Shown piece by piece: positions 1 to 64,000 of a DNA stretch of 64,000 nucleotides (within the stretch, counting starts at the first letter, position 1; the number at the start of each line of letters is the position of its first letter). This stretch comes from Spirochaetaceae bacterium. GTDB taxonomy: Bacteria > Spirochaetota > Spirochaetia > DSM-2461. The notes beneath the pieces are model-generated. The model did not search any database. It was not told the DNA's origin and saw nothing but the letters and a program-made list of their open reading frames with translations. The position numbers were made by a program, and so were the translations under genes. The stretch covers positions 128,001-192,000 of the forward strand of contig JAOPTT010000005.1 of assembly GCA_051531975.1 (NCBI GenBank), read 5' to 3'.

Positions 1-1158
1 TACTATTAGTCTACCATTCTCTGGAATACTTTTTTTTATAGCAGGAAGTACTTTTTTAAACGAACCTGGTGTATGGGCATAATCTACAACTACAGAGAAA
101 TCTCCATTGTGTTTTACTGGATTTAACCTACCCTTTACACTTTTTAGTTGTGGAACGGTATTTATAATATCATCAACTGATTTATCCGTTATGTATATTA
201 CAGTTAATAGAGTTCCCATTAGGTTTTCGATGTTAAATATACCTGGTAGATTTAACCTGGTACTATATTGTTTATTTTTAAAAATAAGAGTGAAACTACT
301 ACCAGAGGCATCTAAACTAAGATCTGTTGCAAACATATCCGCGTTATCATTTTTTATACTATATGTATAACAATTTTTACCACTTGCATACTTTATGAAA
401 TTTTCTGATTCCGGATCATCTAAATTTACAACTCCAAAAGTTAATTCTTTAGTTGTTGTTGATAATTTTCTAAATAAGTTACCTTTATCGCTTCTGTATT
501 GTTCTAAAGTACCATGAAACTCTAGATGTTCCTGGGTTATGTTTGTGAGAATTCCAGCATTAAATTCTACATCCTTAAGCCTACAGGTTTTATTAGACAG
601 ACCATGACTTGTAGATTCAATTATTGCATACTCTTTTCCATTGTTTATCATTTCTCTTAAAATACCGTGGATCTGGTTTGCTTCTGGTGTTGATTGTCTT
701 AATACATTTGAATTTTCAATATCTCCACTTTTAAAACTAATTGTAGATATAAATCCAACATTTTTTTTAAGTAGTGTTAACATCTGATAGGCTAAGGATA
801 CTGTGGTACTTTTACCATCTGTACCTGTAACACCAATTACTTTTAGTTCCATTGAAGGATAGCTATAAAAAGCAGCAGAAAAGCTAGAAAGTGCCTCTTT
901 TGTATTTTCTACTTTAATATATACGATATTAGGATTATAATTATCTAAATTATCGCTGTGGCATATTGCTTTTGCTCCTAAATTTATAGCCTTATCTATA
1001 TATTTATGACCATCGGTATGTATACCTTTTAGGGCAAAAAATAGAGTTCCACCCATTACTCTACGAGAATCAAATTCAATATTGGTGATTTCAGGGTCTA
1101 ATTGCCCTAACTTTTGGTTAATATTGTTGCAGTTATTAAGTAAAGCTGTTATTTTCAT
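1..1158 (-). CDS. murE: UDP-N-acetylmuramoyl-L-alanyl-D-glutamate--diamino acid ligase (3' end runs off the window)
   Basis: Not in the ORF track. Manual translation from ATG at 1158 gives MKITALL..., FDSR, LFFALKG.HTDGH, the P-loop GVTGTDGKSTT, STPEA, ESTSHGL and TNITQEHLEFH, all Mur-ligase/MurE motifs. Confidence 0.9.
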   Translation of the reverse strand, partial: MKITALLNNCNNINQKLGQLDPEITNIEFDSRRVMGGTLFFALKGIHTDGHKYIDKAINLGAKAICHSDNLDNYNPNIVYIKVENTKEALSSFSAAFYSYPSMELKVIGVTGTDGKSTTVSLAYQMLTLLKKNVGFISTISFKSGDIENSNVLRQSTPEANQIHGILREMINNGKEYAIIESTSHGLSNKTCRLKDVEFNAGILTNITQEHLEFHGTLEQYRSDKGNLFRKLSTTTKELTFGVVNLDDPESENFIKYASGKNCYTYSIKNDNADMFATDLSLDASGSSFTLIFKNKQYSTRLNLPGIFNIENLMGTLLTVIYITDKSVDDIINTVPQLKSVKGRLNPVKHNGDFSVVVDYAHTPGSFKKVLPAIKKSIPENGRLIV

Positions 1159-1205
1159 AGTGTTATATTAACTTAGGTATGATAAACAATTCAAGAGAGG
1201 TTTTT

Positions 1206-1574
1206 ATGTATTTTTTAAGGGTTAAAACAAATTTTTCAGCTGCTATGTATTTAGCTAACTGTGATGATAGTTATAAAGGTATGCATGGCCATGACTTTGC
1301 CGTCTCTGTAACATTAAAAAGTGATAAATTAACCTCTGCTGGAATGGTATATGATTATAATGTCGTAACAGATAAATTAAAAGAAATATCAAAATCTTTA
1401 GATCATGTTTTACTAAATGATAAAGCAGATTTTATTGAGTGTAATCCTACAGTTGAAAATCTATGTAAATATTTTTTTGATAAACTTTTAGAGGAGTTAG
1501 TAGATCTGCCAATTTACGATGTTAGAGTCTGTCAATCTAATGGTTTATCTGCTTGTTTCAGGCCTCTAGGTTAA
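1206..1574 (+). CDS. Divergent QueD/6-pyruvoyl-tetrahydropterin synthase-like T-fold protein
   Basis: HGH, GMVYD, LDH..LN and NPTVENL motifs. ATG at 1206 follows an AGAGAGG RBS. Several catalytic positions are substituted (see findings). Confidence 0.8.
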   Translation: MYFLRVKTNFSAAMYLANCDDSYKGMHGHDFAVSVTLKSDKLTSAGMVYDYNVVTDKLKEISKSLDHVLLNDKADFIECNPTVENLCKYFFDKLLEELVDLPIYDVRVCQSNGLSACFRPLG

Positions 1575-3208
1575 TGTCTACAGATTCCTTTTTAACAAAG
1601 CAACTCATTGCATATATAGGTAATAAAAGATCTCTTTTGCCTTTTCTCTCAAATGTTTTTGATGGCTTAGAACTAGGTTCAAATGTTAAATTTTCAGACC
1701 CATTTGCAGGTACTGGTGCAGTTTCTCGACTAGGGAAATCTAAAGGATTTAACGTTTTTACAAACGATTGGGAACATTATTCCCATGTTGTTAATAGCTG
1801 TTATATTGGAATTGACGAAGACGAAAAAACTAATTTATTCAGAGATAAAGGTGGAATAGAAGAAGTTTTTAAGCATTTTAACAGTTTATCTGGAGATTAT
1901 ATTCCATATATAAGTAAACATTATTCTCCAAAAGATACAGATAGTGCAAACTATGTTACTGAGCGTCTTTTTTATACTACAGAAAATGGTATCTTCATCG
2001 ACAGAGCTAGAACAGAAATACACTCTTTATATCCAGAAGACTGTAAAGAGAAAAATATACTACTAGCTTCTTTGTTATATGAGGTTTCAACCCATGCAAA
2101 TACATCGGGAGTATTTAAAGCTTGTCATAAAGGTTTTGGGGGGCATGGGAAGGATGCTCTAGGCAGAATAATGGCTCCAATGAAAATGGAGATTCCTAAT
2201 TTAATAGATAGCCCTTATCAAAACACTGTTTCTAGAATGGATGCCTTAGATTTTGTGAAGGGTAAAAGTACAGATATATGTTACTTAGATCCTCCATATA
2301 ATATGCATCAGTATGGTAGTAATTATTTTATGTTAAATACTGTAGCCCTATGGGATAGACCGGTTGTTAATCAGCTTAGAGGAGAAGATGGCCGTTTTGT
2401 AGAGAAAGCTGGTATCAGAAAGGACTGGAAAAGCACAAAAAGTCCATATTGTTATAAAAGTCTGGCACCAGCATCTTTTGAAAACTTAATGAATAGTATA
2501 GATTCAAGGTATATTATTTTAAGTTATAATACTGAAGGAATTATTCCATTTGATCAGTTATTTGATACAATGGAAAAACACGGTAGGGTAAGTCTTCATA
2601 TTAAAGATTATGTTTTATATCGGGGAGGGAAACAAAGTGTCTCTCGTAAAACCCACAATATGGAACTATTATTAGTAGTAGACCGTAAAAGTAGACCTGA
2701 TGGTAAAGATCGAGTAGCTGTAGAAAGGTTTTTAAAAGAGCGTCGTATTCTAAACCAATTAAGAATGCCTTTTGAACCGACAAGGTTAAGTAGTTCGTTT
2801 TATTTTAAGGACCAAAGCTGCAAGTTAAATCCCGATATGGATAAACTAAAAACATTTAAGGGGTATAAGTTTTTAGATCAACCAACAGACCTTAATAAGC
2901 TTTCAGAATTAGAGCTTAAAAAGTTATATAACAATCTTTCAACTGCACTTTGTTCTGATAATCTTGAAGAGACAAAGGTTCTAATTACCATGTTAGAAAA
3001 TGAGGCAGAAATGAAAGTAGTAAAAAAAATACAGAAAAGGCTATTAGTTGTTTACAAAAAATTAGCCTTTAAAAAATATATAGATATATTTAATGAGATA
3101 ACTGGGATTCTTAACCAGAAGATTAAGAATAAAAATAGAAACTTTGTTGGTCTAGAAAATGGTGTTTTAGAAATTCAGAGTATCGCAAAACTGAGGTTTG
3201 AAGGTTAA
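1574..3208 (+). CDS. DNA adenine (N6) methyltransferase, D12/Dam-like class, with C-terminal extension
   Basis: YIGNK, motif I DPFAGTGAV, motif IV YLDPPY and LSYNTEG. ATG overlaps the upstream TAA (TAATG). Confidence 0.85.
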   Translation: MSTDSFLTKQLIAYIGNKRSLLPFLSNVFDGLELGSNVKFSDPFAGTGAVSRLGKSKGFNVFTNDWEHYSHVVNSCYIGIDEDEKTNLFRDKGGIEEVFKHFNSLSGDYIPYISKHYSPKDTDSANYVTERLFYTTENGIFIDRARTEIHSLYPEDCKEKNILLASLLYEVSTHANTSGVFKACHKGFGGHGKDALGRIMAPMKMEIPNLIDSPYQNTVSRMDALDFVKGKSTDICYLDPPYNMHQYGSNYFMLNTVALWDRPVVNQLRGEDGRFVEKAGIRKDWKSTKSPYCYKSLAPASFENLMNSIDSRYIILSYNTEGIIPFDQLFDTMEKHGRVSLHIKDYVLYRGGKQSVSRKTHNMELLLVVDRKSRPDGKDRVAVERFLKERRILNQLRMPFEPTRLSSSFYFKDQSCKLNPDMDKLKTFKGYKFLDQPTDLNKLSELELKKLYNNLSTALCSDNLEETKVLITMLENEAEMKVVKKIQKRLLVVYKKLAFKKYIDIFNEITGILNQKIKNKNRNFVGLENGVLEIQSIAKLRFEG

Positions 3209-3210
3209 GA

Positions 3211-4281
3211 ATGGAAAAATTATTATTGGAAAATGGAACTGAGATACAGTTTCCTAAAAATGAAGTATTTAGAGGGTGGGATGCTGCAGATGAGTATCTG
3301 TTGTCCCAAGAGATAGAGAGTAAAATAACATTAGTTATTGGTGATACTGACGGAGCACTTACATGTGGTCTTTCTGGAGAAGTTATAAGTTTTGTAACCT
3401 CTTGTTTAAGCGAAAAGACAATTAGTAATACTTTAAGTTTAAATGAAAAGGTCGGGGGAATAATCACTGATGTAGAAGCTTTACCAGAGAACGTAGATAC
3501 AGTTATTATTAAACTTCCTAAGTCTATAGATATGTTAGAATATTACATCCAGATTATTGGAAAAAAATACCCAGGTGTTAAAGTGATAGCTGGTGGTATG
3601 GTAAAATATATGCCAATAACTATGGTTAGGTTAATGGAAGAATATTTTACTGATGTTACTACATCCTTAGCAAAGAAGAAGGCTAGACTAATTTTTGGAA
3701 CAGCTGGATTTAATAATGAAAACCCTACTGTTTTCCCTAAAAGTTACAAAACAGAACACGAATTAACAGTTGTATCATATCCTGGAGTTTTCTCTTCAGA
3801 TCATCTTGATATTGGTACACGTTTTTTACTATCACATATTCCTAAAAATAGAGCTGGTGTTATTTTAGATTTAGGTTGTGCATCAGGTGTATTAGGTTTA
3901 GTTGCTAAAAAGTTAAACCCTGAAGCTGAAATAGTTTTAACAGACGAATCTTATATGGCAACAATGTCTGCGGCGGAGAGTTTTAAAGCTAACGATTTTG
4001 AAGGAACATTTAAGACAATTAATATCCTTAAGGATTACGAATCAGATTCAGTTGATATTATTTTATGTAACCCTCCATTTCATCAAGAAAATAGAGTATT
4101 AACAGATATAGCTGTTGAGATGTTTAAACAGTCTAGAAAAGTTTTACGACGTGGTGGAACTTTGATTGTAGTTGCAAACAAACATTTAGGTTACCATAAA
4201 AAATTAAGAAGCATTTATCATAACCTAAATAGAGTTGCAGAGAATGAGAAGTTTATAATCTTCTCTGTTAGAAAGGTTTAA
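3211..4281 (+). CDS. rlmG: RlmG/RsmC-family rRNA m2G methyltransferase
   Basis: WDAADEYLL, TTSLAKKKARL, PGVFS...LDIGTRFLL, LDLGC.SG and ILCNPPFHQ. Confidence 0.75.
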   Translation: MEKLLLENGTEIQFPKNEVFRGWDAADEYLLSQEIESKITLVIGDTDGALTCGLSGEVISFVTSCLSEKTISNTLSLNEKVGGIITDVEALPENVDTVIIKLPKSIDMLEYYIQIIGKKYPGVKVIAGGMVKYMPITMVRLMEEYFTDVTTSLAKKKARLIFGTAGFNNENPTVFPKSYKTEHELTVVSYPGVFSSDHLDIGTRFLLSHIPKNRAGVILDLGCASGVLGLVAKKLNPEAEIVLTDESYMATMSAAESFKANDFEGTFKTINILKDYESDSVDIILCNPPFHQENRVLTDIAVEMFKQSRKVLRRGGTLIVVANKHLGYHKKLRSIYHNLNRVAENEKFIIFSVRKV

Positions 4282-4547
4282 TCCTTAATCCAATTATATA
4301 TTGTAAAAGATGGGGCAGGGGAACAATTCTCCTGCTCTTTTGGTTTACAACCCATAGGACATCCACCACACTTTGATGGACTGTTTGAATCTGCTATTGG
4401 TAGAGTCACTTTAATATAACCTTTTTCAATTAATATGTTTATAGGCATTTCTAAGCTTTCTCTATCTACATCAAACTTAAAAGTCAGATCTGTCATTGAT
4501 ACAGACCTATTCTCTTTTATATACCGTTTGATCTCGCTAACTAACAC
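4278..4547 (-). CDS. feoC: FeoC-like winged-helix protein with Cys cluster
   Basis: Directly downstream of feoB. Begins MLVSEIKRYI, has a wHTH-like N-terminus, CGGCPMGC...C and a terminal YNW. Confidence 0.75.
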   Translation of the reverse strand: MLVSEIKRYIKENRSVSMTDLTFKFDVDRESLEMPINILIEKGYIKVTLPIADSNSPSKCGGCPMGCKPKEQENCSPAPSFTIYNWIKD

Positions 4548-4556
4548 AACTTTCTC

Positions 4557-6857
4557 CTAAGTTCTTACTTTTTTACCAAGAAGTCTAAATGCCACAATTA
4601 TTATAGCTAATATAGATAGTGCTACAAAAATCCAGAGAGACTGATGTCCAGCTGTAAATTGGTAATATAGTGTTGCAACTGACCAACCTAAAAGTGTTAG
4701 GTAAGTTACTAGAACAACAGTTAAACCTGTACCTAATTCCTTAACACCTGCTCCTAATGCAGCAAAACATGGAAAATATAATAATATAAATAGAAGATAT
4801 GCATAGGCACTACTTTTAGTAAAAAATGTCTGTAATCTTTCTAGAGTTCCAAGATCAGATCCAGCTTCAGTTACCATCTGCTCAGCATCGTCAACTCCTG
4901 TAACAAGACCAACACCTAGTGGATCTGTTATTCCACCAAATACTCCGGCTAATCCATCAGGAATAGACGCAAATGCTTCCTCTATACCACCCCAGAAGTT
5001 AAATTCTTCATCCTCTGCAGTACTATCAATCTCTGCATTTTGACTATAAAGTGAACTTAATGTTCCAACAACGGCTTCTTTTGCAAACAGTCCTGTAAAT
5101 ATACCAACTGTTGCTGGCCAGTTATCTTTCTCAATACCCATTGGTTCAAATATAGGTGTAATACTTTTACCTACAACTGCAAGTATAGAGGATTGACTAT
5201 CTTCGTTTCCAAAACTTAAACCACTGTTTTTATCGTAACCCATAGAGTTTAATATACCTAAGATACCAACAGCTATAATAATTACTGAACCACCTCTGAT
5301 ACAAAATGATTTTAACTTAATCCATGTATGAATTAATATGTGTCTCAATCTAGGTGCATGGTAAGGAGGAAGTTCCATAATAAAATGTGATGTTTCACCT
5401 TTGAATAGTGTGTTTTTTAATAAAAGTCCTGTTAATATTGAAAGAACAATACCAACAAGATAGATACTAAATAGTACTATAGCTTTAGACTCTGGAAAAA
5501 ATGCAGCTAAAAATAGAGCATAAACAGGCATCCTTGCACCACAGGACATAAAAGGAGTCATAAAGATTGTCATCATCCTATCTCTTTTACTTTCTAATGT
5601 TCTTGTAGCCATTATAGCAGGAACTGTACAACCAAAACCAACAATCATTGGTATGAATGACTTTCCAGGTAGACCTATAGCTCTCATGAATCTATCCATA
5701 ACAAATGCAGCTCTAGCCATGTAACCAGAATCCTCTAATAGGGATAACATAAAAAACATGAAGAATATAATAGGAATAAATGTTGCGACTGTTTGAAGAC
5801 CAGCACCAATTCCACCGGCTAAAATATTAATAATCCAATCAGGAGTATTTAGTAAACCTAAAAGTGTACCAAATCCATCTACAAATATTGTTCCAAAAAG
5901 AATATCAAAAAAGTCAATAAAAGCTCCACCAACAGAGATTGTTACACCAAAAACTAAAAACATAGCAACTAAAAATATTGGAATACCTAAATATTTATTT
6001 AGAACAACTTTATCTATTTTTTTTGATACGGAACGTCTATTTCCTTTACGTTTTAATGTATCTTTTACAATTCCATTTATAAAGGCATATTTATAATCTG
6101 CTATAATTATATCTGTTTCATCATCTAATATTTTTTCAATATTTGTTATCTCTTGTTCAATATCTTTATCAGTTAGATCCCCTGATTTAACAACTTCTGA
6201 ATGTACAAAATTATCTCTTTCTAATAGTTTAATTCCTACCCATTGTTTGTTTGCACCAATTATTTTAGAACTGTTATCTAGTTTTGATTCCCATTTCTCT
6301 AAAGTTTCACTGATTTCATTAGGATAAGATATTTTAGTGTTAGATGGGCGTGTATTATTAGCATTTTCTATAATAGCAGCTTTTACATCAGCTGAACTAT
6401 TTTTTTCAAGTGCAGAAATTGGAACAACAGTACAACCTAAATGTTTTTCAAGATGTTTGACATCTATTTTTATTCCTTTTCTCTCAGCCAAGTCCATCAT
6501 ATTTAGAATTACCATAACAGGAACTTTCATCTCAATTAATTGTGTTAACAGATATAAGTTTCTCTCTATATTAGAAGCATCTATTATATCAATAACAAGT
6601 GAACTCTCTCCACCTAAGATATAGTCTCTAGCTACTTTTTCATCCTCAGATGCTGCAGATAATGAGTATATTCCTGGAAGGTCAACTATGTTTATTTTAT
6701 TGTCAGATCCTTTTAAAAATCCTTCCTTTTTCTCAACTGTAACACCTGCCCAGTTTCCAACTCTCTGGTTTCCACCAGTTAATGCGTTAAAAACTGTAGT
6801 TTTACCACTATTAGGATTACCTACAATCGATATGTTTGTGATTTTGTCATTCGCCAT
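4557..6857 (-). CDS. feoB: Ferrous iron transporter B
   Basis: GNPNSGKT, GNWAGVTVE, DLPGIYSL, GFGCTVPA and MSCGAR motifs with many TM segments. Confidence 0.97.
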   Translation of the reverse strand: MANDKITNISIVGNPNSGKTTVFNALTGGNQRVGNWAGVTVEKKEGFLKGSDNKINIVDLPGIYSLSAASEDEKVARDYILGGESSLVIDIIDASNIERNLYLLTQLIEMKVPVMVILNMMDLAERKGIKIDVKHLEKHLGCTVVPISALEKNSSADVKAAIIENANNTRPSNTKISYPNEISETLEKWESKLDNSSKIIGANKQWVGIKLLERDNFVHSEVVKSGDLTDKDIEQEITNIEKILDDETDIIIADYKYAFINGIVKDTLKRKGNRRSVSKKIDKVVLNKYLGIPIFLVAMFLVFGVTISVGGAFIDFFDILFGTIFVDGFGTLLGLLNTPDWIINILAGGIGAGLQTVATFIPIIFFMFFMLSLLEDSGYMARAAFVMDRFMRAIGLPGKSFIPMIVGFGCTVPAIMATRTLESKRDRMMTIFMTPFMSCGARMPVYALFLAAFFPESKAIVLFSIYLVGIVLSILTGLLLKNTLFKGETSHFIMELPPYHAPRLRHILIHTWIKLKSFCIRGGSVIIIAVGILGILNSMGYDKNSGLSFGNEDSQSSILAVVGKSITPIFEPMGIEKDNWPATVGIFTGLFAKEAVVGTLSSLYSQNAEIDSTAEDEEFNFWGGIEEAFASIPDGLAGVFGGITDPLGVGLVTGVDDAEQMVTEAGSDLGTLERLQTFFTKSSAYAYLLFILLYFPCFAALGAGVKELGTGLTVVLVTYLTLLGWSVATLYYQFTAGHQSLWIFVALSILAIIIVAFRLLGKKVRT

Positions 6858-7087
6858 TATGTTGTCTCTCCAAGAATTAAAACTTCAGCTTCTGACTTTC
6901 TTAAAGAGAGGTGGAAATCTCTAATCTCAATTTCCACAGGATCCCCCATTGGAGCTATTTTAGAAAGAGTGAACTCTGTTCCACGGGTAAGACCCATTGA
7001 TAGTAACTTTGTTCTATAAGCAGAATTACCTTTCTCATATCCAGTAATTTTAACTCTGTCACCAATCTTTAAATCTTTGATCTTCAT
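6857..7087 (-). CDS. feoA: Ferrous iron transport protein A
   Basis: KLLSMGLTRG, APMGDPVEI and LSLRKSEA. ATG at 7087 follows GGAG. Confidence 0.95.
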   Translation of the reverse strand: MKIKDLKIGDRVKITGYEKGNSAYRTKLLSMGLTRGTEFTLSKIAPMGDPVEIEIRDFHLSLRKSEAEVLILGETT

Positions 7088-7103
7088 AATTATCTCCAAA
7101 TGC

Positions 7104-7190
7104 TTAAGTTAGCCTTCCTAATTTTATTAATTTGGTATACCTACCTATTAAAAACCAAAGTATTAAACTGTCAATAGGCGTGCCTAACTT
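7104..7190 (-). promoter_or_regulatory. Putative feo promoter with DtxR/MntR-like TTAGG..CCTAA operator-like sites
   Basis: TTAAGTTAGCCTTCCTAA (7104-7121), TTTGGTATACCTAC (7131-7144) and ATAGGCGTGCCTAA (7174-7187). Minus-strand TTGACA at 7169-7174. Confidence 0.45.
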
Positions 7191-7293
7191 TTTTATGTTG
7201 TATATATAATATTATATAAAAAGATCTTTTAAACATAGAGTTTTTCTTGAAATATAACTGTAAGACTGTTATTTTTACATCATAGGAGTTTTA

Positions 7294-9261
7294 ATGGACA
7301 ATAAAATATTAAAACGAGAGTATTTAAAGCTATTATCTAAGCAATATCCAACAATTTCAAAAGTTAGCTCAGAAATTATTAATCAAAGTGCAATGTTAAA
7401 CCTTCCTAAAGGTACAGAACATTTTGTTTCAGATATACATGGAGAAGACGAAGCTTTCAATCACGTGCTTAAAAACGGTAGTGGTTCTATAAAAATAAAG
7501 ATAGATGAAGTTTTTGAAGGTTCTCTTTTAGAAAAAGAGAAAAGGGCACTAGCAACAATTATATACTATCCTCGGCAAAAATTAGCCATGTTACTTGATC
7601 AGGTACAACCTGAAGACCAGGAAGAGTGGTTAAGTGTTTTACTGTTTAGATTAATTAAAATGTGTCGGTATGCGTCAATAAAATATACTAGAGCCATGAT
7701 TCGAGACGCTTTAAGCCCTGAGTTTTCTTACATTATTGAGGAACTTTTACATGAACAGGAGAGTCTTGATAATAAATACGATTATTATAAATCAATTATA
7801 CAAACAATCATTATAACAGGTAGAGCAGAAGCATTTGTTGTTGCCTTAAGTGAACTTATTCAGAGAATGGTTGTTGCTCATCTACATGTAATTGGTGATA
7901 TCTTTGATAGAGGTTCTGGGGCACATACGATTATGGATAGACTTATGAGTTATCATAAAGTTGATATCCAGTGGGGAAATCACGACATTGTTTGGATGGG
8001 AGCAGCAGCTGGTTCATTTGCATGTATTGCCAATGTTATTAGAGTATCTTTAAGATATGGGAATACCAAAACATTAGAAAATGGTTATGGTGTAAGTATG
8101 TTACCACTGGCTTCATTTGCTATGGAAGCTTATGCCGAAGATCCATGTACTGAGTTTAAAACTATAGCTCAAGATGATGAATCTTTAAGTATAAGAGAGA
8201 AATTGATTCTTTCTAGAATGCACAAAGCAATAACTATAATTCAGTTGAAAATTGAGGGACAGGTAATTAAAAGGCGGCCTGAGTATGATATGGAAGATAG
8301 GCTTCTACTTGATAAGATAGATCTTGATAACAATAAAGTTGTTATAGATGGTATCGAGTGTTCTCTTAAAGATAATAGTTTTCCAACTTTAGACCCTGAA
8401 CAGCCATACTCTTTAACTAATGGAGAAAAATCTGTAATTAGAAAACTTCAGAATTCCTTTTTATATAGTGAAAGACTTCAGGAACATGTACGATTTCTAT
8501 TTTCTAAAGGTAGCGTCTATTCTGTATTAAATCATAACCTTTTATATCATGGCTGTATTTTAATGAACGAAGATATGACTTTCAATAATAAAGTTATTGA
8601 TGGTGTTACAATGGGTCCAAAAGAGTATCTTGATTATGCTGATAGACTTGCTAGGCAGGGGTATTTTTCCAATAGCTCTACAGAGAGACAGACGGGTCAG
8701 GATATGATGTGGTATCTTTGGAGTGGAAAAGAGTCTCCACTTTTTGGTAAAGCAAAGATGGCAAGTTTTGAAAGATATTTTACCACAAACAAAGAAGTCG
8801 CAATTGAAAAAAAGGATGCTTATTATAAGTTTAGAGATAATGAAGAGGTCTGTATAAAAATATTAGAGGAGTTTGGTTTAGACCAATCTGCTCATATCAT
8901 TAATGGACATGTTCCTGTTGCTGTTAAAAAAGGTGAAAGCCCGGTTAAAGCAAACGGAAGACTCATAGTTATTGATGGGGGATTTTCTAAGGCATATCAG
9001 GCCCAAACTGGAATAGCTGGTTATACTCTAGTAAGTAACTCATGGGGTTTCTTATTAGCTTCTCATATGGCATTTGAATCTACACAGGCAGCAATAGAAG
9101 ATGACCAAGATATTCATACTACAAAGATGATATTAGAACGTGCTCCTAACAGAATAATGGTTAAAGACACAGATAAAGGTAAAACATTAATTCATCATAT
9201 AGATGTACTAAAAGAGCTACTTTTAGCATACAGAAAAGGTGAAATTAAAGAGAGGACTTAA
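7294..9261 (+). CDS. fbp: Fructose-1,6-bisphosphatase class 3
   Basis: LNLPKGTEHFVSDIHGE, GDIFDRG, QWGNHD, HIINGHVPV and IDGGFSKAYQ. Confidence 0.95.
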   Translation: MDNKILKREYLKLLSKQYPTISKVSSEIINQSAMLNLPKGTEHFVSDIHGEDEAFNHVLKNGSGSIKIKIDEVFEGSLLEKEKRALATIIYYPRQKLAMLLDQVQPEDQEEWLSVLLFRLIKMCRYASIKYTRAMIRDALSPEFSYIIEELLHEQESLDNKYDYYKSIIQTIIITGRAEAFVVALSELIQRMVVAHLHVIGDIFDRGSGAHTIMDRLMSYHKVDIQWGNHDIVWMGAAAGSFACIANVIRVSLRYGNTKTLENGYGVSMLPLASFAMEAYAEDPCTEFKTIAQDDESLSIREKLILSRMHKAITIIQLKIEGQVIKRRPEYDMEDRLLLDKIDLDNNKVVIDGIECSLKDNSFPTLDPEQPYSLTNGEKSVIRKLQNSFLYSERLQEHVRFLFSKGSVYSVLNHNLLYHGCILMNEDMTFNNKVIDGVTMGPKEYLDYADRLARQGYFSNSSTERQTGQDMMWYLWSGKESPLFGKAKMASFERYFTTNKEVAIEKKDAYYKFRDNEEVCIKILEEFGLDQSAHIINGHVPVAVKKGESPVKANGRLIVIDGGFSKAYQAQTGIAGYTLVSNSWGFLLASHMAFESTQAAIEDDQDIHTTKMILERAPNRIMVKDTDKGKTLIHHIDVLKELLLAYRKGEIKERT

Positions 9262-9661
9262 TTTTCCTTTGCATTACAATGTATTCTACATCGCTTTTTA
9301 AAAATATATCACCTTGTTTTTCCATTAAAAAGTGGTTGTAGAAACCTTCTGCTGTTTTTCTAGCATCACACCAAAATATATTAACATCTAAACCTTCTAG
9401 GTCAGATAAAATCTTATTAATAATTAACGTTCCATAACCTTTTCCCTGATACTCTTTTAGAGTTGCAAATTTTCTAAGTCTTGCTTTACCATTATCTAAA
9501 AATATCGAAGCTACAGAGATTAATTTAGAATCTATAAAACCTCCATAATGGATACCTTCTGGATCATCATCAAGAAGGCAAAATTCAATAGGTTTATTAG
9601 GCCATAAAACTTCATGGCGAATATTTAATGTATCCTTATAATCTATTCTTTTTATTATCAT
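9245..9661 (-). CDS. GNAT-family N-acetyltransferase
   Basis: RLRKFAT...YQGKGYG acetyl-CoA motif and WCDAR..A..FY. Confidence 0.9.
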   Translation of the reverse strand: MIIKRIDYKDTLNIRHEVLWPNKPIEFCLLDDDPEGIHYGGFIDSKLISVASIFLDNGKARLRKFATLKEYQGKGYGTLIINKILSDLEGLDVNIFWCDARKTAEGFYNHFLMEKQGDIFLKSDVEYIVMQRKIKSSL

Positions 9662-11823
9662 TATGCCCTATCTAGGATTTCACCCTTAACACCAACTGGT
9701 GTTTTACAGTCTAGTATTTCAAGTAGTGCATGTTTGTCATTTAATATTGAACCAATAGCTGATAAAAACTGAATATGAGGCCCTGGATTAGATTTAGGTG
9801 ATACTATTAAAACTAATATTTTTGTTGGTTCTCCATCTAAAGAGTCAAAGTCCATACCTTCTTTACATAGTCCAATTACCGTTTTAATTGAAGCTACTGA
9901 ATCAGTTTTACAGTGGGGAATAGCGACACCATTTTGTAGACCGGTACTCATTAGTTTTTCTCTATCTAATACACCTTGTAGAACTTCAGCCTTATCAGAT
10001 ATGTCTCCATTTTTATATAAAATATTAACCATCTCTTTTAAAACATCATTTTTAACAGTAGATTTTAATTTAAGTCTTATAGTTTTTGGATTTATAGCTA
10101 ATTTTAATAGACTATGGTTTTTCCTACTCTCTGTATCACTTTCAAGCATATCTTTTTTCATCTCTTCAGGTTTTGCCATCTCCTGTAGTTTTTTAATTGT
10201 CTGGTTTAGATCAAGAAGTGCTTCGTAGACTATGGTTTTAACAAAAATAATATCCTCTTTATCAGAAATTATCTCTATCTCAGTCTCTGTATGATGGATT
10301 GTAAAAAATACATTGTCTTTACGTAGTTGGTAAATTCTATCACCATCGATTTCCATTTTATGACTAAAAAACCCTTCTGAAGTTAATGCTGATACAATTT
10401 TTGACATTGCTAAGTCAGTTAAAGAATCCGATGGATATTGGAACTTTGTAGCTATGGTATCACTACCTTTACTCTCACTTTTGGTCCCTTTTTGAGGAAT
10501 TTTAAGAAGTTTTGTTAAAATGGGTGGAGGAATTATTGTTGTTATTAATGTCATTAATACAGCAATTCCAAACATCTTTGGATCTAAAATACCACTACTA
10601 ACACCAATTCCTGCAATAATTAGGGCTACTTCTCCCCGTGGTACCATACCTGTCCCGATTCTCAGTGCACCAAGGAAATTAAAATTTAAAAATAACGACG
10701 GGATTCCACAACCTATAACTTTAGCTAAAATAGAGACTATTCCGTATATAAAACCTAATAGTAGAACTTCTTTACTAAGTAGTACATTTATATTTACCAT
10801 CATACCCATAACACAGAAGAAAACAGGGACTATAAATTCTGCTATTGGGTGAATTGCATCTTGAATTACAAAACTTATATCTGTTTTAGATAAACTTAAA
10901 CCTAGAACATATGCACCAATAATAAGTGCTAAACCAGCAGATTCAAATATACCAGCAAAAACTAATGCTAGAGCAACACCTGCAATGGCTATATTTATTT
11001 TGTCTTTGAATAATTTTAGAAATGAACTTATCTTTTTTGCAAAAATAAGGCCTAAAGCTGTGAAACCTAACCAAACAGCTACTGCTTTAAAAGCTATAAA
11101 TCCTATTGCACCCCAATCTATCTGAGCATGCTCATCTCCACCAGATAATACACTAACAATACCTAAAATTATTGCTAATATAATAATACCTAATACATCG
11201 TCGATTACTGCGGCGGCTAATATGGTTACACCTTCAGGAGAGTCCATTTTTCTCTGTTCTGAGAGTATTCTTGCTGTTATTCCTACACTAGTTGCAATAC
11301 TTAAAACACCTAAAAATAGTGTTATAGGATCCATTAGTTCTAAGCCCATAAATGTTGTTGCACACCAAACTCCTCCTGCAAAGGAGAATAGTACACCAGC
11401 TATACCAACTACTGCACCCTTTAATGAGTACCGCATAAATAGGTTTAAGTCTGTTTCTAAACCTGCGTGAAAAAGAAGTATTATTGAAGCAATTACCGAA
11501 ATAGACCAAAGCTCTATAGTTACTGGTACATTACCAGCGACTAATGGGAATATTCCATGAATAAAACCAGGTATAGGAATTGCTCCTAAAAAGTAGGGCC
11601 CTATTATGATTCCTGAGATCAATTCACCTAATACTGATGGTAATCCAATTTTTCCAAATAACCGGCCGATAAACTTTGCGACAAAGATTATAATACCAAC
11701 TTGGAATACTAACATTGTCATTTTATGAGTTAAACTTACCTCTTCTCCAGCTACAGTATTAGCAAATAGTGGAATTGTTAAAATAAGTAATAGAATTGTT
11801 AATAAAATAGATCTCTTTTTCAT
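9661..11823 (-). CDS. CPA2 cation:proton antiporter fused to a C-terminal PTS EIIA-like domain
   Basis: GLETD, ATSVGI, AAVIDD and GMVPRGEV in the TM region. C-terminal RE.LMSTG...GVAIPH is the EIIA(Fru/Ntr) phospho-His motif. Confidence 0.9.
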   Translation of the reverse strand: MKKRSILLTILLLILTIPLFANTVAGEEVSLTHKMTMLVFQVGIIIFVAKFIGRLFGKIGLPSVLGELISGIIIGPYFLGAIPIPGFIHGIFPLVAGNVPVTIELWSISVIASIILLFHAGLETDLNLFMRYSLKGAVVGIAGVLFSFAGGVWCATTFMGLELMDPITLFLGVLSIATSVGITARILSEQRKMDSPEGVTILAAAVIDDVLGIIILAIILGIVSVLSGGDEHAQIDWGAIGFIAFKAVAVWLGFTALGLIFAKKISSFLKLFKDKINIAIAGVALALVFAGIFESAGLALIIGAYVLGLSLSKTDISFVIQDAIHPIAEFIVPVFFCVMGMMVNINVLLSKEVLLLGFIYGIVSILAKVIGCGIPSLFLNFNFLGALRIGTGMVPRGEVALIIAGIGVSSGILDPKMFGIAVLMTLITTIIPPPILTKLLKIPQKGTKSESKGSDTIATKFQYPSDSLTDLAMSKIVSALTSEGFFSHKMEIDGDRIYQLRKDNVFFTIHHTETEIEIISDKEDIIFVKTIVYEALLDLNQTIKKLQEMAKPEEMKKDMLESDTESRKNHSLLKLAINPKTIRLKLKSTVKNDVLKEMVNILYKNGDISDKAEVLQGVLDREKLMSTGLQNGVAIPHCKTDSVASIKTVIGLCKEGMDFDSLDGEPTKILVLIVSPKSNPGPHIQFLSAIGSILNDKHALLEILDCKTPVGVKGEILDRA

Positions 11824-11830
11824 ACAGTTA

Positions 11831-11873
11831 TCCTTAATAATACTCTATGGTTACTTTAGATTATTATTAAGGA
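11831..11873 (-). other. 12-bp perfect inverted repeat covering the antiporter RBS
   Basis: TCCTTAATAATA (11831-11842) and TATTATTAAGGA (11862-11873). Confidence 0.6.
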
Positions 11874-11896
11874 TTTTTCAATGTACAAAGCTAGAT

Positions 11897-12787
11897 TTAG
11901 CCTTTTACTCCACCAATTGTTAAACCAGTTACAAAGTATTTTTGTAAAAATGGATAAACCAACATTATAGGTACAGCGGCTATTACTGTCATTGCAGCTC
12001 TTATAGATTTTGGAGTAACACCTCCAGAACCTGAACCACGTTTAGATTGGGCACTTAATTTACCACCTCTAGACGATTGTGCACTTTGTAGTTTCTTCAT
12101 TAATTCGTATTGTAGTGTTGTTAAACTTCTATCTTTAGATGCAAAGAAGTATGTATCAATCCATGTATTCCACTGATCAACTGCACCAAAAAGGGCTATT
12201 GTTGCTAATACTGGAACAGATAGTGGTAAAATGATCTGTATAAAGATTCTAAAATCACCAGCACCCTCAACTTTCGCAGCTTCTACTAAAGATTCAGGCA
12301 GACCCATAATATATGTTCTAATAATAATTATATGGAATGCAGATGATAACCAAGGTACCCAATATACATTAAAATTATTCATTAAACCAATGTCTCTTAT
12401 TAGGAAGTAGTAGGGGATTAGACCTCCACCAACATACATTGTTAATATCCACATTAAAGAGAATGCTCTTCTAAGTCGAAAGTTTTTTCTACTTAAAACA
12501 TATGCTACCATAGCTGCTGAAATTACCTGTGTTGCTGAACCTATAACTGTTCTTAATACAGAGTTAATAAAACCTGTTAATATTGCTGGTAGTTTAAAAA
12601 TGTTTTCGTAACTCTCTGTTGAAAATATTCTAGGGTAGAAGGTTATTCCACCTTTTATTGTATCTGTTGCATCGTTAAATGATACAGCAAGTATATTAAT
12701 AAACGGATATAATGTTATTACAATAAGGAATATTAGGACAATCAGTTTAATTGAATCAAAAATTATATTACTTTGTTTTTCTGTCAT
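11897..12787 (-). CDS. Carbohydrate ABC transporter permease (MalG/LplC-like)
   Basis: EAA loop LVEAAKVEGA, GGLIPYY and YPFLQKYF...G.VKG. Confidence 0.92.
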   Translation of the reverse strand: MTEKQSNIIFDSIKLIVLIFLIVITLYPFINILAVSFNDATDTIKGGITFYPRIFSTESYENIFKLPAILTGFINSVLRTVIGSATQVISAAMVAYVLSRKNFRLRRAFSLMWILTMYVGGGLIPYYFLIRDIGLMNNFNVYWVPWLSSAFHIIIIRTYIMGLPESLVEAAKVEGAGDFRIFIQIILPLSVPVLATIALFGAVDQWNTWIDTYFFASKDRSLTTLQYELMKKLQSAQSSRGGKLSAQSKRGSGSGGVTPKSIRAAMTVIAAVPIMLVYPFLQKYFVTGLTIGGVKG

Positions 12788-12796
12788 CAGTTTCTC

Positions 12797-13723
12797 CTAG
12801 AATAATCCATCTTCGCCAACTGCATGGGCGATTTTATTTGTTATAGTTATTAGTAAAATACTAACAATACTTTGGAATATTCCTGATGCTGCTGCAAATG
12901 AATATCTTAATTTTTGAAGACCATATTTTATTGCAAAAGTCTCAAAAACCTGGGATACATCTTGTACCAAACCATTTTCTAGTAGGAACATCTGCTCATA
13001 CCCTGCTGACATCAAATAACCAACATTCATAATTAAAAGAACAATAAATGTAGATTTAATACCAGGTAGTGTTACATGTACAATTCGCTGAATTCTACCT
13101 GCACCATCAATTTTTGCTGCTTCGTATAGCTGACTATCAATACCTGTCATAGCTGCTAAATATATAATTGCACCCCAACCAATCTCTTTCCAAATGTATG
13201 ATCCACCCATTAACCACCAGAAGTACTTCTGGATACCTAACCATAAAACTGGCTCATCAATTAGATTTAAAAACAGTAAAAATTCGTTTATCATACCACC
13301 GTCGGTAGATAACATCTCTTTAACTAAACTGGCTGTTACTACCCATGATATAAAGTGGGGTAGGGAAGTTATTGTCTGAGTTATCGATTTAAAAAACTTG
13401 TTTCTTGTCTCGTTTAATAATAGAGCCAAAAATATAGATGCTAAAGTTCCAAATACTAGTTTTATTATAGATATTGCAAGTGTATTTCTAAGTACTTGCT
13501 TAAAAAAAGGGTCTTCAAAAAGTGCCCTAAAATGTTTTAGTCCAACAAAATTGGATTCCAATATACCTTTTGATGGAATATAGTCCTGAAAGGCCATTAT
13601 CCAACCCCATATAGGTAGGTATTTAAATATAAACAGGTGTATTACAAATGGTAATATCATAAAAAGTAGAGCTTTGCTCTTCCATAAATCGTCAAAGAAA
13701 GCGGCGGTTTTGCTCTTCTGCAT
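12797..13723 (-). CDS. Carbohydrate ABC transporter permease (MalF/LplB-like)
   Basis: LPHFISWV, WKEIGW.AIIYLAA and LYEAAKIDGA. Confidence 0.92.
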   Translation of the reverse strand: MQKSKTAAFFDDLWKSKALLFMILPFVIHLFIFKYLPIWGWIMAFQDYIPSKGILESNFVGLKHFRALFEDPFFKQVLRNTLAISIIKLVFGTLASIFLALLLNETRNKFFKSITQTITSLPHFISWVVTASLVKEMLSTDGGMINEFLLFLNLIDEPVLWLGIQKYFWWLMGGSYIWKEIGWGAIIYLAAMTGIDSQLYEAAKIDGAGRIQRIVHVTLPGIKSTFIVLLIMNVGYLMSAGYEQMFLLENGLVQDVSQVFETFAIKYGLQKLRYSFAAASGIFQSIVSILLITITNKIAHAVGEDGLF

Positions 13724-13739
13724 ATTAGTTCTCCTGGGG

Positions 13740-13765
13740 TATTCCCCCGGTTTAAGGGGGGAGTA
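13740..13765 (-). terminator. GC-rich stem-loop between the SBP and permease genes (mRNA stabiliser or attenuator)
   Basis: TATTCCCCC-GGTTTAAG-GGGGGAGTA imperfect inverted repeat. Confidence 0.55.
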
Positions 13766-13769
13766 TGTT

Positions 13770-15416
13770 CTATTTGTTATCTATACCGTATCCAGCTAAT
13801 CTATCGTTAATAGCTTTTTGGTAAAAGTTCTTTTGAATCTCTAAATCAGATTCTGTTATTTGTGACATCCAATCAGCCCAAACGTTTTCAAATTCACCAG
13901 GCTCAGCAGTCATTGCTAAAGCACAAAACTTAGTTCTTAAGTCATATATTTTAGAACTAACTAAGTCCTCATCTGTTCCTGTTTGTGGAGAAATTGACCA
14001 TAATGGAGAGTAGAATGCTCTTGAGTTATCTACTTGACCAAATACTTCAGCAAAAACACCCATGTCATAAGCTTCTAGAACTTCTTTTTCAGTTTGTGTT
14101 AAACCTTGTTGGAAAACTGAAGGCTGCATTCCGTATCTAGTAGGGTTACCGTTATCGAATGTACCATCTGCAGAAGGTAGGAACTCGTAGAAGTATTTAG
14201 CACCATGAACAGGGAAGAACCAATCTCCGTTCTCGTCCCACATCTCTTTTTGTTCAAATGTCATGTGGAATTTACCATCAGCGTTAACTGAGTAGTTTTC
14301 ACCCTCGATACCCCAAGTACCAAGAACCATAATTTCTTCTGTAGCTAAAGCATCTAAGAACTTAATAGCTGCAATAGGATCTTCACATGAAGTTGTAATT
14401 GAAGTACCTAAACCAGTAGCTAAACCTTTAGCATAAGTATATTGCTCATCACCACCATCCCAAGTTAAAGGAAGACCAACAAAGATTCTTTCTGGGTGTT
14501 CTTTTTTAAGGATTTCTTGCGAAGCGTTCATAATCCAGAACTCGTCGAAGATACCTAAAACTCTACCAGAAGCAATTTTAGCTTGGTATTGATCTAAATC
14601 TGCAACAAAACCTTCTGGGTCAATAAGACCTTTGTTATATTGTTCGTTCATAAACTTGTAATATTTATGCTCGTCAGCACTTCCATCAAGAGGTGATACT
14701 CTCCATTTACCGTCAACATTATCGATAATTGGGTTATCAGAGTATTTACCAGCTAAAAGTGGAGATGCTGTATAGATATAGTCTCTGTACCAGTCATAAG
14801 TTAAGATTTCAAAACCAATAGTATCTTGTCCGTTAATAGTTGGATACTTTGTCTTGTAGTCTTCAATAAGTTTCCAGTAATCTTCGAACTTTCTAACTAC
14901 AGGCCAACCAGCATCTTCTAATACAGCTTTTTGAATCCACCAACCTTTATCTACGTCAGTATATTTAGTATCACCATAAGGGATTAGGTCAGGTAGGATA
15001 TAAATATTACCATCGTCTGTTTTTAAAGCTTCCCAATATACATCACCAATAAGTTTTTTTAAGTTTGGAGCATGAGTTTCAATTAAATCATTTAAAGGAA
15101 TTAGAGCACCAGCATCTAAAAATCTTGATTGCTCACCACGAGCATTTATAATATCTGGATAGTCTCCGGAAGCTAACATTATACCTGTTCTTGTTGGTAG
15201 TTCACCAACTAAGAATTCGAAGTTGTAATCAACATTTGCAATTTCAGCAACTGCATCTCCTACTTGAGTTCCATCTAATGGATAATCCGGCATTGCTTCA
15301 CCAATAAATATTGATAAAGTTGTTTTCCCATCTGTGTCAGCTTCTTTGTTTGAACCAGCAAAAGCTAAGACAGATACAAGTGATAATGCAATAATAGCAA
15401 TCAGTTGTTTTTTCAT
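13770..15416 (-). CDS. Extracellular sugar-binding protein (LplA-like)
   Basis: Signal peptide, MLASGDYPD and GALIPLNDLI. Lies upstream of two permeases. Confidence 0.9.
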   Translation of the reverse strand: MKKQLIAIIALSLVSVLAFAGSNKEADTDGKTTLSIFIGEAMPDYPLDGTQVGDAVAEIANVDYNFEFLVGELPTRTGIMLASGDYPDIINARGEQSRFLDAGALIPLNDLIETHAPNLKKLIGDVYWEALKTDDGNIYILPDLIPYGDTKYTDVDKGWWIQKAVLEDAGWPVVRKFEDYWKLIEDYKTKYPTINGQDTIGFEILTYDWYRDYIYTASPLLAGKYSDNPIIDNVDGKWRVSPLDGSADEHKYYKFMNEQYNKGLIDPEGFVADLDQYQAKIASGRVLGIFDEFWIMNASQEILKKEHPERIFVGLPLTWDGGDEQYTYAKGLATGLGTSITTSCEDPIAAIKFLDALATEEIMVLGTWGIEGENYSVNADGKFHMTFEQKEMWDENGDWFFPVHGAKYFYEFLPSADGTFDNGNPTRYGMQPSVFQQGLTQTEKEVLEAYDMGVFAEVFGQVDNSRAFYSPLWSISPQTGTDEDLVSSKIYDLRTKFCALAMTAEPGEFENVWADWMSQITESDLEIQKNFYQKAINDRLAGYGIDNK

Positions 15417-15539
15417 TTAAATCTCCTATAAATTATTATATTTCATTATCTCTCTGTTTATTTTAACGTGCAACAAGAAACAGTTTTGAATTTTGTCTAA
15501 TTTTTACATGAAAATAGTGGAAAAATTATAGGTTTATGT

Positions 15540-17057
15540 CTATTTTATAGCTTTTCGATACTGTTTTGGTGTGGTATTAAAGGTATTTTCAAACTTTTTC
15601 ATGAAATAATTTACATCTTGATACCCAACTCTGTTAGCTACTTCATATATTTTAATGTCAGTAGATGTCAAAAGTTCCTTTGCTTCAGTTAATCTAAGTT
15701 TGTGTAGGTAGGTATTAAAACTTTCACCAATCTCTTTCTTAAATATCTGACCTAGATAGGCGGAGTTTAGCCCCATAATGTCAGCAACATAACCTAAAGT
15801 TAGGTTTTCTTTGTAGTTTTCATCTATATAATTTTTTAATTCTTTTGCTGAATTTCCCTTACTATTAAGAATTTGTATTGAATTGATAGCTACAATCTTA
15901 AATTCCAGAAGTTTTGTTTCTAAATTATTAAGATAAATTTGCTCTTCTCTATTTATTATAAAACTCGCAGCAGAAATTATAGAATCTATATCTCCATTTA
16001 GATCAGTTACAGTTTTTATTATAGTATTTAGTAGTTTATTTAAGTGTATATAGATAATATCAGCAGAGAGGTAGCTTGATTTAAAAGTAGTTATTAACTC
16101 TTTGATTAGTTCCTCTGTAATTTTATCGTTCTTAATTATTCCCTTTGCAATTTTATCAACTAACTCTAGATCAGAATATTCGTAATTAAAATCTATATCT
16201 TGTATATCTTTATACTCAATTATAGTACCAATTTCTTTGTAATACCTATGTTCTGATGTCTTTATCGCATCTAATCTAGAGATGTTTAACTCTAATAGGT
16301 CTTGTCTTTTTGAACCAATATAAATAGAAACATCATAGTCATATCTGTTTAAAATTGATGAAATTAGAAACATAGAAAATCTACTTACACTATTACGATA
16401 CTCTCTGGTTAAACCGCTATGAATAAATAGGCCAAAATATGAATCCTTTTCATGGAGAACTGAGGTTGTAACATCTGGACCTATTATATCCTGTATTATA
16501 TCTTCAACTTTCTCTATGTTTATTTTTATCTGATGGAAATCTATTAATGCATAATAGAAACTTCTTTCATTTGTTAAACCAAGTTCTTTTTTAATATTAC
16601 TAATATCACTTTTTTTATTTCCATTTAAAATACCTTGTAGTAGGGATTTTATGTATAGTTTTTTAGGTATGATATTTTGATCGTTTATCTCATCAGTTTT
16701 TAATTTTATTAATGCTAACTCTAACTCGTCTTCATCAACAGGTTTTAAAAGATAGTCGCATGCTCCTAAATGTAGGGCTTCTTTCGCCATTGAGAATTCA
16801 CTATGTCCAGATAAAATAATAAAAGAGCAGGTGTCGCCACGATTTTTACACTCTCTAATAAGATCTAAACCAGAGACTTCAGGCATTTTTATATCTGTAA
16901 TAACTAATCTAGGTTTAAACTTTTCTATTAATAAAAGAGCTTCTCTTCCATTAGATGCTTCAGCAATTATTTCATATCCAAGAGCATTCCAATCAATTAT
17001 TAATTTAAGACCTTCTCTTATATTAGGTTCATCGTCTACTATTAAGGTTTTTATCAA
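15540..17057 (-). CDS. YesN-like response regulator (REC plus AraC HTH)
   Basis: IVDDE, TDIKMP and YLLKP. C-terminal AraC pattern (YLGQIFKK, IYEVA..VGY). Confidence 0.93.
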   Translation of the reverse strand: MIKTLIVDDEPNIREGLKLIIDWNALGYEIIAEASNGREALLLIEKFKPRLVITDIKMPEVSGLDLIRECKNRGDTCSFIILSGHSEFSMAKEALHLGACDYLLKPVDEDELELALIKLKTDEINDQNIIPKKLYIKSLLQGILNGNKKSDISNIKKELGLTNERSFYYALIDFHQIKINIEKVEDIIQDIIGPDVTTSVLHEKDSYFGLFIHSGLTREYRNSVSRFSMFLISSILNRYDYDVSIYIGSKRQDLLELNISRLDAIKTSEHRYYKEIGTIIEYKDIQDIDFNYEYSDLELVDKIAKGIIKNDKITEELIKELITTFKSSYLSADIIYIHLNKLLNTIIKTVTDLNGDIDSIISAASFIINREEQIYLNNLETKLLEFKIVAINSIQILNSKGNSAKELKNYIDENYKENLTLGYVADIMGLNSAYLGQIFKKEIGESFNTYLHKLRLTEAKELLTSTDIKIYEVANRVGYQDVNYFMKKFENTFNTTPKQYRKAIK

Positions 17058-18763
17058 CTTGTCTGCTCCACCAGTGTTAAAGGTATAGTTATAATTATTT
17101 GTGTTCCAATGTTAATTTCTGAGTTTATATCGAGTTTTAGTTCTGGATACTGCTTTTTTAATCTCCAATATGTATTAGAAAAACCTATATGTTTAGATTG
17201 AAGATTAAATACCTGCATTTCGTAATATAAACCTTCTATCTGTCGTAGGCTCATTCCAACACCGTTGTCATTAATTATTATAATTAAATCCTGTCTATTT
17301 TTTTTAATTGTAGTTTTCACGGTGCAGTTTTTTGTACTTTGTTCAATTCCATGAATACAACTATTTTCAATAAAAGGTTGTATTGTTAATCTTGGGATTT
17401 TTATACCTAGACAATTTGGTTCTACATCAAATTCAAAACTTAACTTCTCTGCAAATCGATATTTTTGTACTGCTAAAAAATCTTTTGCTATTTCTATCTC
17501 TTTTTCTATAGTTACAATACTTTCATCCCAAGATATTGTATGCCTAAATGATTTAGATAGGTGTTTAATTATATTTGCAGTCTCTTTTTCACCCTTTATA
17601 ACAGACTTCATTCTAATAGATTCTAATACGTTAAAAAGATAATGTGGGTTTATCTGACTAATTAGAGCTGTTAACTGAGCCTTGTTTTTCGATAATTCTA
17701 TATTTTTCTCTCTTAAATTAGCTTCTGTTACTTCACCTATTAATTTATCTATCTGATTTATCATTATATTATAACTTGTAGCTAATTCAGATATTTCATC
17801 TTTTTGTTCACCCTCGATTAGAACACTATTAAAGTGACCATCTTTAACAGATTTCATACTAATAGAGAGGCTATATATTCTTCGATAAAATGACCTTGAT
17901 AAGAGATAAATAAGTATAGAACCTAAAAGTACAGCCAGGAACAGCGGAATTATTATCGCTAAGTTATCAGTCGAAAATTGGTTTTCTATAAAATCTATTT
18001 TATTTAATCGACCTTCTAAACTCCAGCCAGATAATAGCCTCATATCTTCAAAATTATGTGTAATAATATTATTAGAATCTACGGTTATATTATTACTAGC
18101 TATAGTCTCATATTTACTTGAAAGTAGGGTTATCCCATTTTGGTCGGAAAAGAAATTTATATGTTTTTGGAGTTTTGAAATTGGTATATCTACTTTTAAT
18201 ATTGTATTAAATCTTTTATCTTTTGGAATTAAATAATCTAGTGCTCTAATTATAGATATATTATTAGGAGTGGAATTACTATAAAAAATATAACCTGTTT
18301 CATTACTATTTATATACTCTCTATACCATAATTCAGATTCTGTTGTATTGTCTATTCTTTTAATAATAGGGTCAGGTCTAAATGTACTGTTTTTTGTATA
18401 GATACTGTACTTCATATTGTAGGTTCTAAATTGATTTAAAATTGAATCAACTTTAAATATCCGATTCCTTTTTGTTAAATATTCATTTTGTGTTCTATTA
18501 TCATTTTGTATAAAATCTGATAACTCCTGATTTATATAAACTGAGTATATTATTTGTAGTGCTTCGTTAAATTCATTCTGAATAAGTATCGCTGTTTTTG
18601 CTAACTCATGTTCTATATATTTTTTATTGAAGTTTAGCTCTTTTATGTAGAGATTATAGGAAAATAGAGTATTGATGGTTATCATTGGTATCAAAAAACC
18701 AATTATATAAATTATTAAGAGTTTATTTCTAAGTTTCTGATCTCTAAATAGTTTAATTAACAT
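17054..18763 (-). CDS. YesM-like sensor histidine kinase
   Basis: Two TMs, HAMP, SQINPHYLFN.LE, QPFIEN and DNGVG. Confidence 0.93.
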   Translation of the reverse strand: MLIKLFRDQKLRNKLLIIYIIGFLIPMITINTLFSYNLYIKELNFNKKYIEHELAKTAILIQNEFNEALQIIYSVYINQELSDFIQNDNRTQNEYLTKRNRIFKVDSILNQFRTYNMKYSIYTKNSTFRPDPIIKRIDNTTESELWYREYINSNETGYIFYSNSTPNNISIIRALDYLIPKDKRFNTILKVDIPISKLQKHINFFSDQNGITLLSSKYETIASNNITVDSNNIITHNFEDMRLLSGWSLEGRLNKIDFIENQFSTDNLAIIIPLFLAVLLGSILIYLLSRSFYRRIYSLSISMKSVKDGHFNSVLIEGEQKDEISELATSYNIMINQIDKLIGEVTEANLREKNIELSKNKAQLTALISQINPHYLFNVLESIRMKSVIKGEKETANIIKHLSKSFRHTISWDESIVTIEKEIEIAKDFLAVQKYRFAEKLSFEFDVEPNCLGIKIPRLTIQPFIENSCIHGIEQSTKNCTVKTTIKKNRQDLIIIINDNGVGMSLRQIEGLYYEMQVFNLQSKHIGFSNTYWRLKKQYPELKLDINSEINIGTQIIITIPLTLVEQTS

Positions 18764-18991
18764 ATTATAATATATGTAATATCAATTATTACATCCTTAT
18801 TAAAAGTATTGTAAGTCTTTATATCATAATAAATTACATGATTCTTACGGTATATATTATAAATCAAAACTACTAATGTAGCAAGCTTAACTGTTTACAA
18901 CACCCTGATGGTCTATTTATTCTTATGTACTGTTGCACAGGAAATTTGAAACTACATTGTAAAACAAACATAATCAAAAATACATTTATTA

Positions 18992-19033
18992 AAATTTGGT
19001 AAATATAGATAATATACTTTATTTACCAAATTT
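18992..19033. repeat. Perfect 14-bp inverted repeat upstream of the chemosensory operon
   Basis: AAATTTGGTAAATA-N14-TATTTACCAAATTT. Confidence 0.7.
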
Positions 19034-19117
19034 ATTTTAGTATTGGTATTAGATTTGAAACTATATTAGAGTTTATATTAACTTATGTTTTTTTAACAAT
19101 TTAAAAAAGGAAACCTT

Positions 19118-19603
19118 ATGGTTAGTTCAGGAAAATCAAAATATCTTGTCTTTTATCTGGATGAAAATAGTTATGCTATATCACTATTCTCGGTTGTTAG
19201 AATAGTTCGCTCAGTTGAGATAACACCTCTTCCTAAGGCACCTGATATTATCTTGGGTCTTATCAACCTAAAAGGGCAGATTCTTCCTGTCATAAATGTT
19301 CGTAAGAGGTTTGATTATCCTATCAAAGAGATAGAACTTAGCGATAAATTAATTATATTGCAAACATCTGATCTGAATTGTGCTTTTTTGGTAACTGGAG
19401 TTGAGGGCATCCTTGAAGTTTCTGATGAAGATGTTGTTGCCCCAGGAGAAATCTTTTGTGGGATGGAATATGTACAAGGAGTAATCCGACAGGAAAAGGG
19501 TATTATCATAATTCATCAACTAGATAAAATCCTTTCAGGTCAGGAAGAGACATTGTTGAAGAAAGTGATTAATGAACCTTTTGAAAAGATGTTTAAATCA
19601 TGA
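19118..19603 (+). CDS. cheW: CheW-like adaptor (WspB-like)
   Basis: ITPLPKAP...GLINLKGQILPV. Confidence 0.92.
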   Translation: MVSSGKSKYLVFYLDENSYAISLFSVVRIVRSVEITPLPKAPDIILGLINLKGQILPVINVRKRFDYPIKEIELSDKLIILQTSDLNCAFLVTGVEGILEVSDEDVVAPGEIFCGMEYVQGVIRQEKGIIIIHQLDKILSGQEETLLKKVINEPFEKMFKS

Positions 19604-21102
19604 TTACACAAACCCCTCAAACTTCCTGGAGTGCTCTTTCAAAGTTTATTGAAAAACAAACTGGATTGAGTTTCCCCAAAGATAAATGGAAAGAATTGGA
19701 GCGGCGAATAGTAGTGGCTGCTAAAGAACTTGAGTTTGATGAAGTGGAACCATGTATCGCATGGTTACTCTCTGGCGATGTCTCAAAAGAACAGTTGAAG
19801 GTGCTGATTAATTGCCTTACTATAGGTGAAACCTATTTTTTCCGGGATAAAAAAAGTTGGAATTTTTTCGAGCAACATATATTAAAAGAATATATTCAAG
19901 TTTATCAGAACAAAAACAGACGTTTGAGAATCTGGGTAGCTGGTTGTAGTACGGGAGAAGAAGCATATACTGTAGCTATTTTACTCCGTCGTATGATTGA
20001 AGACCTGACAAATTGGAATATTTCTATATTGGCAACAGATATTAATACCAGATCTCTACAAAAAGCAGTAACTGGCATTTATTCTGATTGGTCTTTCAGA
20101 GATACACCAAAATGGTTAAAAGAAAAGTTTTTTATTAAGAGGACCGATGGGAATTATGAAGTTATCCCATCAGTTAAAGAAATGGTCACCTTTTCATATC
20201 TGAATTTAGTGGATGATGTTTTTCCTGATCTCTCAACAAATACAAATGGAATGGATATAATATTTTGTCGAAATGTACTAATGTATTTCCCACCACAAAT
20301 ATCAAAAATAATTATAAAGAATTTTATACACTCTCTTGTAGAACATGGAGTTTTTTTCATTAGTGCTGCAGAAGTTCATATGGTAAGTTCCACAGCACTT
20401 TCAACAGTAACTTTTGATGGAGCAAGTTTTTTTAGAAAAGAGAACCGCCAACATACTAAAAAATATCATAAACCATCAGTTAAAAAATTAATTCTGGATA
20501 ACCCTGGGAAACAAGTTTTAGCTGTGAAAAGTTTTAAACCGGAAATTTCTGAAAGAAAAGTTACTATTAAAAAAACGAAGAAGAAGTTCAAATCTGTAAA
20601 AAGTGAATACGAGAGGGCAAAAAAACTATTTGAAGTTGGAAGTTTTATCCCATCAACTGACCTACTCATGGATTTATGTATAGAGGAGAAAGATCATCTC
20701 TCTTTGAATGGAGATATCTACTCTCTGCTTGCCAGGAATCTTGCCAATCTTGGGAAACTATACGAAGCACTAGAGTGGAGTGAAAAATCCCAAAAAGAGG
20801 ATAAAATAAATCCAGACTATTATTACATTGCAGCTCTTATCCATATGGAGCTGGGACAAAATATTGAAGCTATATCAGCTCTGAAAAAAACACTGTTTTT
20901 GGACTCTAATTACACTCTGGCTTATTACATTTTAGGAAATATTAGGCGTAACGAGGGAAGAATCGAGGATTCAAGAAAACAGTTTGACAATGCAATGAAA
21001 TTATTGTTAAAACAGCCCAAAGAAGAGAGAGTATCACAAATAGATGGGCTTACTGTGGGTAGGCTTATGAATATCATTTCTAGATTAATTGGTGAGGACT
21101 AA
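19600..21102 (+). CDS. cheR: CheR methyltransferase with C-terminal TPRs (WspC-like)
   Basis: LTIGETYFFRD, AGCSTGEE.Y, ATDIN and IFCRNVLMYF, followed by TPR-like helices. Confidence 0.93.
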   Translation: MITQTPQTSWSALSKFIEKQTGLSFPKDKWKELERRIVVAAKELEFDEVEPCIAWLLSGDVSKEQLKVLINCLTIGETYFFRDKKSWNFFEQHILKEYIQVYQNKNRRLRIWVAGCSTGEEAYTVAILLRRMIEDLTNWNISILATDINTRSLQKAVTGIYSDWSFRDTPKWLKEKFFIKRTDGNYEVIPSVKEMVTFSYLNLVDDVFPDLSTNTNGMDIIFCRNVLMYFPPQISKIIIKNFIHSLVEHGVFFISAAEVHMVSSTALSTVTFDGASFFRKENRQHTKKYHKPSVKKLILDNPGKQVLAVKSFKPEISERKVTIKKTKKKFKSVKSEYERAKKLFEVGSFIPSTDLLMDLCIEEKDHLSLNGDIYSLLARNLANLGKLYEALEWSEKSQKEDKINPDYYYIAALIHMELGQNIEAISALKKTLFLDSNYTLAYYILGNIRRNEGRIEDSRKQFDNAMKLLLKQPKEERVSQIDGLTVGRLMNIISRLIGED

Positions 21103-21708
21103 GTGATGAAAGAAAAAATTGTCTGGTCTGAGATTCACAGTAGAATTGATGAGACCCGTAAACTAATAGAGCAGGGATTCAAACCTACCGCTGAGGAAAA
21201 AAAGAGGATTCTTGCTGAAAGGGCTGAGGATTTGGCCAGTGATTTTAGAGTGGATCATAAGATTGAAGATACACTACAGGTTGTAGAATTTTTATTAGAA
21301 AAAGAGCACTACAGTTTTGAAATACAATATATTCGAGAAATCCTTCCTCTTAATGAGATATGTCTCGTACCTTGCACTCCCGATTTTATAGTTGGTATTA
21401 CAAGTATCAGAGGACAGATTATTTCAGTCATGGATATGAAATCTTTTTTTAACCTACCCCCAAAAGGAATAACAGATAGTAATAAGCTTATTATTCTTCA
21501 TCTAGGGGAGATGGAAGTGGGGATACTGGTGGATTGTATATTTGGTGAAAGATCTGTTCCAGTAGATATTATTCAATCCGATATCCCAACTCTATCTGGG
21601 ATAGGTGCTGAATATTTAAAAGGAGTGACTGCAGATGGGCTAATTATCATTGATGCAGAAAAAGTGCTTACAGATAAAAAAATAATTGTTAATGAAGAAG
21701 TGGAATAA
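21103..21708 (+). CDS. cheW: CheW-like adaptor with N-terminal extension (WspD-like)
   Basis: ILAERA..LA N-terminus and VP.TP.FIVG..SIRGQI. Confidence 0.9.
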   Translation: MMKEKIVWSEIHSRIDETRKLIEQGFKPTAEEKKRILAERAEDLASDFRVDHKIEDTLQVVEFLLEKEHYSFEIQYIREILPLNEICLVPCTPDFIVGITSIRGQIISVMDMKSFFNLPPKGITDSNKLIILHLGEMEVGILVDCIFGERSVPVDIIQSDIPTLSGIGAEYLKGVTADGLIIIDAEKVLTDKKIIVNEEVE

Positions 21709-21826
21709 TAATAAAAGCTGAGGAGTTCTAGCGTATAGAAGGAAGGTCAAATGGGTAAAAAAGAAGATTTTTTAAAAAAAAGCTTATCAAAAATATATCT
21801 GCCAATAATGGCAAGGAGGAATCCAT

Positions 21827-23554
21827 ATGAAGTTTAAAGTTGCTCAAAAAATTGCATCCGGTTATGTTCTTGCGCTGAGTATTTTTATTTTAATAGAGGT
21901 CTTAGCTTATCAGAATATATCCAGTCTTATAGAAAACAGTAATTGGGTAGGTCACACTCACGAAGTAATAGAAGAAATTGATCACACCTTAAGTCTTTTA
22001 CAGGATAGTGAAACCGGACAGAGAGGATACATAATAACAGGATTGGAACGTTATCTTGAACCTTTTTCTACTGGCACCACCCAGGTTTTTGCGAGTATAA
22101 AATTAATTCGTGAATTGACTTCCGATAATCCTGAACAACAGCGGAGACTGGATAAATTAGAGCCACTGGTAGTAAGTAAAATAGCCGAACTTCAGGAAAC
22201 AATTGACCTTCGGCGAGAACAAGGTTTTGAAGATGCGTTAAGTATTGTTATTTCTGATAAAGGTAAAATGATTATGGATGATATTAGGGTTGTTATTGAT
22301 GAATTAAACCAGGCAGAAGTTGATTTATTGGCCAAAAGAAATGATAAAGCGATAAAAGAGGCCAACAATACCCAATCTATAATTATATTAGCTACTATTG
22401 CCTCTACTATTCTTTTAAGTCTGATAGGTTTTATAATTATTAAAAACCTGTCAAAACCACTAAAAGAGATATCAGCAGTGGCTGATCGTATTGCTGTCGG
22501 AGATCTTTCGATGATAATAAAAACAGATAAAAGGCAGGATGAAGTTGGTGTTTTAATAAGGTCTTTCATAAAAATGTCCGAATCTTTGAAAAATATGGCA
22601 AGTTGGGCTAATCAGATTGCTGATGGTGTACTCTCATTTGATATAGAACCTCAATCCGAATCAGATGTTATGGGAAATGCGTTGGTATCCATGATTTCAA
22701 CTTTAAGAGAGCAAGTTGGAAATATCCAGGAGACATCTAACTCTTTAGCTTCTTCTTCAGGAGAAATTTCAACTACTGTTTCCCAGCTTGCTGCCAGTGT
22801 AGCTGAAACAGCAAGTTCTATAAGCCAGACAAGTATTACAGTTGAGGAATTGAAACAAACAGCAGAGCTTTCTTATCAAAAATCAGAGGAGATGTCTCTG
22901 AGTGCTCAACAAGCTTCAGAGGTATCACAAGTAGGGCTGACTCTGACCGATAAAACAGGTCTTGGAATGAACAATATCCGATCTCAGATGGACATAATTG
23001 TCGAGAGTATTACCAACCTAAGTGAACAGAGCCAAGCTATTGGAGCAATCATTACAACAGTAAATGATCTGTCTGAACAATCTAATCTGTTGGCTGTTAA
23101 CGCCGCTATCGAAGCAGGGAAAGCCGGTGAACAAGGTAAAGGTTTTGTTGTAGTAGCTGAAGAAATTCGAAGGTTAGCAATGCAATCTAAAGATGCTACA
23201 ACTCAGGTACAAGGTATATTGCAGGATATTCAGAAAGGGGTCAGCACTGCTGTAATGACTGTAGAGCAGGGAACGAAAGCTGCAGATGCTGGAGTTATAC
23301 AATCAACAGAGACTGCTGAATCTATACGTCGGTTGACAGATAGCCTAGGTTCTTCATCTGAGGCCATGACACAAATTGCCGCATCTAGCCAGCAGCAGCT
23401 TGTAGGAGTGGATCAGGTTAGGGAGACTATAGATAATATTCGAGTAGCTAGTGAACAGAACTCTCAAGGAGCCGGTCAACTAGAACTGGCAGCAATGAAC
23501 CTAAGTGATCTTGGTGGAAAACTGAAAGAACTGGTGAGTCGTTACACAATATAG
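21827..23554 (+). CDS. Methyl-accepting chemotaxis protein with CHASE3 sensor and HAMP
   Basis: TM, WV.HT..V...ETGQRGY (CHASE3), TM, HAMP, and signalling tip [30 protein letters not shown]. Confidence 0.95.
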
Positions 23555-23566
23555 TGAGAAGGAAAA

Positions 23567-25759
23567 ATGGGAAAAGAAGAAGAATTACAGCGGAGACTTC
23601 ATGGGGTATTTATCCTAGAAACAGAAGAACGACTTCAGGGTCTAACTACAGGATTCTTGGAACTTGAAAAAGGTCTTTCGGATGGAAAAACAGCTGAAAT
23701 TTTTGAAACAATTTATCGGGATGCTCATAGCCTTAAAGGTGCTTCCCGTTCTGTAGGTCGGGGAGATATGGAAACAATCTTTCAGTCTATGGAAAGTCTT
23801 CTTGCTATATGGAAGAAAAAAAATTATGTTCCCAGTGCTGATGTATTTGATGAATTGCATAAGATTATAGAAGGTGTTAGAAGATTTCTCGATAATAAGC
23901 AGTATGAAAATAAGGCACTTGTCACAGAATATGTAAAAATACTTGATAGTATGGAAAAAAGTGGTGAAGGCCCAGATTGGATCCCGGAATTAAAGCCTGA
24001 AATTCAAGTAGAAGAAACTGGCATTATTGATAAAAATATAATTGTGGATACAGTAAGAATCAGTATGTCAAAATTAGACTCTATCCTACGTCAGTCTGAA
24101 GAATTACTTTTAGTTAAGCTGGTTACTGCACAGCGGGCTGGAGAAATACTAATCCTTAAGAATATGATTGATAAGCTGCAACACAGATGGAATATAACTT
24201 TAGAATCAATGATATCCCAACCGACATCTCTTGGGGATTTTATCAATTGGCAGCAGAACCAATTTCAGCAGATTGATATTACTCTAACAGAATTACAACG
24301 TAAAACAGAAGGGGATTCTCAGTCACTTGGCCGAAGAGTGGACAATCTTCTGGAGGATTCCAGAAAGATGCTACTTTTTCCTGTATCATCAATTCTTCAA
24401 ACTTTACCAAAAATGGTCAGGGATTTATGTCGGGAAAATAATAAAGAAGTGGATCTTAATATTCAAGGCGGAGAGTTTGAAGTGGATAAACGTATTCTCG
24501 AAGAGATGAAAGATCCTATTATTCATATTATCAGAAATAGTCTTGATCATGGAATCGAGAAAACTGAAGTGAGGGAAAAAAATAAAAAGGTTCCTAAGGG
24601 GACAATATCTATAATTATTTCTCCTAAAGAGAGTGATAAGGTGGAGATCTCCATAAAAGATGATGGTAGGGGGATTGATCTAGAGAGAGTCAAAGAATCT
24701 GCAGTACAAAAAGGATTTATATCCAGGACTGAATCTGAAAAATATAATGAAGTTGAAGCTCTTCAGCTCATTTTTCTTTCCGAAGTCTCCACTAGTCCTC
24801 TAATTACAAAGATTTCCGGGCGGGGTCTTGGTATGGCTATTGTACGGGAGAAAGTTGAGGATATGGGGGGGGCTATATCCATAGAAACAAAACAAGCAGA
24901 AGGAACAACTTTTCATTTGATTTTACCTCTGACTATATCAACTTTTAGAGGAGTCCTAATTCAGGTGGTGGATCAGCTTTTTGTTATCCCTGCAATGAAT
25001 GTTGAACGTGTTGGTAGGATAAATATTGAAGATATAAAGACTATAGAAAATAAAGAAACCATTAATCATCAAGGACGTACAATATTGCTAGTTGAGCTGT
25101 CAGATGTACTCGGTATTCATAGAAGTAGTGAGACTTCCAAGTCTATTCCCTATATTATAATTAGATCTGGAGACAAAATTATAGCTTTCAGTGTTCAGGC
25201 AATTCTCAATGAAGAAGAAGTCCTTGTAAAAAGTTTAGGGAAACAGCTACCTAGGGTTCGGAATATAGGTGGAGCCACTGTTTTAGGATCCGGTATGGTA
25301 GTTCCTGTTCTTAATGTTTCCGATCTGCTTAAATCCGCTTCTAAAACTAAACTTGTTTTGATAAGTAGAGAAAATTCTGATGAGAAACAAAAGAAGAAAA
25401 ATAGTATTCTTGTTGTAGAAGATTCCATTACATCACGTATCTTACTAAAAAATATTCTTGAATCAGGGGGATACCTGGTTAAAACAGCTGTTGATGGTAT
25501 AGACGCTTTTACTCAGTTAAAAACTGAAGTATTTCAATTGGTCGTTTCAGATATTCAAATGCCCCGGATGAATGGTTTTGAGCTTACAAAAAAAATCCGT
25601 AATGAAAAGACATTCTCAGAGCTTCCTGTAGTACTTGTAACGTCCCTAGAATCCCGTGAGGATCAGGAAAAAGGTATTGAGGTTGGAGCTGACGCATATA
25701 TTCTAAAAGCAAGTTTTGATCAGAGTAATCTCTTGGAAGTAATTGGGAGGTTCTTATGA
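23567..25759 (+). CDS. cheA: Hybrid CheA (Hpt-dimerisation-HATPase-CheW-REC), WspE-like
   Basis: HSLKG, HIIRNSLDHGIE, DDGRG, SGRGLG and a C-terminal REC (VEDS, SDIQMP). Confidence 0.95.
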   Translation: MGKEEELQRRLHGVFILETEERLQGLTTGFLELEKGLSDGKTAEIFETIYRDAHSLKGASRSVGRGDMETIFQSMESLLAIWKKKNYVPSADVFDELHKIIEGVRRFLDNKQYENKALVTEYVKILDSMEKSGEGPDWIPELKPEIQVEETGIIDKNIIVDTVRISMSKLDSILRQSEELLLVKLVTAQRAGEILILKNMIDKLQHRWNITLESMISQPTSLGDFINWQQNQFQQIDITLTELQRKTEGDSQSLGRRVDNLLEDSRKMLLFPVSSILQTLPKMVRDLCRENNKEVDLNIQGGEFEVDKRILEEMKDPIIHIIRNSLDHGIEKTEVREKNKKVPKGTISIIISPKESDKVEISIKDDGRGIDLERVKESAVQKGFISRTESEKYNEVEALQLIFLSEVSTSPLITKISGRGLGMAIVREKVEDMGGAISIETKQAEGTTFHLILPLTISTFRGVLIQVVDQLFVIPAMNVERVGRINIEDIKTIENKETINHQGRTILLVELSDVLGIHRSSETSKSIPYIIIRSGDKIIAFSVQAILNEEEVLVKSLGKQLPRVRNIGGATVLGSGMVVPVLNVSDLLKSASKTKLVLISRENSDEKQKKKNSILVVEDSITSRILLKNILESGGYLVKTAVDGIDAFTQLKTEVFQLVVSDIQMPRMNGFELTKKIRNEKTFSELPVVLVTSLESREDQEKGIEVGADAYILKASFDQSNLLEVIGRFL

Positions 25760-26817
25760 TTAAAGTTCTTATTGTTGAGGATTCTATTACATCCCGTGAA
25801 CTTCTACATTTTATACTTGATTCTGATCCTGATATTAAAGTTGTCGGCACTGCATCTAATGGACAAGAGGCTTGTGATTTTGTCAGAAGTTTTAAACCTG
25901 ATGTTATTACTATGGATATTAATATGCCCCTTATGGATGGATTTGAGGCAACACGTAGAATTATGGCAACAGTTCCCGTGGCAATCATAATTATTAGTGC
26001 ACATTTAAATACAAAAGATGTATCCTCCAGTTTTAAGGCTATTGATGCAGGTGCTGTTGCGATACTAGATAAACCCGTCGCTTTAAACCATCCAGATTTC
26101 GATAAATCAACCAAGGTTATAATACAAAAAGTTAAAACCATGTCTGAAGTAAAATTAGTTAGGCGCTGGTATAAAAGTTCTAGAATTTCAGCTTTTCAGA
26201 AAGACAAAGAAGTTAAGAAACATATAAGTCCTGCATCTACTGCTACTAAAATCATAGCAATTGGTGGATCTACAGGAGCTCCAGCTGTATTAAAAACGAT
26301 ATTATCTAGGCTGCCCTCTAATTTCCCTGTACCTCTGGTTCTGGTTCAACATATAACTCCAGGATTTGTAGATGGAATGATAAATTGGCTGAACCAGGAG
26401 ACAAATATTACCATATCAATACCGGTAAATGGTGAGAAATTACTTCCAGGACATGCTTATATCGCTCCTGATGCATTACAGATGGGAGTGAATCGACAAG
26501 AATCCAGCATAGTACTCAAAAATGATCCATTAGAACACAGAATACGGCCTTCTGTTTCTTATATGTTTCGTTCTGTTGCGTCCCAATATGGTCCGAATGT
26601 TATAGGTGTTCTTCTAACCGGTATGGGAGCCGATGGCTCACTGGAGCTTAAGTCCCTAAAAGATAATGGAGCGATTACAATTGCACAGAATAAAGAGAGT
26701 TCGATCGTATTTGGAATGCCTGGAGAAGCAGTAGCTTTAGGTGGTGCTACACATATATTAAATCCGGAGGAGATAGCTTCCATATTAATAAAACTAGTGG
26801 GTAATGGAGAGGAATAA
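25756..26817 (+). CDS. cheB: CheB methylesterase (REC plus esterase), WspF-like
   Basis: REC domain plus GGSTG, VQH and LTGMGADG, giving the Ser-His-Asp triad. Confidence 0.95.
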   Translation: MIKVLIVEDSITSRELLHFILDSDPDIKVVGTASNGQEACDFVRSFKPDVITMDINMPLMDGFEATRRIMATVPVAIIIISAHLNTKDVSSSFKAIDAGAVAILDKPVALNHPDFDKSTKVIIQKVKTMSEVKLVRRWYKSSRISAFQKDKEVKKHISPASTATKIIAIGGSTGAPAVLKTILSRLPSNFPVPLVLVQHITPGFVDGMINWLNQETNITISIPVNGEKLLPGHAYIAPDALQMGVNRQESSIVLKNDPLEHRIRPSVSYMFRSVASQYGPNVIGVLLTGMGADGSLELKSLKDNGAITIAQNKESSIVFGMPGEAVALGGATHILNPEEIASILIKLVGNGEE

Positions 26818-27903
26818 ATGATTATGGAGTTTAAAAATATAAATATATTAATCGTCGAGGACAGTCTAACTCAGTCTGTACAACTTCAATTCATGCTCGA
26901 AGGTAGGGGATATCAGGTTTCCTCAGCCCAAAATGGACAGGAAGGGTTTGAACAAGCACAACATCGGAAACCTTCCATAATAATCAGTGATATTACTATG
27001 CCGGTAATGGACGGCTGGGAATTGTGCCAAAAAATCAAATCGACTGATAATCTAAAAGATATCCCGGTTATACTTTTAACTGATTTGTCTCATCCTAATG
27101 ATATTATTAAAGGATTAAAAAGTGGAGCAGATAGTTTTCTTATTAAACCCCCTCAGGTAGACACACTTTTTTCACGGATTGATTTTATTCTTGCTAATCA
27201 GGAGTTAAGAGGAGGACAAATGGGAACCATGAGTCTGGATCTATATTTCTCTGGAGATATATATCATATCACTCCAGAACGAATTCAGATTGTCAATCTT
27301 CTATTTACTACTTTTGAGAATACTATTAAAGAGAATATATATCTTCAGAAAGCAAAACAAGATTTACACACAGTACAGAATACGCTTATTCAGCTAAAAG
27401 AAGAGCTAAAAGCACTTGCACTCCAGGACGAACTCACAAGTCTTAACAATTTACGAGGATTCAAGTCCCTGTCAGAGCATCAATTAAAAATGTGCAGATA
27501 TAAAAAGGAAAATATTATGCTCTTTTCCCTTGATGTTGATAAACTGAAGCAGATTAATGATTCCTTTGGACACTCTATGGGAAACTCTGCCCTAAAAGAC
27601 TCAGTGACTATTTTACACAAAACTTTCAGAAATACAGATATTTTTGCTCGAATTGAAGATTCTAAATTTGTAGTTCTGTCCATCGCCGAACCTACTGAGA
27701 CTGTTGATATATATATAAACCGTATAAAAGAAAATATTAAAGAATTCAATTCTATGGAGAAACGTCAGTATACGCTCTCAATCAGTGTTGGCACAGTTTT
27801 TTGTAGTTATGACAAATTTCTTTCTATAGAAGAACTTATAGAACTGGCTGACCAAGAATTATTGAGAGACAAACAGGGGACTAGAAATGGACAAGAGGTA
27901 TAA
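26818..27903 (+). CDS. REC plus degenerate GGDEF protein (WspR position)
   Basis: REC, then DELTSLNN.R and D.D.LKQINDSFGH..G. The A-site reads EDSKF instead of GGDEF, and the I-site RNTD is present. Confidence 0.88.
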   Translation: MIMEFKNINILIVEDSLTQSVQLQFMLEGRGYQVSSAQNGQEGFEQAQHRKPSIIISDITMPVMDGWELCQKIKSTDNLKDIPVILLTDLSHPNDIIKGLKSGADSFLIKPPQVDTLFSRIDFILANQELRGGQMGTMSLDLYFSGDIYHITPERIQIVNLLFTTFENTIKENIYLQKAKQDLHTVQNTLIQLKEELKALALQDELTSLNNLRGFKSLSEHQLKMCRYKKENIMLFSLDVDKLKQINDSFGHSMGNSALKDSVTILHKTFRNTDIFARIEDSKFVVLSIAEPTETVDIYINRIKENIKEFNSMEKRQYTLSISVGTVFCSYDKFLSIEELIELADQELLRDKQGTRNGQEV

Positions 27904-29617
27904 AGTTCTAGTTGTCGAAGACAGCCCTACCCAAGCGGAGGAACTAGGTTCAATTCTTGAACAGAGGAATTGTGTGGTTACATTGGCTTATAATGGGAAG
28001 GACGCTCTTAATTTGTTACAGGAAAATCCCCTAGATCTGATTATCAGCGATATCGTTATGCCCAGGATGAGTGGATTTAATCTATGCCGGGAAATAAGAA
28101 GTGACTTTAATCTAATGAATATACCTATAATTCTTCTTACATCGTTAATAGACCCTGTAGATGTTTTACAGATACTAGAATGTGGAGCCACTAACTTTTT
28201 AATAAAACCCTTCGATGATGTACTGCTATTCTCCTGTATTGAGCAAACCTTTGGAAATAGTGAAATTGATTGTGGAGAGGTTCCTAAGCAGAGGAAGAAA
28301 GTTATATTTAGGGGAGTAGAACATAAAATCTCTACAGAACCACAATATGTTATCGAATTCCTTATTTCAGCTTATGAAGATATGAGCCATAAAAAACTTG
28401 GACTGGAAAAAGCTAATGATAGATTGATGCAGGTTCTAGAGGAGAGGGAACTCCAAGAATTAGAATTGATTACTGCCAAAGAGGCTGCTGAATCAGTCAG
28501 TCTTGCAAAATCAGAATTCCTTGCCGGGATGAGCCACGAACTACGTACTCCTTTAAATGCAGTCATAGGATTCTCGGAGATGTTAAAGAAAAAATACTTT
28601 GGGGAGCTTAATGAAAAACAAGAGCAATATGTTCAGGATATTAAAGAGAGTGGTGAGCATCTTTTAAGTCTCATTAACGATACTTTGGATCTTTCTAAAA
28701 TAGAAGCTGGGAGAATGGATCTTTCATTGAAAGAGGTTCAGGTTCAGAAGCTTTTAAAAAACTCTTTGGTTATGATTAAAACTCTTAGTATTCAGAAGAA
28801 TATAGATTTGAAACTAAAAATTGCTGATGAGATAGAGACACTGAAATTCACCGTCGATGAACGTATGCTGAAGCAGGTTCTATATAATCTGCTTTCCAAT
28901 GCTTTGAAATTTACTCCTAATGGCGAGGAAATAATCTTACAGGCAGGTTTAAAAAAACAGGAAGTGATTATTACTATTATAGATTCTGGAATCGGAATCA
29001 GCCATGATGATCAGAGAAAAATATTTGATGATTTTTACCAGGTGGAAGGCAGTATGTTGGACAAAATTCCAGGTTCAGGGCTTGGGCTTAGCCTAGTCAG
29101 AAGTATGGTGGAGATGCATGGTGGTAGAATCAAGGTTGAAAGTGAGGGGTTGGGGAAAGGAAGTTCATTCAGTTTTTCAATACCTCTACATTTTTTTCCT
29201 GAAGAAAGTTTTGAGTTGAAAAAAGAAAAGGGCTTTCCAGTTTTACAGAAAAATGATGACCAGTTTGTAAGAAACCGTATTGATATAATTATAAGTTTTG
29301 CACAAAGGTATAAAAAAATATTTTCAATAGGATTTTTTCACATTGAAGGAAAATCTTTTGATCAGTCAATTGATGTTGCTTTAAACATATTGGTAAAGGC
29401 AAAACGGATTTATGACATTGTTGAGGCTGATATAGATGGATTCATCTATTTATTGATGCCTGAAACAGATAACACAGGTGCCAGGATTGCTTGTAACAGG
29501 GTTATAGACCTGATTAAAACTCAAACCGGTGAAAAGGATGCTGGATTCAATCTTGTGGAATATCCTGTAGATGGTGATACAGCTTTTACACTAATTGAAA
29601 AAGTTAGAAGATATTAA
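27887..29617 (+). CDS. Hybrid histidine kinase REC-HisKA-HATPase with degenerate GGDEF-like tail
   Basis: [22 protein letters not shown] and GSGLGL. Tail contains RIYD...LLMPET...YP.DG. Confidence 0.88.
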   Translation: MDKRYKVLVVEDSPTQAEELGSILEQRNCVVTLAYNGKDALNLLQENPLDLIISDIVMPRMSGFNLCREIRSDFNLMNIPIILLTSLIDPVDVLQILECGATNFLIKPFDDVLLFSCIEQTFGNSEIDCGEVPKQRKKVIFRGVEHKISTEPQYVIEFLISAYEDMSHKKLGLEKANDRLMQVLEERELQELELITAKEAAESVSLAKSEFLAGMSHELRTPLNAVIGFSEMLKKKYFGELNEKQEQYVQDIKESGEHLLSLINDTLDLSKIEAGRMDLSLKEVQVQKLLKNSLVMIKTLSIQKNIDLKLKIADEIETLKFTVDERMLKQVLYNLLSNALKFTPNGEEIILQAGLKKQEVIITIIDSGIGISHDDQRKIFDDFYQVEGSMLDKIPGSGLGLSLVRSMVEMHGGRIKVESEGLGKGSSFSFSIPLHFFPEESFELKKEKGFPVLQKNDDQFVRNRIDIIISFAQRYKKIFSIGFFHIEGKSFDQSIDVALNILVKAKRIYDIVEADIDGFIYLLMPETDNTGARIACNRVIDLIKTQTGEKDAGFNLVEYPVDGDTAFTLIEKVRRY

Positions 29618-29629
29618 GGGGATAGTTAA

Positions 29630-30019
29630 ATGATTACAAATCCAGAATTTCAGAAAAAAATATTAGCCTCATTTCAATTAGAAGTAGAAGTTGTACTAAA
29701 GCAGTTGAAATCCGGTTTATCTACAATAGAGAGTTCCATACCAAATCATAATAAATCTGAATTATTAATAATTCTTCACCGTAATTGTCATAGTTTAAAA
29801 GGTGCTGCACAATCTGTAGGTTTTTATCAGATCCAGATATTAAGTCAGGCGCTTGAGGATTTGTTCTCCCGATTGAAAGAGGATAAAATCTGTTTAGTAA
29901 AAGAAAATTTCAAAAGTATATATCGGGCTCTAGATATCATTGAGGCTTTATCATATTCAAAAGATGAATTAGTGATAGAAGGACTTACTGATCTTATTGG
30001 AGTAATAAATAAATTTTAG
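29630..30019 (+). CDS. Stand-alone Hpt domain protein (CheA P1-like)
   Basis: [15 protein letters not shown], similar to the CheA P1 sequence YRDAHSLKGASRSVG. Confidence 0.85.
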
Positions 30020-30030
30020 GAGGAGTAACT

Positions 30031-32418
30031 ATGGAGATAATGATAGTAGAAGATAGTCCTACTCAAGCAGCTCAATTACAATTGTATCTGGAAGAACAGG
30101 GGTATGAAGTTCTTGTGGAAAAGAATGGTGTTCATGCTCTTAAATCTCTAGGTAATCACCAACCTGATATGGTTATTAGTGATGTGATTATGCCGGAAAT
30201 GAGCGGATACGAACTCTGTCAGGCTATGGTAAAAAACGAGCAGTTAAAAGATATTCCAATAATTCTCCTCACCTCTTTAAAAGATCCCTCAGCAGTTATT
30301 TATGCACTGGAAAGCGGAGCTACTAGTTTTGTAACAAAACCTCCAAATGAAGAGTTACTCTTATCCCGTATAAAACAGGCCTTTGAAAATAACAATGGCA
30401 GGGCTTCAGAGGACAGGCCTCTGAACTTTCTCTTAAATAGTTATGAAGATTCCATTTTTAGAAATGATTTACTAATGGATGCAAATCAAAAGATTTTACA
30501 GTTGACTGAAGAGTGGCAGAAATTGGCGGCAGTTGTGGAAAATAGTACAGACTTAGTCGCTATCTCTTCAATTGATGGACAATTCTTATATCTGAATGAA
30601 TCTGGTAAATCCCTACTGGGCATTAAAGTTTCTGATTTGAATTCATTAAATATATTTGAATACTGCTTAGATGATAAAAAAAACAGTATTAAAAATAAAA
30701 TACTAAATAAATCATTAACAAAAGGTTCGTGGAAAGGAGAAATAGAGTTAAAAAAACTCAATTCTAATCATATTATCACAGTATTCCTAAGCTCATTTAT
30801 TATCGTCAAATCTGATGGTATAAAAAAAGCCACTATCGGTTTTATTGGACATGATATAACAGAGAGGAATAAACAGCAGGTGAATTTATCAAAGAGCAAT
30901 AATCGGCTTGATAGAGCCCAAAGAATTGCTCACGTGGGAAGCTGGGAATGGGACGATGAAACTCAAGAAAGATACTATTCTGATGAAACATTCAGAATAA
31001 TTGGGCAAGAACCAGGTCAACCTAATAGTGAGAATATACAGGACCTGATCCATCCAGAAGACAATAAATTTGTGAAATCTTTTATAAAAATAAATAAGAT
31101 GACTGGAACCCCATTAAGTTTTGATCATCGAATTTTATTGAAAGATGGGAGGGTGAGATTTGTTCACCAGGAAATTGAGTTTGGATCTGCCCATAAGGGA
31201 GAAGTTAATAAATTGATTGGAACAATTCATGACATTACCGAACTGAAACTACATGAGTTGAAATTGATTGACGCTAAGGAGCAGGCAGAAAAAGCTAACA
31301 GATCAAAGAGCGAATTTCTAGCAGGTATGAGCCACGAATTACGAACACCTCTGAATGCAGTTATCGGTTTTTCTGATATTCTCCTGGATCAGTATTTTGG
31401 TGATCTAAATGAAAAACAGGAACAATATGTAAAAGATATTCTAGAGAGTGGAAAACATCTATTAAGTTTAATAAATGATATCCTTGATCTTTCTAAAATA
31501 GAAGCTGGGAAATTTGACTTGGAAATCAGTGATGTACCAATAAAGATGATGTTGAATAATAGTCTGACTATGATTAAAGAACGCTGCTTAAAACACAATA
31601 TACAGCTTGACCTGGATGTGTCTTTTAATGATGATTTGGTTATTTTAGCAGATGTCAGAAAATTGAAACAAGTGATTTATAATCTGCTCTCTAATGCTGT
31701 AAAATTTACTCCCAGTGGGGGATTTATTCGAGTGGGAGCTAAAATTGACAATTCGGATATGCTATTTTATGTATCTGATTCTGGTATCGGTATTTCGAAA
31801 GAGAATCAGATTAAGATATTTGAGGAGTTTTTTCAGGTTCAAGGTGGGGTAACGGATAAAACTCCTGGAACAGGTCTGGGGCTAAATATTGTTAAAGGAA
31901 TGGTTAATCTTCATGGTGGAAACATATGGGTTGAAAGTGAAGGGAAAGGAAGCTGTTTTTATTTTACAATCCCTCTGCTACCTGTTAAAACAGAGACCAA
32001 TAGTAATCCAGTAAAGAAAAATACTAAGGACATAAATATAAAACAACCATTTGTTCAAAAGGTCGAAAGCTATATAAATAAAATTGCTGTAGATTGTAAA
32101 GAATATTCAATCTGCTGTTTTTATTCCAAAGAAGAAGGATTCTCTAAAATATGCTCTACAGTACAAGATATACTGGAAAATGAAAAAAGAAGTAGTGATA
32201 TTATGGGATCACAAGAAGAATTATACCTTTTTCTGTTTCTACCTATAAGGTATGAGAATGCAGATTCTGTCTGTAAACGTTTAATAAGTAAGATAATGCA
32301 GAAAGTTACAGATGAAACTGTTACATATTCTGTGGTTTCTTTTCCTAGGGATGGCAATAGGGTGGCAGATTTATTAAAGAAAGCTAAACCAGTACAAATG
32401 GAGTTAAATAATGGCTGA
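30031..32418 (+). CDS. Hybrid histidine kinase REC-PAS-PAS-HisKA-HATPase with degenerate GGDEF-like tail
   Basis: REC, PAS (YLNESG), PAS_3 ([18 protein letters not shown]) and SHELRTPL. Tail contains RSSD...FP.DG. Confidence 0.88.
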
Positions 32419-33535
32419 AAAGATACTTATAGTAGATGATGATAGGCGCAACCTTATGGTACTTGAAGCATTGCTCATCCCCATGGGGTATGAAATATTA
32501 TTAGCTTCGGATGGAATCGAAGCTGTGGAAACCGCAGGGAAAGAGTCCCCGGATTTGATCCTGATGGATATTATGATGCCCCGTCTAAATGGCTATGAAG
32601 CAACAAAACAATTGAAGGGAGCCAATGAAACTAGTATGATTCCTATTGTCATGGTGACAGCCCTAAAAGAGGTTGAAGATCGGGTTCGTGCATTAGAGGT
32701 GGGAGCCGATGATTTTCTGAGTAAACCAATAGATAAAACAGAGTTACGTGCCCGTGTAAAGTCCCTACTAAAGGTAAAAGCTTATAATGATTATATGCTT
32801 GATCAGCAAAAAGAGTTGGAGGAAGCAGTTGATTTAAGGACAAAGCAATTAAAAGAAGCTTTGGAACAGGTCAAAGAAGCTTCTCTAGAGAGTATCTATC
32901 GGCTGACCCGGGCATCTGAGTATAAAGATGAAAATACAGCGGCCCATATTATGCGTGTTAGCCATTATGCAAAAGAGGTAGCCATTAAAATGGGTTTAAG
33001 CGAAAATGAAGCGGATCTTCTTCTTTACGCTTCACCAATGCATGATGTAGGAAAAATAGGAATCCCAGATAGAGTTTTACTTAAACCGGGAAAGCTTGAT
33101 CCTGATGAATGGGTTATTATGAAACAGCATCCAATAATCGGTAAAAAAATTCTGGAGAATTCAAAACGGGATTATATAAAACTAGCTGAAGAGATTGCCA
33201 TCAGCCACCATGAAAAATGGGATGGCAGCGGTTATCCATATGGACTTAAAGGATCTGATATCCCTTTAAGTGGTCGTATTATTGCTGTAGTTGATGTGTT
33301 TGATGCATTATCATCGGATCGTCCCTATCGAAAACAACCCTTCCCTCTGGATAAGATATATATAATGCTTAAAGAGGGCCGTGGAAAACATTTTGATCCC
33401 GATGTTCTAGATGCTTTTTTTGCTATTGAAGATCAAATCCTTGCCATAAAGGAAAAGATTCAAGATAAAAGTATCAGTCTGCTCTTCCAGATTACAGAAA
33501 GTATAGGAAAAAACCAGAAAGGAGAAAAATTATGA
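32411..33535 (+). CDS. REC plus HD-GYP c-di-GMP phosphodiesterase (RpfG-like)
   Basis: [27 protein letters not shown] and HFDP. Confidence 0.93.
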
Positions 33536-33942
33536 GTTTAAGCAATAATATAAAAACCCATTCCAAAACTATACTTGTAGTAGAAGATGATAAGAAGAAT
33601 TTAAGACTAATCAGAGACCTTCTGGTATTTAGTGGATATAAAGTTCTGGAAGCAAGAGACGGTAGACAGGGAGTTGATATTACCAAAAGTAATAAACCTC
33701 ATCTTGTTTTAATGGATATTCAAATGCCAGTTATGGATGGCATTGAAGCTACATCTTTATTAAAAAAAGACCCTGATATTTGTGACATTCCGGTAATAGC
33801 CCTGACATCATATGCTATGAGAGGTGATAAGCAGCGATTCCTGGATGCAGGTTGTGATGGTTACATAACTAAACCTATAGATATTAGTAATTTCCTTGTT
33901 GAGATAGAAAAATATTTAAAGGATAACTTATGTGATGACTGA
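33532..33942 (+). CDS. Single-domain response regulator (DivK/CheY-like)
   Basis: VEDD, MDIQMP, ALTSYAM.GD and GCDGYITKP. Confidence 0.92.
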   Translation: MSLSNNIKTHSKTILVVEDDKKNLRLIRDLLVFSGYKVLEARDGRQGVDITKSNKPHLVLMDIQMPVMDGIEATSLLKKDPDICDIPVIALTSYAMRGDKQRFLDAGCDGYITKPIDISNFLVEIEKYLKDNLCDD

Positions 33943-35389
33943 AAAGAAAAGAGTAATAATCATAATGTTAATATACACAGCAATCACTCTATTTGTTGTT
34001 GATTTTACAATTTTCTTGCTCTACAACGCCGGATTTAATGATAACGAGCAGCAACTTGTACATTTAGTCCAGAGTCAGGCCCGCTTAATGGAGGCTATAG
34101 CCCAGTTTGAACAGTATAGTGATCATTCTCATGATCAAGGATGGAAAGATTCTACTATAATGCAAATAATCTACTCCCATGAGACTTATAGAGGTTTTGG
34201 AGATACTGGGGAATTTACTTTAGCTAAACTTGAAGATGAATCTATTATTTTTGTTCTTAGTCGCCGGCACGATGATCTTTACATCCCAGAAACTATACTT
34301 TTAAATTCGGAATATGCAAAACCCATGCAGCTGGCCCTATTAGGAAAATCGGGAACTGTTGTTGGTTATGATTACCGTAAAAAAATTGTTCTTGCTGCTT
34401 ATGAACCTGTGTCTATGCTAAATCTAGGTCTGGTGGCAAAGGTTGATCTGGAAGAAGTCAGAAAACCCTACATAGAGGCTAGTTTGATAGCCTTAACAAT
34501 CACTATTTTTTTTATATGTCTAGGAGTTGTTGTTTTATATAAAATCAGTGATCCAATGCTAAAAACTCTAAGAGAAAATGGTCTACAGTTGAAAAAAATA
34601 AACAAAGAACTACTTGATGGGATAACAATTAGAAAGGCTAAAGAAGTTGAACTACAAATTGCATATGATAAAATGGAAGAGTCTAGTCGTGCTAAATCTG
34701 AGTTTCTAGATTCCATGAGTCATGAACTTCGTACACCTTTGAACGGTATAATTGGTTTTTCTGATATGCTGAATCAAAATTTTGGAGGAGAACTTAATGA
34801 TAAACAGAGTCAGTATGTCCAGGATATACAGGAAAGTGGTCGACATCTTTTAAGCCTTATAAACGATATATTGGATTTTTCTAAAATAGTATCCGGTAAA
34901 ACAGAATTAGAATTAGCAGAATTTAATCTATATGAATTATTGGAACATAGTTTAGTTATAGTGAATGAGAGATGTATTAAGCGGAATATCAGTCTCAATT
35001 TTAATGTTTCTGAGGATATGCAAAATATAAAGGTAAGAGTCGATAAGTGGAGGTTTAATCAAATTATGTATAATCTTCTTTCTAATGCTGTAAAATTTAC
35101 TCCGGATAGTGGTGATATCTCACTGGATGCTGTCTTGAAGGACAATGTCGTTATTGTCTCTGTTGTAGATTCGGGTATCGGAATAACAGAAGAGCAGCAG
35201 AAGATGATATTTGAAGAGTTTTATCAGGTTAAAGGAGGGACTCAGGATAAAACCCCAGGTACAGGACTAGGATTGAATATTGTTAAGAATATGGTTGAGT
35301 TACACGGTGGAAAATTATGGGTAGTGAGTGAAGGTGAAGGTCTTGGTAGTTGTTTCTCATTTTCTATACCTCTAATCACAGAACTTTAG
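33932..35389 (+). CDS. Membrane sensor histidine kinase with Cache-like periplasmic domain
   Basis: Two TMs flanking DYR...VLAAYEP...GLVAKVD, then SHELRTPL and HATPase motifs. Confidence 0.9.
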   Translation: MMTEKKRVIIIMLIYTAITLFVVDFTIFLLYNAGFNDNEQQLVHLVQSQARLMEAIAQFEQYSDHSHDQGWKDSTIMQIIYSHETYRGFGDTGEFTLAKLEDESIIFVLSRRHDDLYIPETILLNSEYAKPMQLALLGKSGTVVGYDYRKKIVLAAYEPVSMLNLGLVAKVDLEEVRKPYIEASLIALTITIFFICLGVVVLYKISDPMLKTLRENGLQLKKINKELLDGITIRKAKEVELQIAYDKMEESSRAKSEFLDSMSHELRTPLNGIIGFSDMLNQNFGGELNDKQSQYVQDIQESGRHLLSLINDILDFSKIVSGKTELELAEFNLYELLEHSLVIVNERCIKRNISLNFNVSEDMQNIKVRVDKWRFNQIMYNLLSNAVKFTPDSGDISLDAVLKDNVVIVSVVDSGIGITEEQQKMIFEEFYQVKGGTQDKTPGTGLGLNIVKNMVELHGGKLWVVSEGEGLGSCFSFSIPLITEL

Positions 35390-36479
35390 GTAAAACGAAC
35401 CAGAAAGTACTGCCTTTATCAGGTTCACTTATTAAACCTATTTCTCCATTATGAGCCTCGATTACCATTTTACAAAATGTTAACCCCAGACCAGTAGAAT
35501 ACTGTTTGTTTTCACCGTCTATTTTAACCTGTCCAAATTTTTCAAAAACTTTATCATGAAACTCTGTTGGAATTCCTGAACCTTCATCTGTTACCTCTAC
35601 TCTGTGGCTTCCATCTATATTTTCAATTGTAATTCTAACGTTCCCGTCTTCTTTTGTATATTTTATTGCGTTCCCAATTAGATTGTTCATAACACGAAAA
35701 ATAAGGTCTTTATCGCAAGAAATATTAATTTTTTTCTCATTGGAATTAATCATAATTTGATGATCTATGGCTAGAGGTTGTAGAGAATCTACTGATTTTT
35801 GAATAAGAGTAAGTAAATCGCAATTGCATATATTTAGCTCTAGTTTTTCATCTTCCATCTTTTCTATATCCAGTAGGGAACTGATCATCTCAATCAGACT
35901 GTTTAAAATTGCTCTAGAGAAAGTAGCCATTTGTACGATTCCCTGATCTTCTATTTTTTGTTCAAAATATTCCAGATAGCAGTTAATGGAGGTAATCGGT
36001 TGTCGTAAATCGTGAATTATCATATGTGTCAGGCTATCTTTAAGTAGGGTTATTTCTTTAAGTTTTATAAAATTTGTCTTAACTTCATCATGCAGGTGTT
36101 TAGCATATACAGCATTTTTTACACGTAAATTTACTTCAACTTTATCAATAGGTTTTGTTAAGAACTCATTTGCTCCGGCTTCAATGCCTTTTATAAGATT
36201 TTCATGATCAGAAAAGGCTGATACCATAATTACTGGAATTGGGGCAGTTTCAGGATCTTTTTTTAGAATCTTACAGGCTTCAAAACCATTCATTTCCGGC
36301 ATCATAACATCTAAAAGAATAACATCGGGATTTTTTTCATGTGCTTTTTTTATTGCCTGTATTCCATTTACAGCTTCAATTACCTGATAATTGTTCATTT
36401 GAAGCAGACTACTCAGTAAATCTCTATTTCTACGTTCATCATCTACAACTAGAATTAATCCCTGATTATCATCTGACAT
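35376..36479 (-). CDS. Hybrid REC-histidine kinase
   Basis: VVDDE, LDVMMP, HDLRQP, NLIGNA.K and TGLGL. Confidence 0.92.
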   Translation of the reverse strand: MSDDNQGLILVVDDERRNRDLLSSLLQMNNYQVIEAVNGIQAIKKAHEKNPDVILLDVMMPEMNGFEACKILKKDPETAPIPVIMVSAFSDHENLIKGIEAGANEFLTKPIDKVEVNLRVKNAVYAKHLHDEVKTNFIKLKEITLLKDSLTHMIIHDLRQPITSINCYLEYFEQKIEDQGIVQMATFSRAILNSLIEMISSLLDIEKMEDEKLELNICNCDLLTLIQKSVDSLQPLAIDHQIMINSNEKKINISCDKDLIFRVMNNLIGNAIKYTKEDGNVRITIENIDGSHRVEVTDEGSGIPTEFHDKVFEKFGQVKIDGENKQYSTGLGLTFCKMVIEAHNGEIGLISEPDKGSTFWFVLPKVL

Positions 36480-36491
36480 CTTTATTCTCCA

Positions 36492-36614
36492 TCAGCCCTC
36501 AATAAAACTTAGTAGTTTGAACATTCTAAAAAGTTTTTAGATTCCAGCAGTACCTATATAAAGTGCTCTTTCAACCATAGGATCTGTGAAAAAGGCTGTA
36601 ATAACTAATAAAAT
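36492..36614 (-). pseudogene. Remnant of the C-terminal half of a receiver (REC) domain
   Basis: Manual translation: ILLVITAFFTDPMVERALYIGTAGI*KLFRMFKLLSFIEG*. This matches the REC beta4-alpha4-beta5-K-alpha5 pattern with an internal stop and no start. Confidence 0.55.
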
Positions 36615-36818
36615 TGTTTACTCAATAAATACCACCTAAATCAGTAATTTGTATTAAATAACACATTATATATTAATAATAATACATCCTGTATGAATGT
36701 ACATAAGGAAAAAATATTTATTTTTTTTTGTTAATAATAATTAACATTAAATGATTAGGATAGAAAAAAAAACACTTATGACTTGATTTCGCTTATACTT
36801 AAACTGTGGGTTAGTGTT

Positions 36819-37658
36819 ATGTTTAAGATAATATTGATGTTGTTTATACCCTATTTTATTTTCTCCCAGGATAAAGTCTTAAAACTAGTATATAAAGAGA
36901 CTGGTAAAGTTCCCTATATGCAAAAAGCTCCCGATAACTCCGGTTTATATTTAGATCTAATGAGCAGAGCCGCTGAAAAAATTGGATTTGAGATTGACGT
37001 TATTCGTCTTCCAAAACAAAGAACATATAAAATGCTTGAACTTGGTGATGCTGATCTATATGCCAGTGGAGAATTCAGAGATTATAGATCTAATTTTCTA
37101 TTTTATTTTAGCAATGGACTATATCGAGAAGAGATTTTTTATGGGTTAACAACTTCTGACATACCTGAATTATTATCCATATCCGATATAAACAGATATA
37201 ACCTGACCTGGGAATTTGAATTAGGAAATTCATGGCCAATTTTAGCAAAAAGGTATAATGTGAAATATCATCAAATTAAAGATGGAAATGTAATAGATAA
37301 AGCTATTCTGCTATTAAAAGCAGGAAGGCCTCTGTTTTTCAGATTTACTATTGAGGAAATAGAAGAATATTTAAAATCAAATAATTTAGATTCATTGGGA
37401 AGTTTAGGAATAAAAATCCATCAAAACTTAGGTGATAAACATCAGGCTCCACTTTATGCATCATTCTCCAGATTTTCAAAGTATTATAAAGAACAAAAAA
37501 ATATAAAATTCAATAGTGATAAAAGGCTGGGAGTCGATAATTTTCCTGTTGAATTAGTACCTGGATCTATTCCATATAAACTACAATCATCCCTTTTAGA
37601 GATGATAGAGTCAGGGGAAGTAGAACTTTTGATTAAAAAATATGGGTTTAAAAAATAA
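36819..37658 (+). CDS. Periplasmic substrate-binding domain protein (SBP family 3-like)
   Basis: Signal peptide, PY...GLY.DL...A, LP.QR...L..G.AD and a terminal M..SGE...LI.KY. Confidence 0.7.
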   Translation: MFKIILMLFIPYFIFSQDKVLKLVYKETGKVPYMQKAPDNSGLYLDLMSRAAEKIGFEIDVIRLPKQRTYKMLELGDADLYASGEFRDYRSNFLFYFSNGLYREEIFYGLTTSDIPELLSISDINRYNLTWEFELGNSWPILAKRYNVKYHQIKDGNVIDKAILLLKAGRPLFFRFTIEEIEEYLKSNNLDSLGSLGIKIHQNLGDKHQAPLYASFSRFSKYYKEQKNIKFNSDKRLGVDNFPVELVPGSIPYKLQSSLLEMIESGEVELLIKKYGFKK

Positions 37659-37683
37659 AAGGCCGCAAAACGACCTTTTATTT
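37653..37683. terminator. Probable bidirectional intrinsic terminator
   Basis: AAATAAAAGGCCG-CAAAA-CGACCTTTTATTT between convergent genes. Confidence 0.6.
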
Positions 37684-37688
37684 ATTTT

Positions 37689-39473
37689 TTAATCATGTAC
37701 TGTACGTTTAGTATAATGGGTGTGCAGAAGTTCATGAGCTTTGTGACTGTTAGGTGTCCCAAGAAAATCGTGATAAATAGTTTTGATCAAAGGATTCTCA
37801 TGAGATTTCCTCAATTGTTTTCCTTCATCTTCTTGAATTATTGCACGAAACCGCAACTTCTTAACTTCTTCTGTGGACCTTCTAGGTTGTCCTCCACCGG
37901 AAATACAACCACCGGGACAGCCCATAACTTCAATTAAGTGATATGGGGATTTTCCAGCTTTTACATCCTCCATTAGAACTTTAGCATTACCCAGACCTGA
38001 TGTCGCAGCTACTCTTGCAGTTACACCATTTAGCCAGCTATATTCAGGTAAACAATTTTCAAATAAAAGACTCGCTTCACGTATGCCTTTAATATCCATG
38101 AGATCTGTTACATGAAGTCCATCCATTGGTAACTCTTTACCCGTAACCAGTTCATAGACAGTTCTAATTGCAGCCTCTGTAACACCTCCAGAATTGGCAA
38201 AAATATCAGCAGCACCACTTGAGCGACCTAAAGGATCATCAAACTCAGAATCATGTAGATTAACAAAATCAATAGTGTGTTCACGGATTATCTTTCCAAG
38301 CTCTCTTGTAGTGAGCACATAGTCTACATCCTGAAAGCCACTTGCTCTCATTTCCGGTCTTGCCGCTTCATATTTTTTTGCAGTACAAGGCATAATGGAG
38401 ACAGAGACAATATCTTTTGGATCAATATTTTTACTCTTGGCATAATAGGTTTTAATAATTGTACCCATCATCTGCTGTGGGGATTTTGCAGTTGAAACAT
38501 TTGCTGTTAACTCTGGGAAATAATGTTCAAGATATTTAACCCATCCTGGAGAACAGCTTGTTGTCATTGGAAGTGAAACAGTGTTGTCTTTATCTACAAT
38601 TGCTTTCTTGAGACGTGTTAATAGTTCTGTTCCTTCTTCAATTATTGTTAAATCCGCCGAAAAGTTTGTATCAAAAACAGAATCAAATCCTAAAAGATTT
38701 AACGCTGTAACCATTTTTTTGGTAACAAGAGTTCCAGGAGGAAGCCCCTGTGTTTCCCCTAATGCAGCCCTGATTGCAGGAGCAGTTTGCACAACTACAT
38801 GTTTAGTTGGGTCATTTATTGCAGCTCTTACATTTTCTATATCATCTCTTTCATAAATTGCATTTACCGGGCATACAGCAATGCACTGACCACAGTTAAT
38901 ACATATTGTATCTCCTAAGTTTTCAAATGCAGGCTGAACTAAAGAACTAAAACCTCTTTCCATTATTCCTATGGCATGAATATCCTGTACGTCCTGACAA
39001 ACTGTGATACATCGTCTACAGAGAATACATTTACTGTTATCCCTTACTATGGATCGTGACGACTGATCGATAGTCTCATCGCAAATACTAGTTTCAAAAC
39101 GATATGCATCAACACGGAACTGATTTGCCAATTCCTGAAGTTCACAGTCCATACTCCTATCACAACTTAGACAGTCTTTTCTATGAGCTGATAACATTAG
39201 TTCCAATGCTGTTTTCCTTGCTTTATGGATCTGTGCTGTATTAGTATCAATTACCATACCCTCAGTAACTTGTAATACACAAGCAGCAAGTAAATTGGGT
39301 CTTCCCTCTACTTGAACTACACAAATCCGACAAATCCCATGTGCATGTAGTTCCGGCAGGTGACATAGTGTAGGTATATTAATTCCTATATCCTTTGCTG
39401 CCTTTAATACTGTTGTTCCAGCGGCCACGACCGTTTGGATTCCATTAATAGTTAATTTGATATTTTCATTCAT
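37689..39473 (-). CDS. hydA: [FeFe] hydrogenase catalytic subunit (group A3, HydA/HndD-like)
   Basis: H-cluster motifs TSCSPGW, MPCTAKKYE and EVMGCPGGC.GGGQP. N-terminal 2Fe-2S, His-ligated 4Fe-4S and 2x4Fe-4S motifs. ATG at 39473 follows GGGAGGA. Confidence 0.95.
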   Translation of the reverse strand: MNENIKLTINGIQTVVAAGTTVLKAAKDIGINIPTLCHLPELHAHGICRICVVQVEGRPNLLAACVLQVTEGMVIDTNTAQIHKARKTALELMLSAHRKDCLSCDRSMDCELQELANQFRVDAYRFETSICDETIDQSSRSIVRDNSKCILCRRCITVCQDVQDIHAIGIMERGFSSLVQPAFENLGDTICINCGQCIAVCPVNAIYERDDIENVRAAINDPTKHVVVQTAPAIRAALGETQGLPPGTLVTKKMVTALNLLGFDSVFDTNFSADLTIIEEGTELLTRLKKAIVDKDNTVSLPMTTSCSPGWVKYLEHYFPELTANVSTAKSPQQMMGTIIKTYYAKSKNIDPKDIVSVSIMPCTAKKYEAARPEMRASGFQDVDYVLTTRELGKIIREHTIDFVNLHDSEFDDPLGRSSGAADIFANSGGVTEAAIRTVYELVTGKELPMDGLHVTDLMDIKGIREASLLFENCLPEYSWLNGVTARVAATSGLGNAKVLMEDVKAGKSPYHLIEVMGCPGGCISGGGQPRRSTEEVKKLRFRAIIQEDEGKQLRKSHENPLIKTIYHDFLGTPNSHKAHELLHTHYTKRTVHD

Positions 39474-39492
39474 GATAATTTCCTCCCAGTTC

Positions 39493-42400
39493 CTAGACTT
39501 CACACTCACGATAATCACATCGTAAACATCTCTTTACCTCATCAAGGATTTTATCTTCCCAGTTGACTCCACGATTAACTAAAAGAAAGTTCTTAATTCT
39601 ATCTTCTGCAGCTGAATATTCAACTTCAACTCTATCGGATTCAACAGGATCGACATCTGAATTAAAATAAACATCAGGAGAAATTGTTTTTTGCCATGAA
39701 AAGTTTTTAATAATACCAGGATTCAAATATTTTTCAATTGATACACCTACTTTCTCACCCTGTCCAATAGCCACTGCAAGATTTGCCAGACCTAGAACAT
39801 CTCCAGCAGCAAATACTTTAGGATCTGAAGTTTGAAAAGTATCTTTATCTACTTTTATTGAACCATTTCTATTTTTCTGGAGACCTTCAGCAAAAGAAAA
39901 ATCAATTACTTGAGAAATAGCAGGGATCAGGTAATCACATTCATATTCCACAATGCTCTCTTCTCCGTCCAAAGGACTTGGACTTTTTCTTCCTGAAGAA
40001 TCAAATCCACCTAAAGACTGTTTTCGACATCGAATTGCTTTGACTTTTCCATCTGAAACTATAATCTCATCTATATCAGTTAATTCTACAGGATTAATAC
40101 CCTCTTCTATTAATTCTGATATTTCCTCTTCCTCTGCTGGCATCTCATCAATTGTCCTTCGGTATGCCAGAGTTATCTTTTTTGCACCTAGGCGCAGAGC
40201 GGTTCTTGCAACATCTACTGCTGTACTTCCACCCCCAATAATAACAATATTACCTTCAACTTTCTTAAGATCATTATGTGCTACCATCCATAAGAAGTCA
40301 GTTCCACCAATGATCCCTTCAGCTTCCTCACCACTCATGTTCAGTTTTTTGCTTTCCCAACCACCAACTGTAATTACTACAGCATCATGTTCTTCTTTAA
40401 TCTGATCCATGGTAATGTCTTTACCAACAAGTGTAGATAATTTACAATCCACACCCATTTCTATAATATTATTTATCTCATTATTCAATAAAGCCTTAGG
40501 ATATCTGTATTCGGGAATCCCATACATCATCATCCCTCCTAATTTTTCCTGGCCTTCATAAATAGTTACATTATGTCCTAACCTTTTTAGGAAAAATGCA
40601 GCAGTTAATCCTGCAGGACCTCCACCAATTATTGCAATGTTCTTTATCTGGGAAGCTGTCCTAGTCATAATTGGTGGCATAGGATAAACACCCTGTTTTC
40701 CACCTTTTTCAGTCATGAAACGTTTAACTTCCCGGATAGCCAATGGAGCATCCAGGGTATCTCGACGACATTTTGTCTCACAAGGATGTGTACAGGTCAA
40801 CCCACATGCTATTGGGAACGGGTTTCTATCCAGATGGGAAATAAGGGCTTCTTCATACCTTTTTTCAGATGTTAATGCGACAAAAGCTGGAACATTTACA
40901 CCTGCAGGACAGGCATTTTGACAAGGGGCATATACTAACTCTGTACACACTCCTGCTGGACATTTTTTATCTCTTATATGAGCTTCATATTCCTCTCGGA
41001 AATTTTTAATAGTTGATAATACTGGATTTGGTGCAGTTTGACCTAATCCACATATAGCTGTAATTTTAATATCTTCACCAAGGCTGATAAGCTCTTCAAT
41101 ATCTCCCTCTTTTCCTTGACCATTTGATATACGATTTAAAATATCCAGCATCTGTTTTGTTCCTATACGACACGGAGGACATTTTCCACAAGATTCATCC
41201 TGGATAAATTCCATAAAGAACTTTGCTAGGTCAACCATACAGGTATCTTCGCTCATAACAATTAAACCACCAGAACCCATCATGGCTCCAGCTTGTTTTA
41301 AAGATTCATAATCAATTGATACATTGAGTTTGTTTTTAGGTAGACATCCACCTGACGGGCCACCAATCTGGGCAGCTTTGAAATCTTTAGCATCAATAAC
41401 ACCACCTCCGATATCAAAAATTATCTCGCCTAGAGTAATACCCATAGGAACTTCTATTAAACCTACATTTTTAACTGCACCGGCTAATGCAAAAATCTTT
41501 GTACCTTTGGATTTTTCTGTACCTATTGTATTTAATTTATCTGCACCAAGGCGGATAATGTGAGGTATATTTCCAAACGTTTCTACATTATTTACAAGGG
41601 TAGGGCAGTCCCATACTCCTTTTTGGGCAGGAAATGGTGGCTTTGGCCAAGGTTCACCTCTTTTACCTTGAATGGAATTGATTAATGCAGTCTCTTCTCC
41701 ACAGACAAATGCTCCTGCTCCCATTCGTATTTCGATATCAAAATTAAAATTTGTATTACAGATATTGCCACCTAATAATCCGTATGACCTGGCCTGTTTT
41801 ATTGCTAGATCAAGTCTATCAATTGCCAGTGGATATTCTGCTCTACAGTAGATGTATCCTCTCTCTGCACCAATAGCAAATGCAGCTAGAGCCATGCCTT
41901 CAAGGATAGTGTGGGGTAAATCCTCAAGTTGGCTTCTATCCATAAAAGCCCCCGGATCACCTTCGTCAGCGTTACATACTACATACTTTTTTCCATTGTC
42001 AGATTTTGATTTAGCAGTAATCTGCCATTTTAAACCGGTTGGAAAACCACCACCACCACGGCCTCGAAGTCCTGAATCTATAACTGAGGTTACAACATCT
42101 TCAGGTTTCATTGATGTAATAGCCTTAAGCAGTCCGTTATATCCACCAACTGCAATATATTCATCAATCTCTTCAGGGTTTATAAGTCCCGCATAATCCC
42201 GGGCAAATATTTGTTGTTTCCCAAAAAATGGAATATCTTTCATTTCCATAACTGGTTTGTTTGTATTTGGATCTTTATATACTAATGTCCCTACAGTATC
42301 ACCATTTATCAGATGGCTGGTTACTATTTCACTAGCATTTTTAGGTTCGATTTTTGTATAAAGAACACCGTCAGGATATATCATAACCAGGGGTTCCAAT

Positions 42401-42642
42401 TCACACATTACATTGTTCCCTGTTTTTATAATTTCCACTTTATTACTTAGTTCTTTATCTTTGTTAACTTCAGCAGTTATTGCTGCTGCTACTTTTTCAC
42501 AATCCTGGGATGGATTCCCGGTACCACCACAGACTAAAATGAATTTCCTGTCTGTTTTTGCACCAATTTTCCGAGGAAGCATTTTCTCTCTATTTGTCTC
42601 TACAATTTTTTCCAGATCAATTAAACTCTTTATCATACACAT
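39493..42642 (-). CDS. NuoF/HydB-like diaphorase fused to a GltD/NfnB-like FAD oxidoreductase
   Basis: GLRGRGGGGFP, CNADEGDPG, CGEETAL and ESCGKCPPCR, followed by PCQNACP, IIGGGPAGL and IIGGGSTAVD...YRRT. Confidence 0.92.
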   Translation of the reverse strand: MCMIKSLIDLEKIVETNREKMLPRKIGAKTDRKFILVCGGTGNPSQDCEKVAAAITAEVNKDKELSNKVEIIKTGNNVMCELEPLVMIYPDGVLYTKIEPKNASEIVTSHLINGDTVGTLVYKDPNTNKPVMEMKDIPFFGKQQIFARDYAGLINPEEIDEYIAVGGYNGLLKAITSMKPEDVVTSVIDSGLRGRGGGGFPTGLKWQITAKSKSDNGKKYVVCNADEGDPGAFMDRSQLEDLPHTILEGMALAAFAIGAERGYIYCRAEYPLAIDRLDLAIKQARSYGLLGGNICNTNFNFDIEIRMGAGAFVCGEETALINSIQGKRGEPWPKPPFPAQKGVWDCPTLVNNVETFGNIPHIIRLGADKLNTIGTEKSKGTKIFALAGAVKNVGLIEVPMGITLGEIIFDIGGGVIDAKDFKAAQIGGPSGGCLPKNKLNVSIDYESLKQAGAMMGSGGLIVMSEDTCMVDLAKFFMEFIQDESCGKCPPCRIGTKQMLDILNRISNGQGKEGDIEELISLGEDIKITAICGLGQTAPNPVLSTIKNFREEYEAHIRDKKCPAGVCTELVYAPCQNACPAGVNVPAFVALTSEKRYEEALISHLDRNPFPIACGLTCTHPCETKCRRDTLDAPLAIREVKRFMTEKGGKQGVYPMPPIMTRTASQIKNIAIIGGGPAGLTAAFFLKRLGHNVTIYEGQEKLGGMMMYGIPEYRYPKALLNNEINNIIEMGVDCKLSTLVGKDITMDQIKEEHDAVVITVGGWESKKLNMSGEEAEGIIGGTDFLWMVAHNDLKKVEGNIVIIGGGSTAVDVARTALRLGAKKITLAYRRTIDEMPAEEEEISELIEEGINPVELTDIDEIIVSDGKVKAIRCRKQSLGGFDSSGRKSPSPLDGEESIVEYECDYLIPAISQVIDFSFAEGLQKNRNGSIKVDKDTFQTSDPKVFAAGDVLGLANLAVAIGQGEKVGVSIEKYLNPGIIKNFSWQKTISPDVYFNSDVDPVESDRVEVEYSAAEDRIKNFLLVNRGVNWEDKILDEVKRCLRCDYRECEV

Positions 42643-43175
42643 GATACGGCCTCACTTTCACTGTAGGATTTTAATATTTGTTTTAATTTATTTGATTTAA
42701 CTCTTCGATGGGTATCATTATTTACCATTACTACAGGAGCAAGGGCACAAGCACCAACACATCTGACAATTTCCAGAGAGTACATACCATCGTCAGTAGT
42801 TTCACCGATATTAATGTCTAAATCATTTTGGAGCTTTTCAAGTAGGACTTTTCCACCACGAACAAAACAAGCTGTTCCCAGACATACTTTAACTGAATAT
42901 TTTCCTTTGGGAAAACGATTAAAAAAGGAGTAAAATGATGCTACCCCGGCAACTTTGATTACAGATGAATCTAGCTTCTTTGCTACGTATTTAATAACTT
43001 CTTTTGGAAGATAGCCAAAAATACTTTGTGCAATATAAAGTGCATTTATCATGTTGCCTTCCTGATCCTCATAGAGTTTCAGAATTTCATCAAGACGAGC
43101 ATACTTTTCTACCTCTGTTAATTCCTCACATTTACATCCCTCGGTCGCAACCTTTAATGGGTTTAATAGCGACAT
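42633..43175 (-). CDS. NuoE/HydC-like 2Fe-2S subunit
   Basis: VCLGTAC and RCVGACALAP. Confidence 0.93.
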   Translation of the reverse strand: MSLLNPLKVATEGCKCEELTEVEKYARLDEILKLYEDQEGNMINALYIAQSIFGYLPKEVIKYVAKKLDSSVIKVAGVASFYSFFNRFPKGKYSVKVCLGTACFVRGGKVLLEKLQNDLDINIGETTDDGMYSLEIVRCVGACALAPVVMVNNDTHRRVKSNKLKQILKSYSESEAVSCV

Positions 43176-43351
43176 ATATTTACCTCCTATATAAATTAAA
43201 ACTTAATAATAGTTCTCTTAATTCAAGATTCTATAAATTAAATATTTCATAATAGATAAATTAATATTCATGTTATTTTTATATTAGTGCCCACCTGAAT
43301 AGGACACAAGCATTTTTTTTTAAATAAAATTTAATAACTCGAATTAATGAT

Positions 43352-43389
43352 ACTAGGCCACAATATTTGATTAAATAGTGTGGGCTAGT
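43352..43389 (-). terminator. Stem-loop downstream of the GH99-like gene
   Basis: ACTAGGCCACAATATTT-GATT-AAATAGTGTGGGCTAGT imperfect inverted repeat. Confidence 0.55.
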
Positions 43390-43399
43390 TCATAATATG

Positions 43400-44545
43400 C
43401 TATTTTCTAATGCCCTCAGTTATCTCTTTTAAAATATCCAGGTATCTTGTTCCATAGTCTTCATATTTATAACCAGCCCCGTAATCCAGTCCACTTTCTG
43501 AAACATCTTTAGTTGTCTCTGGCTGTGTACCAGCAGTAGGTTCTATTTGTGAATCTTCATGCCATTCGTTAAATGATGTAATTAACATAATATTTCCACA
43601 ATTTTCATCTAGGTTAGGGAATGCTGCATCTTGTATCATCGCTTTAAAAACATCTCCATAACTAGAGCCTGACTCTTTATTAAAATATCTTGGAGCAGGG
43701 TGGTGGTTCGCTTCCATACGTACACCAGTATCAACATAACCAGGTGCAACTGAAGGTATAAAATGATAGCCATATTTTTTTGCCTTTTTCTTAGCGGCTG
43801 CATAAATTCTATTTAACTTTTTTATCTCTTTTTTAGTAGCACCATTTTTACCACCACCAACTGATTGTCCATATACATCGTAATTATTTACAGCATCGAG
43901 GTATCCACTTTTTGCAGCATTAATAAATACAAATAGGTCGTCACCAATAATATAGAGTTCAGGAAATTGCTCTTTTAATAACCGTAACTGATCGGCTCTA
44001 TCACCTTTAAAATACTCTCTAGTAAGGTACATGTATACAACCGGCTTACCATCAATTCTAAGATAGTTCGCATCACTAAAATAGTTATCTTTCAAATACT
44101 GCATATCTGTAAATAGGTTTGTATAATCAGGATTTTCAAAACTACCTAATCGACCTGCTGACTCGTATAGTATGGCATAATCTAACTTGTGTGCATTAGG
44201 ATGTGTCATTATATGGTCTTTTAAAGCCTTATCCTCTCCTCCGTTTGGTCCCCACCAGCTGGAAATCCAGAAATCAATTCCACTTTGCACACTCCACTCT
44301 ATATGTTGACTAATTACTTCAGGATCCATTGAGTCGTACTCTCCAAGTGCTGGGAGTTGCTGGGGATCAAGGTAAGTCCGAAATGTGTGGTCTATTGCTG
44401 TATGTGCTCCTCTTTCAACTCCGTACCATGGGTAGTAAAAAGCTCCAACTTTTAATTCTGTTATCTCTTTGCTACTCTTTTCTGTAATACAAGATAAGAA
44501 AAAAGGAATCATTATTGTTAAAATTGTAATACGTAGTAATTTCAT
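43400..44545 (-). CDS. GH99-like glycoside hydrolase lipoprotein
   Basis: Lipobox FLSC, AFYYPWY, G.YDS.D, SWWG and the catalytic-type ITSFNEWHE..QIEP. ATG at 44545 follows GGAG. Confidence 0.82.
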   Translation of the reverse strand: MKLLRITILTIMIPFFLSCITEKSSKEITELKVGAFYYPWYGVERGAHTAIDHTFRTYLDPQQLPALGEYDSMDPEVISQHIEWSVQSGIDFWISSWWGPNGGEDKALKDHIMTHPNAHKLDYAILYESAGRLGSFENPDYTNLFTDMQYLKDNYFSDANYLRIDGKPVVYMYLTREYFKGDRADQLRLLKEQFPELYIIGDDLFVFINAAKSGYLDAVNNYDVYGQSVGGGKNGATKKEIKKLNRIYAAAKKKAKKYGYHFIPSVAPGYVDTGVRMEANHHPAPRYFNKESGSSYGDVFKAMIQDAAFPNLDENCGNIMLITSFNEWHEDSQIEPTAGTQPETTKDVSESGLDYGAGYKYEDYGTRYLDILKEITEGIRK

Positions 44546-44567
44546 GTTAAATCTCCATTTAAATTTA

Positions 44568-44577
44568 TGATATATCA
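44568..44577. promoter_or_regulatory. TGATATATCA palindrome (putative GntR-family operator)
   Basis: Perfect 10-bp palindrome, also found at 47804 and 49528. Confidence 0.55.
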
Positions 44578-44689
44578 AATTATTTTATTCTATATATTGT
44601 GAACCAAAGAGATAGACCCTATCCTCAAAAACATGGGATTTTCCATCGGGATGTACTCATTTGATGGAAGAAAAGGTTTTAATCTCTCT

Positions 44690-46279
44690 CTATTTATGTA
44701 TTACGTTCTCTGATACTAATCTTACTAGCTCATCTGGTGTTACAACTTTTACATTGGAATCTAGACCATCTATAACATTTTGGATGTTGTCCAGACCGTT
44801 ACTCCAGGCGTGAACTAAAACAAGGGAGTAACCTTTGCCACTAGTTGGATCTTTATCATTTTTGTTAAGACTCTTAATTACAGACTCTTCGTTACAACCT
44901 CTTAAACCTTCCCACAACATCTCCCGGGGTGTAATTATCGGTTTATTATTGGACCAACGTATTTTACCTTTATGATATTTATGATTACTGTATTCCAGAT
45001 AGAATAGTGCATCAATATTCTCTTGTTTTGTATAGGTATCCCATATGCTATTTTTTTTAAATGATCCAAAATCAATGATTTCAACAACTCCTAAATCAGC
45101 CTGTCCCATTCTTTTATTAAGTCTCTCTGTATGGATAGATAGCGCCTCGGGACTGTAGTCACTTGGGTAGAGGTATCCACTACCGGAAGGTCCAACAACA
45201 AAATGATCCATTGAAGCTTCCTCGTAATACCGGTTAAGAATAGTTGGAGCAACGTCGAGCATTATTGGGGATGTAGCCCAACCCATTGGAATAGAAGCTC
45301 TTTTATCATTTCCCCACCATTTGGAATCGGAATATAAATCACCAAGCATCCATTGGATATTATCCCCATCACTCATTAAAAAAGAGACATAATGAACATC
45401 TTCTTCTACAATAGTTGTAACATTGTCCTTCTGCTTCATCTCTACAGCATCAAAGCCACTAAATACAGAGAGATTTCTAGTATGATCTGCCGGTATAGTA
45501 TAGAGATCACTTTTAGAGCTCATTCCAACAAATTTTTCTTCACCACCTTTAGCTCCCCAACCAAAAACTGGGACATCCTGATTAGTCCACATAGCCACCT
45601 CTTTTCTAAAAGAGGAGTTACCATCAAAGAATATATAAGCACCTGTAGCAACTGCAAAATCTCTTAATGCTGGAATAAGAACCTCTTTCTGTTCAAAGAC
45701 TATATCTCTGGAAAGTTGATTTTTATAGTTTTCAAAGACCCATTTATCATCTTTTCCTCGGACATCCTGAACCATAGTGAATCCGGCATCTTTTATTTTT
45801 TGTTCCAGTGATTCATCCACAGCTGGAGCCTTTAAGAGGGATACGAGACTGTTGGCAACATTAATAGACTGATCATTTAAAGACTGATTATCATGAGTCA
45901 ATTCTCCTACAGAGCAGAGGATGTATCCATCAATATACTGCTTAAATATTTCTAATACAGACCAAGGATCACTAATTTCCACTAACTTAACCCCTTTTGC
46001 AGCTAGATCCTCCAACCATACATCGTATCCTCCATAGTGAGGATGTAAATATATCTGGGTTGTTGAAAAGTTAGAAACTAATCCTTGTAAAGTACTAAAC
46101 AGCAGTTTCTCTTCAGTAGATAGTGTATTTGCATTTATAACAAGAAGCTTTTCTGCTTTTAAAATTCTATTGGTTACATCAGATAACTCAGCAGCTCTGT
46201 CTGCTGAATCTTTTGTTGTATATGATTTACAGCCCAATAAAGCTAACATTATAATAGCAATGTTCAATATATTTTTCAT
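44690..46279 (-). CDS. GxGYxYP-family putative glycoside hydrolase lipoprotein
   Basis: Lipobox LLGC, LQGLV, MSDGDN.QW and GSGYLYP. Confidence 0.85.
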   Translation of the reverse strand: MKNILNIAIIMLALLGCKSYTTKDSADRAAELSDVTNRILKAEKLLVINANTLSTEEKLLFSTLQGLVSNFSTTQIYLHPHYGGYDVWLEDLAAKGVKLVEISDPWSVLEIFKQYIDGYILCSVGELTHDNQSLNDQSINVANSLVSLLKAPAVDESLEQKIKDAGFTMVQDVRGKDDKWVFENYKNQLSRDIVFEQKEVLIPALRDFAVATGAYIFFDGNSSFRKEVAMWTNQDVPVFGWGAKGGEEKFVGMSSKSDLYTIPADHTRNLSVFSGFDAVEMKQKDNVTTIVEEDVHYVSFLMSDGDNIQWMLGDLYSDSKWWGNDKRASIPMGWATSPIMLDVAPTILNRYYEEASMDHFVVGPSGSGYLYPSDYSPEALSIHTERLNKRMGQADLGVVEIIDFGSFKKNSIWDTYTKQENIDALFYLEYSNHKYHKGKIRWSNNKPIITPREMLWEGLRGCNEESVIKSLNKNDKDPTSGKGYSLVLVHAWSNGLDNIQNVIDGLDSNVKVVTPDELVRLVSENVIHK

Positions 46280-46310
46280 GAGGTTTTCCTAAATGTATAT
46301 GATTAATTAG

Positions 46311-46343
46311 ATCTTTTAGCAGAGATGCGCTCTACTAAAAGAT
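46311..46343 (-). terminator. Stem-loop between the MFS and GxGYxYP genes
   Basis: ATCTTTTAGCAGAG-ATGCG-CTCTACTAAAAGAT. Confidence 0.55.
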
Positions 46344-46362
46344 AGTGATTATATTTCTTTAT

Positions 46363-47733
46363 TTAAATATGCGCAGCATGTTTTTCATTAATGCCTTTCT
46401 GAATCTCTCTTTCACGTTTAAGACCTAGGGGAACACATGCCAATAATATAATACCTACAGTAAGTATAGCAGCTGGAACAAACCCTGTTCCAATCCGAAT
46501 AGCTTGTACAACCTCAGGCGCCTGAACTTTAACAGTGCCGTCATAACCTGTAGCTGATAATAACGTACTTAAAATTAAAGGTTGAAAACTTGCCGCTGGA
46601 ATCATTACAACAGCCATAATACCTCTAACAACACCTGGTTGTCTTTTTCCTGTCTTTAACTCTATGTGGTCTATTACTAAACCAGCAAGAGGTTCATTTA
46701 TTGCAGATGGGAAAGCAAAACCTAATAGAATTACAATATAAGCAGCTGCTGCTACCCAGTAATTTATTTGAAAACCTAGGATTGCAAATCCTATAACAGA
46801 GATAATTAATCCTTTCCAAAGAGTTCTTAGAGCTCCATTCTTTCTAACAGCCAGTACTACTAATGGTAAAATTGCCATTTGAGCAAAACCGGTAATAAGA
46901 TCCGGAATAGTTGCTTTTAAACCTGATACAAGGACTACATTATCCATATAGTATATATATCCTGCAAAGTAGTTTCCTGTCGCTGCCTGAATGAATAAAA
47001 ATGCTGTGATAAATAGCAGGAATGTTCTATCAGTAAAAAGTTCTTTTCCAAGTCTAAACAGTTGTTTTAGACCTCTTGTTACTTCCAGTTTTTCATAAAA
47101 CTTAGGATCTTCCTTAACAAATTTAGAACCAAACCATACAAGAGCAAGACCTAAGAGAATAGATACTGAAAAAATTGCAACAAGTGTTCCTTGAGAATAA
47201 TCTCCAGTTAAGAACCATATTGGGATCATACCACCTAAGAAAGTAGGGATCATCTTAACATAACTACCAATAACCTGAACTTCTGTCCTGTCATCCATTG
47301 ATATAAAAGTATTAACAGTAAATGCCATAAAACTAACGTTTAGTAGTGTTTGAGCTCCTTCATAAATTACCAATAAAACAAGTAGTGATACCGCTATTAG
47401 CATTTGACTCCAACTAGGAGGTGATAACAATATTAATATCATAGGTATACCAATTACAGGAATTGAATAACGTATTAGCGGTTTATATTTACCTATACCC
47501 TTCCTGAATGGTTGTTTATCAGCCCAATAACCAATAACAGGATCGTTTACACCATTCCAAATACTAAAAATAAGAAAAACTAAACCGTACATAGCAGGGC
47601 TTAATCCAACAACATCAGTAAAGTATTTCATAAGTGAACTATTAACTATAATAGAAATCCATACTCCACCACCTCCTACAAGATTTAAGAGAATCATTTT
47701 TGGTATAGTATAATACCCCTTTTTTTTACCCAT
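46363..47733 (-). CDS. MFS glycoside-pentoside-hexuronide (GPH) symporter
   Basis: YFTDVVGL, WNGVNDP..G..AD, D..ELKTG.R..G and about 12 TMs. Confidence 0.88.
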   Translation of the reverse strand: MGKKKGYYTIPKMILLNLVGGGGVWISIIVNSSLMKYFTDVVGLSPAMYGLVFLIFSIWNGVNDPVIGYWADKQPFRKGIGKYKPLIRYSIPVIGIPMILILLSPPSWSQMLIAVSLLVLLVIYEGAQTLLNVSFMAFTVNTFISMDDRTEVQVIGSYVKMIPTFLGGMIPIWFLTGDYSQGTLVAIFSVSILLGLALVWFGSKFVKEDPKFYEKLEVTRGLKQLFRLGKELFTDRTFLLFITAFLFIQAATGNYFAGYIYYMDNVVLVSGLKATIPDLITGFAQMAILPLVVLAVRKNGALRTLWKGLIISVIGFAILGFQINYWVAAAAYIVILLGFAFPSAINEPLAGLVIDHIELKTGKRQPGVVRGIMAVVMIPAASFQPLILSTLLSATGYDGTVKVQAPEVVQAIRIGTGFVPAAILTVGIILLACVPLGLKREREIQKGINEKHAAHI

Positions 47734-47802
47734 CTATTCCTCCGATGTTATATAATCATTCAATATTATTTTCATTGTAAAATCTTTAATAAAAAACATT
47801 CA

Positions 47803-47843
47803 ATGATATATCATATGTTTGATTATTATTATTTGATATAACA
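47803..47843. promoter_or_regulatory. Paired TGATATA(T/A)CA sites
   Basis: ATGATATATCAT at 47803-47814 and TGATATAACA at 47834-47843. Confidence 0.55.
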
Positions 47844-47924
47844 TTAACATGAATAACTTAGATGTCAAGATAAAGATATTATAAACTTTGAAGTAGGAGA
47901 GAGTAATACATAGTATTGCTCTTT

Positions 47925-49433
47925 TTAATACTGCTCACTTTTTAGTACCATGAGGTTATAATCCCAAGCCTGTTTATATTTCTGGAACCTGAAACTTTTG
48001 ACATCAGATGGTTTATAACTTCTGTTTGATCTGGAAAAAGCTTCCCACCAGAACTTACCCCAATGAGTCTTAGTCTCGTCCCACTCATCTCGGTTTTTAA
48101 CCATTTTATCCCTTAGAGTTTTAATTACGTCCCTATATTCTGGATTAGAAGCTAGGTTTTTAATCTCTAGAGGATCATTTTGAAGATCAAAGAGTTGGGT
48201 TTTTAAATGTTTACCCCTAAGAACATACTCTATTAGTTTGTACTGTTTAGTTTTAACTCCACGTTGGTATCTACTATATACTAGATATAGATCGTCTCTC
48301 ACCGACTCTTTTTTTCCATAGATTAGAGGCATCAGACTCTTTCCATCCACAGTTTCCGGGGTGGACAGTCCTGAATAATCACACAGTGTAGGATAAATAT
48401 CATAGAGATAAACCATTGAATCCAATTGTACATTCTCTGGAATTCCAGGACCGGAAAATATAAGAGGAACCCGGACACTATGTTCATGACAACTCTGTTT
48501 TCCCATTAAACCATGTTGTCCCAGTGCTAAACCATTATCCCCAGCAAGAACTATAATTGTACTCTCTAGAAGGTTTTGGTTCTGGAGCTCATCTAATACA
48601 CGACCTATCTCATAATCTAAATGACTTATCATTCCATAATATTCAGCTATATGTTCTTTTACTTCATCTGGTTTCCTCGGGTATGATGCCAGTTTTTCAT
48701 CCCTATTTCCAAGCCCACCATTATTAAACGGATATTTTTTAAGAAAGTTTTTTGGTAACTCTATGGTATTAGGATCATACATTTTTTTAAAATTATCAGG
48801 CATAGTTCTTGGATCGTGGGGAGCTAAAAATGATAGATACATAAAAAATGGATTTGATTCATCACGCTCTTTCAAATAATCTATTCCTGCCTGGGCAATT
48901 ATTTCACTGGAGTGACGGCCTTTGTAGCAGTAATCATACTTATGTGTTTTTGTTTTATTCGTTTTAAAAGGATTAGTAATATAACGACCATTACCCTGGT
49001 ATTTACCAGTTGAATCATAATCATACATTGGTACATTCCAATGATCTGCCATACCTCCAAAAAAGATATGTGAGCCTCTGTTATGGTTACGATTAAAGGA
49101 TTTTTTCCCATTATGCCATTTTCCACTACCAAATGAGTCATAACCTGAACTTTGTAATTTTTCACCTAGTGTAGTCTGATCTTCAGCTATGGATTCACCA
49201 GCGTCTTTAATTCTGAATAGAGATCGACCAGTAAATAACATTGCTCTACTTGGCATACATACTGCTCCATGAGTTCCTCCAGGAATATGAGCCTGGGTAA
49301 ACGATGTTCCTTTTTTTACAAGACGATCCATATTAGGTGTTATTATATTAGGATTTCCTAGGGCTGCAATTGTATCGAAACGTTGATCATCTGTGAAAAG
49401 AACAACAATATTAGGACGTTTTTCTGTACTCAT
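47925..49433 (-). CDS. Cys-type S1 sulfatase, cytoplasmic
   Basis: RPNI...TDDQ, CMPSRA (CxPxR), GKWH, APHDP and DNG. No signal peptide. Confidence 0.92.
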   Translation of the reverse strand: MSTEKRPNIVVLFTDDQRFDTIAALGNPNIITPNMDRLVKKGTSFTQAHIPGGTHGAVCMPSRAMLFTGRSLFRIKDAGESIAEDQTTLGEKLQSSGYDSFGSGKWHNGKKSFNRNHNRGSHIFFGGMADHWNVPMYDYDSTGKYQGNGRYITNPFKTNKTKTHKYDYCYKGRHSSEIIAQAGIDYLKERDESNPFFMYLSFLAPHDPRTMPDNFKKMYDPNTIELPKNFLKKYPFNNGGLGNRDEKLASYPRKPDEVKEHIAEYYGMISHLDYEIGRVLDELQNQNLLESTIIVLAGDNGLALGQHGLMGKQSCHEHSVRVPLIFSGPGIPENVQLDSMVYLYDIYPTLCDYSGLSTPETVDGKSLMPLIYGKKESVRDDLYLVYSRYQRGVKTKQYKLIEYVLRGKHLKTQLFDLQNDPLEIKNLASNPEYRDVIKTLRDKMVKNRDEWDETKTHWGKFWWEAFSRSNRSYKPSDVKSFRFQKYKQAWDYNLMVLKSEQY

Positions 49434-49495
49434 TTTCCACTCCAAATAAGATTGAATTTAATAATTGACAGGTAATTATTTTGTGTTGTATTAAA

Positions 49496-49537
49496 TGTTA
49501 TATCACCCATTATGGCATCTGTAAAGCTGATATATCA
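49496..49537. promoter_or_regulatory. Paired TG(A/T)TATATCA sites upstream of the sulfatase
   Basis: TGTTATATCA at 49496-49505 and TGATATATCA at 49528-49537. Confidence 0.55.
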
Positions 49538-49673
49538 ATTGGAAAATTGAACTAACTATAAATTATATAATTTATACAAAACAACGATAAGACTACTTTA
49601 ATGAATAGATATTAACTAAATTATAGGAGAGGTAGTATATTAACCTTTATTTTCACACTACCTAGAATCATTT

Positions 49674-49689
49674 AGTTACGCGTGTAACT
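49674..49689. promoter_or_regulatory. Putative auxiliary LacI-family operator
   Basis: AGTTACGCGTGTAACT, a palindrome with central CG. Confidence 0.6.
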
Positions 49690-49828
49690 GCATAGGTATA
49701 TACTAATAAAAAGAATTAGATGATATGAAATCACTTTTGTAAAGCTTTAATATCCTCAGTCTAAGTCCGTAATTCAGCCTTTAGACCGTAAAACATTCAT
49801 TATTCATAACAAAATATAAAAATATTAC

Positions 49829-49879
49829 TTGACGACTCAATATAGTGATGTTAGATTTAAGCCAGTAACGCGGGTAACT
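49829..49879 (+). promoter_or_regulatory. Sigma70-type promoter and LacI-family operator
   Basis: TTGACG-N17-TAGATT with extended TG, followed by AGTAACGCGGGTAACT at 49864-49879. Confidence 0.65.
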
Positions 49880-49913
49880 AAGTGTTTCTGAAAAAGATTT
49901 ATTGAGGTATGCA

Positions 49914-50936
49914 ATGGCAACTAGACAAGATGTAGCAAATAAAGCTGGAGTTTCTCCTGCAACAGTCTCCCATGTAGTTAACAATACTAAATATGTAAGC
50001 CCAGAGCTGAAAGTTAAAATAGAGCGTGCCATAGAGGAATTGAACTATGTCCCAAATAAAACGGCCCGTAATCTGGCTATGAATAAAACGGAACAAGTTG
50101 GAATCCTAGTCCCTAGTTTGAGTAATCCTTATTTTGGAGCTATAGCAGAGGGGATGGAAAAGGTTGCAAGGAAAAACGGTTATATCGTTTCACTTTTTGC
50201 TCCAGAAGGACCGGATGACCAGTATATAACTACAATTATAGAGAGACAGATGGATGGGGTATTTCTTGCAAATACAGGTTTTCAATTCTCAGAGAGTCAA
50301 TTAAGGCACATGGAGAGAAGTGGAGTTTCATTTGTTACAGGTAATGAAATTGAAACTTCCGGTGATAATGGTTCAAAATTTAATAATTCAATTGTAAGTC
50401 TGGATTATGATGTGTCAATAAAAAAAATGTTTAAGTACCTAACAGATCTGGGACATAAAAAAATAGCTTTTTTGAGCGGGATGCCTGAAGATAATGGTGA
50501 TTTAAGAAAAAAGTATTACCTAGAAAATATGGAAGCTTTTGGATTGGATTTTAAGGAAAAATATATTGTTAACGGAAATTTTCCTTTTACAACTACAGCA
50601 AGAGACGGCTACAAAGATATGAAGAAATTTTTAAGTACCGGCAGTGATGTTACTGCTGTTTTTGCAATAAATGACTTAATGGCAATTGGTGCCATGAAAG
50701 CAATAAGAGAAGCCGGATTAAATGTTCCAGAGGATATCTCTATTGTAGGTTGTGATAATATTTTCCTCTCTGAGGCATCAGATCCTCCATTAACAACAAT
50801 TAATGTTCCTAAAGAAGAGATGGGGCGTAAAGCAATGGAGTTGCTTTTAAGAATGATAAACAATAAAGAAAGTAATGAAATATCCCTGGAAACAGAGCTT
50901 GTAATCAGGGAATCTACATCTTTCGCAAAAAAATAA
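49914..50936 (+). CDS. LacI-family transcriptional regulator
   Basis: ATRQDVANKAGVSPATVSHV.N, YVPN..AR.L and a sugar-binding domain. Confidence 0.95.
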   Translation: MATRQDVANKAGVSPATVSHVVNNTKYVSPELKVKIERAIEELNYVPNKTARNLAMNKTEQVGILVPSLSNPYFGAIAEGMEKVARKNGYIVSLFAPEGPDDQYITTIIERQMDGVFLANTGFQFSESQLRHMERSGVSFVTGNEIETSGDNGSKFNNSIVSLDYDVSIKKMFKYLTDLGHKKIAFLSGMPEDNGDLRKKYYLENMEAFGLDFKEKYIVNGNFPFTTTARDGYKDMKKFLSTGSDVTAVFAINDLMAIGAMKAIREAGLNVPEDISIVGCDNIFLSEASDPPLTTINVPKEEMGRKAMELLLRMINNKESNEISLETELVIRESTSFAKK

Positions 50937-50999
50937 TTATTTTTACTCGATGTGTGAGGCCTCTTCATCGGGAATGTTATATAAAAATTAGGAGATACA

Positions 51000-52604
51000 A
51001 TGAAAAGAATTTTATTAGTGTTGTGGACAATTTGTTTTGGTATTTTTTCTGTTATGGCATCTGGTCAAGATGAAAAAGGTCCAGTAGCCCAGCAGGTAAC
51101 TGATGAGAAGATAGAATTAGAAGGTACTATTACAGTCAATATGCCTTCAAAACTTGGAGCAAAGGAAGCTTGGCAGGCAGTGGCCGATAGTTATATGGAA
51201 CGGCATCCAAAAGTAAATGTAATTGTAGAGTTAAAGCCCGAAGAAGGTTATGGCGACTGGGTAAAAACTCAATTCAGCGATAGCAATCCATCTGCCGATC
51301 TTATCGGTATAAATTATGCCCACGCTTATAAAGGTGATAAAGCTATAAATTTTATGGAATATGCCAATCTAGATAGTCCTTATTCAGGTGATCGTTGGAC
51401 AGATCAGTTTAATTTCCAAATGCAGCAAAAAGATCTTGCTACTAATGAGTGGGACAACATTTCTCTAGAATCAGTTCAGGTACTCTGGGCATATAATAAA
51501 GATATCTTTTCAGAAGTTGGAGTAAAACCTCCTAAAACCTGGAATGAGTTTGTTAAAGTATGTAAGAAGATTGAAGAAGCAGGGTATCAAGCTCTTGCAG
51601 TAGCAGGAGACTTTAATAGTTTTTATGCTGGTCAGATGGGGTGGCTTACTCAGGTCTATACAGATCAGACATCCCGTACCCTTTTAGAAAAATTCCGTTC
51701 ACAACCTGGTGATTATAACTATGATCCAGATATGGATGGTGCTTTTAAACTTAATATTAATGATCCTTTCAACGATGATCCCTGGAAAGTTAATGTTAAT
51801 AAAGTAAGAGCCATGAATACAATTATTAATGGAGAGTTTAGAGGTGATTCTGAAGGTATGAAGACTGTATTATCAGAATTAAAGAGAGTTTTTCCTGTAT
51901 ATGCCGGAGAAGAGTCGTTTTTTGGTACAAAAGATGCCGCTCCTCTCTTCTATCAAGCAAAAGCTGCAATTCTTCTAGATGGTGCCTGGAGAATTCCTCT
52001 TTTTAAGAACGATATGGACAAGATGGCCTTAGGTGAGGATATTGTTTCCGGTGAAACAACCATTGAAGGAGTTCAAAAATTTGAATTAGGAACCTTTAAC
52101 ATGCCATCCATGGAAGGACCTGGAATTGAAGCTCCTGCCAGAACTATTGAAGTTGCTTTAGGTTTTATCGGTGCTATAAAAAAAGAAAAAGTACACGATG
52201 ACCTGGTAGCCGATTTTCTAATGTACTACTCTTCCTCTTTTGGATTCAGTGATTATATGTCAGCTGGACTTGAATCGGGGTGGGTTCCTGCAGGACCATC
52301 ACTAGTAAAAGGTGTTGAACTACCTGCAGAATATGGAGCGATGTTTGAAAACCTTGATTTTATCGGTAATGTACAGAAAGGTTTTGGGCAGGCAATAGCC
52401 CGTGGAGTACCAGGTGATGTTCAGGAAAGTCTTAGAGAATGGTATTCATATACTCAGGATTATTTTACAAATAAGATTGATGTAGATCAGTGGGGAGCTT
52501 TTCACCAGAAAAACCTCGAAACACATATTGATGCATCTTTACAGGCACAGAAGATAGGACGAAATGATCTTCTTAATCCTCAGAATACCCCAGCCGGGAT
52601 ATAG
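51000..52604 (+). CDS. ABC sugar-binding protein
   Basis: Signal peptide, YNKDIF..VG..PPKTW.EF and FYQAKAA...DG.W. Confidence 0.88.
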   Translation: MKRILLVLWTICFGIFSVMASGQDEKGPVAQQVTDEKIELEGTITVNMPSKLGAKEAWQAVADSYMERHPKVNVIVELKPEEGYGDWVKTQFSDSNPSADLIGINYAHAYKGDKAINFMEYANLDSPYSGDRWTDQFNFQMQQKDLATNEWDNISLESVQVLWAYNKDIFSEVGVKPPKTWNEFVKVCKKIEEAGYQALAVAGDFNSFYAGQMGWLTQVYTDQTSRTLLEKFRSQPGDYNYDPDMDGAFKLNINDPFNDDPWKVNVNKVRAMNTIINGEFRGDSEGMKTVLSELKRVFPVYAGEESFFGTKDAAPLFYQAKAAILLDGAWRIPLFKNDMDKMALGEDIVSGETTIEGVQKFELGTFNMPSMEGPGIEAPARTIEVALGFIGAIKKEKVHDDLVADFLMYYSSSFGFSDYMSAGLESGWVPAGPSLVKGVELPAEYGAMFENLDFIGNVQKGFGQAIARGVPGDVQESLREWYSYTQDYFTNKIDVDQWGAFHQKNLETHIDASLQAQKIGRNDLLNPQNTPAGI

Positions 52605-52622
52605 AGTTTAATTTTATATAGA

Positions 52623-52652
52623 GGGCAGGGTAAAACCTGCCCCTTTTTTTTT
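52623..52652 (+). terminator. Intrinsic terminator-like hairpin after the SBP gene
   Basis: GGGCAGG-GTAAAA-CCTGCCC-C followed by T9. Confidence 0.75.
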
Positions 52653-52679
52653 AGATAGATTTATAAATAAGGAGAGCAT

Positions 52680-54626
52680 ATGAGTATTTCTAAAATAACT
52701 GCCTGTATCAGTCTTGTTCTGGTGATATTGGCAGGTATTTTTCTAATCAATATAAGAACAGAATCCGACATTCTAAAACAATATGAATTTAATACGGGAG
52801 AACAGAATATTACTTTTGCAGGTGATATACAATCAGACTTCTTGCTGATTGGAACAGGACAAAATAATCTTCTTGCATATAATTCATATGGTGAAATCAA
52901 ATGGAAATTTTCTGCAGCTGGACTGTTCAAAGAGGTTCTTATTAACGAATTCACAGGTGAAGTATTCGCTGGAAATGAAGATCGTAATATTTATGTTTTG
53001 AACCTTGATAATGGTAAACTACTCAGAACAATTCAGATCCCCGGAAAGTTATTTGACATGGATCTTAACCAGAAAAATGGACAATTGATTGTCTCTTCAG
53101 GAATTTCAGCTGTAAAACATTATTTAAGTCTTTTTAATGGATCAGGTATTCCTATATGGGAAAAAAATATCGAAATTATTTCCCGAAGTACAGTAATTTA
53201 TCAGGACAAAATTATATATGGGACAGACCGTGCTGAACTTGTTCTTTCAGATATTAGAGGTAATGAAATAAAAAAAATGAAGTTAGATGGTCAGATAATA
53301 GATTTGATCTCTAGCGATAGAGGGGAAATAGCCTGTCTGACAGAGAGAGGATCTCTATACTTTTTAGATTTTGATCTAAGACAGACCGGAGGTCTACAGG
53401 TTAAAGGCGAGGCAAAGAAGGCTTCGGTTTTGTGGGACCAAAACCGAGTATTTATAGGGATGAAAAACGGATCTTTACATATTCTTGAAAAGAGCGGACA
53501 TAATCTGAAAACTGTAAATTTTCCTTTTAGTATCAGTGGTATTTATGCCTGTGAACAGAGTGTTAAAGTTTTATGCCGTGATGGATTTTTGTATACAATG
53601 GACAATTCAGATATAAAAGACATTCCAAAAAACAGACTTAAAATGACATTAGTTGTTTCTGTTTTTGTTATGTTACTCATTGTATTTATCACAACTCTCT
53701 TTTTTATATTCCCAGCTATTACTGAAATGTTTTCCCGGTTTTTTTGTACTCTCTTTAAACATCGAACCGCATATATTATGTTATTGCCGATTTTTTTCTT
53801 GCTTATTCTTTTTCATTATTATCCCGTAGTGATCGCTATGATCAGATCATTTACAGATTGGAATGTACACAGTGAAAAGATTAATTTCAACGGCCTTGAT
53901 AACTTCAGGCTGATGATTAATGAGGGATATTTCTTAGCTGGTGTTAAGAATCTCGGGATTTTATGTGGGATGGCTTTCATTAAACTGTTTACTATGCCTC
54001 TACTGGCAGCAAAACTGGTTTTTCATCTGCAAGGTAGATTTAAACGCGCCTTTCGTCTTATGTTTGTACTGCCTATGATTGTCCCTGGTATTGTTGTAGC
54101 TTTGGTGTGGCAGAATATTTATGATCCCAACATTGGACTATTGAATAACCTATTGGAAGTATTAAATCTGGAGCACCTGCAACAGGTGTGGTTGGGTAAT
54201 GAAAAGACAGCTATATGGTCAATTGTTTTTATGGGTTTCCCATTTGTAGATGCCTTTGCTTTTCTCGTTTATTACGGTGGATTGATTAATATTTCATCGG
54301 AGCTCTTTGAGGCTTCAAATCTTGACGGGGCAAACGGTTGGTGGAATTTCTGGAAAATTGAGATTCCTATGATTACACCTCAAATAAAAATGCTGATTAT
54401 TCTGATATTCATAGGCGTCGTTCAGGATTTTGCACCTATATTAATCTTAACTGGTGGGGGGCCTGGTATTTCTACCTACGTTCCTGGACTGGAACTGTAT
54501 TATAACATTACCCGTTTTGGAAGATATGGATATGCCAGCGCCCTTGGGCTTGTTATGTTTATTTTTATTTTTGCCGGAACTCTGCTGAATCTGCGGATAA
54601 AAACTTCTTCCGACAATGAATTATAG
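52680..54626 (+). CDS. Sugar ABC permease with N-terminal extracytoplasmic beta-propeller-like domain
   Basis: N-terminal TM, then about 300 aa of repeated beta-strand units (G...W.F, VFAGNEDRNIYVL), then a MalF-type core with EASNLDGA. Confidence 0.85.
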   Translation: MSISKITACISLVLVILAGIFLINIRTESDILKQYEFNTGEQNITFAGDIQSDFLLIGTGQNNLLAYNSYGEIKWKFSAAGLFKEVLINEFTGEVFAGNEDRNIYVLNLDNGKLLRTIQIPGKLFDMDLNQKNGQLIVSSGISAVKHYLSLFNGSGIPIWEKNIEIISRSTVIYQDKIIYGTDRAELVLSDIRGNEIKKMKLDGQIIDLISSDRGEIACLTERGSLYFLDFDLRQTGGLQVKGEAKKASVLWDQNRVFIGMKNGSLHILEKSGHNLKTVNFPFSISGIYACEQSVKVLCRDGFLYTMDNSDIKDIPKNRLKMTLVVSVFVMLLIVFITTLFFIFPAITEMFSRFFCTLFKHRTAYIMLLPIFFLLILFHYYPVVIAMIRSFTDWNVHSEKINFNGLDNFRLMINEGYFLAGVKNLGILCGMAFIKLFTMPLLAAKLVFHLQGRFKRAFRLMFVLPMIVPGIVVALVWQNIYDPNIGLLNNLLEVLNLEHLQQVWLGNEKTAIWSIVFMGFPFVDAFAFLVYYGGLINISSELFEASNLDGANGWWNFWKIEIPMITPQIKMLIILIFIGVVQDFAPILILTGGGPGISTYVPGLELYYNITRFGRYGYASALGLVMFIFIFAGTLLNLRIKTSSDNEL

Positions 54627-54635
54627 GAGCACTTT

Positions 54636-55538
54636 ATGGCTAATATTGAAATGATACAAAGTTCGGAAAGAACTGAACTAAATTATATTATAAAAAATCG
54701 AAGGATTAGCACAAAACAGAAAAAAAACATAGGACAGATTGTTCTGCTGTTTAGTGCGATACTCCTCTTATTACTCTGTTTCATGCCAATGATTTTAATG
54801 ATTATATTATCCTTAAAGTCCACGGTGCAGATCTATGGTAATTTCTGGTCCCTACCTTCGCCGGTTGCCTGGTCAAATTATGGTAAGGCGTTCAGTATGC
54901 TTCTGGGTAATATGTTTAATTCTACAATCCTGGTACTTATCGCTATGGGACTTACAGTTTTTCTCTCAGGAATGGGTGGTTATGTCTTTTCTTGGTTAGA
55001 CTTTCCCGGGAAAAAAGTTCTTTTTATTATGATTCTTAGTTTGATGATGATTCCCGGAATTCTCACATTGACTCCACGATATCAACTTATTGTTGATCTG
55101 AATTTGAAAAATACATGGTGGGCATTGATTCTTCCCTGGGTATCGGGAGGTCAGGTATTTGGAATCCTGCTGTGCAGGACTTTTATGGCTGAACAACCTG
55201 CAAGTCTTTTTGAAGCGGCACGTATGGATGGAGCAACGGAGTGGCAGAGCTTTATAAAAATAGCTGTTCCTTTAGCTAGGCCTATTTTGACAACAGTTGG
55301 AGTAATGCAGATTATAGCTTTCTATAACGATTTTATCTGGCCACTAATGGTTATTGATTCCAATAGTAAACAGGTAATTACTGTGGCTATTAGAGTATTT
55401 CAATCCGTAACAGGAGCGACAGACACTGGATCCATGGTAGCTGGATTTGTATTTACTACCATACCACTTCTTGTGGTATTTATATTTGGTTCCCGTTATT
55501 ACATTGAGGGAATTACATCAGGAGCAGTTAAATCATGA
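54636..55538 (+). CDS. Sugar ABC permease (MalG-like)
   Basis: FEAARMDGA, YNDFIWPL and G...GAVK. Confidence 0.92.
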   Translation: MANIEMIQSSERTELNYIIKNRRISTKQKKNIGQIVLLFSAILLLLLCFMPMILMIILSLKSTVQIYGNFWSLPSPVAWSNYGKAFSMLLGNMFNSTILVLIAMGLTVFLSGMGGYVFSWLDFPGKKVLFIMILSLMMIPGILTLTPRYQLIVDLNLKNTWWALILPWVSGGQVFGILLCRTFMAEQPASLFEAARMDGATEWQSFIKIAVPLARPILTTVGVMQIIAFYNDFIWPLMVIDSNSKQVITVAIRVFQSVTGATDTGSMVAGFVFTTIPLLVVFIFGSRYYIEGITSGAVKS

Positions 55539-58198
55539 AAAAGTTAGAAGTATACGACTTACGTTGTGAATATTTATCAAACCCTATAGGACTTGAAGAG
55601 AAATCTCCTCGGCTTTTCTGGAAGCTAAGGAGTGGAGATAAAAATATAGTTCAAAACAGATATAGAATTATATATTCCAATATATTAAATAATCTGTCAG
55701 ATAGTTATTCTGATACAGGTTGGATTGAATCAGATCAAAGCACTTTTATCACTTTTCCAGGAGGTAAGTTAAATCCTGAAGAACGTATTTACTGGCAGGT
55801 CCAGATAGAAGATAGCACTGGACATAGAAGTGAACTAAGTGATTCTGCATATTTTGAGTCAGGAATTAAAAATTGGAAAGCTAATTGGATTAGTTCCCCG
55901 GATATTCCTAAAGAAAAGGCACTAAAACCATCTCCTTTGATGAGAAAATCCTTCACATTACCAGATAAGCTTATTACTAGAGCAAGGCTTTATTGTACAG
56001 CTAGAGGTTTATATGAATCATCTCTTAATGGGGAAAAAGTTACAGAAGCTCTGTTTACCCCGGGATGTACTAATTATAAAGATAGAATTCTATATCAGAC
56101 TTACGATATTGGTCACAAGTTAAAATCCGGTGAGAATGTAATAGCTTCGACCCTATCAACAGGGTGGTATGCGGGAAATTACGGTTACGAGGGCCTTTGG
56201 AATATCTATGGTGATACCTTAGCTCTTTTATGCGAAATTCATGTGGATTTTGAAGACGGAACTACAAAAACAATCTGCTCCGATGATTCATGGAAAACAA
56301 CTCTGGGACCTATAGAACATTCGGATATGTATATGGGTGAAAGTTATAATGCGGGAAAAGAGATCCCCGGTTGGAACAATACCGAATTTGATGATACTTC
56401 ATGGATAAATGTTCTAGAAGAGGATCTACCTTTAGATCTTCTCCAGGGTCATCAGGGGGAGTATATTCAGCGTACAAAGGAAATAAAACCACTAGAAATT
56501 ATTAAATCACCTGCCGGTGAGACTATCATTAATATGGGTCAGAATATGGTGGGATGGCTTAAAGTCCAGATAAAGGGAAAAGCAGGAGACAAACTCTCAT
56601 TCGATTTTGCTGAAGTTCTGGATAAAGAAGGTAATTTTTATACGGAAAATCTCCGGGGTATAGCCGACATGAAAGATATATATACTCTGAAAGGGGAAGG
56701 TTATGAGATATTTGAACCATCCTTTACTTTTCACGGTTTTCAGTATGTACGAATTATTGAACATCCGGGAGATATTAAACTTGATGATATTACAGGTGTA
56801 GTTATACATTCAGATATGGAACAAACCGGTTCTTTTAAGTGTTCCGATCCAATGATAACTCAGCTTCAAAAAAATATAGAGTGGGGACAGAGGGGTAACT
56901 TTCTTGATATACCTACAGACTGTCCACAAAGGGATGAGAGGCTTGGTTGGACCGGAGATGCACAGGCTTTTATCAGAACTGGAAGTTTTAATTTTAATAC
57001 AGCTCCTTTTTTTACTAAATGGCTAAGAGATCTGGCTTCAGAGCAGCTGGACAATGGGAATTTACCTGTTGTTGTACCAAATGTTTTAAGGGGAATGAAT
57101 CATCCTCCATACGGTTCTGCCGCCTGGGGTGATGCAGCTATTATCTGTCCCTGGACAATTTACGATTGTTACGGTGATAAAAAGATCTTAGAAGAACAAT
57201 ATCCTATGATGATCGCATGGAATCATTATGTTACAGGGAAAACGGAAAACCATATTTGGAAAAATGACTTCCACTTTGGTGACTGGTTGGCTCTTGATCA
57301 ACCCGCCGATTCTCCTAGTTGCTTTGGTGGTACCGATAAGGAGCAGGTGGCAACGGCTTTTTATGCTTATTCCACATCGTTAATGGTTAAAATCGCCAGT
57401 GTTCTGGGTAAAAATGAAGATAAAAAGAAATATGAAGAGCAGCTAGTCAAAATCCGGTCAGCCTATTTTAATGAGTTTGTAACCAGATCTGGAAGAATAA
57501 ATTCCAATACACAAACGGCTTATGTTCAAGCTTTAATGTTTGATCTTCTTCCTGAAGAAGAGAGGGGAGAGGCTGCTAGACGACTGGTTGCAGATATAGA
57601 GACAAGAGGTTACCACAACTCAACAGGGTTCACTGGTTCTGCTTATATAATGCATGTTCTATCAAGGTTTGGATATACAGATGTAGCGTACAAGCTTCTG
57701 TTACAAAAAGAGTATCCTTCATGGTTGTACCCTATTACAAAGGGAGCTACTACAATCTGGGAGCGTTGGGACGGTATAAAACCCGACGGAAGTTTCCAGA
57801 CAGCCGGAATGAACTCATTTAACCACTATGCCTACGGAGCTGTAGGAGACTGGATGTATCCTAATATTCTTGGTTTTAGTGGCACTAATGGATTTCGTGA
57901 TCTTACATTCACACTACCAAAAGATTGTCCTTTTGAATGGGCGGAAGGTTCATATCAGTCCCTTTACGGTCTGATAGAATCCAAATGGAAGAAGAATGAC
58001 AAGGAGTTTACCTGGAGTATTACCATTCCTGCCAACAGCAGAGGATTAGTAGTTCTCAGCAGTGAACAGTGGAATTATGTACAGAAGAAGAGTGATAGCT
58101 TTGAAGCTCAACCAACTAAGGAGGATGGTGACTTGGTCACTGTTTTCATAGGATCTGGACAGTATTCTTTAACAATCCCAATGGAAAATATGCATTAA
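55535..58198 (+). CDS. GH78 alpha-L-rhamnosidase
   Basis: LRCEY..NP.G, GQNMVG, FTFHGFQY, PTDCPQRDERLGWTGD, GATTIWERW and MNSFNHY. Confidence 0.93.
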   Translation: MKKLEVYDLRCEYLSNPIGLEEKSPRLFWKLRSGDKNIVQNRYRIIYSNILNNLSDSYSDTGWIESDQSTFITFPGGKLNPEERIYWQVQIEDSTGHRSELSDSAYFESGIKNWKANWISSPDIPKEKALKPSPLMRKSFTLPDKLITRARLYCTARGLYESSLNGEKVTEALFTPGCTNYKDRILYQTYDIGHKLKSGENVIASTLSTGWYAGNYGYEGLWNIYGDTLALLCEIHVDFEDGTTKTICSDDSWKTTLGPIEHSDMYMGESYNAGKEIPGWNNTEFDDTSWINVLEEDLPLDLLQGHQGEYIQRTKEIKPLEIIKSPAGETIINMGQNMVGWLKVQIKGKAGDKLSFDFAEVLDKEGNFYTENLRGIADMKDIYTLKGEGYEIFEPSFTFHGFQYVRIIEHPGDIKLDDITGVVIHSDMEQTGSFKCSDPMITQLQKNIEWGQRGNFLDIPTDCPQRDERLGWTGDAQAFIRTGSFNFNTAPFFTKWLRDLASEQLDNGNLPVVVPNVLRGMNHPPYGSAAWGDAAIICPWTIYDCYGDKKILEEQYPMMIAWNHYVTGKTENHIWKNDFHFGDWLALDQPADSPSCFGGTDKEQVATAFYAYSTSLMVKIASVLGKNEDKKKYEEQLVKIRSAYFNEFVTRSGRINSNTQTAYVQALMFDLLPEEERGEAARRLVADIETRGYHNSTGFTGSAYIMHVLSRFGYTDVAYKLLLQKEYPSWLYPITKGATTIWERWDGIKPDGSFQTAGMNSFNHYAYGAVGDWMYPNILGFSGTNGFRDLTFTLPKDCPFEWAEGSYQSLYGLIESKWKKNDKEFTWSITIPANSRGLVVLSSEQWNYVQKKSDSFEAQPTKEDGDLVTVFIGSGQYSLTIPMENMH

Positions 58199-61100
58199 TG
58201 GATAATATAGAAAAGATTTTTAATAATCCCGGTCCCCAGTGGCGTGGAAAACCCTTCTGGTCCTGGAATGGAGATCTGAAGGAAGAGGAACTGCTTCGAC
58301 AGATTCAGATATTAAAGGATATGGGATTTGGTGGATTTTTTATGCACTCCCGTACCGGATTGGCTACGGAATACCTGGGAGAAAAGTGGTTTCAGCTGAT
58401 TAACCGCTGTGCAGAAGAGGGTGAAGATCTCGGAATGGAAGCCTGGATCTATGACGAAGACCGCTGGCCCAGTGGTACTGCCGGTGGGATGGTAACAGAA
58501 AATCCTGAGTATCAGATGAAATTTATCCATCTGGATATTTCAAATGGTAGGGATTTTTCTCTTAAAGATGCAGAAAAACAGGAGGGCAAATGGCTTGGAG
58601 CCTGGTCCTGTCGTTTAAAAAATAAATTTGATATTTATGATCTTAAAAAGGTAAACAAAGAGACTTCTTTGAAGGAGATTCGTAATAAGAAAATTCTATC
58701 ATTCCGGGTTGTCCCTATGGAATCAAGTCCTTTCTACAACGGAGCCACTTATGTGGATACAATGAAAAGAGAGGCTACCGATGAGTATATCAGACTAACT
58801 CATGAGGCTTATAAGGAGCACTGTGGAGAGCATTTTGGAAAAGCTATAAAGGGTGTATTTACAGATGAACCCCATCGTGGTCCTTTTATGAGCGGTTTTT
58901 CCCTTCATCATTACAAAGGGGGGAATCCCCTTTTTATGGTGCCCTGGACTGATACTCTTTTTGAGGAATTCTTCAAGGTTTTTGGATACTCAGTGGAAGA
59001 GAATCTTCCTAAGCTTTTCCTCCGCTATAAAGGGCAGAAGGTATCAGATATAAAAGCCCATTATGCTGAGATTATGTTAAAGCTTTTTATAAATAATTTT
59101 GCAAAACCCTGCTATAACTGGTGCGAAGATAACAATCTTAAACTAACAGGACATGTTCTCCACGAGAACAACTTCTCTTCTCAAGTCTCTACAAATGGTT
59201 CGGTTCAGCGCTATTACCCACATATGCATATCCCCGGTGTGGATGTACTATCCGAGCATACAAGGGATTACTGGCTTGTCAAACAGGTGGATAGTACAGC
59301 CCGCCAGTTTGGACAGAAATGGATACTTTCTGAATTATACGGGTGCACAGGCTGGCAGATGAGTTTTCAGCAGCATAAGGCTATGGGAGCCTGGCAGACA
59401 CTATTTGGAGTAAATCTGCGGAGCCATCATCTATCATGGTACTCTATGCAGGGTGAATCTAAACGTGATTTTCCAGCCAGTATTTTTCACCAATCTCCCT
59501 GGTACAAAGAGTACGATAAGGTGGAAACCTGGTTTTCCCGGCTCGGTTATTTCAGGAGTCTTGGTAACCCCATCTGCGATTTGCTGGTTATAAATCCTGT
59601 GGAAAGTGTCTGGGGTAGAGTATATCCCGGTGCTATTAAAGTAATGGATGCACAGGACAGAGGTATTAAGAAACTTGAGAAAAAATACTCTAAACTCTTC
59701 CACATTCTAGCAGGTAATCAGATCGATTTTGACTATGGTGATGAGGGATTACTGGAAGAGCACGGGAGTGTGTCTGGCGAAACATCCGAGCTAAAACTAG
59801 GTGAAATGAAGTATAAAACAGTTCTAGTTGCTGGTATGTCCACCATTCGAAAATCTACTCTTGTTCTGTTACGGCAGTTTCAGAAAGTTGGTGGAAGGCT
59901 TGTATTTGCAGGTGATATTCCAGATTATGTTGACTCAAAACTGAGTTCTGAAGTAGAAGATCTTCTGTTTTCTGGTCTACAATGTGAATTTAGGGAGAAA
60001 GAGATAGTGGAAACCCTAACATCTATAATTGATCGTCCCTGCCGCATTCTAGGTTCCGCTAGTGGAAAAAGAGAGAAACAGGTATTTTCTCAGTTTAGAA
60101 AAGATAAAGATGGGGAATATCTGACTGTTCTGAATATGAACCGAAAGAAAACTCTTAGTATTGATATTGAATTAAATCGGACAACTGATGCTGTGGAAGA
60201 GTGGAATCTTGATGATGGACAGAGGTATAAAGAGAAAACGCATATCTCCAATGGTCGACTTTACATCGATACACTGAAGCTTGCTCCTTCTGGGGCCCTC
60301 TGTTTCCGTCTTGCTTCAAGTACGGATCTTCCCGCTAAAAAAGATGAGTTTAAAGCAACCTCTCACCGAAGTAAACTATCGGGTAGTTGCAATTACAGTC
60401 TAGGTGAAAAAAACATCTGTGTCCTTGACAGGCCTAAATGGAATCTGATGGATGCGGGATTCTCAGGACCTATGGAAATCCTACAGATAGACCGTTTGAT
60501 CCGAAATAATCTTAATATCCCTCTTAGAGGGGGAGAAATGGTCCAGCCATGGTTCAGGGCGAAGCAGAGTTTTGAATCTCTGGGTAGTCTAAAGCTGGAG
60601 TATAACTTAAAAATAACTGCAGGAGCTCTGCAATCAATGAAAACAGCTGAACTGGTTCTGGAAACACCGGAACGATTCAATCTGATTGTTAATGGTCAAT
60701 CCGTTGACCTGAAACAGGATAATGGATTCTGGACCGATATCGCCTTCCGAAGAATTCCTCTGCCTGAAGATATCTTTGTTGAGGGGATAAACCACTTGGA
60801 ACTCAGTTGCGATTTCCGTGAGGATGTTAATCTTGAGGCACTTTACCTAATCGGAGATTTTGCAGTTGATGTTAGCCGTAGGACTCTCTGTATCAATCCT
60901 CTTCCCAAAAAAGTGGTTCCAAGGAATCTGGTTAAACAGGGTTTCCCCTTTTACAGTGGTTCTTTCTTTTATCACTATGATGTCCCTCAAAATTTACAAG
61001 ACAGTGAGGTGCTTATCACGATTCCACAATATTATGGTGCATATGTCAAACTGCACAGTGGAACTCATGACAAAATAGTTCCCTGGCTTCCAGCAGAGAC

Positions 61101-61302
61101 AACCTTCTCTATTCATAAGGAAATAGTCGTGGAAGTCTCTATTACAAGAAAAAATACATTTGGTCCTCTTTACAATCCTCTCTCTAATATGGGAACTGTT
61201 GGGCCAAAATCGTTTATAACAGGGTGGAAATGGTTCTACAGAAAACCTACTTTCATTAAATCAGGTCTTATTAGACCAATTATTATCCATAGGAGTAAAT
61301 AA
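58198..61302 (+). CDS. GH106-like glycoside hydrolase (alpha-L-rhamnosidase-like)
   Basis: PFWSWNG, GGFFMHSR.GL, WIYDED.WPSG.AGG, FTDEP and TGH. Confidence 0.8.
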   Translation: MDNIEKIFNNPGPQWRGKPFWSWNGDLKEEELLRQIQILKDMGFGGFFMHSRTGLATEYLGEKWFQLINRCAEEGEDLGMEAWIYDEDRWPSGTAGGMVTENPEYQMKFIHLDISNGRDFSLKDAEKQEGKWLGAWSCRLKNKFDIYDLKKVNKETSLKEIRNKKILSFRVVPMESSPFYNGATYVDTMKREATDEYIRLTHEAYKEHCGEHFGKAIKGVFTDEPHRGPFMSGFSLHHYKGGNPLFMVPWTDTLFEEFFKVFGYSVEENLPKLFLRYKGQKVSDIKAHYAEIMLKLFINNFAKPCYNWCEDNNLKLTGHVLHENNFSSQVSTNGSVQRYYPHMHIPGVDVLSEHTRDYWLVKQVDSTARQFGQKWILSELYGCTGWQMSFQQHKAMGAWQTLFGVNLRSHHLSWYSMQGESKRDFPASIFHQSPWYKEYDKVETWFSRLGYFRSLGNPICDLLVINPVESVWGRVYPGAIKVMDAQDRGIKKLEKKYSKLFHILAGNQIDFDYGDEGLLEEHGSVSGETSELKLGEMKYKTVLVAGMSTIRKSTLVLLRQFQKVGGRLVFAGDIPDYVDSKLSSEVEDLLFSGLQCEFREKEIVETLTSIIDRPCRILGSASGKREKQVFSQFRKDKDGEYLTVLNMNRKKTLSIDIELNRTTDAVEEWNLDDGQRYKEKTHISNGRLYIDTLKLAPSGALCFRLASSTDLPAKKDEFKATSHRSKLSGSCNYSLGEKNICVLDRPKWNLMDAGFSGPMEILQIDRLIRNNLNIPLRGGEMVQPWFRAKQSFESLGSLKLEYNLKITAGALQSMKTAELVLETPERFNLIVNGQSVDLKQDNGFWTDIAFRRIPLPEDIFVEGINHLELSCDFREDVNLEALYLIGDFAVDVSRRTLCINPLPKKVVPRNLVKQGFPFYSGSFFYHYDVPQNLQDSEVLITIPQYYGAYVKLHSGTHDKIVPWLPAETTFSIHKEIVVEVSITRKNTFGPLYNPLSNMGTVGPKSFITGWKWFYRKPTFIKSGLIRPIIIHRSK

Positions 61303-62318
61303 TGAACAAAGAAAAAAAGAATGGTTATATAGATAATAGACCAGTAGCAATAAAGAGAATGGAAGCCCAGGATGAAGGGGTTATTTTAAAACATGGTGAC
61401 ACCTTTGATTCCTTCGGAGCTCGGGATGTTTTTGTATGGGAAGATAATAATACATATTACATGCATTATGATGCCGCAGATCCAGATGTTGGCTGGCTTT
61501 GCTCACTTGCGACCAGTAAAGATCTTAAAACATGGGTAAAACATGGTCCAATTCTGGAGTTGGGGAAACCTGATGAGGAAGACTCAAAAAGTGCCAGTTA
61601 TGGTACTACATATTTTAGTGAAAACAAATGGCATATGTATTATTTAGGTACACCAAACACCTTTCCAGCCCCGGAAAGGGTTCCGGCATTTCCATATATG
61701 ACAATGAAAGCTACTTCACATTCACCTATGGGACCCTGGACAAAACAGAAGGAAGTTATTCCATTTAGACCAGTACCCGATAGTTATTACAGTGATACTG
61801 CTAGCCCCGGTCAGATTATAAAACACAAGGGTGAATATCTTCAGTTTTTTAGTGCTTCAATATCTTTTTATGATGAAAAGACAAAAGTTATGGCAAAAAG
61901 GACCCTGGGAATTGCCAGAACTAATAACTTCGATGGAGCTTGGACTGTTGATAAAGATCCCATTCTACCTTTAGAAGAACAGGTAGAGAATTCTGCCCTA
62001 TATTATGAAGAGCAAAACAAAACCTGGTTTCTTTTCACAAATCATATTGGTATAGAAGAGGGAATTGGCGAATATACAGATGCAATATGGGTATATTGGT
62101 CAGAAGATCTGAATAAGTGGAACAGAGATAATAAAGCTGTAGTTCTGGATAATCAAAATTGCACATGGTCAGATAAAATTATTGGATTACCTTCGGTAGT
62201 TAGAGTCAAAGATAAATTAGCAGTTTTTTATGATGGTCTATCAGATGAATCTACTTCCCACTGCCACAGGGATGTTGGTTTGGCCTGGCTTAATCTACCT
62301 CTTGAAATTCCGGAATAA
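61302..62318 (+). CDS. Five-bladed beta-propeller glycoside hydrolase-like protein
   Basis: Repeated blades with Asp-box-like motifs (ATSKDLKTW, SEDLNKW), YYMHY and GLA. Confidence 0.65.
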   Translation: MNKEKKNGYIDNRPVAIKRMEAQDEGVILKHGDTFDSFGARDVFVWEDNNTYYMHYDAADPDVGWLCSLATSKDLKTWVKHGPILELGKPDEEDSKSASYGTTYFSENKWHMYYLGTPNTFPAPERVPAFPYMTMKATSHSPMGPWTKQKEVIPFRPVPDSYYSDTASPGQIIKHKGEYLQFFSASISFYDEKTKVMAKRTLGIARTNNFDGAWTVDKDPILPLEEQVENSALYYEEQNKTWFLFTNHIGIEEGIGEYTDAIWVYWSEDLNKWNRDNKAVVLDNQNCTWSDKIIGLPSVVRVKDKLAVFYDGLSDESTSHCHRDVGLAWLNLPLEIPE

Positions 62319-62406
62319 TTAGCTTTCCTATAAACAACGGGAGGAATATTTTTCGTGAAAAAACTTGAAAGGTTTTATATATAAATAAGATAAATGGAAG
62401 AAGGTA

Positions 62407-64000
62407 ATGAATAAAATAGAGAAAAAAGGGCAATTTATCTGGAATGGTAATACTAAAACACCAAATCAGCATGTAGTTTTAAAAAAAGATTTTGTATTGG
62501 AAACTCTACCAAACCAGGCTTATGCCTATATTGCTGTAGATACTAAGTACTGGTTAGAGGTTAATGGGACTATGGTTATTTTTGAAGGTGGTCTGTTTCG
62601 GGAGAGTCTGCCTGGGAGTGGTTATACCGATAAAATAGATCTGGCACCATATCTGATTAAGGGTGAAAACAGACTCTCTGTATATGTCCATTATTATGGT
62701 AATGGTGGGCGAAATAGTTCTGACAGTGGTAGCCCTAGTTTCTTATTTCAATGTGATGAAATAAGTCTTTACAGCGATGATACTTTCAGATGCACAAACC
62801 ATCCTGCCTATTACAATACGGGAAAACCACAGCCGGCCTATCTTTATGGTGGACATAACATCGGTTACGATGGGCGTAAAACTCTGGAAGAAAAAGAGTT
62901 TGTGAATGCTATAGTACTTACCAAACACTCTTTTGGTGAAATGTATGAACGGCCAGTTCCATTAACAAAATTGATGGACTTGAATAAGGGGGAATATACA
63001 AATGTTAATGACAATGTATACTCTCTTAAATTGCCCTATGCTATGGCCATGTCCCCATGTTTTGTCATTCAGGCAAACGAGGGAACAGTTATAGATATAA
63101 GAACAGACAGGTATACAGTTCCCGGGGGACCTGGAGATAATGCCAACTCCTATAATAGTCACCGAATAGAGTATATCTGTAGGGATGGTGAAAACGAATT
63201 TAAATCCCAGCACTATCTTTTTGGTGAGGAGATTATCTTTAAAACAGACAAACCTATCCAGATTAAGTGGTTGGGTTATAAGGAAAGTGGTTACGATACG
63301 GATATCGTCGGATCTTATGATTCGAGTTGTCAGATTATGAACAAACTTGTGGAAAAATCAGCTAGAACTCTCTACGTCTGTATGAGGGATAACTTTATGG
63401 ATTGTCCAGACCGGGAGAGAGGGCAGTGGATAGGGGATGTCTCAGTTCAAGCACCCCAGGTCTTCTCCCTCTTATCATTATCAGCCAGAGCCTTGCTAAA
63501 AAAATCAATTATGGATTTTATCAACCTTAGAAAAGCAGATGTGCTTTTAGGTAATGTTCCGGGAGATAATTTTTCTGAGCTTCCTTCCCAGAGCCTTAAT
63601 GCTATCAGTGAACTGGGGATGATCTCTAACTATTATAAATACACAGGGGATAAGCAGGTTATTGAGGCTTCATTTGAACCATGTATCAAGTATCTAAAAC
63701 TCTGGGATATGGACAGTAACGGTCTCATTACTCACAGAAATGGAGACTGGGATTGGCAGGATCACTTACACAATGTTGATAAACCGGTTCTATCAAATGC
63801 CTGGTACTATTCTGCTCTTAAATTTGCATTAAAAATGTCAGATATTCTGAATGAAAAAAAGCATGACCAGTTTCTAGAATCGAGGATAAAATCCATAAAA
63901 CTCAATTTTAATAGACTCTTTTGGAAAGAGAATTATTATAGTTCAGAAGGTGTTGTTGACGACAGAGCCAATGCCCTGACGGTTCTAGTGGGGCTATGTC
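62407..64000 (+). CDS. GH78-related alpha-L-rhamnosidase (3' end runs off the window)
   Basis: Not in the ORF track. Manual translation gives MNKIEKKGQFIW..., IAVDTKYWL.VNG, EGGL and MRDNFMDCPDRERGQWIGD. Confidence 0.85.
   Translation, partial: MNKIEKKGQFIWNGNTKTPNQHVVLKKDFVLETLPNQAYAYIAVDTKYWLEVNGTMVIFEGGLFRESLPGSGYTDKIDLAPYLIKGENRLSVYVHYYGNGGRNSSDSGSPSFLFQCDEISLYSDDTFRCTNHPAYYNTGKPQPAYLYGGHNIGYDGRKTLEEKEFVNAIVLTKHSFGEMYERPVPLTKLMDLNKGEYTNVNDNVYSLKLPYAMAMSPCFVIQANEGTVIDIRTDRYTVPGGPGDNANSYNSHRIEYICRDGENEFKSQHYLFGEEIIFKTDKPIQIKWLGYKESGYDTDIVGSYDSSCQIMNKLVEKSARTLYVCMRDNFMDCPDRERGQWIGDVSVQAPQVFSLLSLSARALLKKSIMDFINLRKADVLLGNVPGDNFSELPSQSLNAISELGMISNYYKYTGDKQVIEASFEPCIKYLKLWDMDSNGLITHRNGDWDWQDHLHNVDKPVLSNAWYYSALKFALKMSDILNEKKHDQFLESRIKSIKLNFNRLFWKENYYSSEGVVDDRANALTVLVGLC

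What the first reader, a model, noticed from the sequence alone, without database searches (positions are those of the whole stretch)
37689..43175. [FeFe] hydrogenase whose NuoF subunit is fused to an NADPH-type GltD/NfnB flavodomain
Seen: the 1049-aa beta subunit has a complete FMN/NAD NuoF core (PGAFMDR, CGEE, GGPSGG). In place of the usual C-terminal 2x[4Fe-4S] ferredoxin-like domain it carries a GltD-like module: helical Fe-S Cys motifs, FAD motif GGGPAG, second dinucleotide motif GGGSTA plus YRRT, and a terminal RCLRC. Known: HydABC enzymes bifurcate between NAD and ferredoxin through that C-terminal domain, and GxGxxA plus YRR is typical of NADPH-binding GltD/NfnB proteins. Inference: this complex could link H2 with two pyridine-nucleotide sites (NADH and NADPH), or bifurcate at the added FAD, rather than follow the standard mechanism. 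Similar fusions may already be catalogued.
Basis: partly seen in the sequence, partly recalled or inferred. Interest (0 to 1): 0.75.

Follow-up and report, generated by a model that had tools for sequence, protein, structure and literature searches.

The report
Iron hydrogenase with built-in NADPH module
This iron-iron hydrogenase carries an extra flavin module where relatives dock ferredoxin, so it likely links hydrogen gas to both NADH and NADPH; the design is widespread and was described from genomes in 2024, and this copy has also lost two cysteines of a neighbouring iron-sulfur site.

Summary
An intact hydC-hydB-hydA operon encodes a 1049-aa HydB whose ferredoxin-docking domain is replaced by a GltD-like FAD module. 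It is no artefact: 68 of 80 related genome loci carry the full fusion, 61 of them beside an H-cluster HydA. The architecture is in print (Zheng & Huang 2024, 'sub-type I BfuB'), and this scan met it before on other DNA (19 findings). Nine literature searches found no biochemistry. The added module is of the StnC/NfnA(Bfu) type, a non-bifurcating NADP(H) site in solved structures: its Lys ligand is kept in 169 of 169 homologues and no NfnA partner lies in the operon. Bifurcation at the added FAD is therefore unlikely. The FMN site keeps NAD-type and bifurcating-type residues. Best reading (0.5): a ferredoxin-free enzyme coupling 2 H2 to NAD+ and NADP+, poised near 100-150 Pa H2. Only this copy and its two closest relatives show the loss, which may loosen coupling. 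Verdict: new member of a catalogued but untested kind, with a small derived variation.

The parts
42633..43175 (-). hydC (NuoE-like gamma subunit, 180 aa); C1 [2Fe-2S] ligands C98, C103, C139, C143 intact
   Evidence: PF01257 E 9e-50; Cys positions
39493..42642 (-). hydB-GltD fusion (1049 aa)
42268..42555 (-). [quoted passage not shown] Its [2Fe-2S] site is degenerate: C38, N43, N76, C80, plus a spare C48. Asn codons at 42514-42516 and 42415-42417
   Evidence: alignment to 7q4v_B, 7t2r_B, 8a6t_B; DNA; homologue survey
40945..42174 (-). NuoF core (aa 157-566): FMN/NAD site (A232, M234, F312, E316-E317, F337), GGPSG 427-431, B1 [4Fe-4S] C485/488/491/531, Zn-hinge ligands C468, H555, C561, C566
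   Evidence: Zn site by homology to T. sibiricus NfnB
39496..40929 (-). GltD-like module (aa 572-1049). Proximal [4Fe-4S]: C578, C617, C621, K640. Distal [4Fe-4S] (inferred): C574, C625, C1039, C1042. FAD Rossmann fold GGGPAG, R713, NADP motif GGGSTA...YRR
   Evidence: alignment to 9bov_A and 8oh5_C; ligands C108/C147/C151/K170 of C. saccharolyticus NfnA
39517..39531 (-). C-terminal RCLRC. It aligns with the C-terminal RCxxC of StnC/NfnA and with the N-terminal RCxxC of NfnB, i.e. a permuted arrangement
   Evidence: second stretch against 4ylf_B and 5jca_L
37689..39473 (-). hydA, [FeFe] catalytic subunit (ORF from GTG 39518; likely start 39473). H-cluster motifs TSCSPGW, MPCTAKK, EVMGCPGGCISGGGQ; no C-terminal extra cluster
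37653..37684 (-). A/U-flanked hairpin directly after the hydA stop, between converging genes; likely terminator
   Evidence: -15.3 kcal/mol, z -4.9, 0 of 200 shuffles as stable; not called by the consensus scan

Best explanation
This is a three-subunit iron-iron hydrogenase whose flavoprotein subunit has an FAD module in place of the ferredoxin-docking domain, and it likely couples H2 to NAD at its FMN site and to NADP at the added FAD without ferredoxin (predicted 2 H2 + NAD+ + NADP+ = NADH + NADPH + 2 H+). Shown by sequence: an intact H-cluster subunit, an intact C1 site, a NuoF core with NAD-type and bifurcating-type residues, the Zn hinge, loss of the 2x[4Fe-4S] ferredoxin domain, and an StnC-type FAD module starting 8 residues after the hinge. 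Inferred path: H-cluster -> HydA clusters -> B1 -> FMN. One pair leaves as hydride to NAD+. The other goes through the swinging HydC C1 cluster to the module's distal and proximal [4Fe-4S] clusters, then FAD and NADP+. The FAD would be a plain two-to-one electron converter, and any bifurcation would sit at FMN/B1/C1. With NAD at -280 mV and NADP at -370 to -380 mV, equilibrium is about 100-150 Pa H2, between an NADH-only enzyme (3 Pa) and an NADH/ferredoxin enzyme (15 kPa). The likely role in a fermenter is H2 release from NADPH plus NADH when H2 is kept low, reversing to NADPH formation above that pressure. In this copy the N-terminal [2Fe-2S] cluster is likely absent or replaced by a single metal ion.
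For: Module closest to 9bov_A (373 bits), 8oh5_C (357) and 9n5u_A (316), ahead of NfnB 4ylf_B (243) and GltD (175). K640 aligns with StnC/Csac K170 and is kept in 169 of 169 full-length homologues; so are YRR, R713, A232/M234, E316/E317 and the four Zn ligands. StnC FAD is reported as non-bifurcating, NfnB has Glu at this site, and K170A/C or K165E nearly abolish physiological activity. B3/B4 are where ferredoxin binds and are needed for bifurcation in T. sibiricus NfnABC; they are missing here. T. kivui's NADP-type FMN site has CGES and PPR340; this protein has CGEE and PPF, and F/Y in 169 of 169 homologues. The same genome also encodes a canonical HydCDBA, a non-bifurcating-type HydAB (GEPGTFKDR) and NfnAB, so a third function is plausible. 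Zn replaces the N-terminal cluster in two active bifurcating enzymes. Thermodynamics; the NADP potential is recalled.
Against: No enzyme of this type was found characterised. The NAD/NADP gap is only about 90-100 mV, so strict coupling may not be needed. In T. kivui HydABC, removing the N-terminal cluster (C82G/C86G; C82 corresponds to N76 here) cut bifurcation about tenfold, which argues for weaker coupling in this copy. Lys versus Glu is a correlate, not proof; R713 (NfnB R201 equivalent) is present and its geometry is untested. The homologues were chosen as best hits to this protein and a few are near-duplicates, so 169 of 169 overstates independence. The host has other NADPH routes (NfnAB, PntB).
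Confidence: 0.5

Rival explanations
1. Uncoupled or leaky two-nucleotide hydrogenase: H2 exchanges with NAD at FMN and with NADP at FAD independently along a branched wire, and the complex also acts as an NADPH:NAD+ transhydrogenase. This is most likely for this copy, which has lost the N-terminal cluster ligands.
For: C43N and C76N are confined to a 3-member clade nested among Cys-keeping relatives. That domain diverges faster than the core (73-78% vs 89-94% identity). The equivalent T. kivui variant loses about 90% of bifurcation. The NAD/NADP gap is small.
Against: Bifurcating-type signatures (A232/M234, GGPSG, Zn hinge) are kept here and in 168-169 of 169 homologues. Active bifurcating enzymes exist without this cluster. 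An ungated NADPH-to-NAD+ path would waste reducing power.
Confidence: 0.22
2. Four-substrate hub: ferredoxin still docks, at the distal helical [4Fe-4S] cluster as in NfnB, so the enzyme joins H2, NAD, NADP and ferredoxin.
For: In NfnB the two [4Fe-4S] clusters of this fold carry electrons to ferredoxin. The host has RnfC and a canonical HydB, so ferredoxin chemistry is present.
Against: The known Bfu ferredoxin site (B3/B4) is gone. In StnC the homologous cluster faces the next protein cluster, not ferredoxin. Here it follows the hinge directly and likely faces HydC.
Confidence: 0.15
3. The added FAD is a second, NfnB-like bifurcation centre (postulated by Zheng & Huang 2024 and by the first reader).
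For: Same fold as NfnB; R713, equivalent to NfnB R201, is invariant; proposed in print.
Against: Lys rather than Glu at the proximal cluster in 169 of 169. An NfnA homologue lies in only 4 of 80 loci, and in three of these it has its own NfnB-like partner. The host's NfnA sits beside its own Glu-type NfnB on another contig. In StnC and Csac NfnA the same FAD is terminal and non-bifurcating.
Confidence: 0.07
4. Assembly artefact or decaying gene.
For: No single listed contig of DNA run X1 spans the junction; two cluster ligands are lost.
Against: Uninterrupted ORF; relatives at 91% and 86% identity have the same fusion and the same ligand loss; all other cofactor ligands are intact; no indels or joints in the operon in X1; 68 of 80 genome loci hold the full fusion.
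Confidence: 0.02

Closest known systems
Sub-type I BfuABC group A3 [FeFe]-hydrogenase (Zheng & Huang 2024, PMC11406978)
   Same: B3/B4 domain replaced by DPD_II plus FAD/NAD(P) domain; M3a-type HydA with Ser in motif P1; no BfuD, as in their 'ND' node, which includes Spirochaetota homologues.
   Different: This copy lacks two ligands of the N-terminal [2Fe-2S] site. The paper postulates FAD bifurcation and its main text has no occurrence of 'NADP'. It is genome-based only.
Electron-bifurcating HydABC of A. woodii (7q4v), T. kivui (8a6t), T. maritima (7p5h)
   Same: HydA, HydC and the NuoF core with the Zn hinge; 57% identity to 7q4v_B in the structural match.
   Different: No C-terminal 2x[4Fe-4S] ferredoxin domain; about 480 extra residues with FAD; degenerate N-terminal cluster; NAD-type rather than T. 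kivui's NADP-type FMN site.
StnABC (S. ovata, 8oh5) and NfnABC (C. saccharolyticus 9bov, T. sibiricus 9n5u)
   Same: Same GltD-like module with Lys ligand, conserved Arg and, for 8oh5 and 9bov, a C-terminal RCxxC in register; same HydBC-type core.
   Different: There the module sits in the A subunit and feeds B1 as the mid-potential donor, with ferredoxin as low-potential acceptor. Here it sits on the B subunit in place of the ferredoxin site, and the A subunit is a hydrogenase.
NfnAB/NfnSL (T. maritima 4ylf, P. furiosus 5jca)
   Same: Fold of the FAD/NADP module with two [4Fe-4S] clusters.
   Different: Glu ligand, N-terminal RCxxC and an NfnA partner; none of these is found here.
Non-bifurcating NADH-dependent HydAB(C) of Syntrophus/Syntrophomonas (Losey et al. 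2020, PMC7311640)
   Same: No ferredoxin domain; N-terminal cluster likely missing.
   Different: This protein keeps A232/M234 and GGPSG and has the Zn hinge and FAD module. The host encodes a separate enzyme of that type.

Membership tests
Sub-type I BfuABC (Zheng & Huang 2024) | B3/B4 domain replaced by DPD_II plus C-terminal FAD/NAD(P) domain | tested here: met
   PF14691 547-649, PF07992 668-962, no Fer4; definition
Sub-type I BfuABC (Zheng & Huang 2024) | Adjacent bfuC and H-cluster bfuA without C-terminal A5 cluster; Ser in P1; BfuD optional | tested here: met
   paper sections 7 and 8
Sub-type I BfuABC (Zheng & Huang 2024) | Phylogenetic placement in the authors' sub-type I cluster | tested here: inconclusive
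   The authors' sequences were not used. Hydrogenedentes-named homologues P0093 and P0117 share the architecture, but the backbone joining the fusion clades is unresolved in a quick tree
HydDB group A3 [FeFe] | Group A catalytic subunit with a NuoF-domain neighbour (NuoF overrides GltD) | tested here: met
   rule read in PMC5037454. The HydDB server itself was not run
Bfu family (canonical HydABC) | FMN, B1 [4Fe-4S], C1 [2Fe-2S] and Cys3His hinge site | tested here: met
   ligands present by alignment
Bfu family (canonical HydABC) | C-terminal B3/B4 2x[4Fe-4S] ferredoxin-like domain | tested here: not met
   absent; present in the host's canonical HydB
Bfu family (canonical HydABC) | Four-Cys site in the N-terminal thioredoxin domain (B5 in Adams numbering, B2 in Katsyv numbering) | tested here: not met
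   C43N, C76N
Bfu family (canonical HydABC) | Coupled reduction of NAD(P)+ and ferredoxin | not testable with these tools
   needs purified enzyme
StnC / Bfu-NfnA type NADP(H) module | Lys ligand at the FAD-proximal cluster, conserved Arg, C-terminal RCxxC | tested here: met
   K640, R713, RCLRC
StnC / Bfu-NfnA type NADP(H) module | Module inserted in the NuoG-like A subunit | tested here: not met
   fused to the B subunit; HydA has an H-cluster instead
NfnAB (FAD-bifurcating) | Glu ligand at the proximal cluster | tested here: not met
   Lys; the host's own NfnB has Glu
NfnAB (FAD-bifurcating) | NfnA partner subunit encoded alongside | tested here: not met
   none in the operon; NfnA homologue in 4 of 80 related loci
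NfnAB (FAD-bifurcating) | Arg hydrogen-bonded to FAD N5 | not testable with these tools
   R713 present; geometry needs a flavin-bound structure
Non-bifurcating NADH-dependent HydAB(C) | T/S at 232, K/S/A at 234, no GGPSG | tested here: not met
   A232, M234, GGPSG 427-431. The paper's third criterion (F367) could not be mapped by number; F312, where the host's non-bifurcating paralogue has Tyr, is Phe

The most novel reading that the evidence does not exclude
A ferredoxin-free bifurcating hydrogenase: the FMN/B1/C1 core strictly splits H2 electrons between NAD+ and NADP+, works without the N-terminal [2Fe-2S] cluster, and fills a 100-150 Pa H2 window that neither NADH-only nor NADH/ferredoxin hydrogenases cover. 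It would be a reaction not found described for any Bfu enzyme in the searches made, hidden under the HydDB A3 label across at least 11 named phyla, and a natural minimal-core test of the HydABC mechanism.
Probability: 0.35. Interest if true: 0.78.

Novelty: new member of a known kind. Interest (0 to 1): 0.42.

Why it matters
Many hydrogenases filed as ferredoxin-bifurcating (group A3) may use NADPH instead. That would change redox models of fermenters and syntrophs, because the usable H2 pressure shifts about 100-fold. The mechanism of HydABC-type bifurcation is still debated. An enzyme with two optically readable nucleotide ends and, in this lineage, a natural loss of the contested N-terminal cluster would make the minimal-core hypothesis directly testable. 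The architecture itself is not new.

Tried and rejected
Assembly artefact: rejected. FAD bifurcation: down-weighted. NADP specificity at FMN: rejected by comparison with T. kivui. Regulation: the sigma-70 scan was at chance level (30 found vs 28.2 expected). A recalled Rex box gave 8 matches vs 7.9 expected, none upstream of hydC. More members of the Cys-lacking lineage: the protein search with residues 1-175 returned only P0001 and P0002 above 45% identity, and the metagenome scan found nothing above 43% (those loci were not used further). Names and members of the closest protein clusters could not be looked up and stay unknown. Single versus multiple origin of the fusion: unresolved; the quick tree needs 2 changes, and one origin is not excluded (45 non-close fusions were sampled at random). 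Expression: RNA run X2 (same sample as X1) gave 5 short contigs of depth 2-4, 4 in hydB/hydA and 1 intergenic, with none on the flanking genes. This is too weak to count, since DNA can be in the library. Foldseek found no solved chain covering both halves (best query TM 0.52). No complex prediction was run, because HydB plus HydC exceeds the size limit and the pair is textbook.
Full report
Observation. The minus strand carries three overlapping ORFs: hydC 42633-43175, hydB 39493-42642 (1049 aa) and hydA 37689-39518, likely starting at ATG 39473. A stable hairpin follows the hydA stop. Pfam shows a NuoF core followed by Fer4_20 and Pyr_redox_2, with no ferredoxin-type Fer4 domain. HydA passes the NCBIfam NADH-dependent group A6 cut-off and has all three H-cluster motifs. 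HydC keeps its four cluster cysteines. The AlphaFold model from a 96-sequence alignment is confident throughout (pLDDT 89.4, pTM 0.85). Solved structures match either half but never both.

Reality and spread. Searching with junction-spanning residues 440-760, 119 of the 120 listed proteins cover the whole region. The 7980 hits at E <= 1e-40 are not a count of fusions, since either half alone can score. Of 80 genome loci kept, 68 hold a full-length fusion. Of these 68, 66 have hydC directly upstream, 64 a hydA-like gene directly downstream, and 61 show both H-cluster motifs tested; they span 11 named phyla. Two loci (L058, L069) instead place the fusion beside formate-dehydrogenase-like genes that score below the curated cut-off. 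Among 40 relatives of the host genome, 13 match at E <= 1e-90 (52-56% identity) and 0 of 3 in the same genus. All 11 of those loci examined show the junction and the Lys. The nearest named homologues are from spirochaetes, so the host is likely one (inference). DNA run X1, which may be the source, shows no indel or joint in the operon and one substitution in one minor contig.

The added module. It is closest to the NADP(H) modules of C. saccharolyticus NfnA (9bov_A), S. ovata StnC (8oh5_C) and T. sibiricus NfnA (9n5u_A), well ahead of bifurcating NfnB and of GltD. By that alignment C578, C617, C621 and K640 equal the C108/C147/C151/K170 ligands of the FAD-proximal cluster, and R713 equals StnC R239. 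The terminal RCLRC is in register with StnC's and corresponds to NfnB's N-terminal RCxxC, so it likely completes the distal cluster with C574 and C625. I aligned 169 full-length homologues (101 of 120 proteins of at least 985 aa, plus 68 of 80 loci; shorter ones dropped; some near-duplicates). K640, R713, YRR, A232, M234, E316/E317 and the Zn-hinge ligands were invariant. StnC's FAD is reported as non-bifurcating, and NfnB has Glu at the Lys position. An NfnA homologue occurs in 4 of 80 loci, in three cases with its own NfnB-like partner. That YRR marks NADP binding is recalled knowledge, backed by the NADPH-bound StnC structure.

The FMN site. Numbering matches T. maritima HydB over residues 226-344. 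A232/M234 and GGPSG meet two criteria for bifurcating beta subunits. The host's own non-bifurcating paralogue has GEPGTFKDR, Tyr for F312 and GGASG. NADP-specific T. kivui HydB has CGES and PPR340; this protein has CGEE and PPF, so the site is NAD-type.

The N-terminal thioredoxin domain reads CGGTGN...TGNNVMC where HydB has CGGTGC...TGCFGLC. The codons are AAT and AAC, each two changes from Cys, and X1 shows no other letter there. Of 169 homologues, 116 have the CxxxxC form with C76/C80, 48 have an HndB/HydD-like GxGxCG form with C76/C80, 3 are truncated, and 2 (P0001, P0002) share the loss (H43, N76). Those two and this protein form a clade with 100% SH-aLRT support inside a 16-member clade whose other 13 keep four Cys (quick tree). 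The domain diverges faster than the core. The published evidence cuts both ways. The T. kivui C82G/C86G variant lost about 90% of bifurcation, but Zn replaces this cluster in two active NfnABC enzymes. C38, C48 and C80 could still hold one metal ion (inference).

Host context. The genome (98.5% complete) has HydG, RnfC, PntB and NfnAB with Glu-type NfnB. It also has a canonical hydC-D-B-A cluster next to rex, a non-bifurcating-type HydAB and a bifurcating-type formate dehydrogenase. The fusion enzyme is a third hydrogenase type in one cell. With NAD at -280 mV, ferredoxin at -500 mV and H2 at -414 mV (abstract of PMC9304861) and NADP at -370 to -380 mV (recalled), equilibrium H2 is 3 Pa for NADH alone, 98-145 Pa for NADH plus NADPH, 3-7 kPa for NADPH alone and 15 kPa for NADH plus ferredoxin.

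Mechanism. In Bfu enzymes, C1 swings from FMN to B3/B4, where ferredoxin binds. Here the distal cluster of the added module begins 8 residues after the hinge, where B3/B4 would be. The best reading is that it takes the low-potential electrons to FAD and NADP+ (0.5). Rivals are uncoupled dual-nucleotide activity (0.22), retained ferredoxin use (0.15), FAD bifurcation (0.07) and artefact (0.02). All electron-transfer steps are inferred.

What is known. Zheng & Huang 2024 (PMC11406978) describe this architecture as sub-type I BfuB in 45 Hydrogenedentota clusters and other phyla, and postulate FAD bifurcation. I read its abstract, the first seventh of the text, sections 7 and 8, passages, one part of supplement 2 and a supplement term search; figures and most of the large data file were not seen and may show N-terminal cluster losses. 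By HydDB's rule the enzyme files as A3. Other papers seen: PMC10482914 (passages, section 9), PMC11829005 (passages, sections 9 and 12), PMC12018979 (passages, sections 6 and 10), PMC10021017 (passages, sections 8 and 9), PMC7311640 (passages, section 17), PMC9304861, PMC5037454 and PMC10134865 (passages), and PMC7483475 (listing only). Searches found no biochemical study of the fusion; the library lacks most subscription journals. This scan holds 19 earlier findings on the fusion in other genomes, and the 8 shown read it much the same way. A word search for the lost N-terminal cysteines returned none. My reading was recorded before these were shown, and they are not independent support.

Verdict. 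The fusion is real, widespread, catalogued and untested. This locus is a new member with a derived loss of two cluster ligands. Interest 0.42.

Noticed in passing
L058:2542-9123 and L069:2713-9150: The same HydC plus HydB-GltD fusion lies beside split formate-dehydrogenase-like genes instead of an [FeFe] HydA (TIGR01591 at 632 and 550 bits, below the 666 cut-off), so the module may serve other donors.
   Followed up: partly
L022-L080 (e.g. L023:5830-9099): 48 of 169 fusions have an HndB/HydD-like N-terminal domain (GxGxCG, three Cys). A rex gene lies in 43 of the 80 loci, all among L022-L080 and none in L001-L021 or this window.
   Followed up: partly
L023-L078, about 0.4-1 kb downstream of hydA (e.g. 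L024:11303-13309): A roughly 670-aa protein 24-29% identical to HydA recurs after the operon in many loci; possibly a sensory group C hydrogenase.
   Followed up: no
window 40804-40806 (HydB C613): C613 is invariant in 169 of 169 fusions, although StnC and Csac NfnA have Ile there; the StnC C114 position is V/I/A/T. It is a possible alternative ligand or tuner of the proximal cluster.
   Followed up: no
L084:3713-7815 (G000:C10:60712-64814): The host's nfnAB lies directly behind a 593-aa ferredoxin plus Lys-type GltD protein that ends a membrane-bound complex I-like operon: a third NADP(H)-module architecture in this genome.
   Followed up: partly
window 19118-36479: A long chemosensory and two-component cluster (CheW/CheR/MCP/CheA/CheB, several hybrid histidine kinases, an HD-GYP-like regulator; named from the sequences by eye) lies next to the hydrogenase operon.
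   Followed up: no
window 36283-36612: Loose ends and a 287-base skip in run X1 suggest a short repeated or variable element in the intergenic stretch; one RNA contig of X2 also maps here.
   Followed up: no
window 43400-54626: Sugar-utilisation cluster (GH99-like hydrolase by Pfam; transporter, sulfatase-like protein, LacI-type regulator and ABC binding protein named by eye) directly upstream of hydC, first four genes on the same strand.
   Followed up: no
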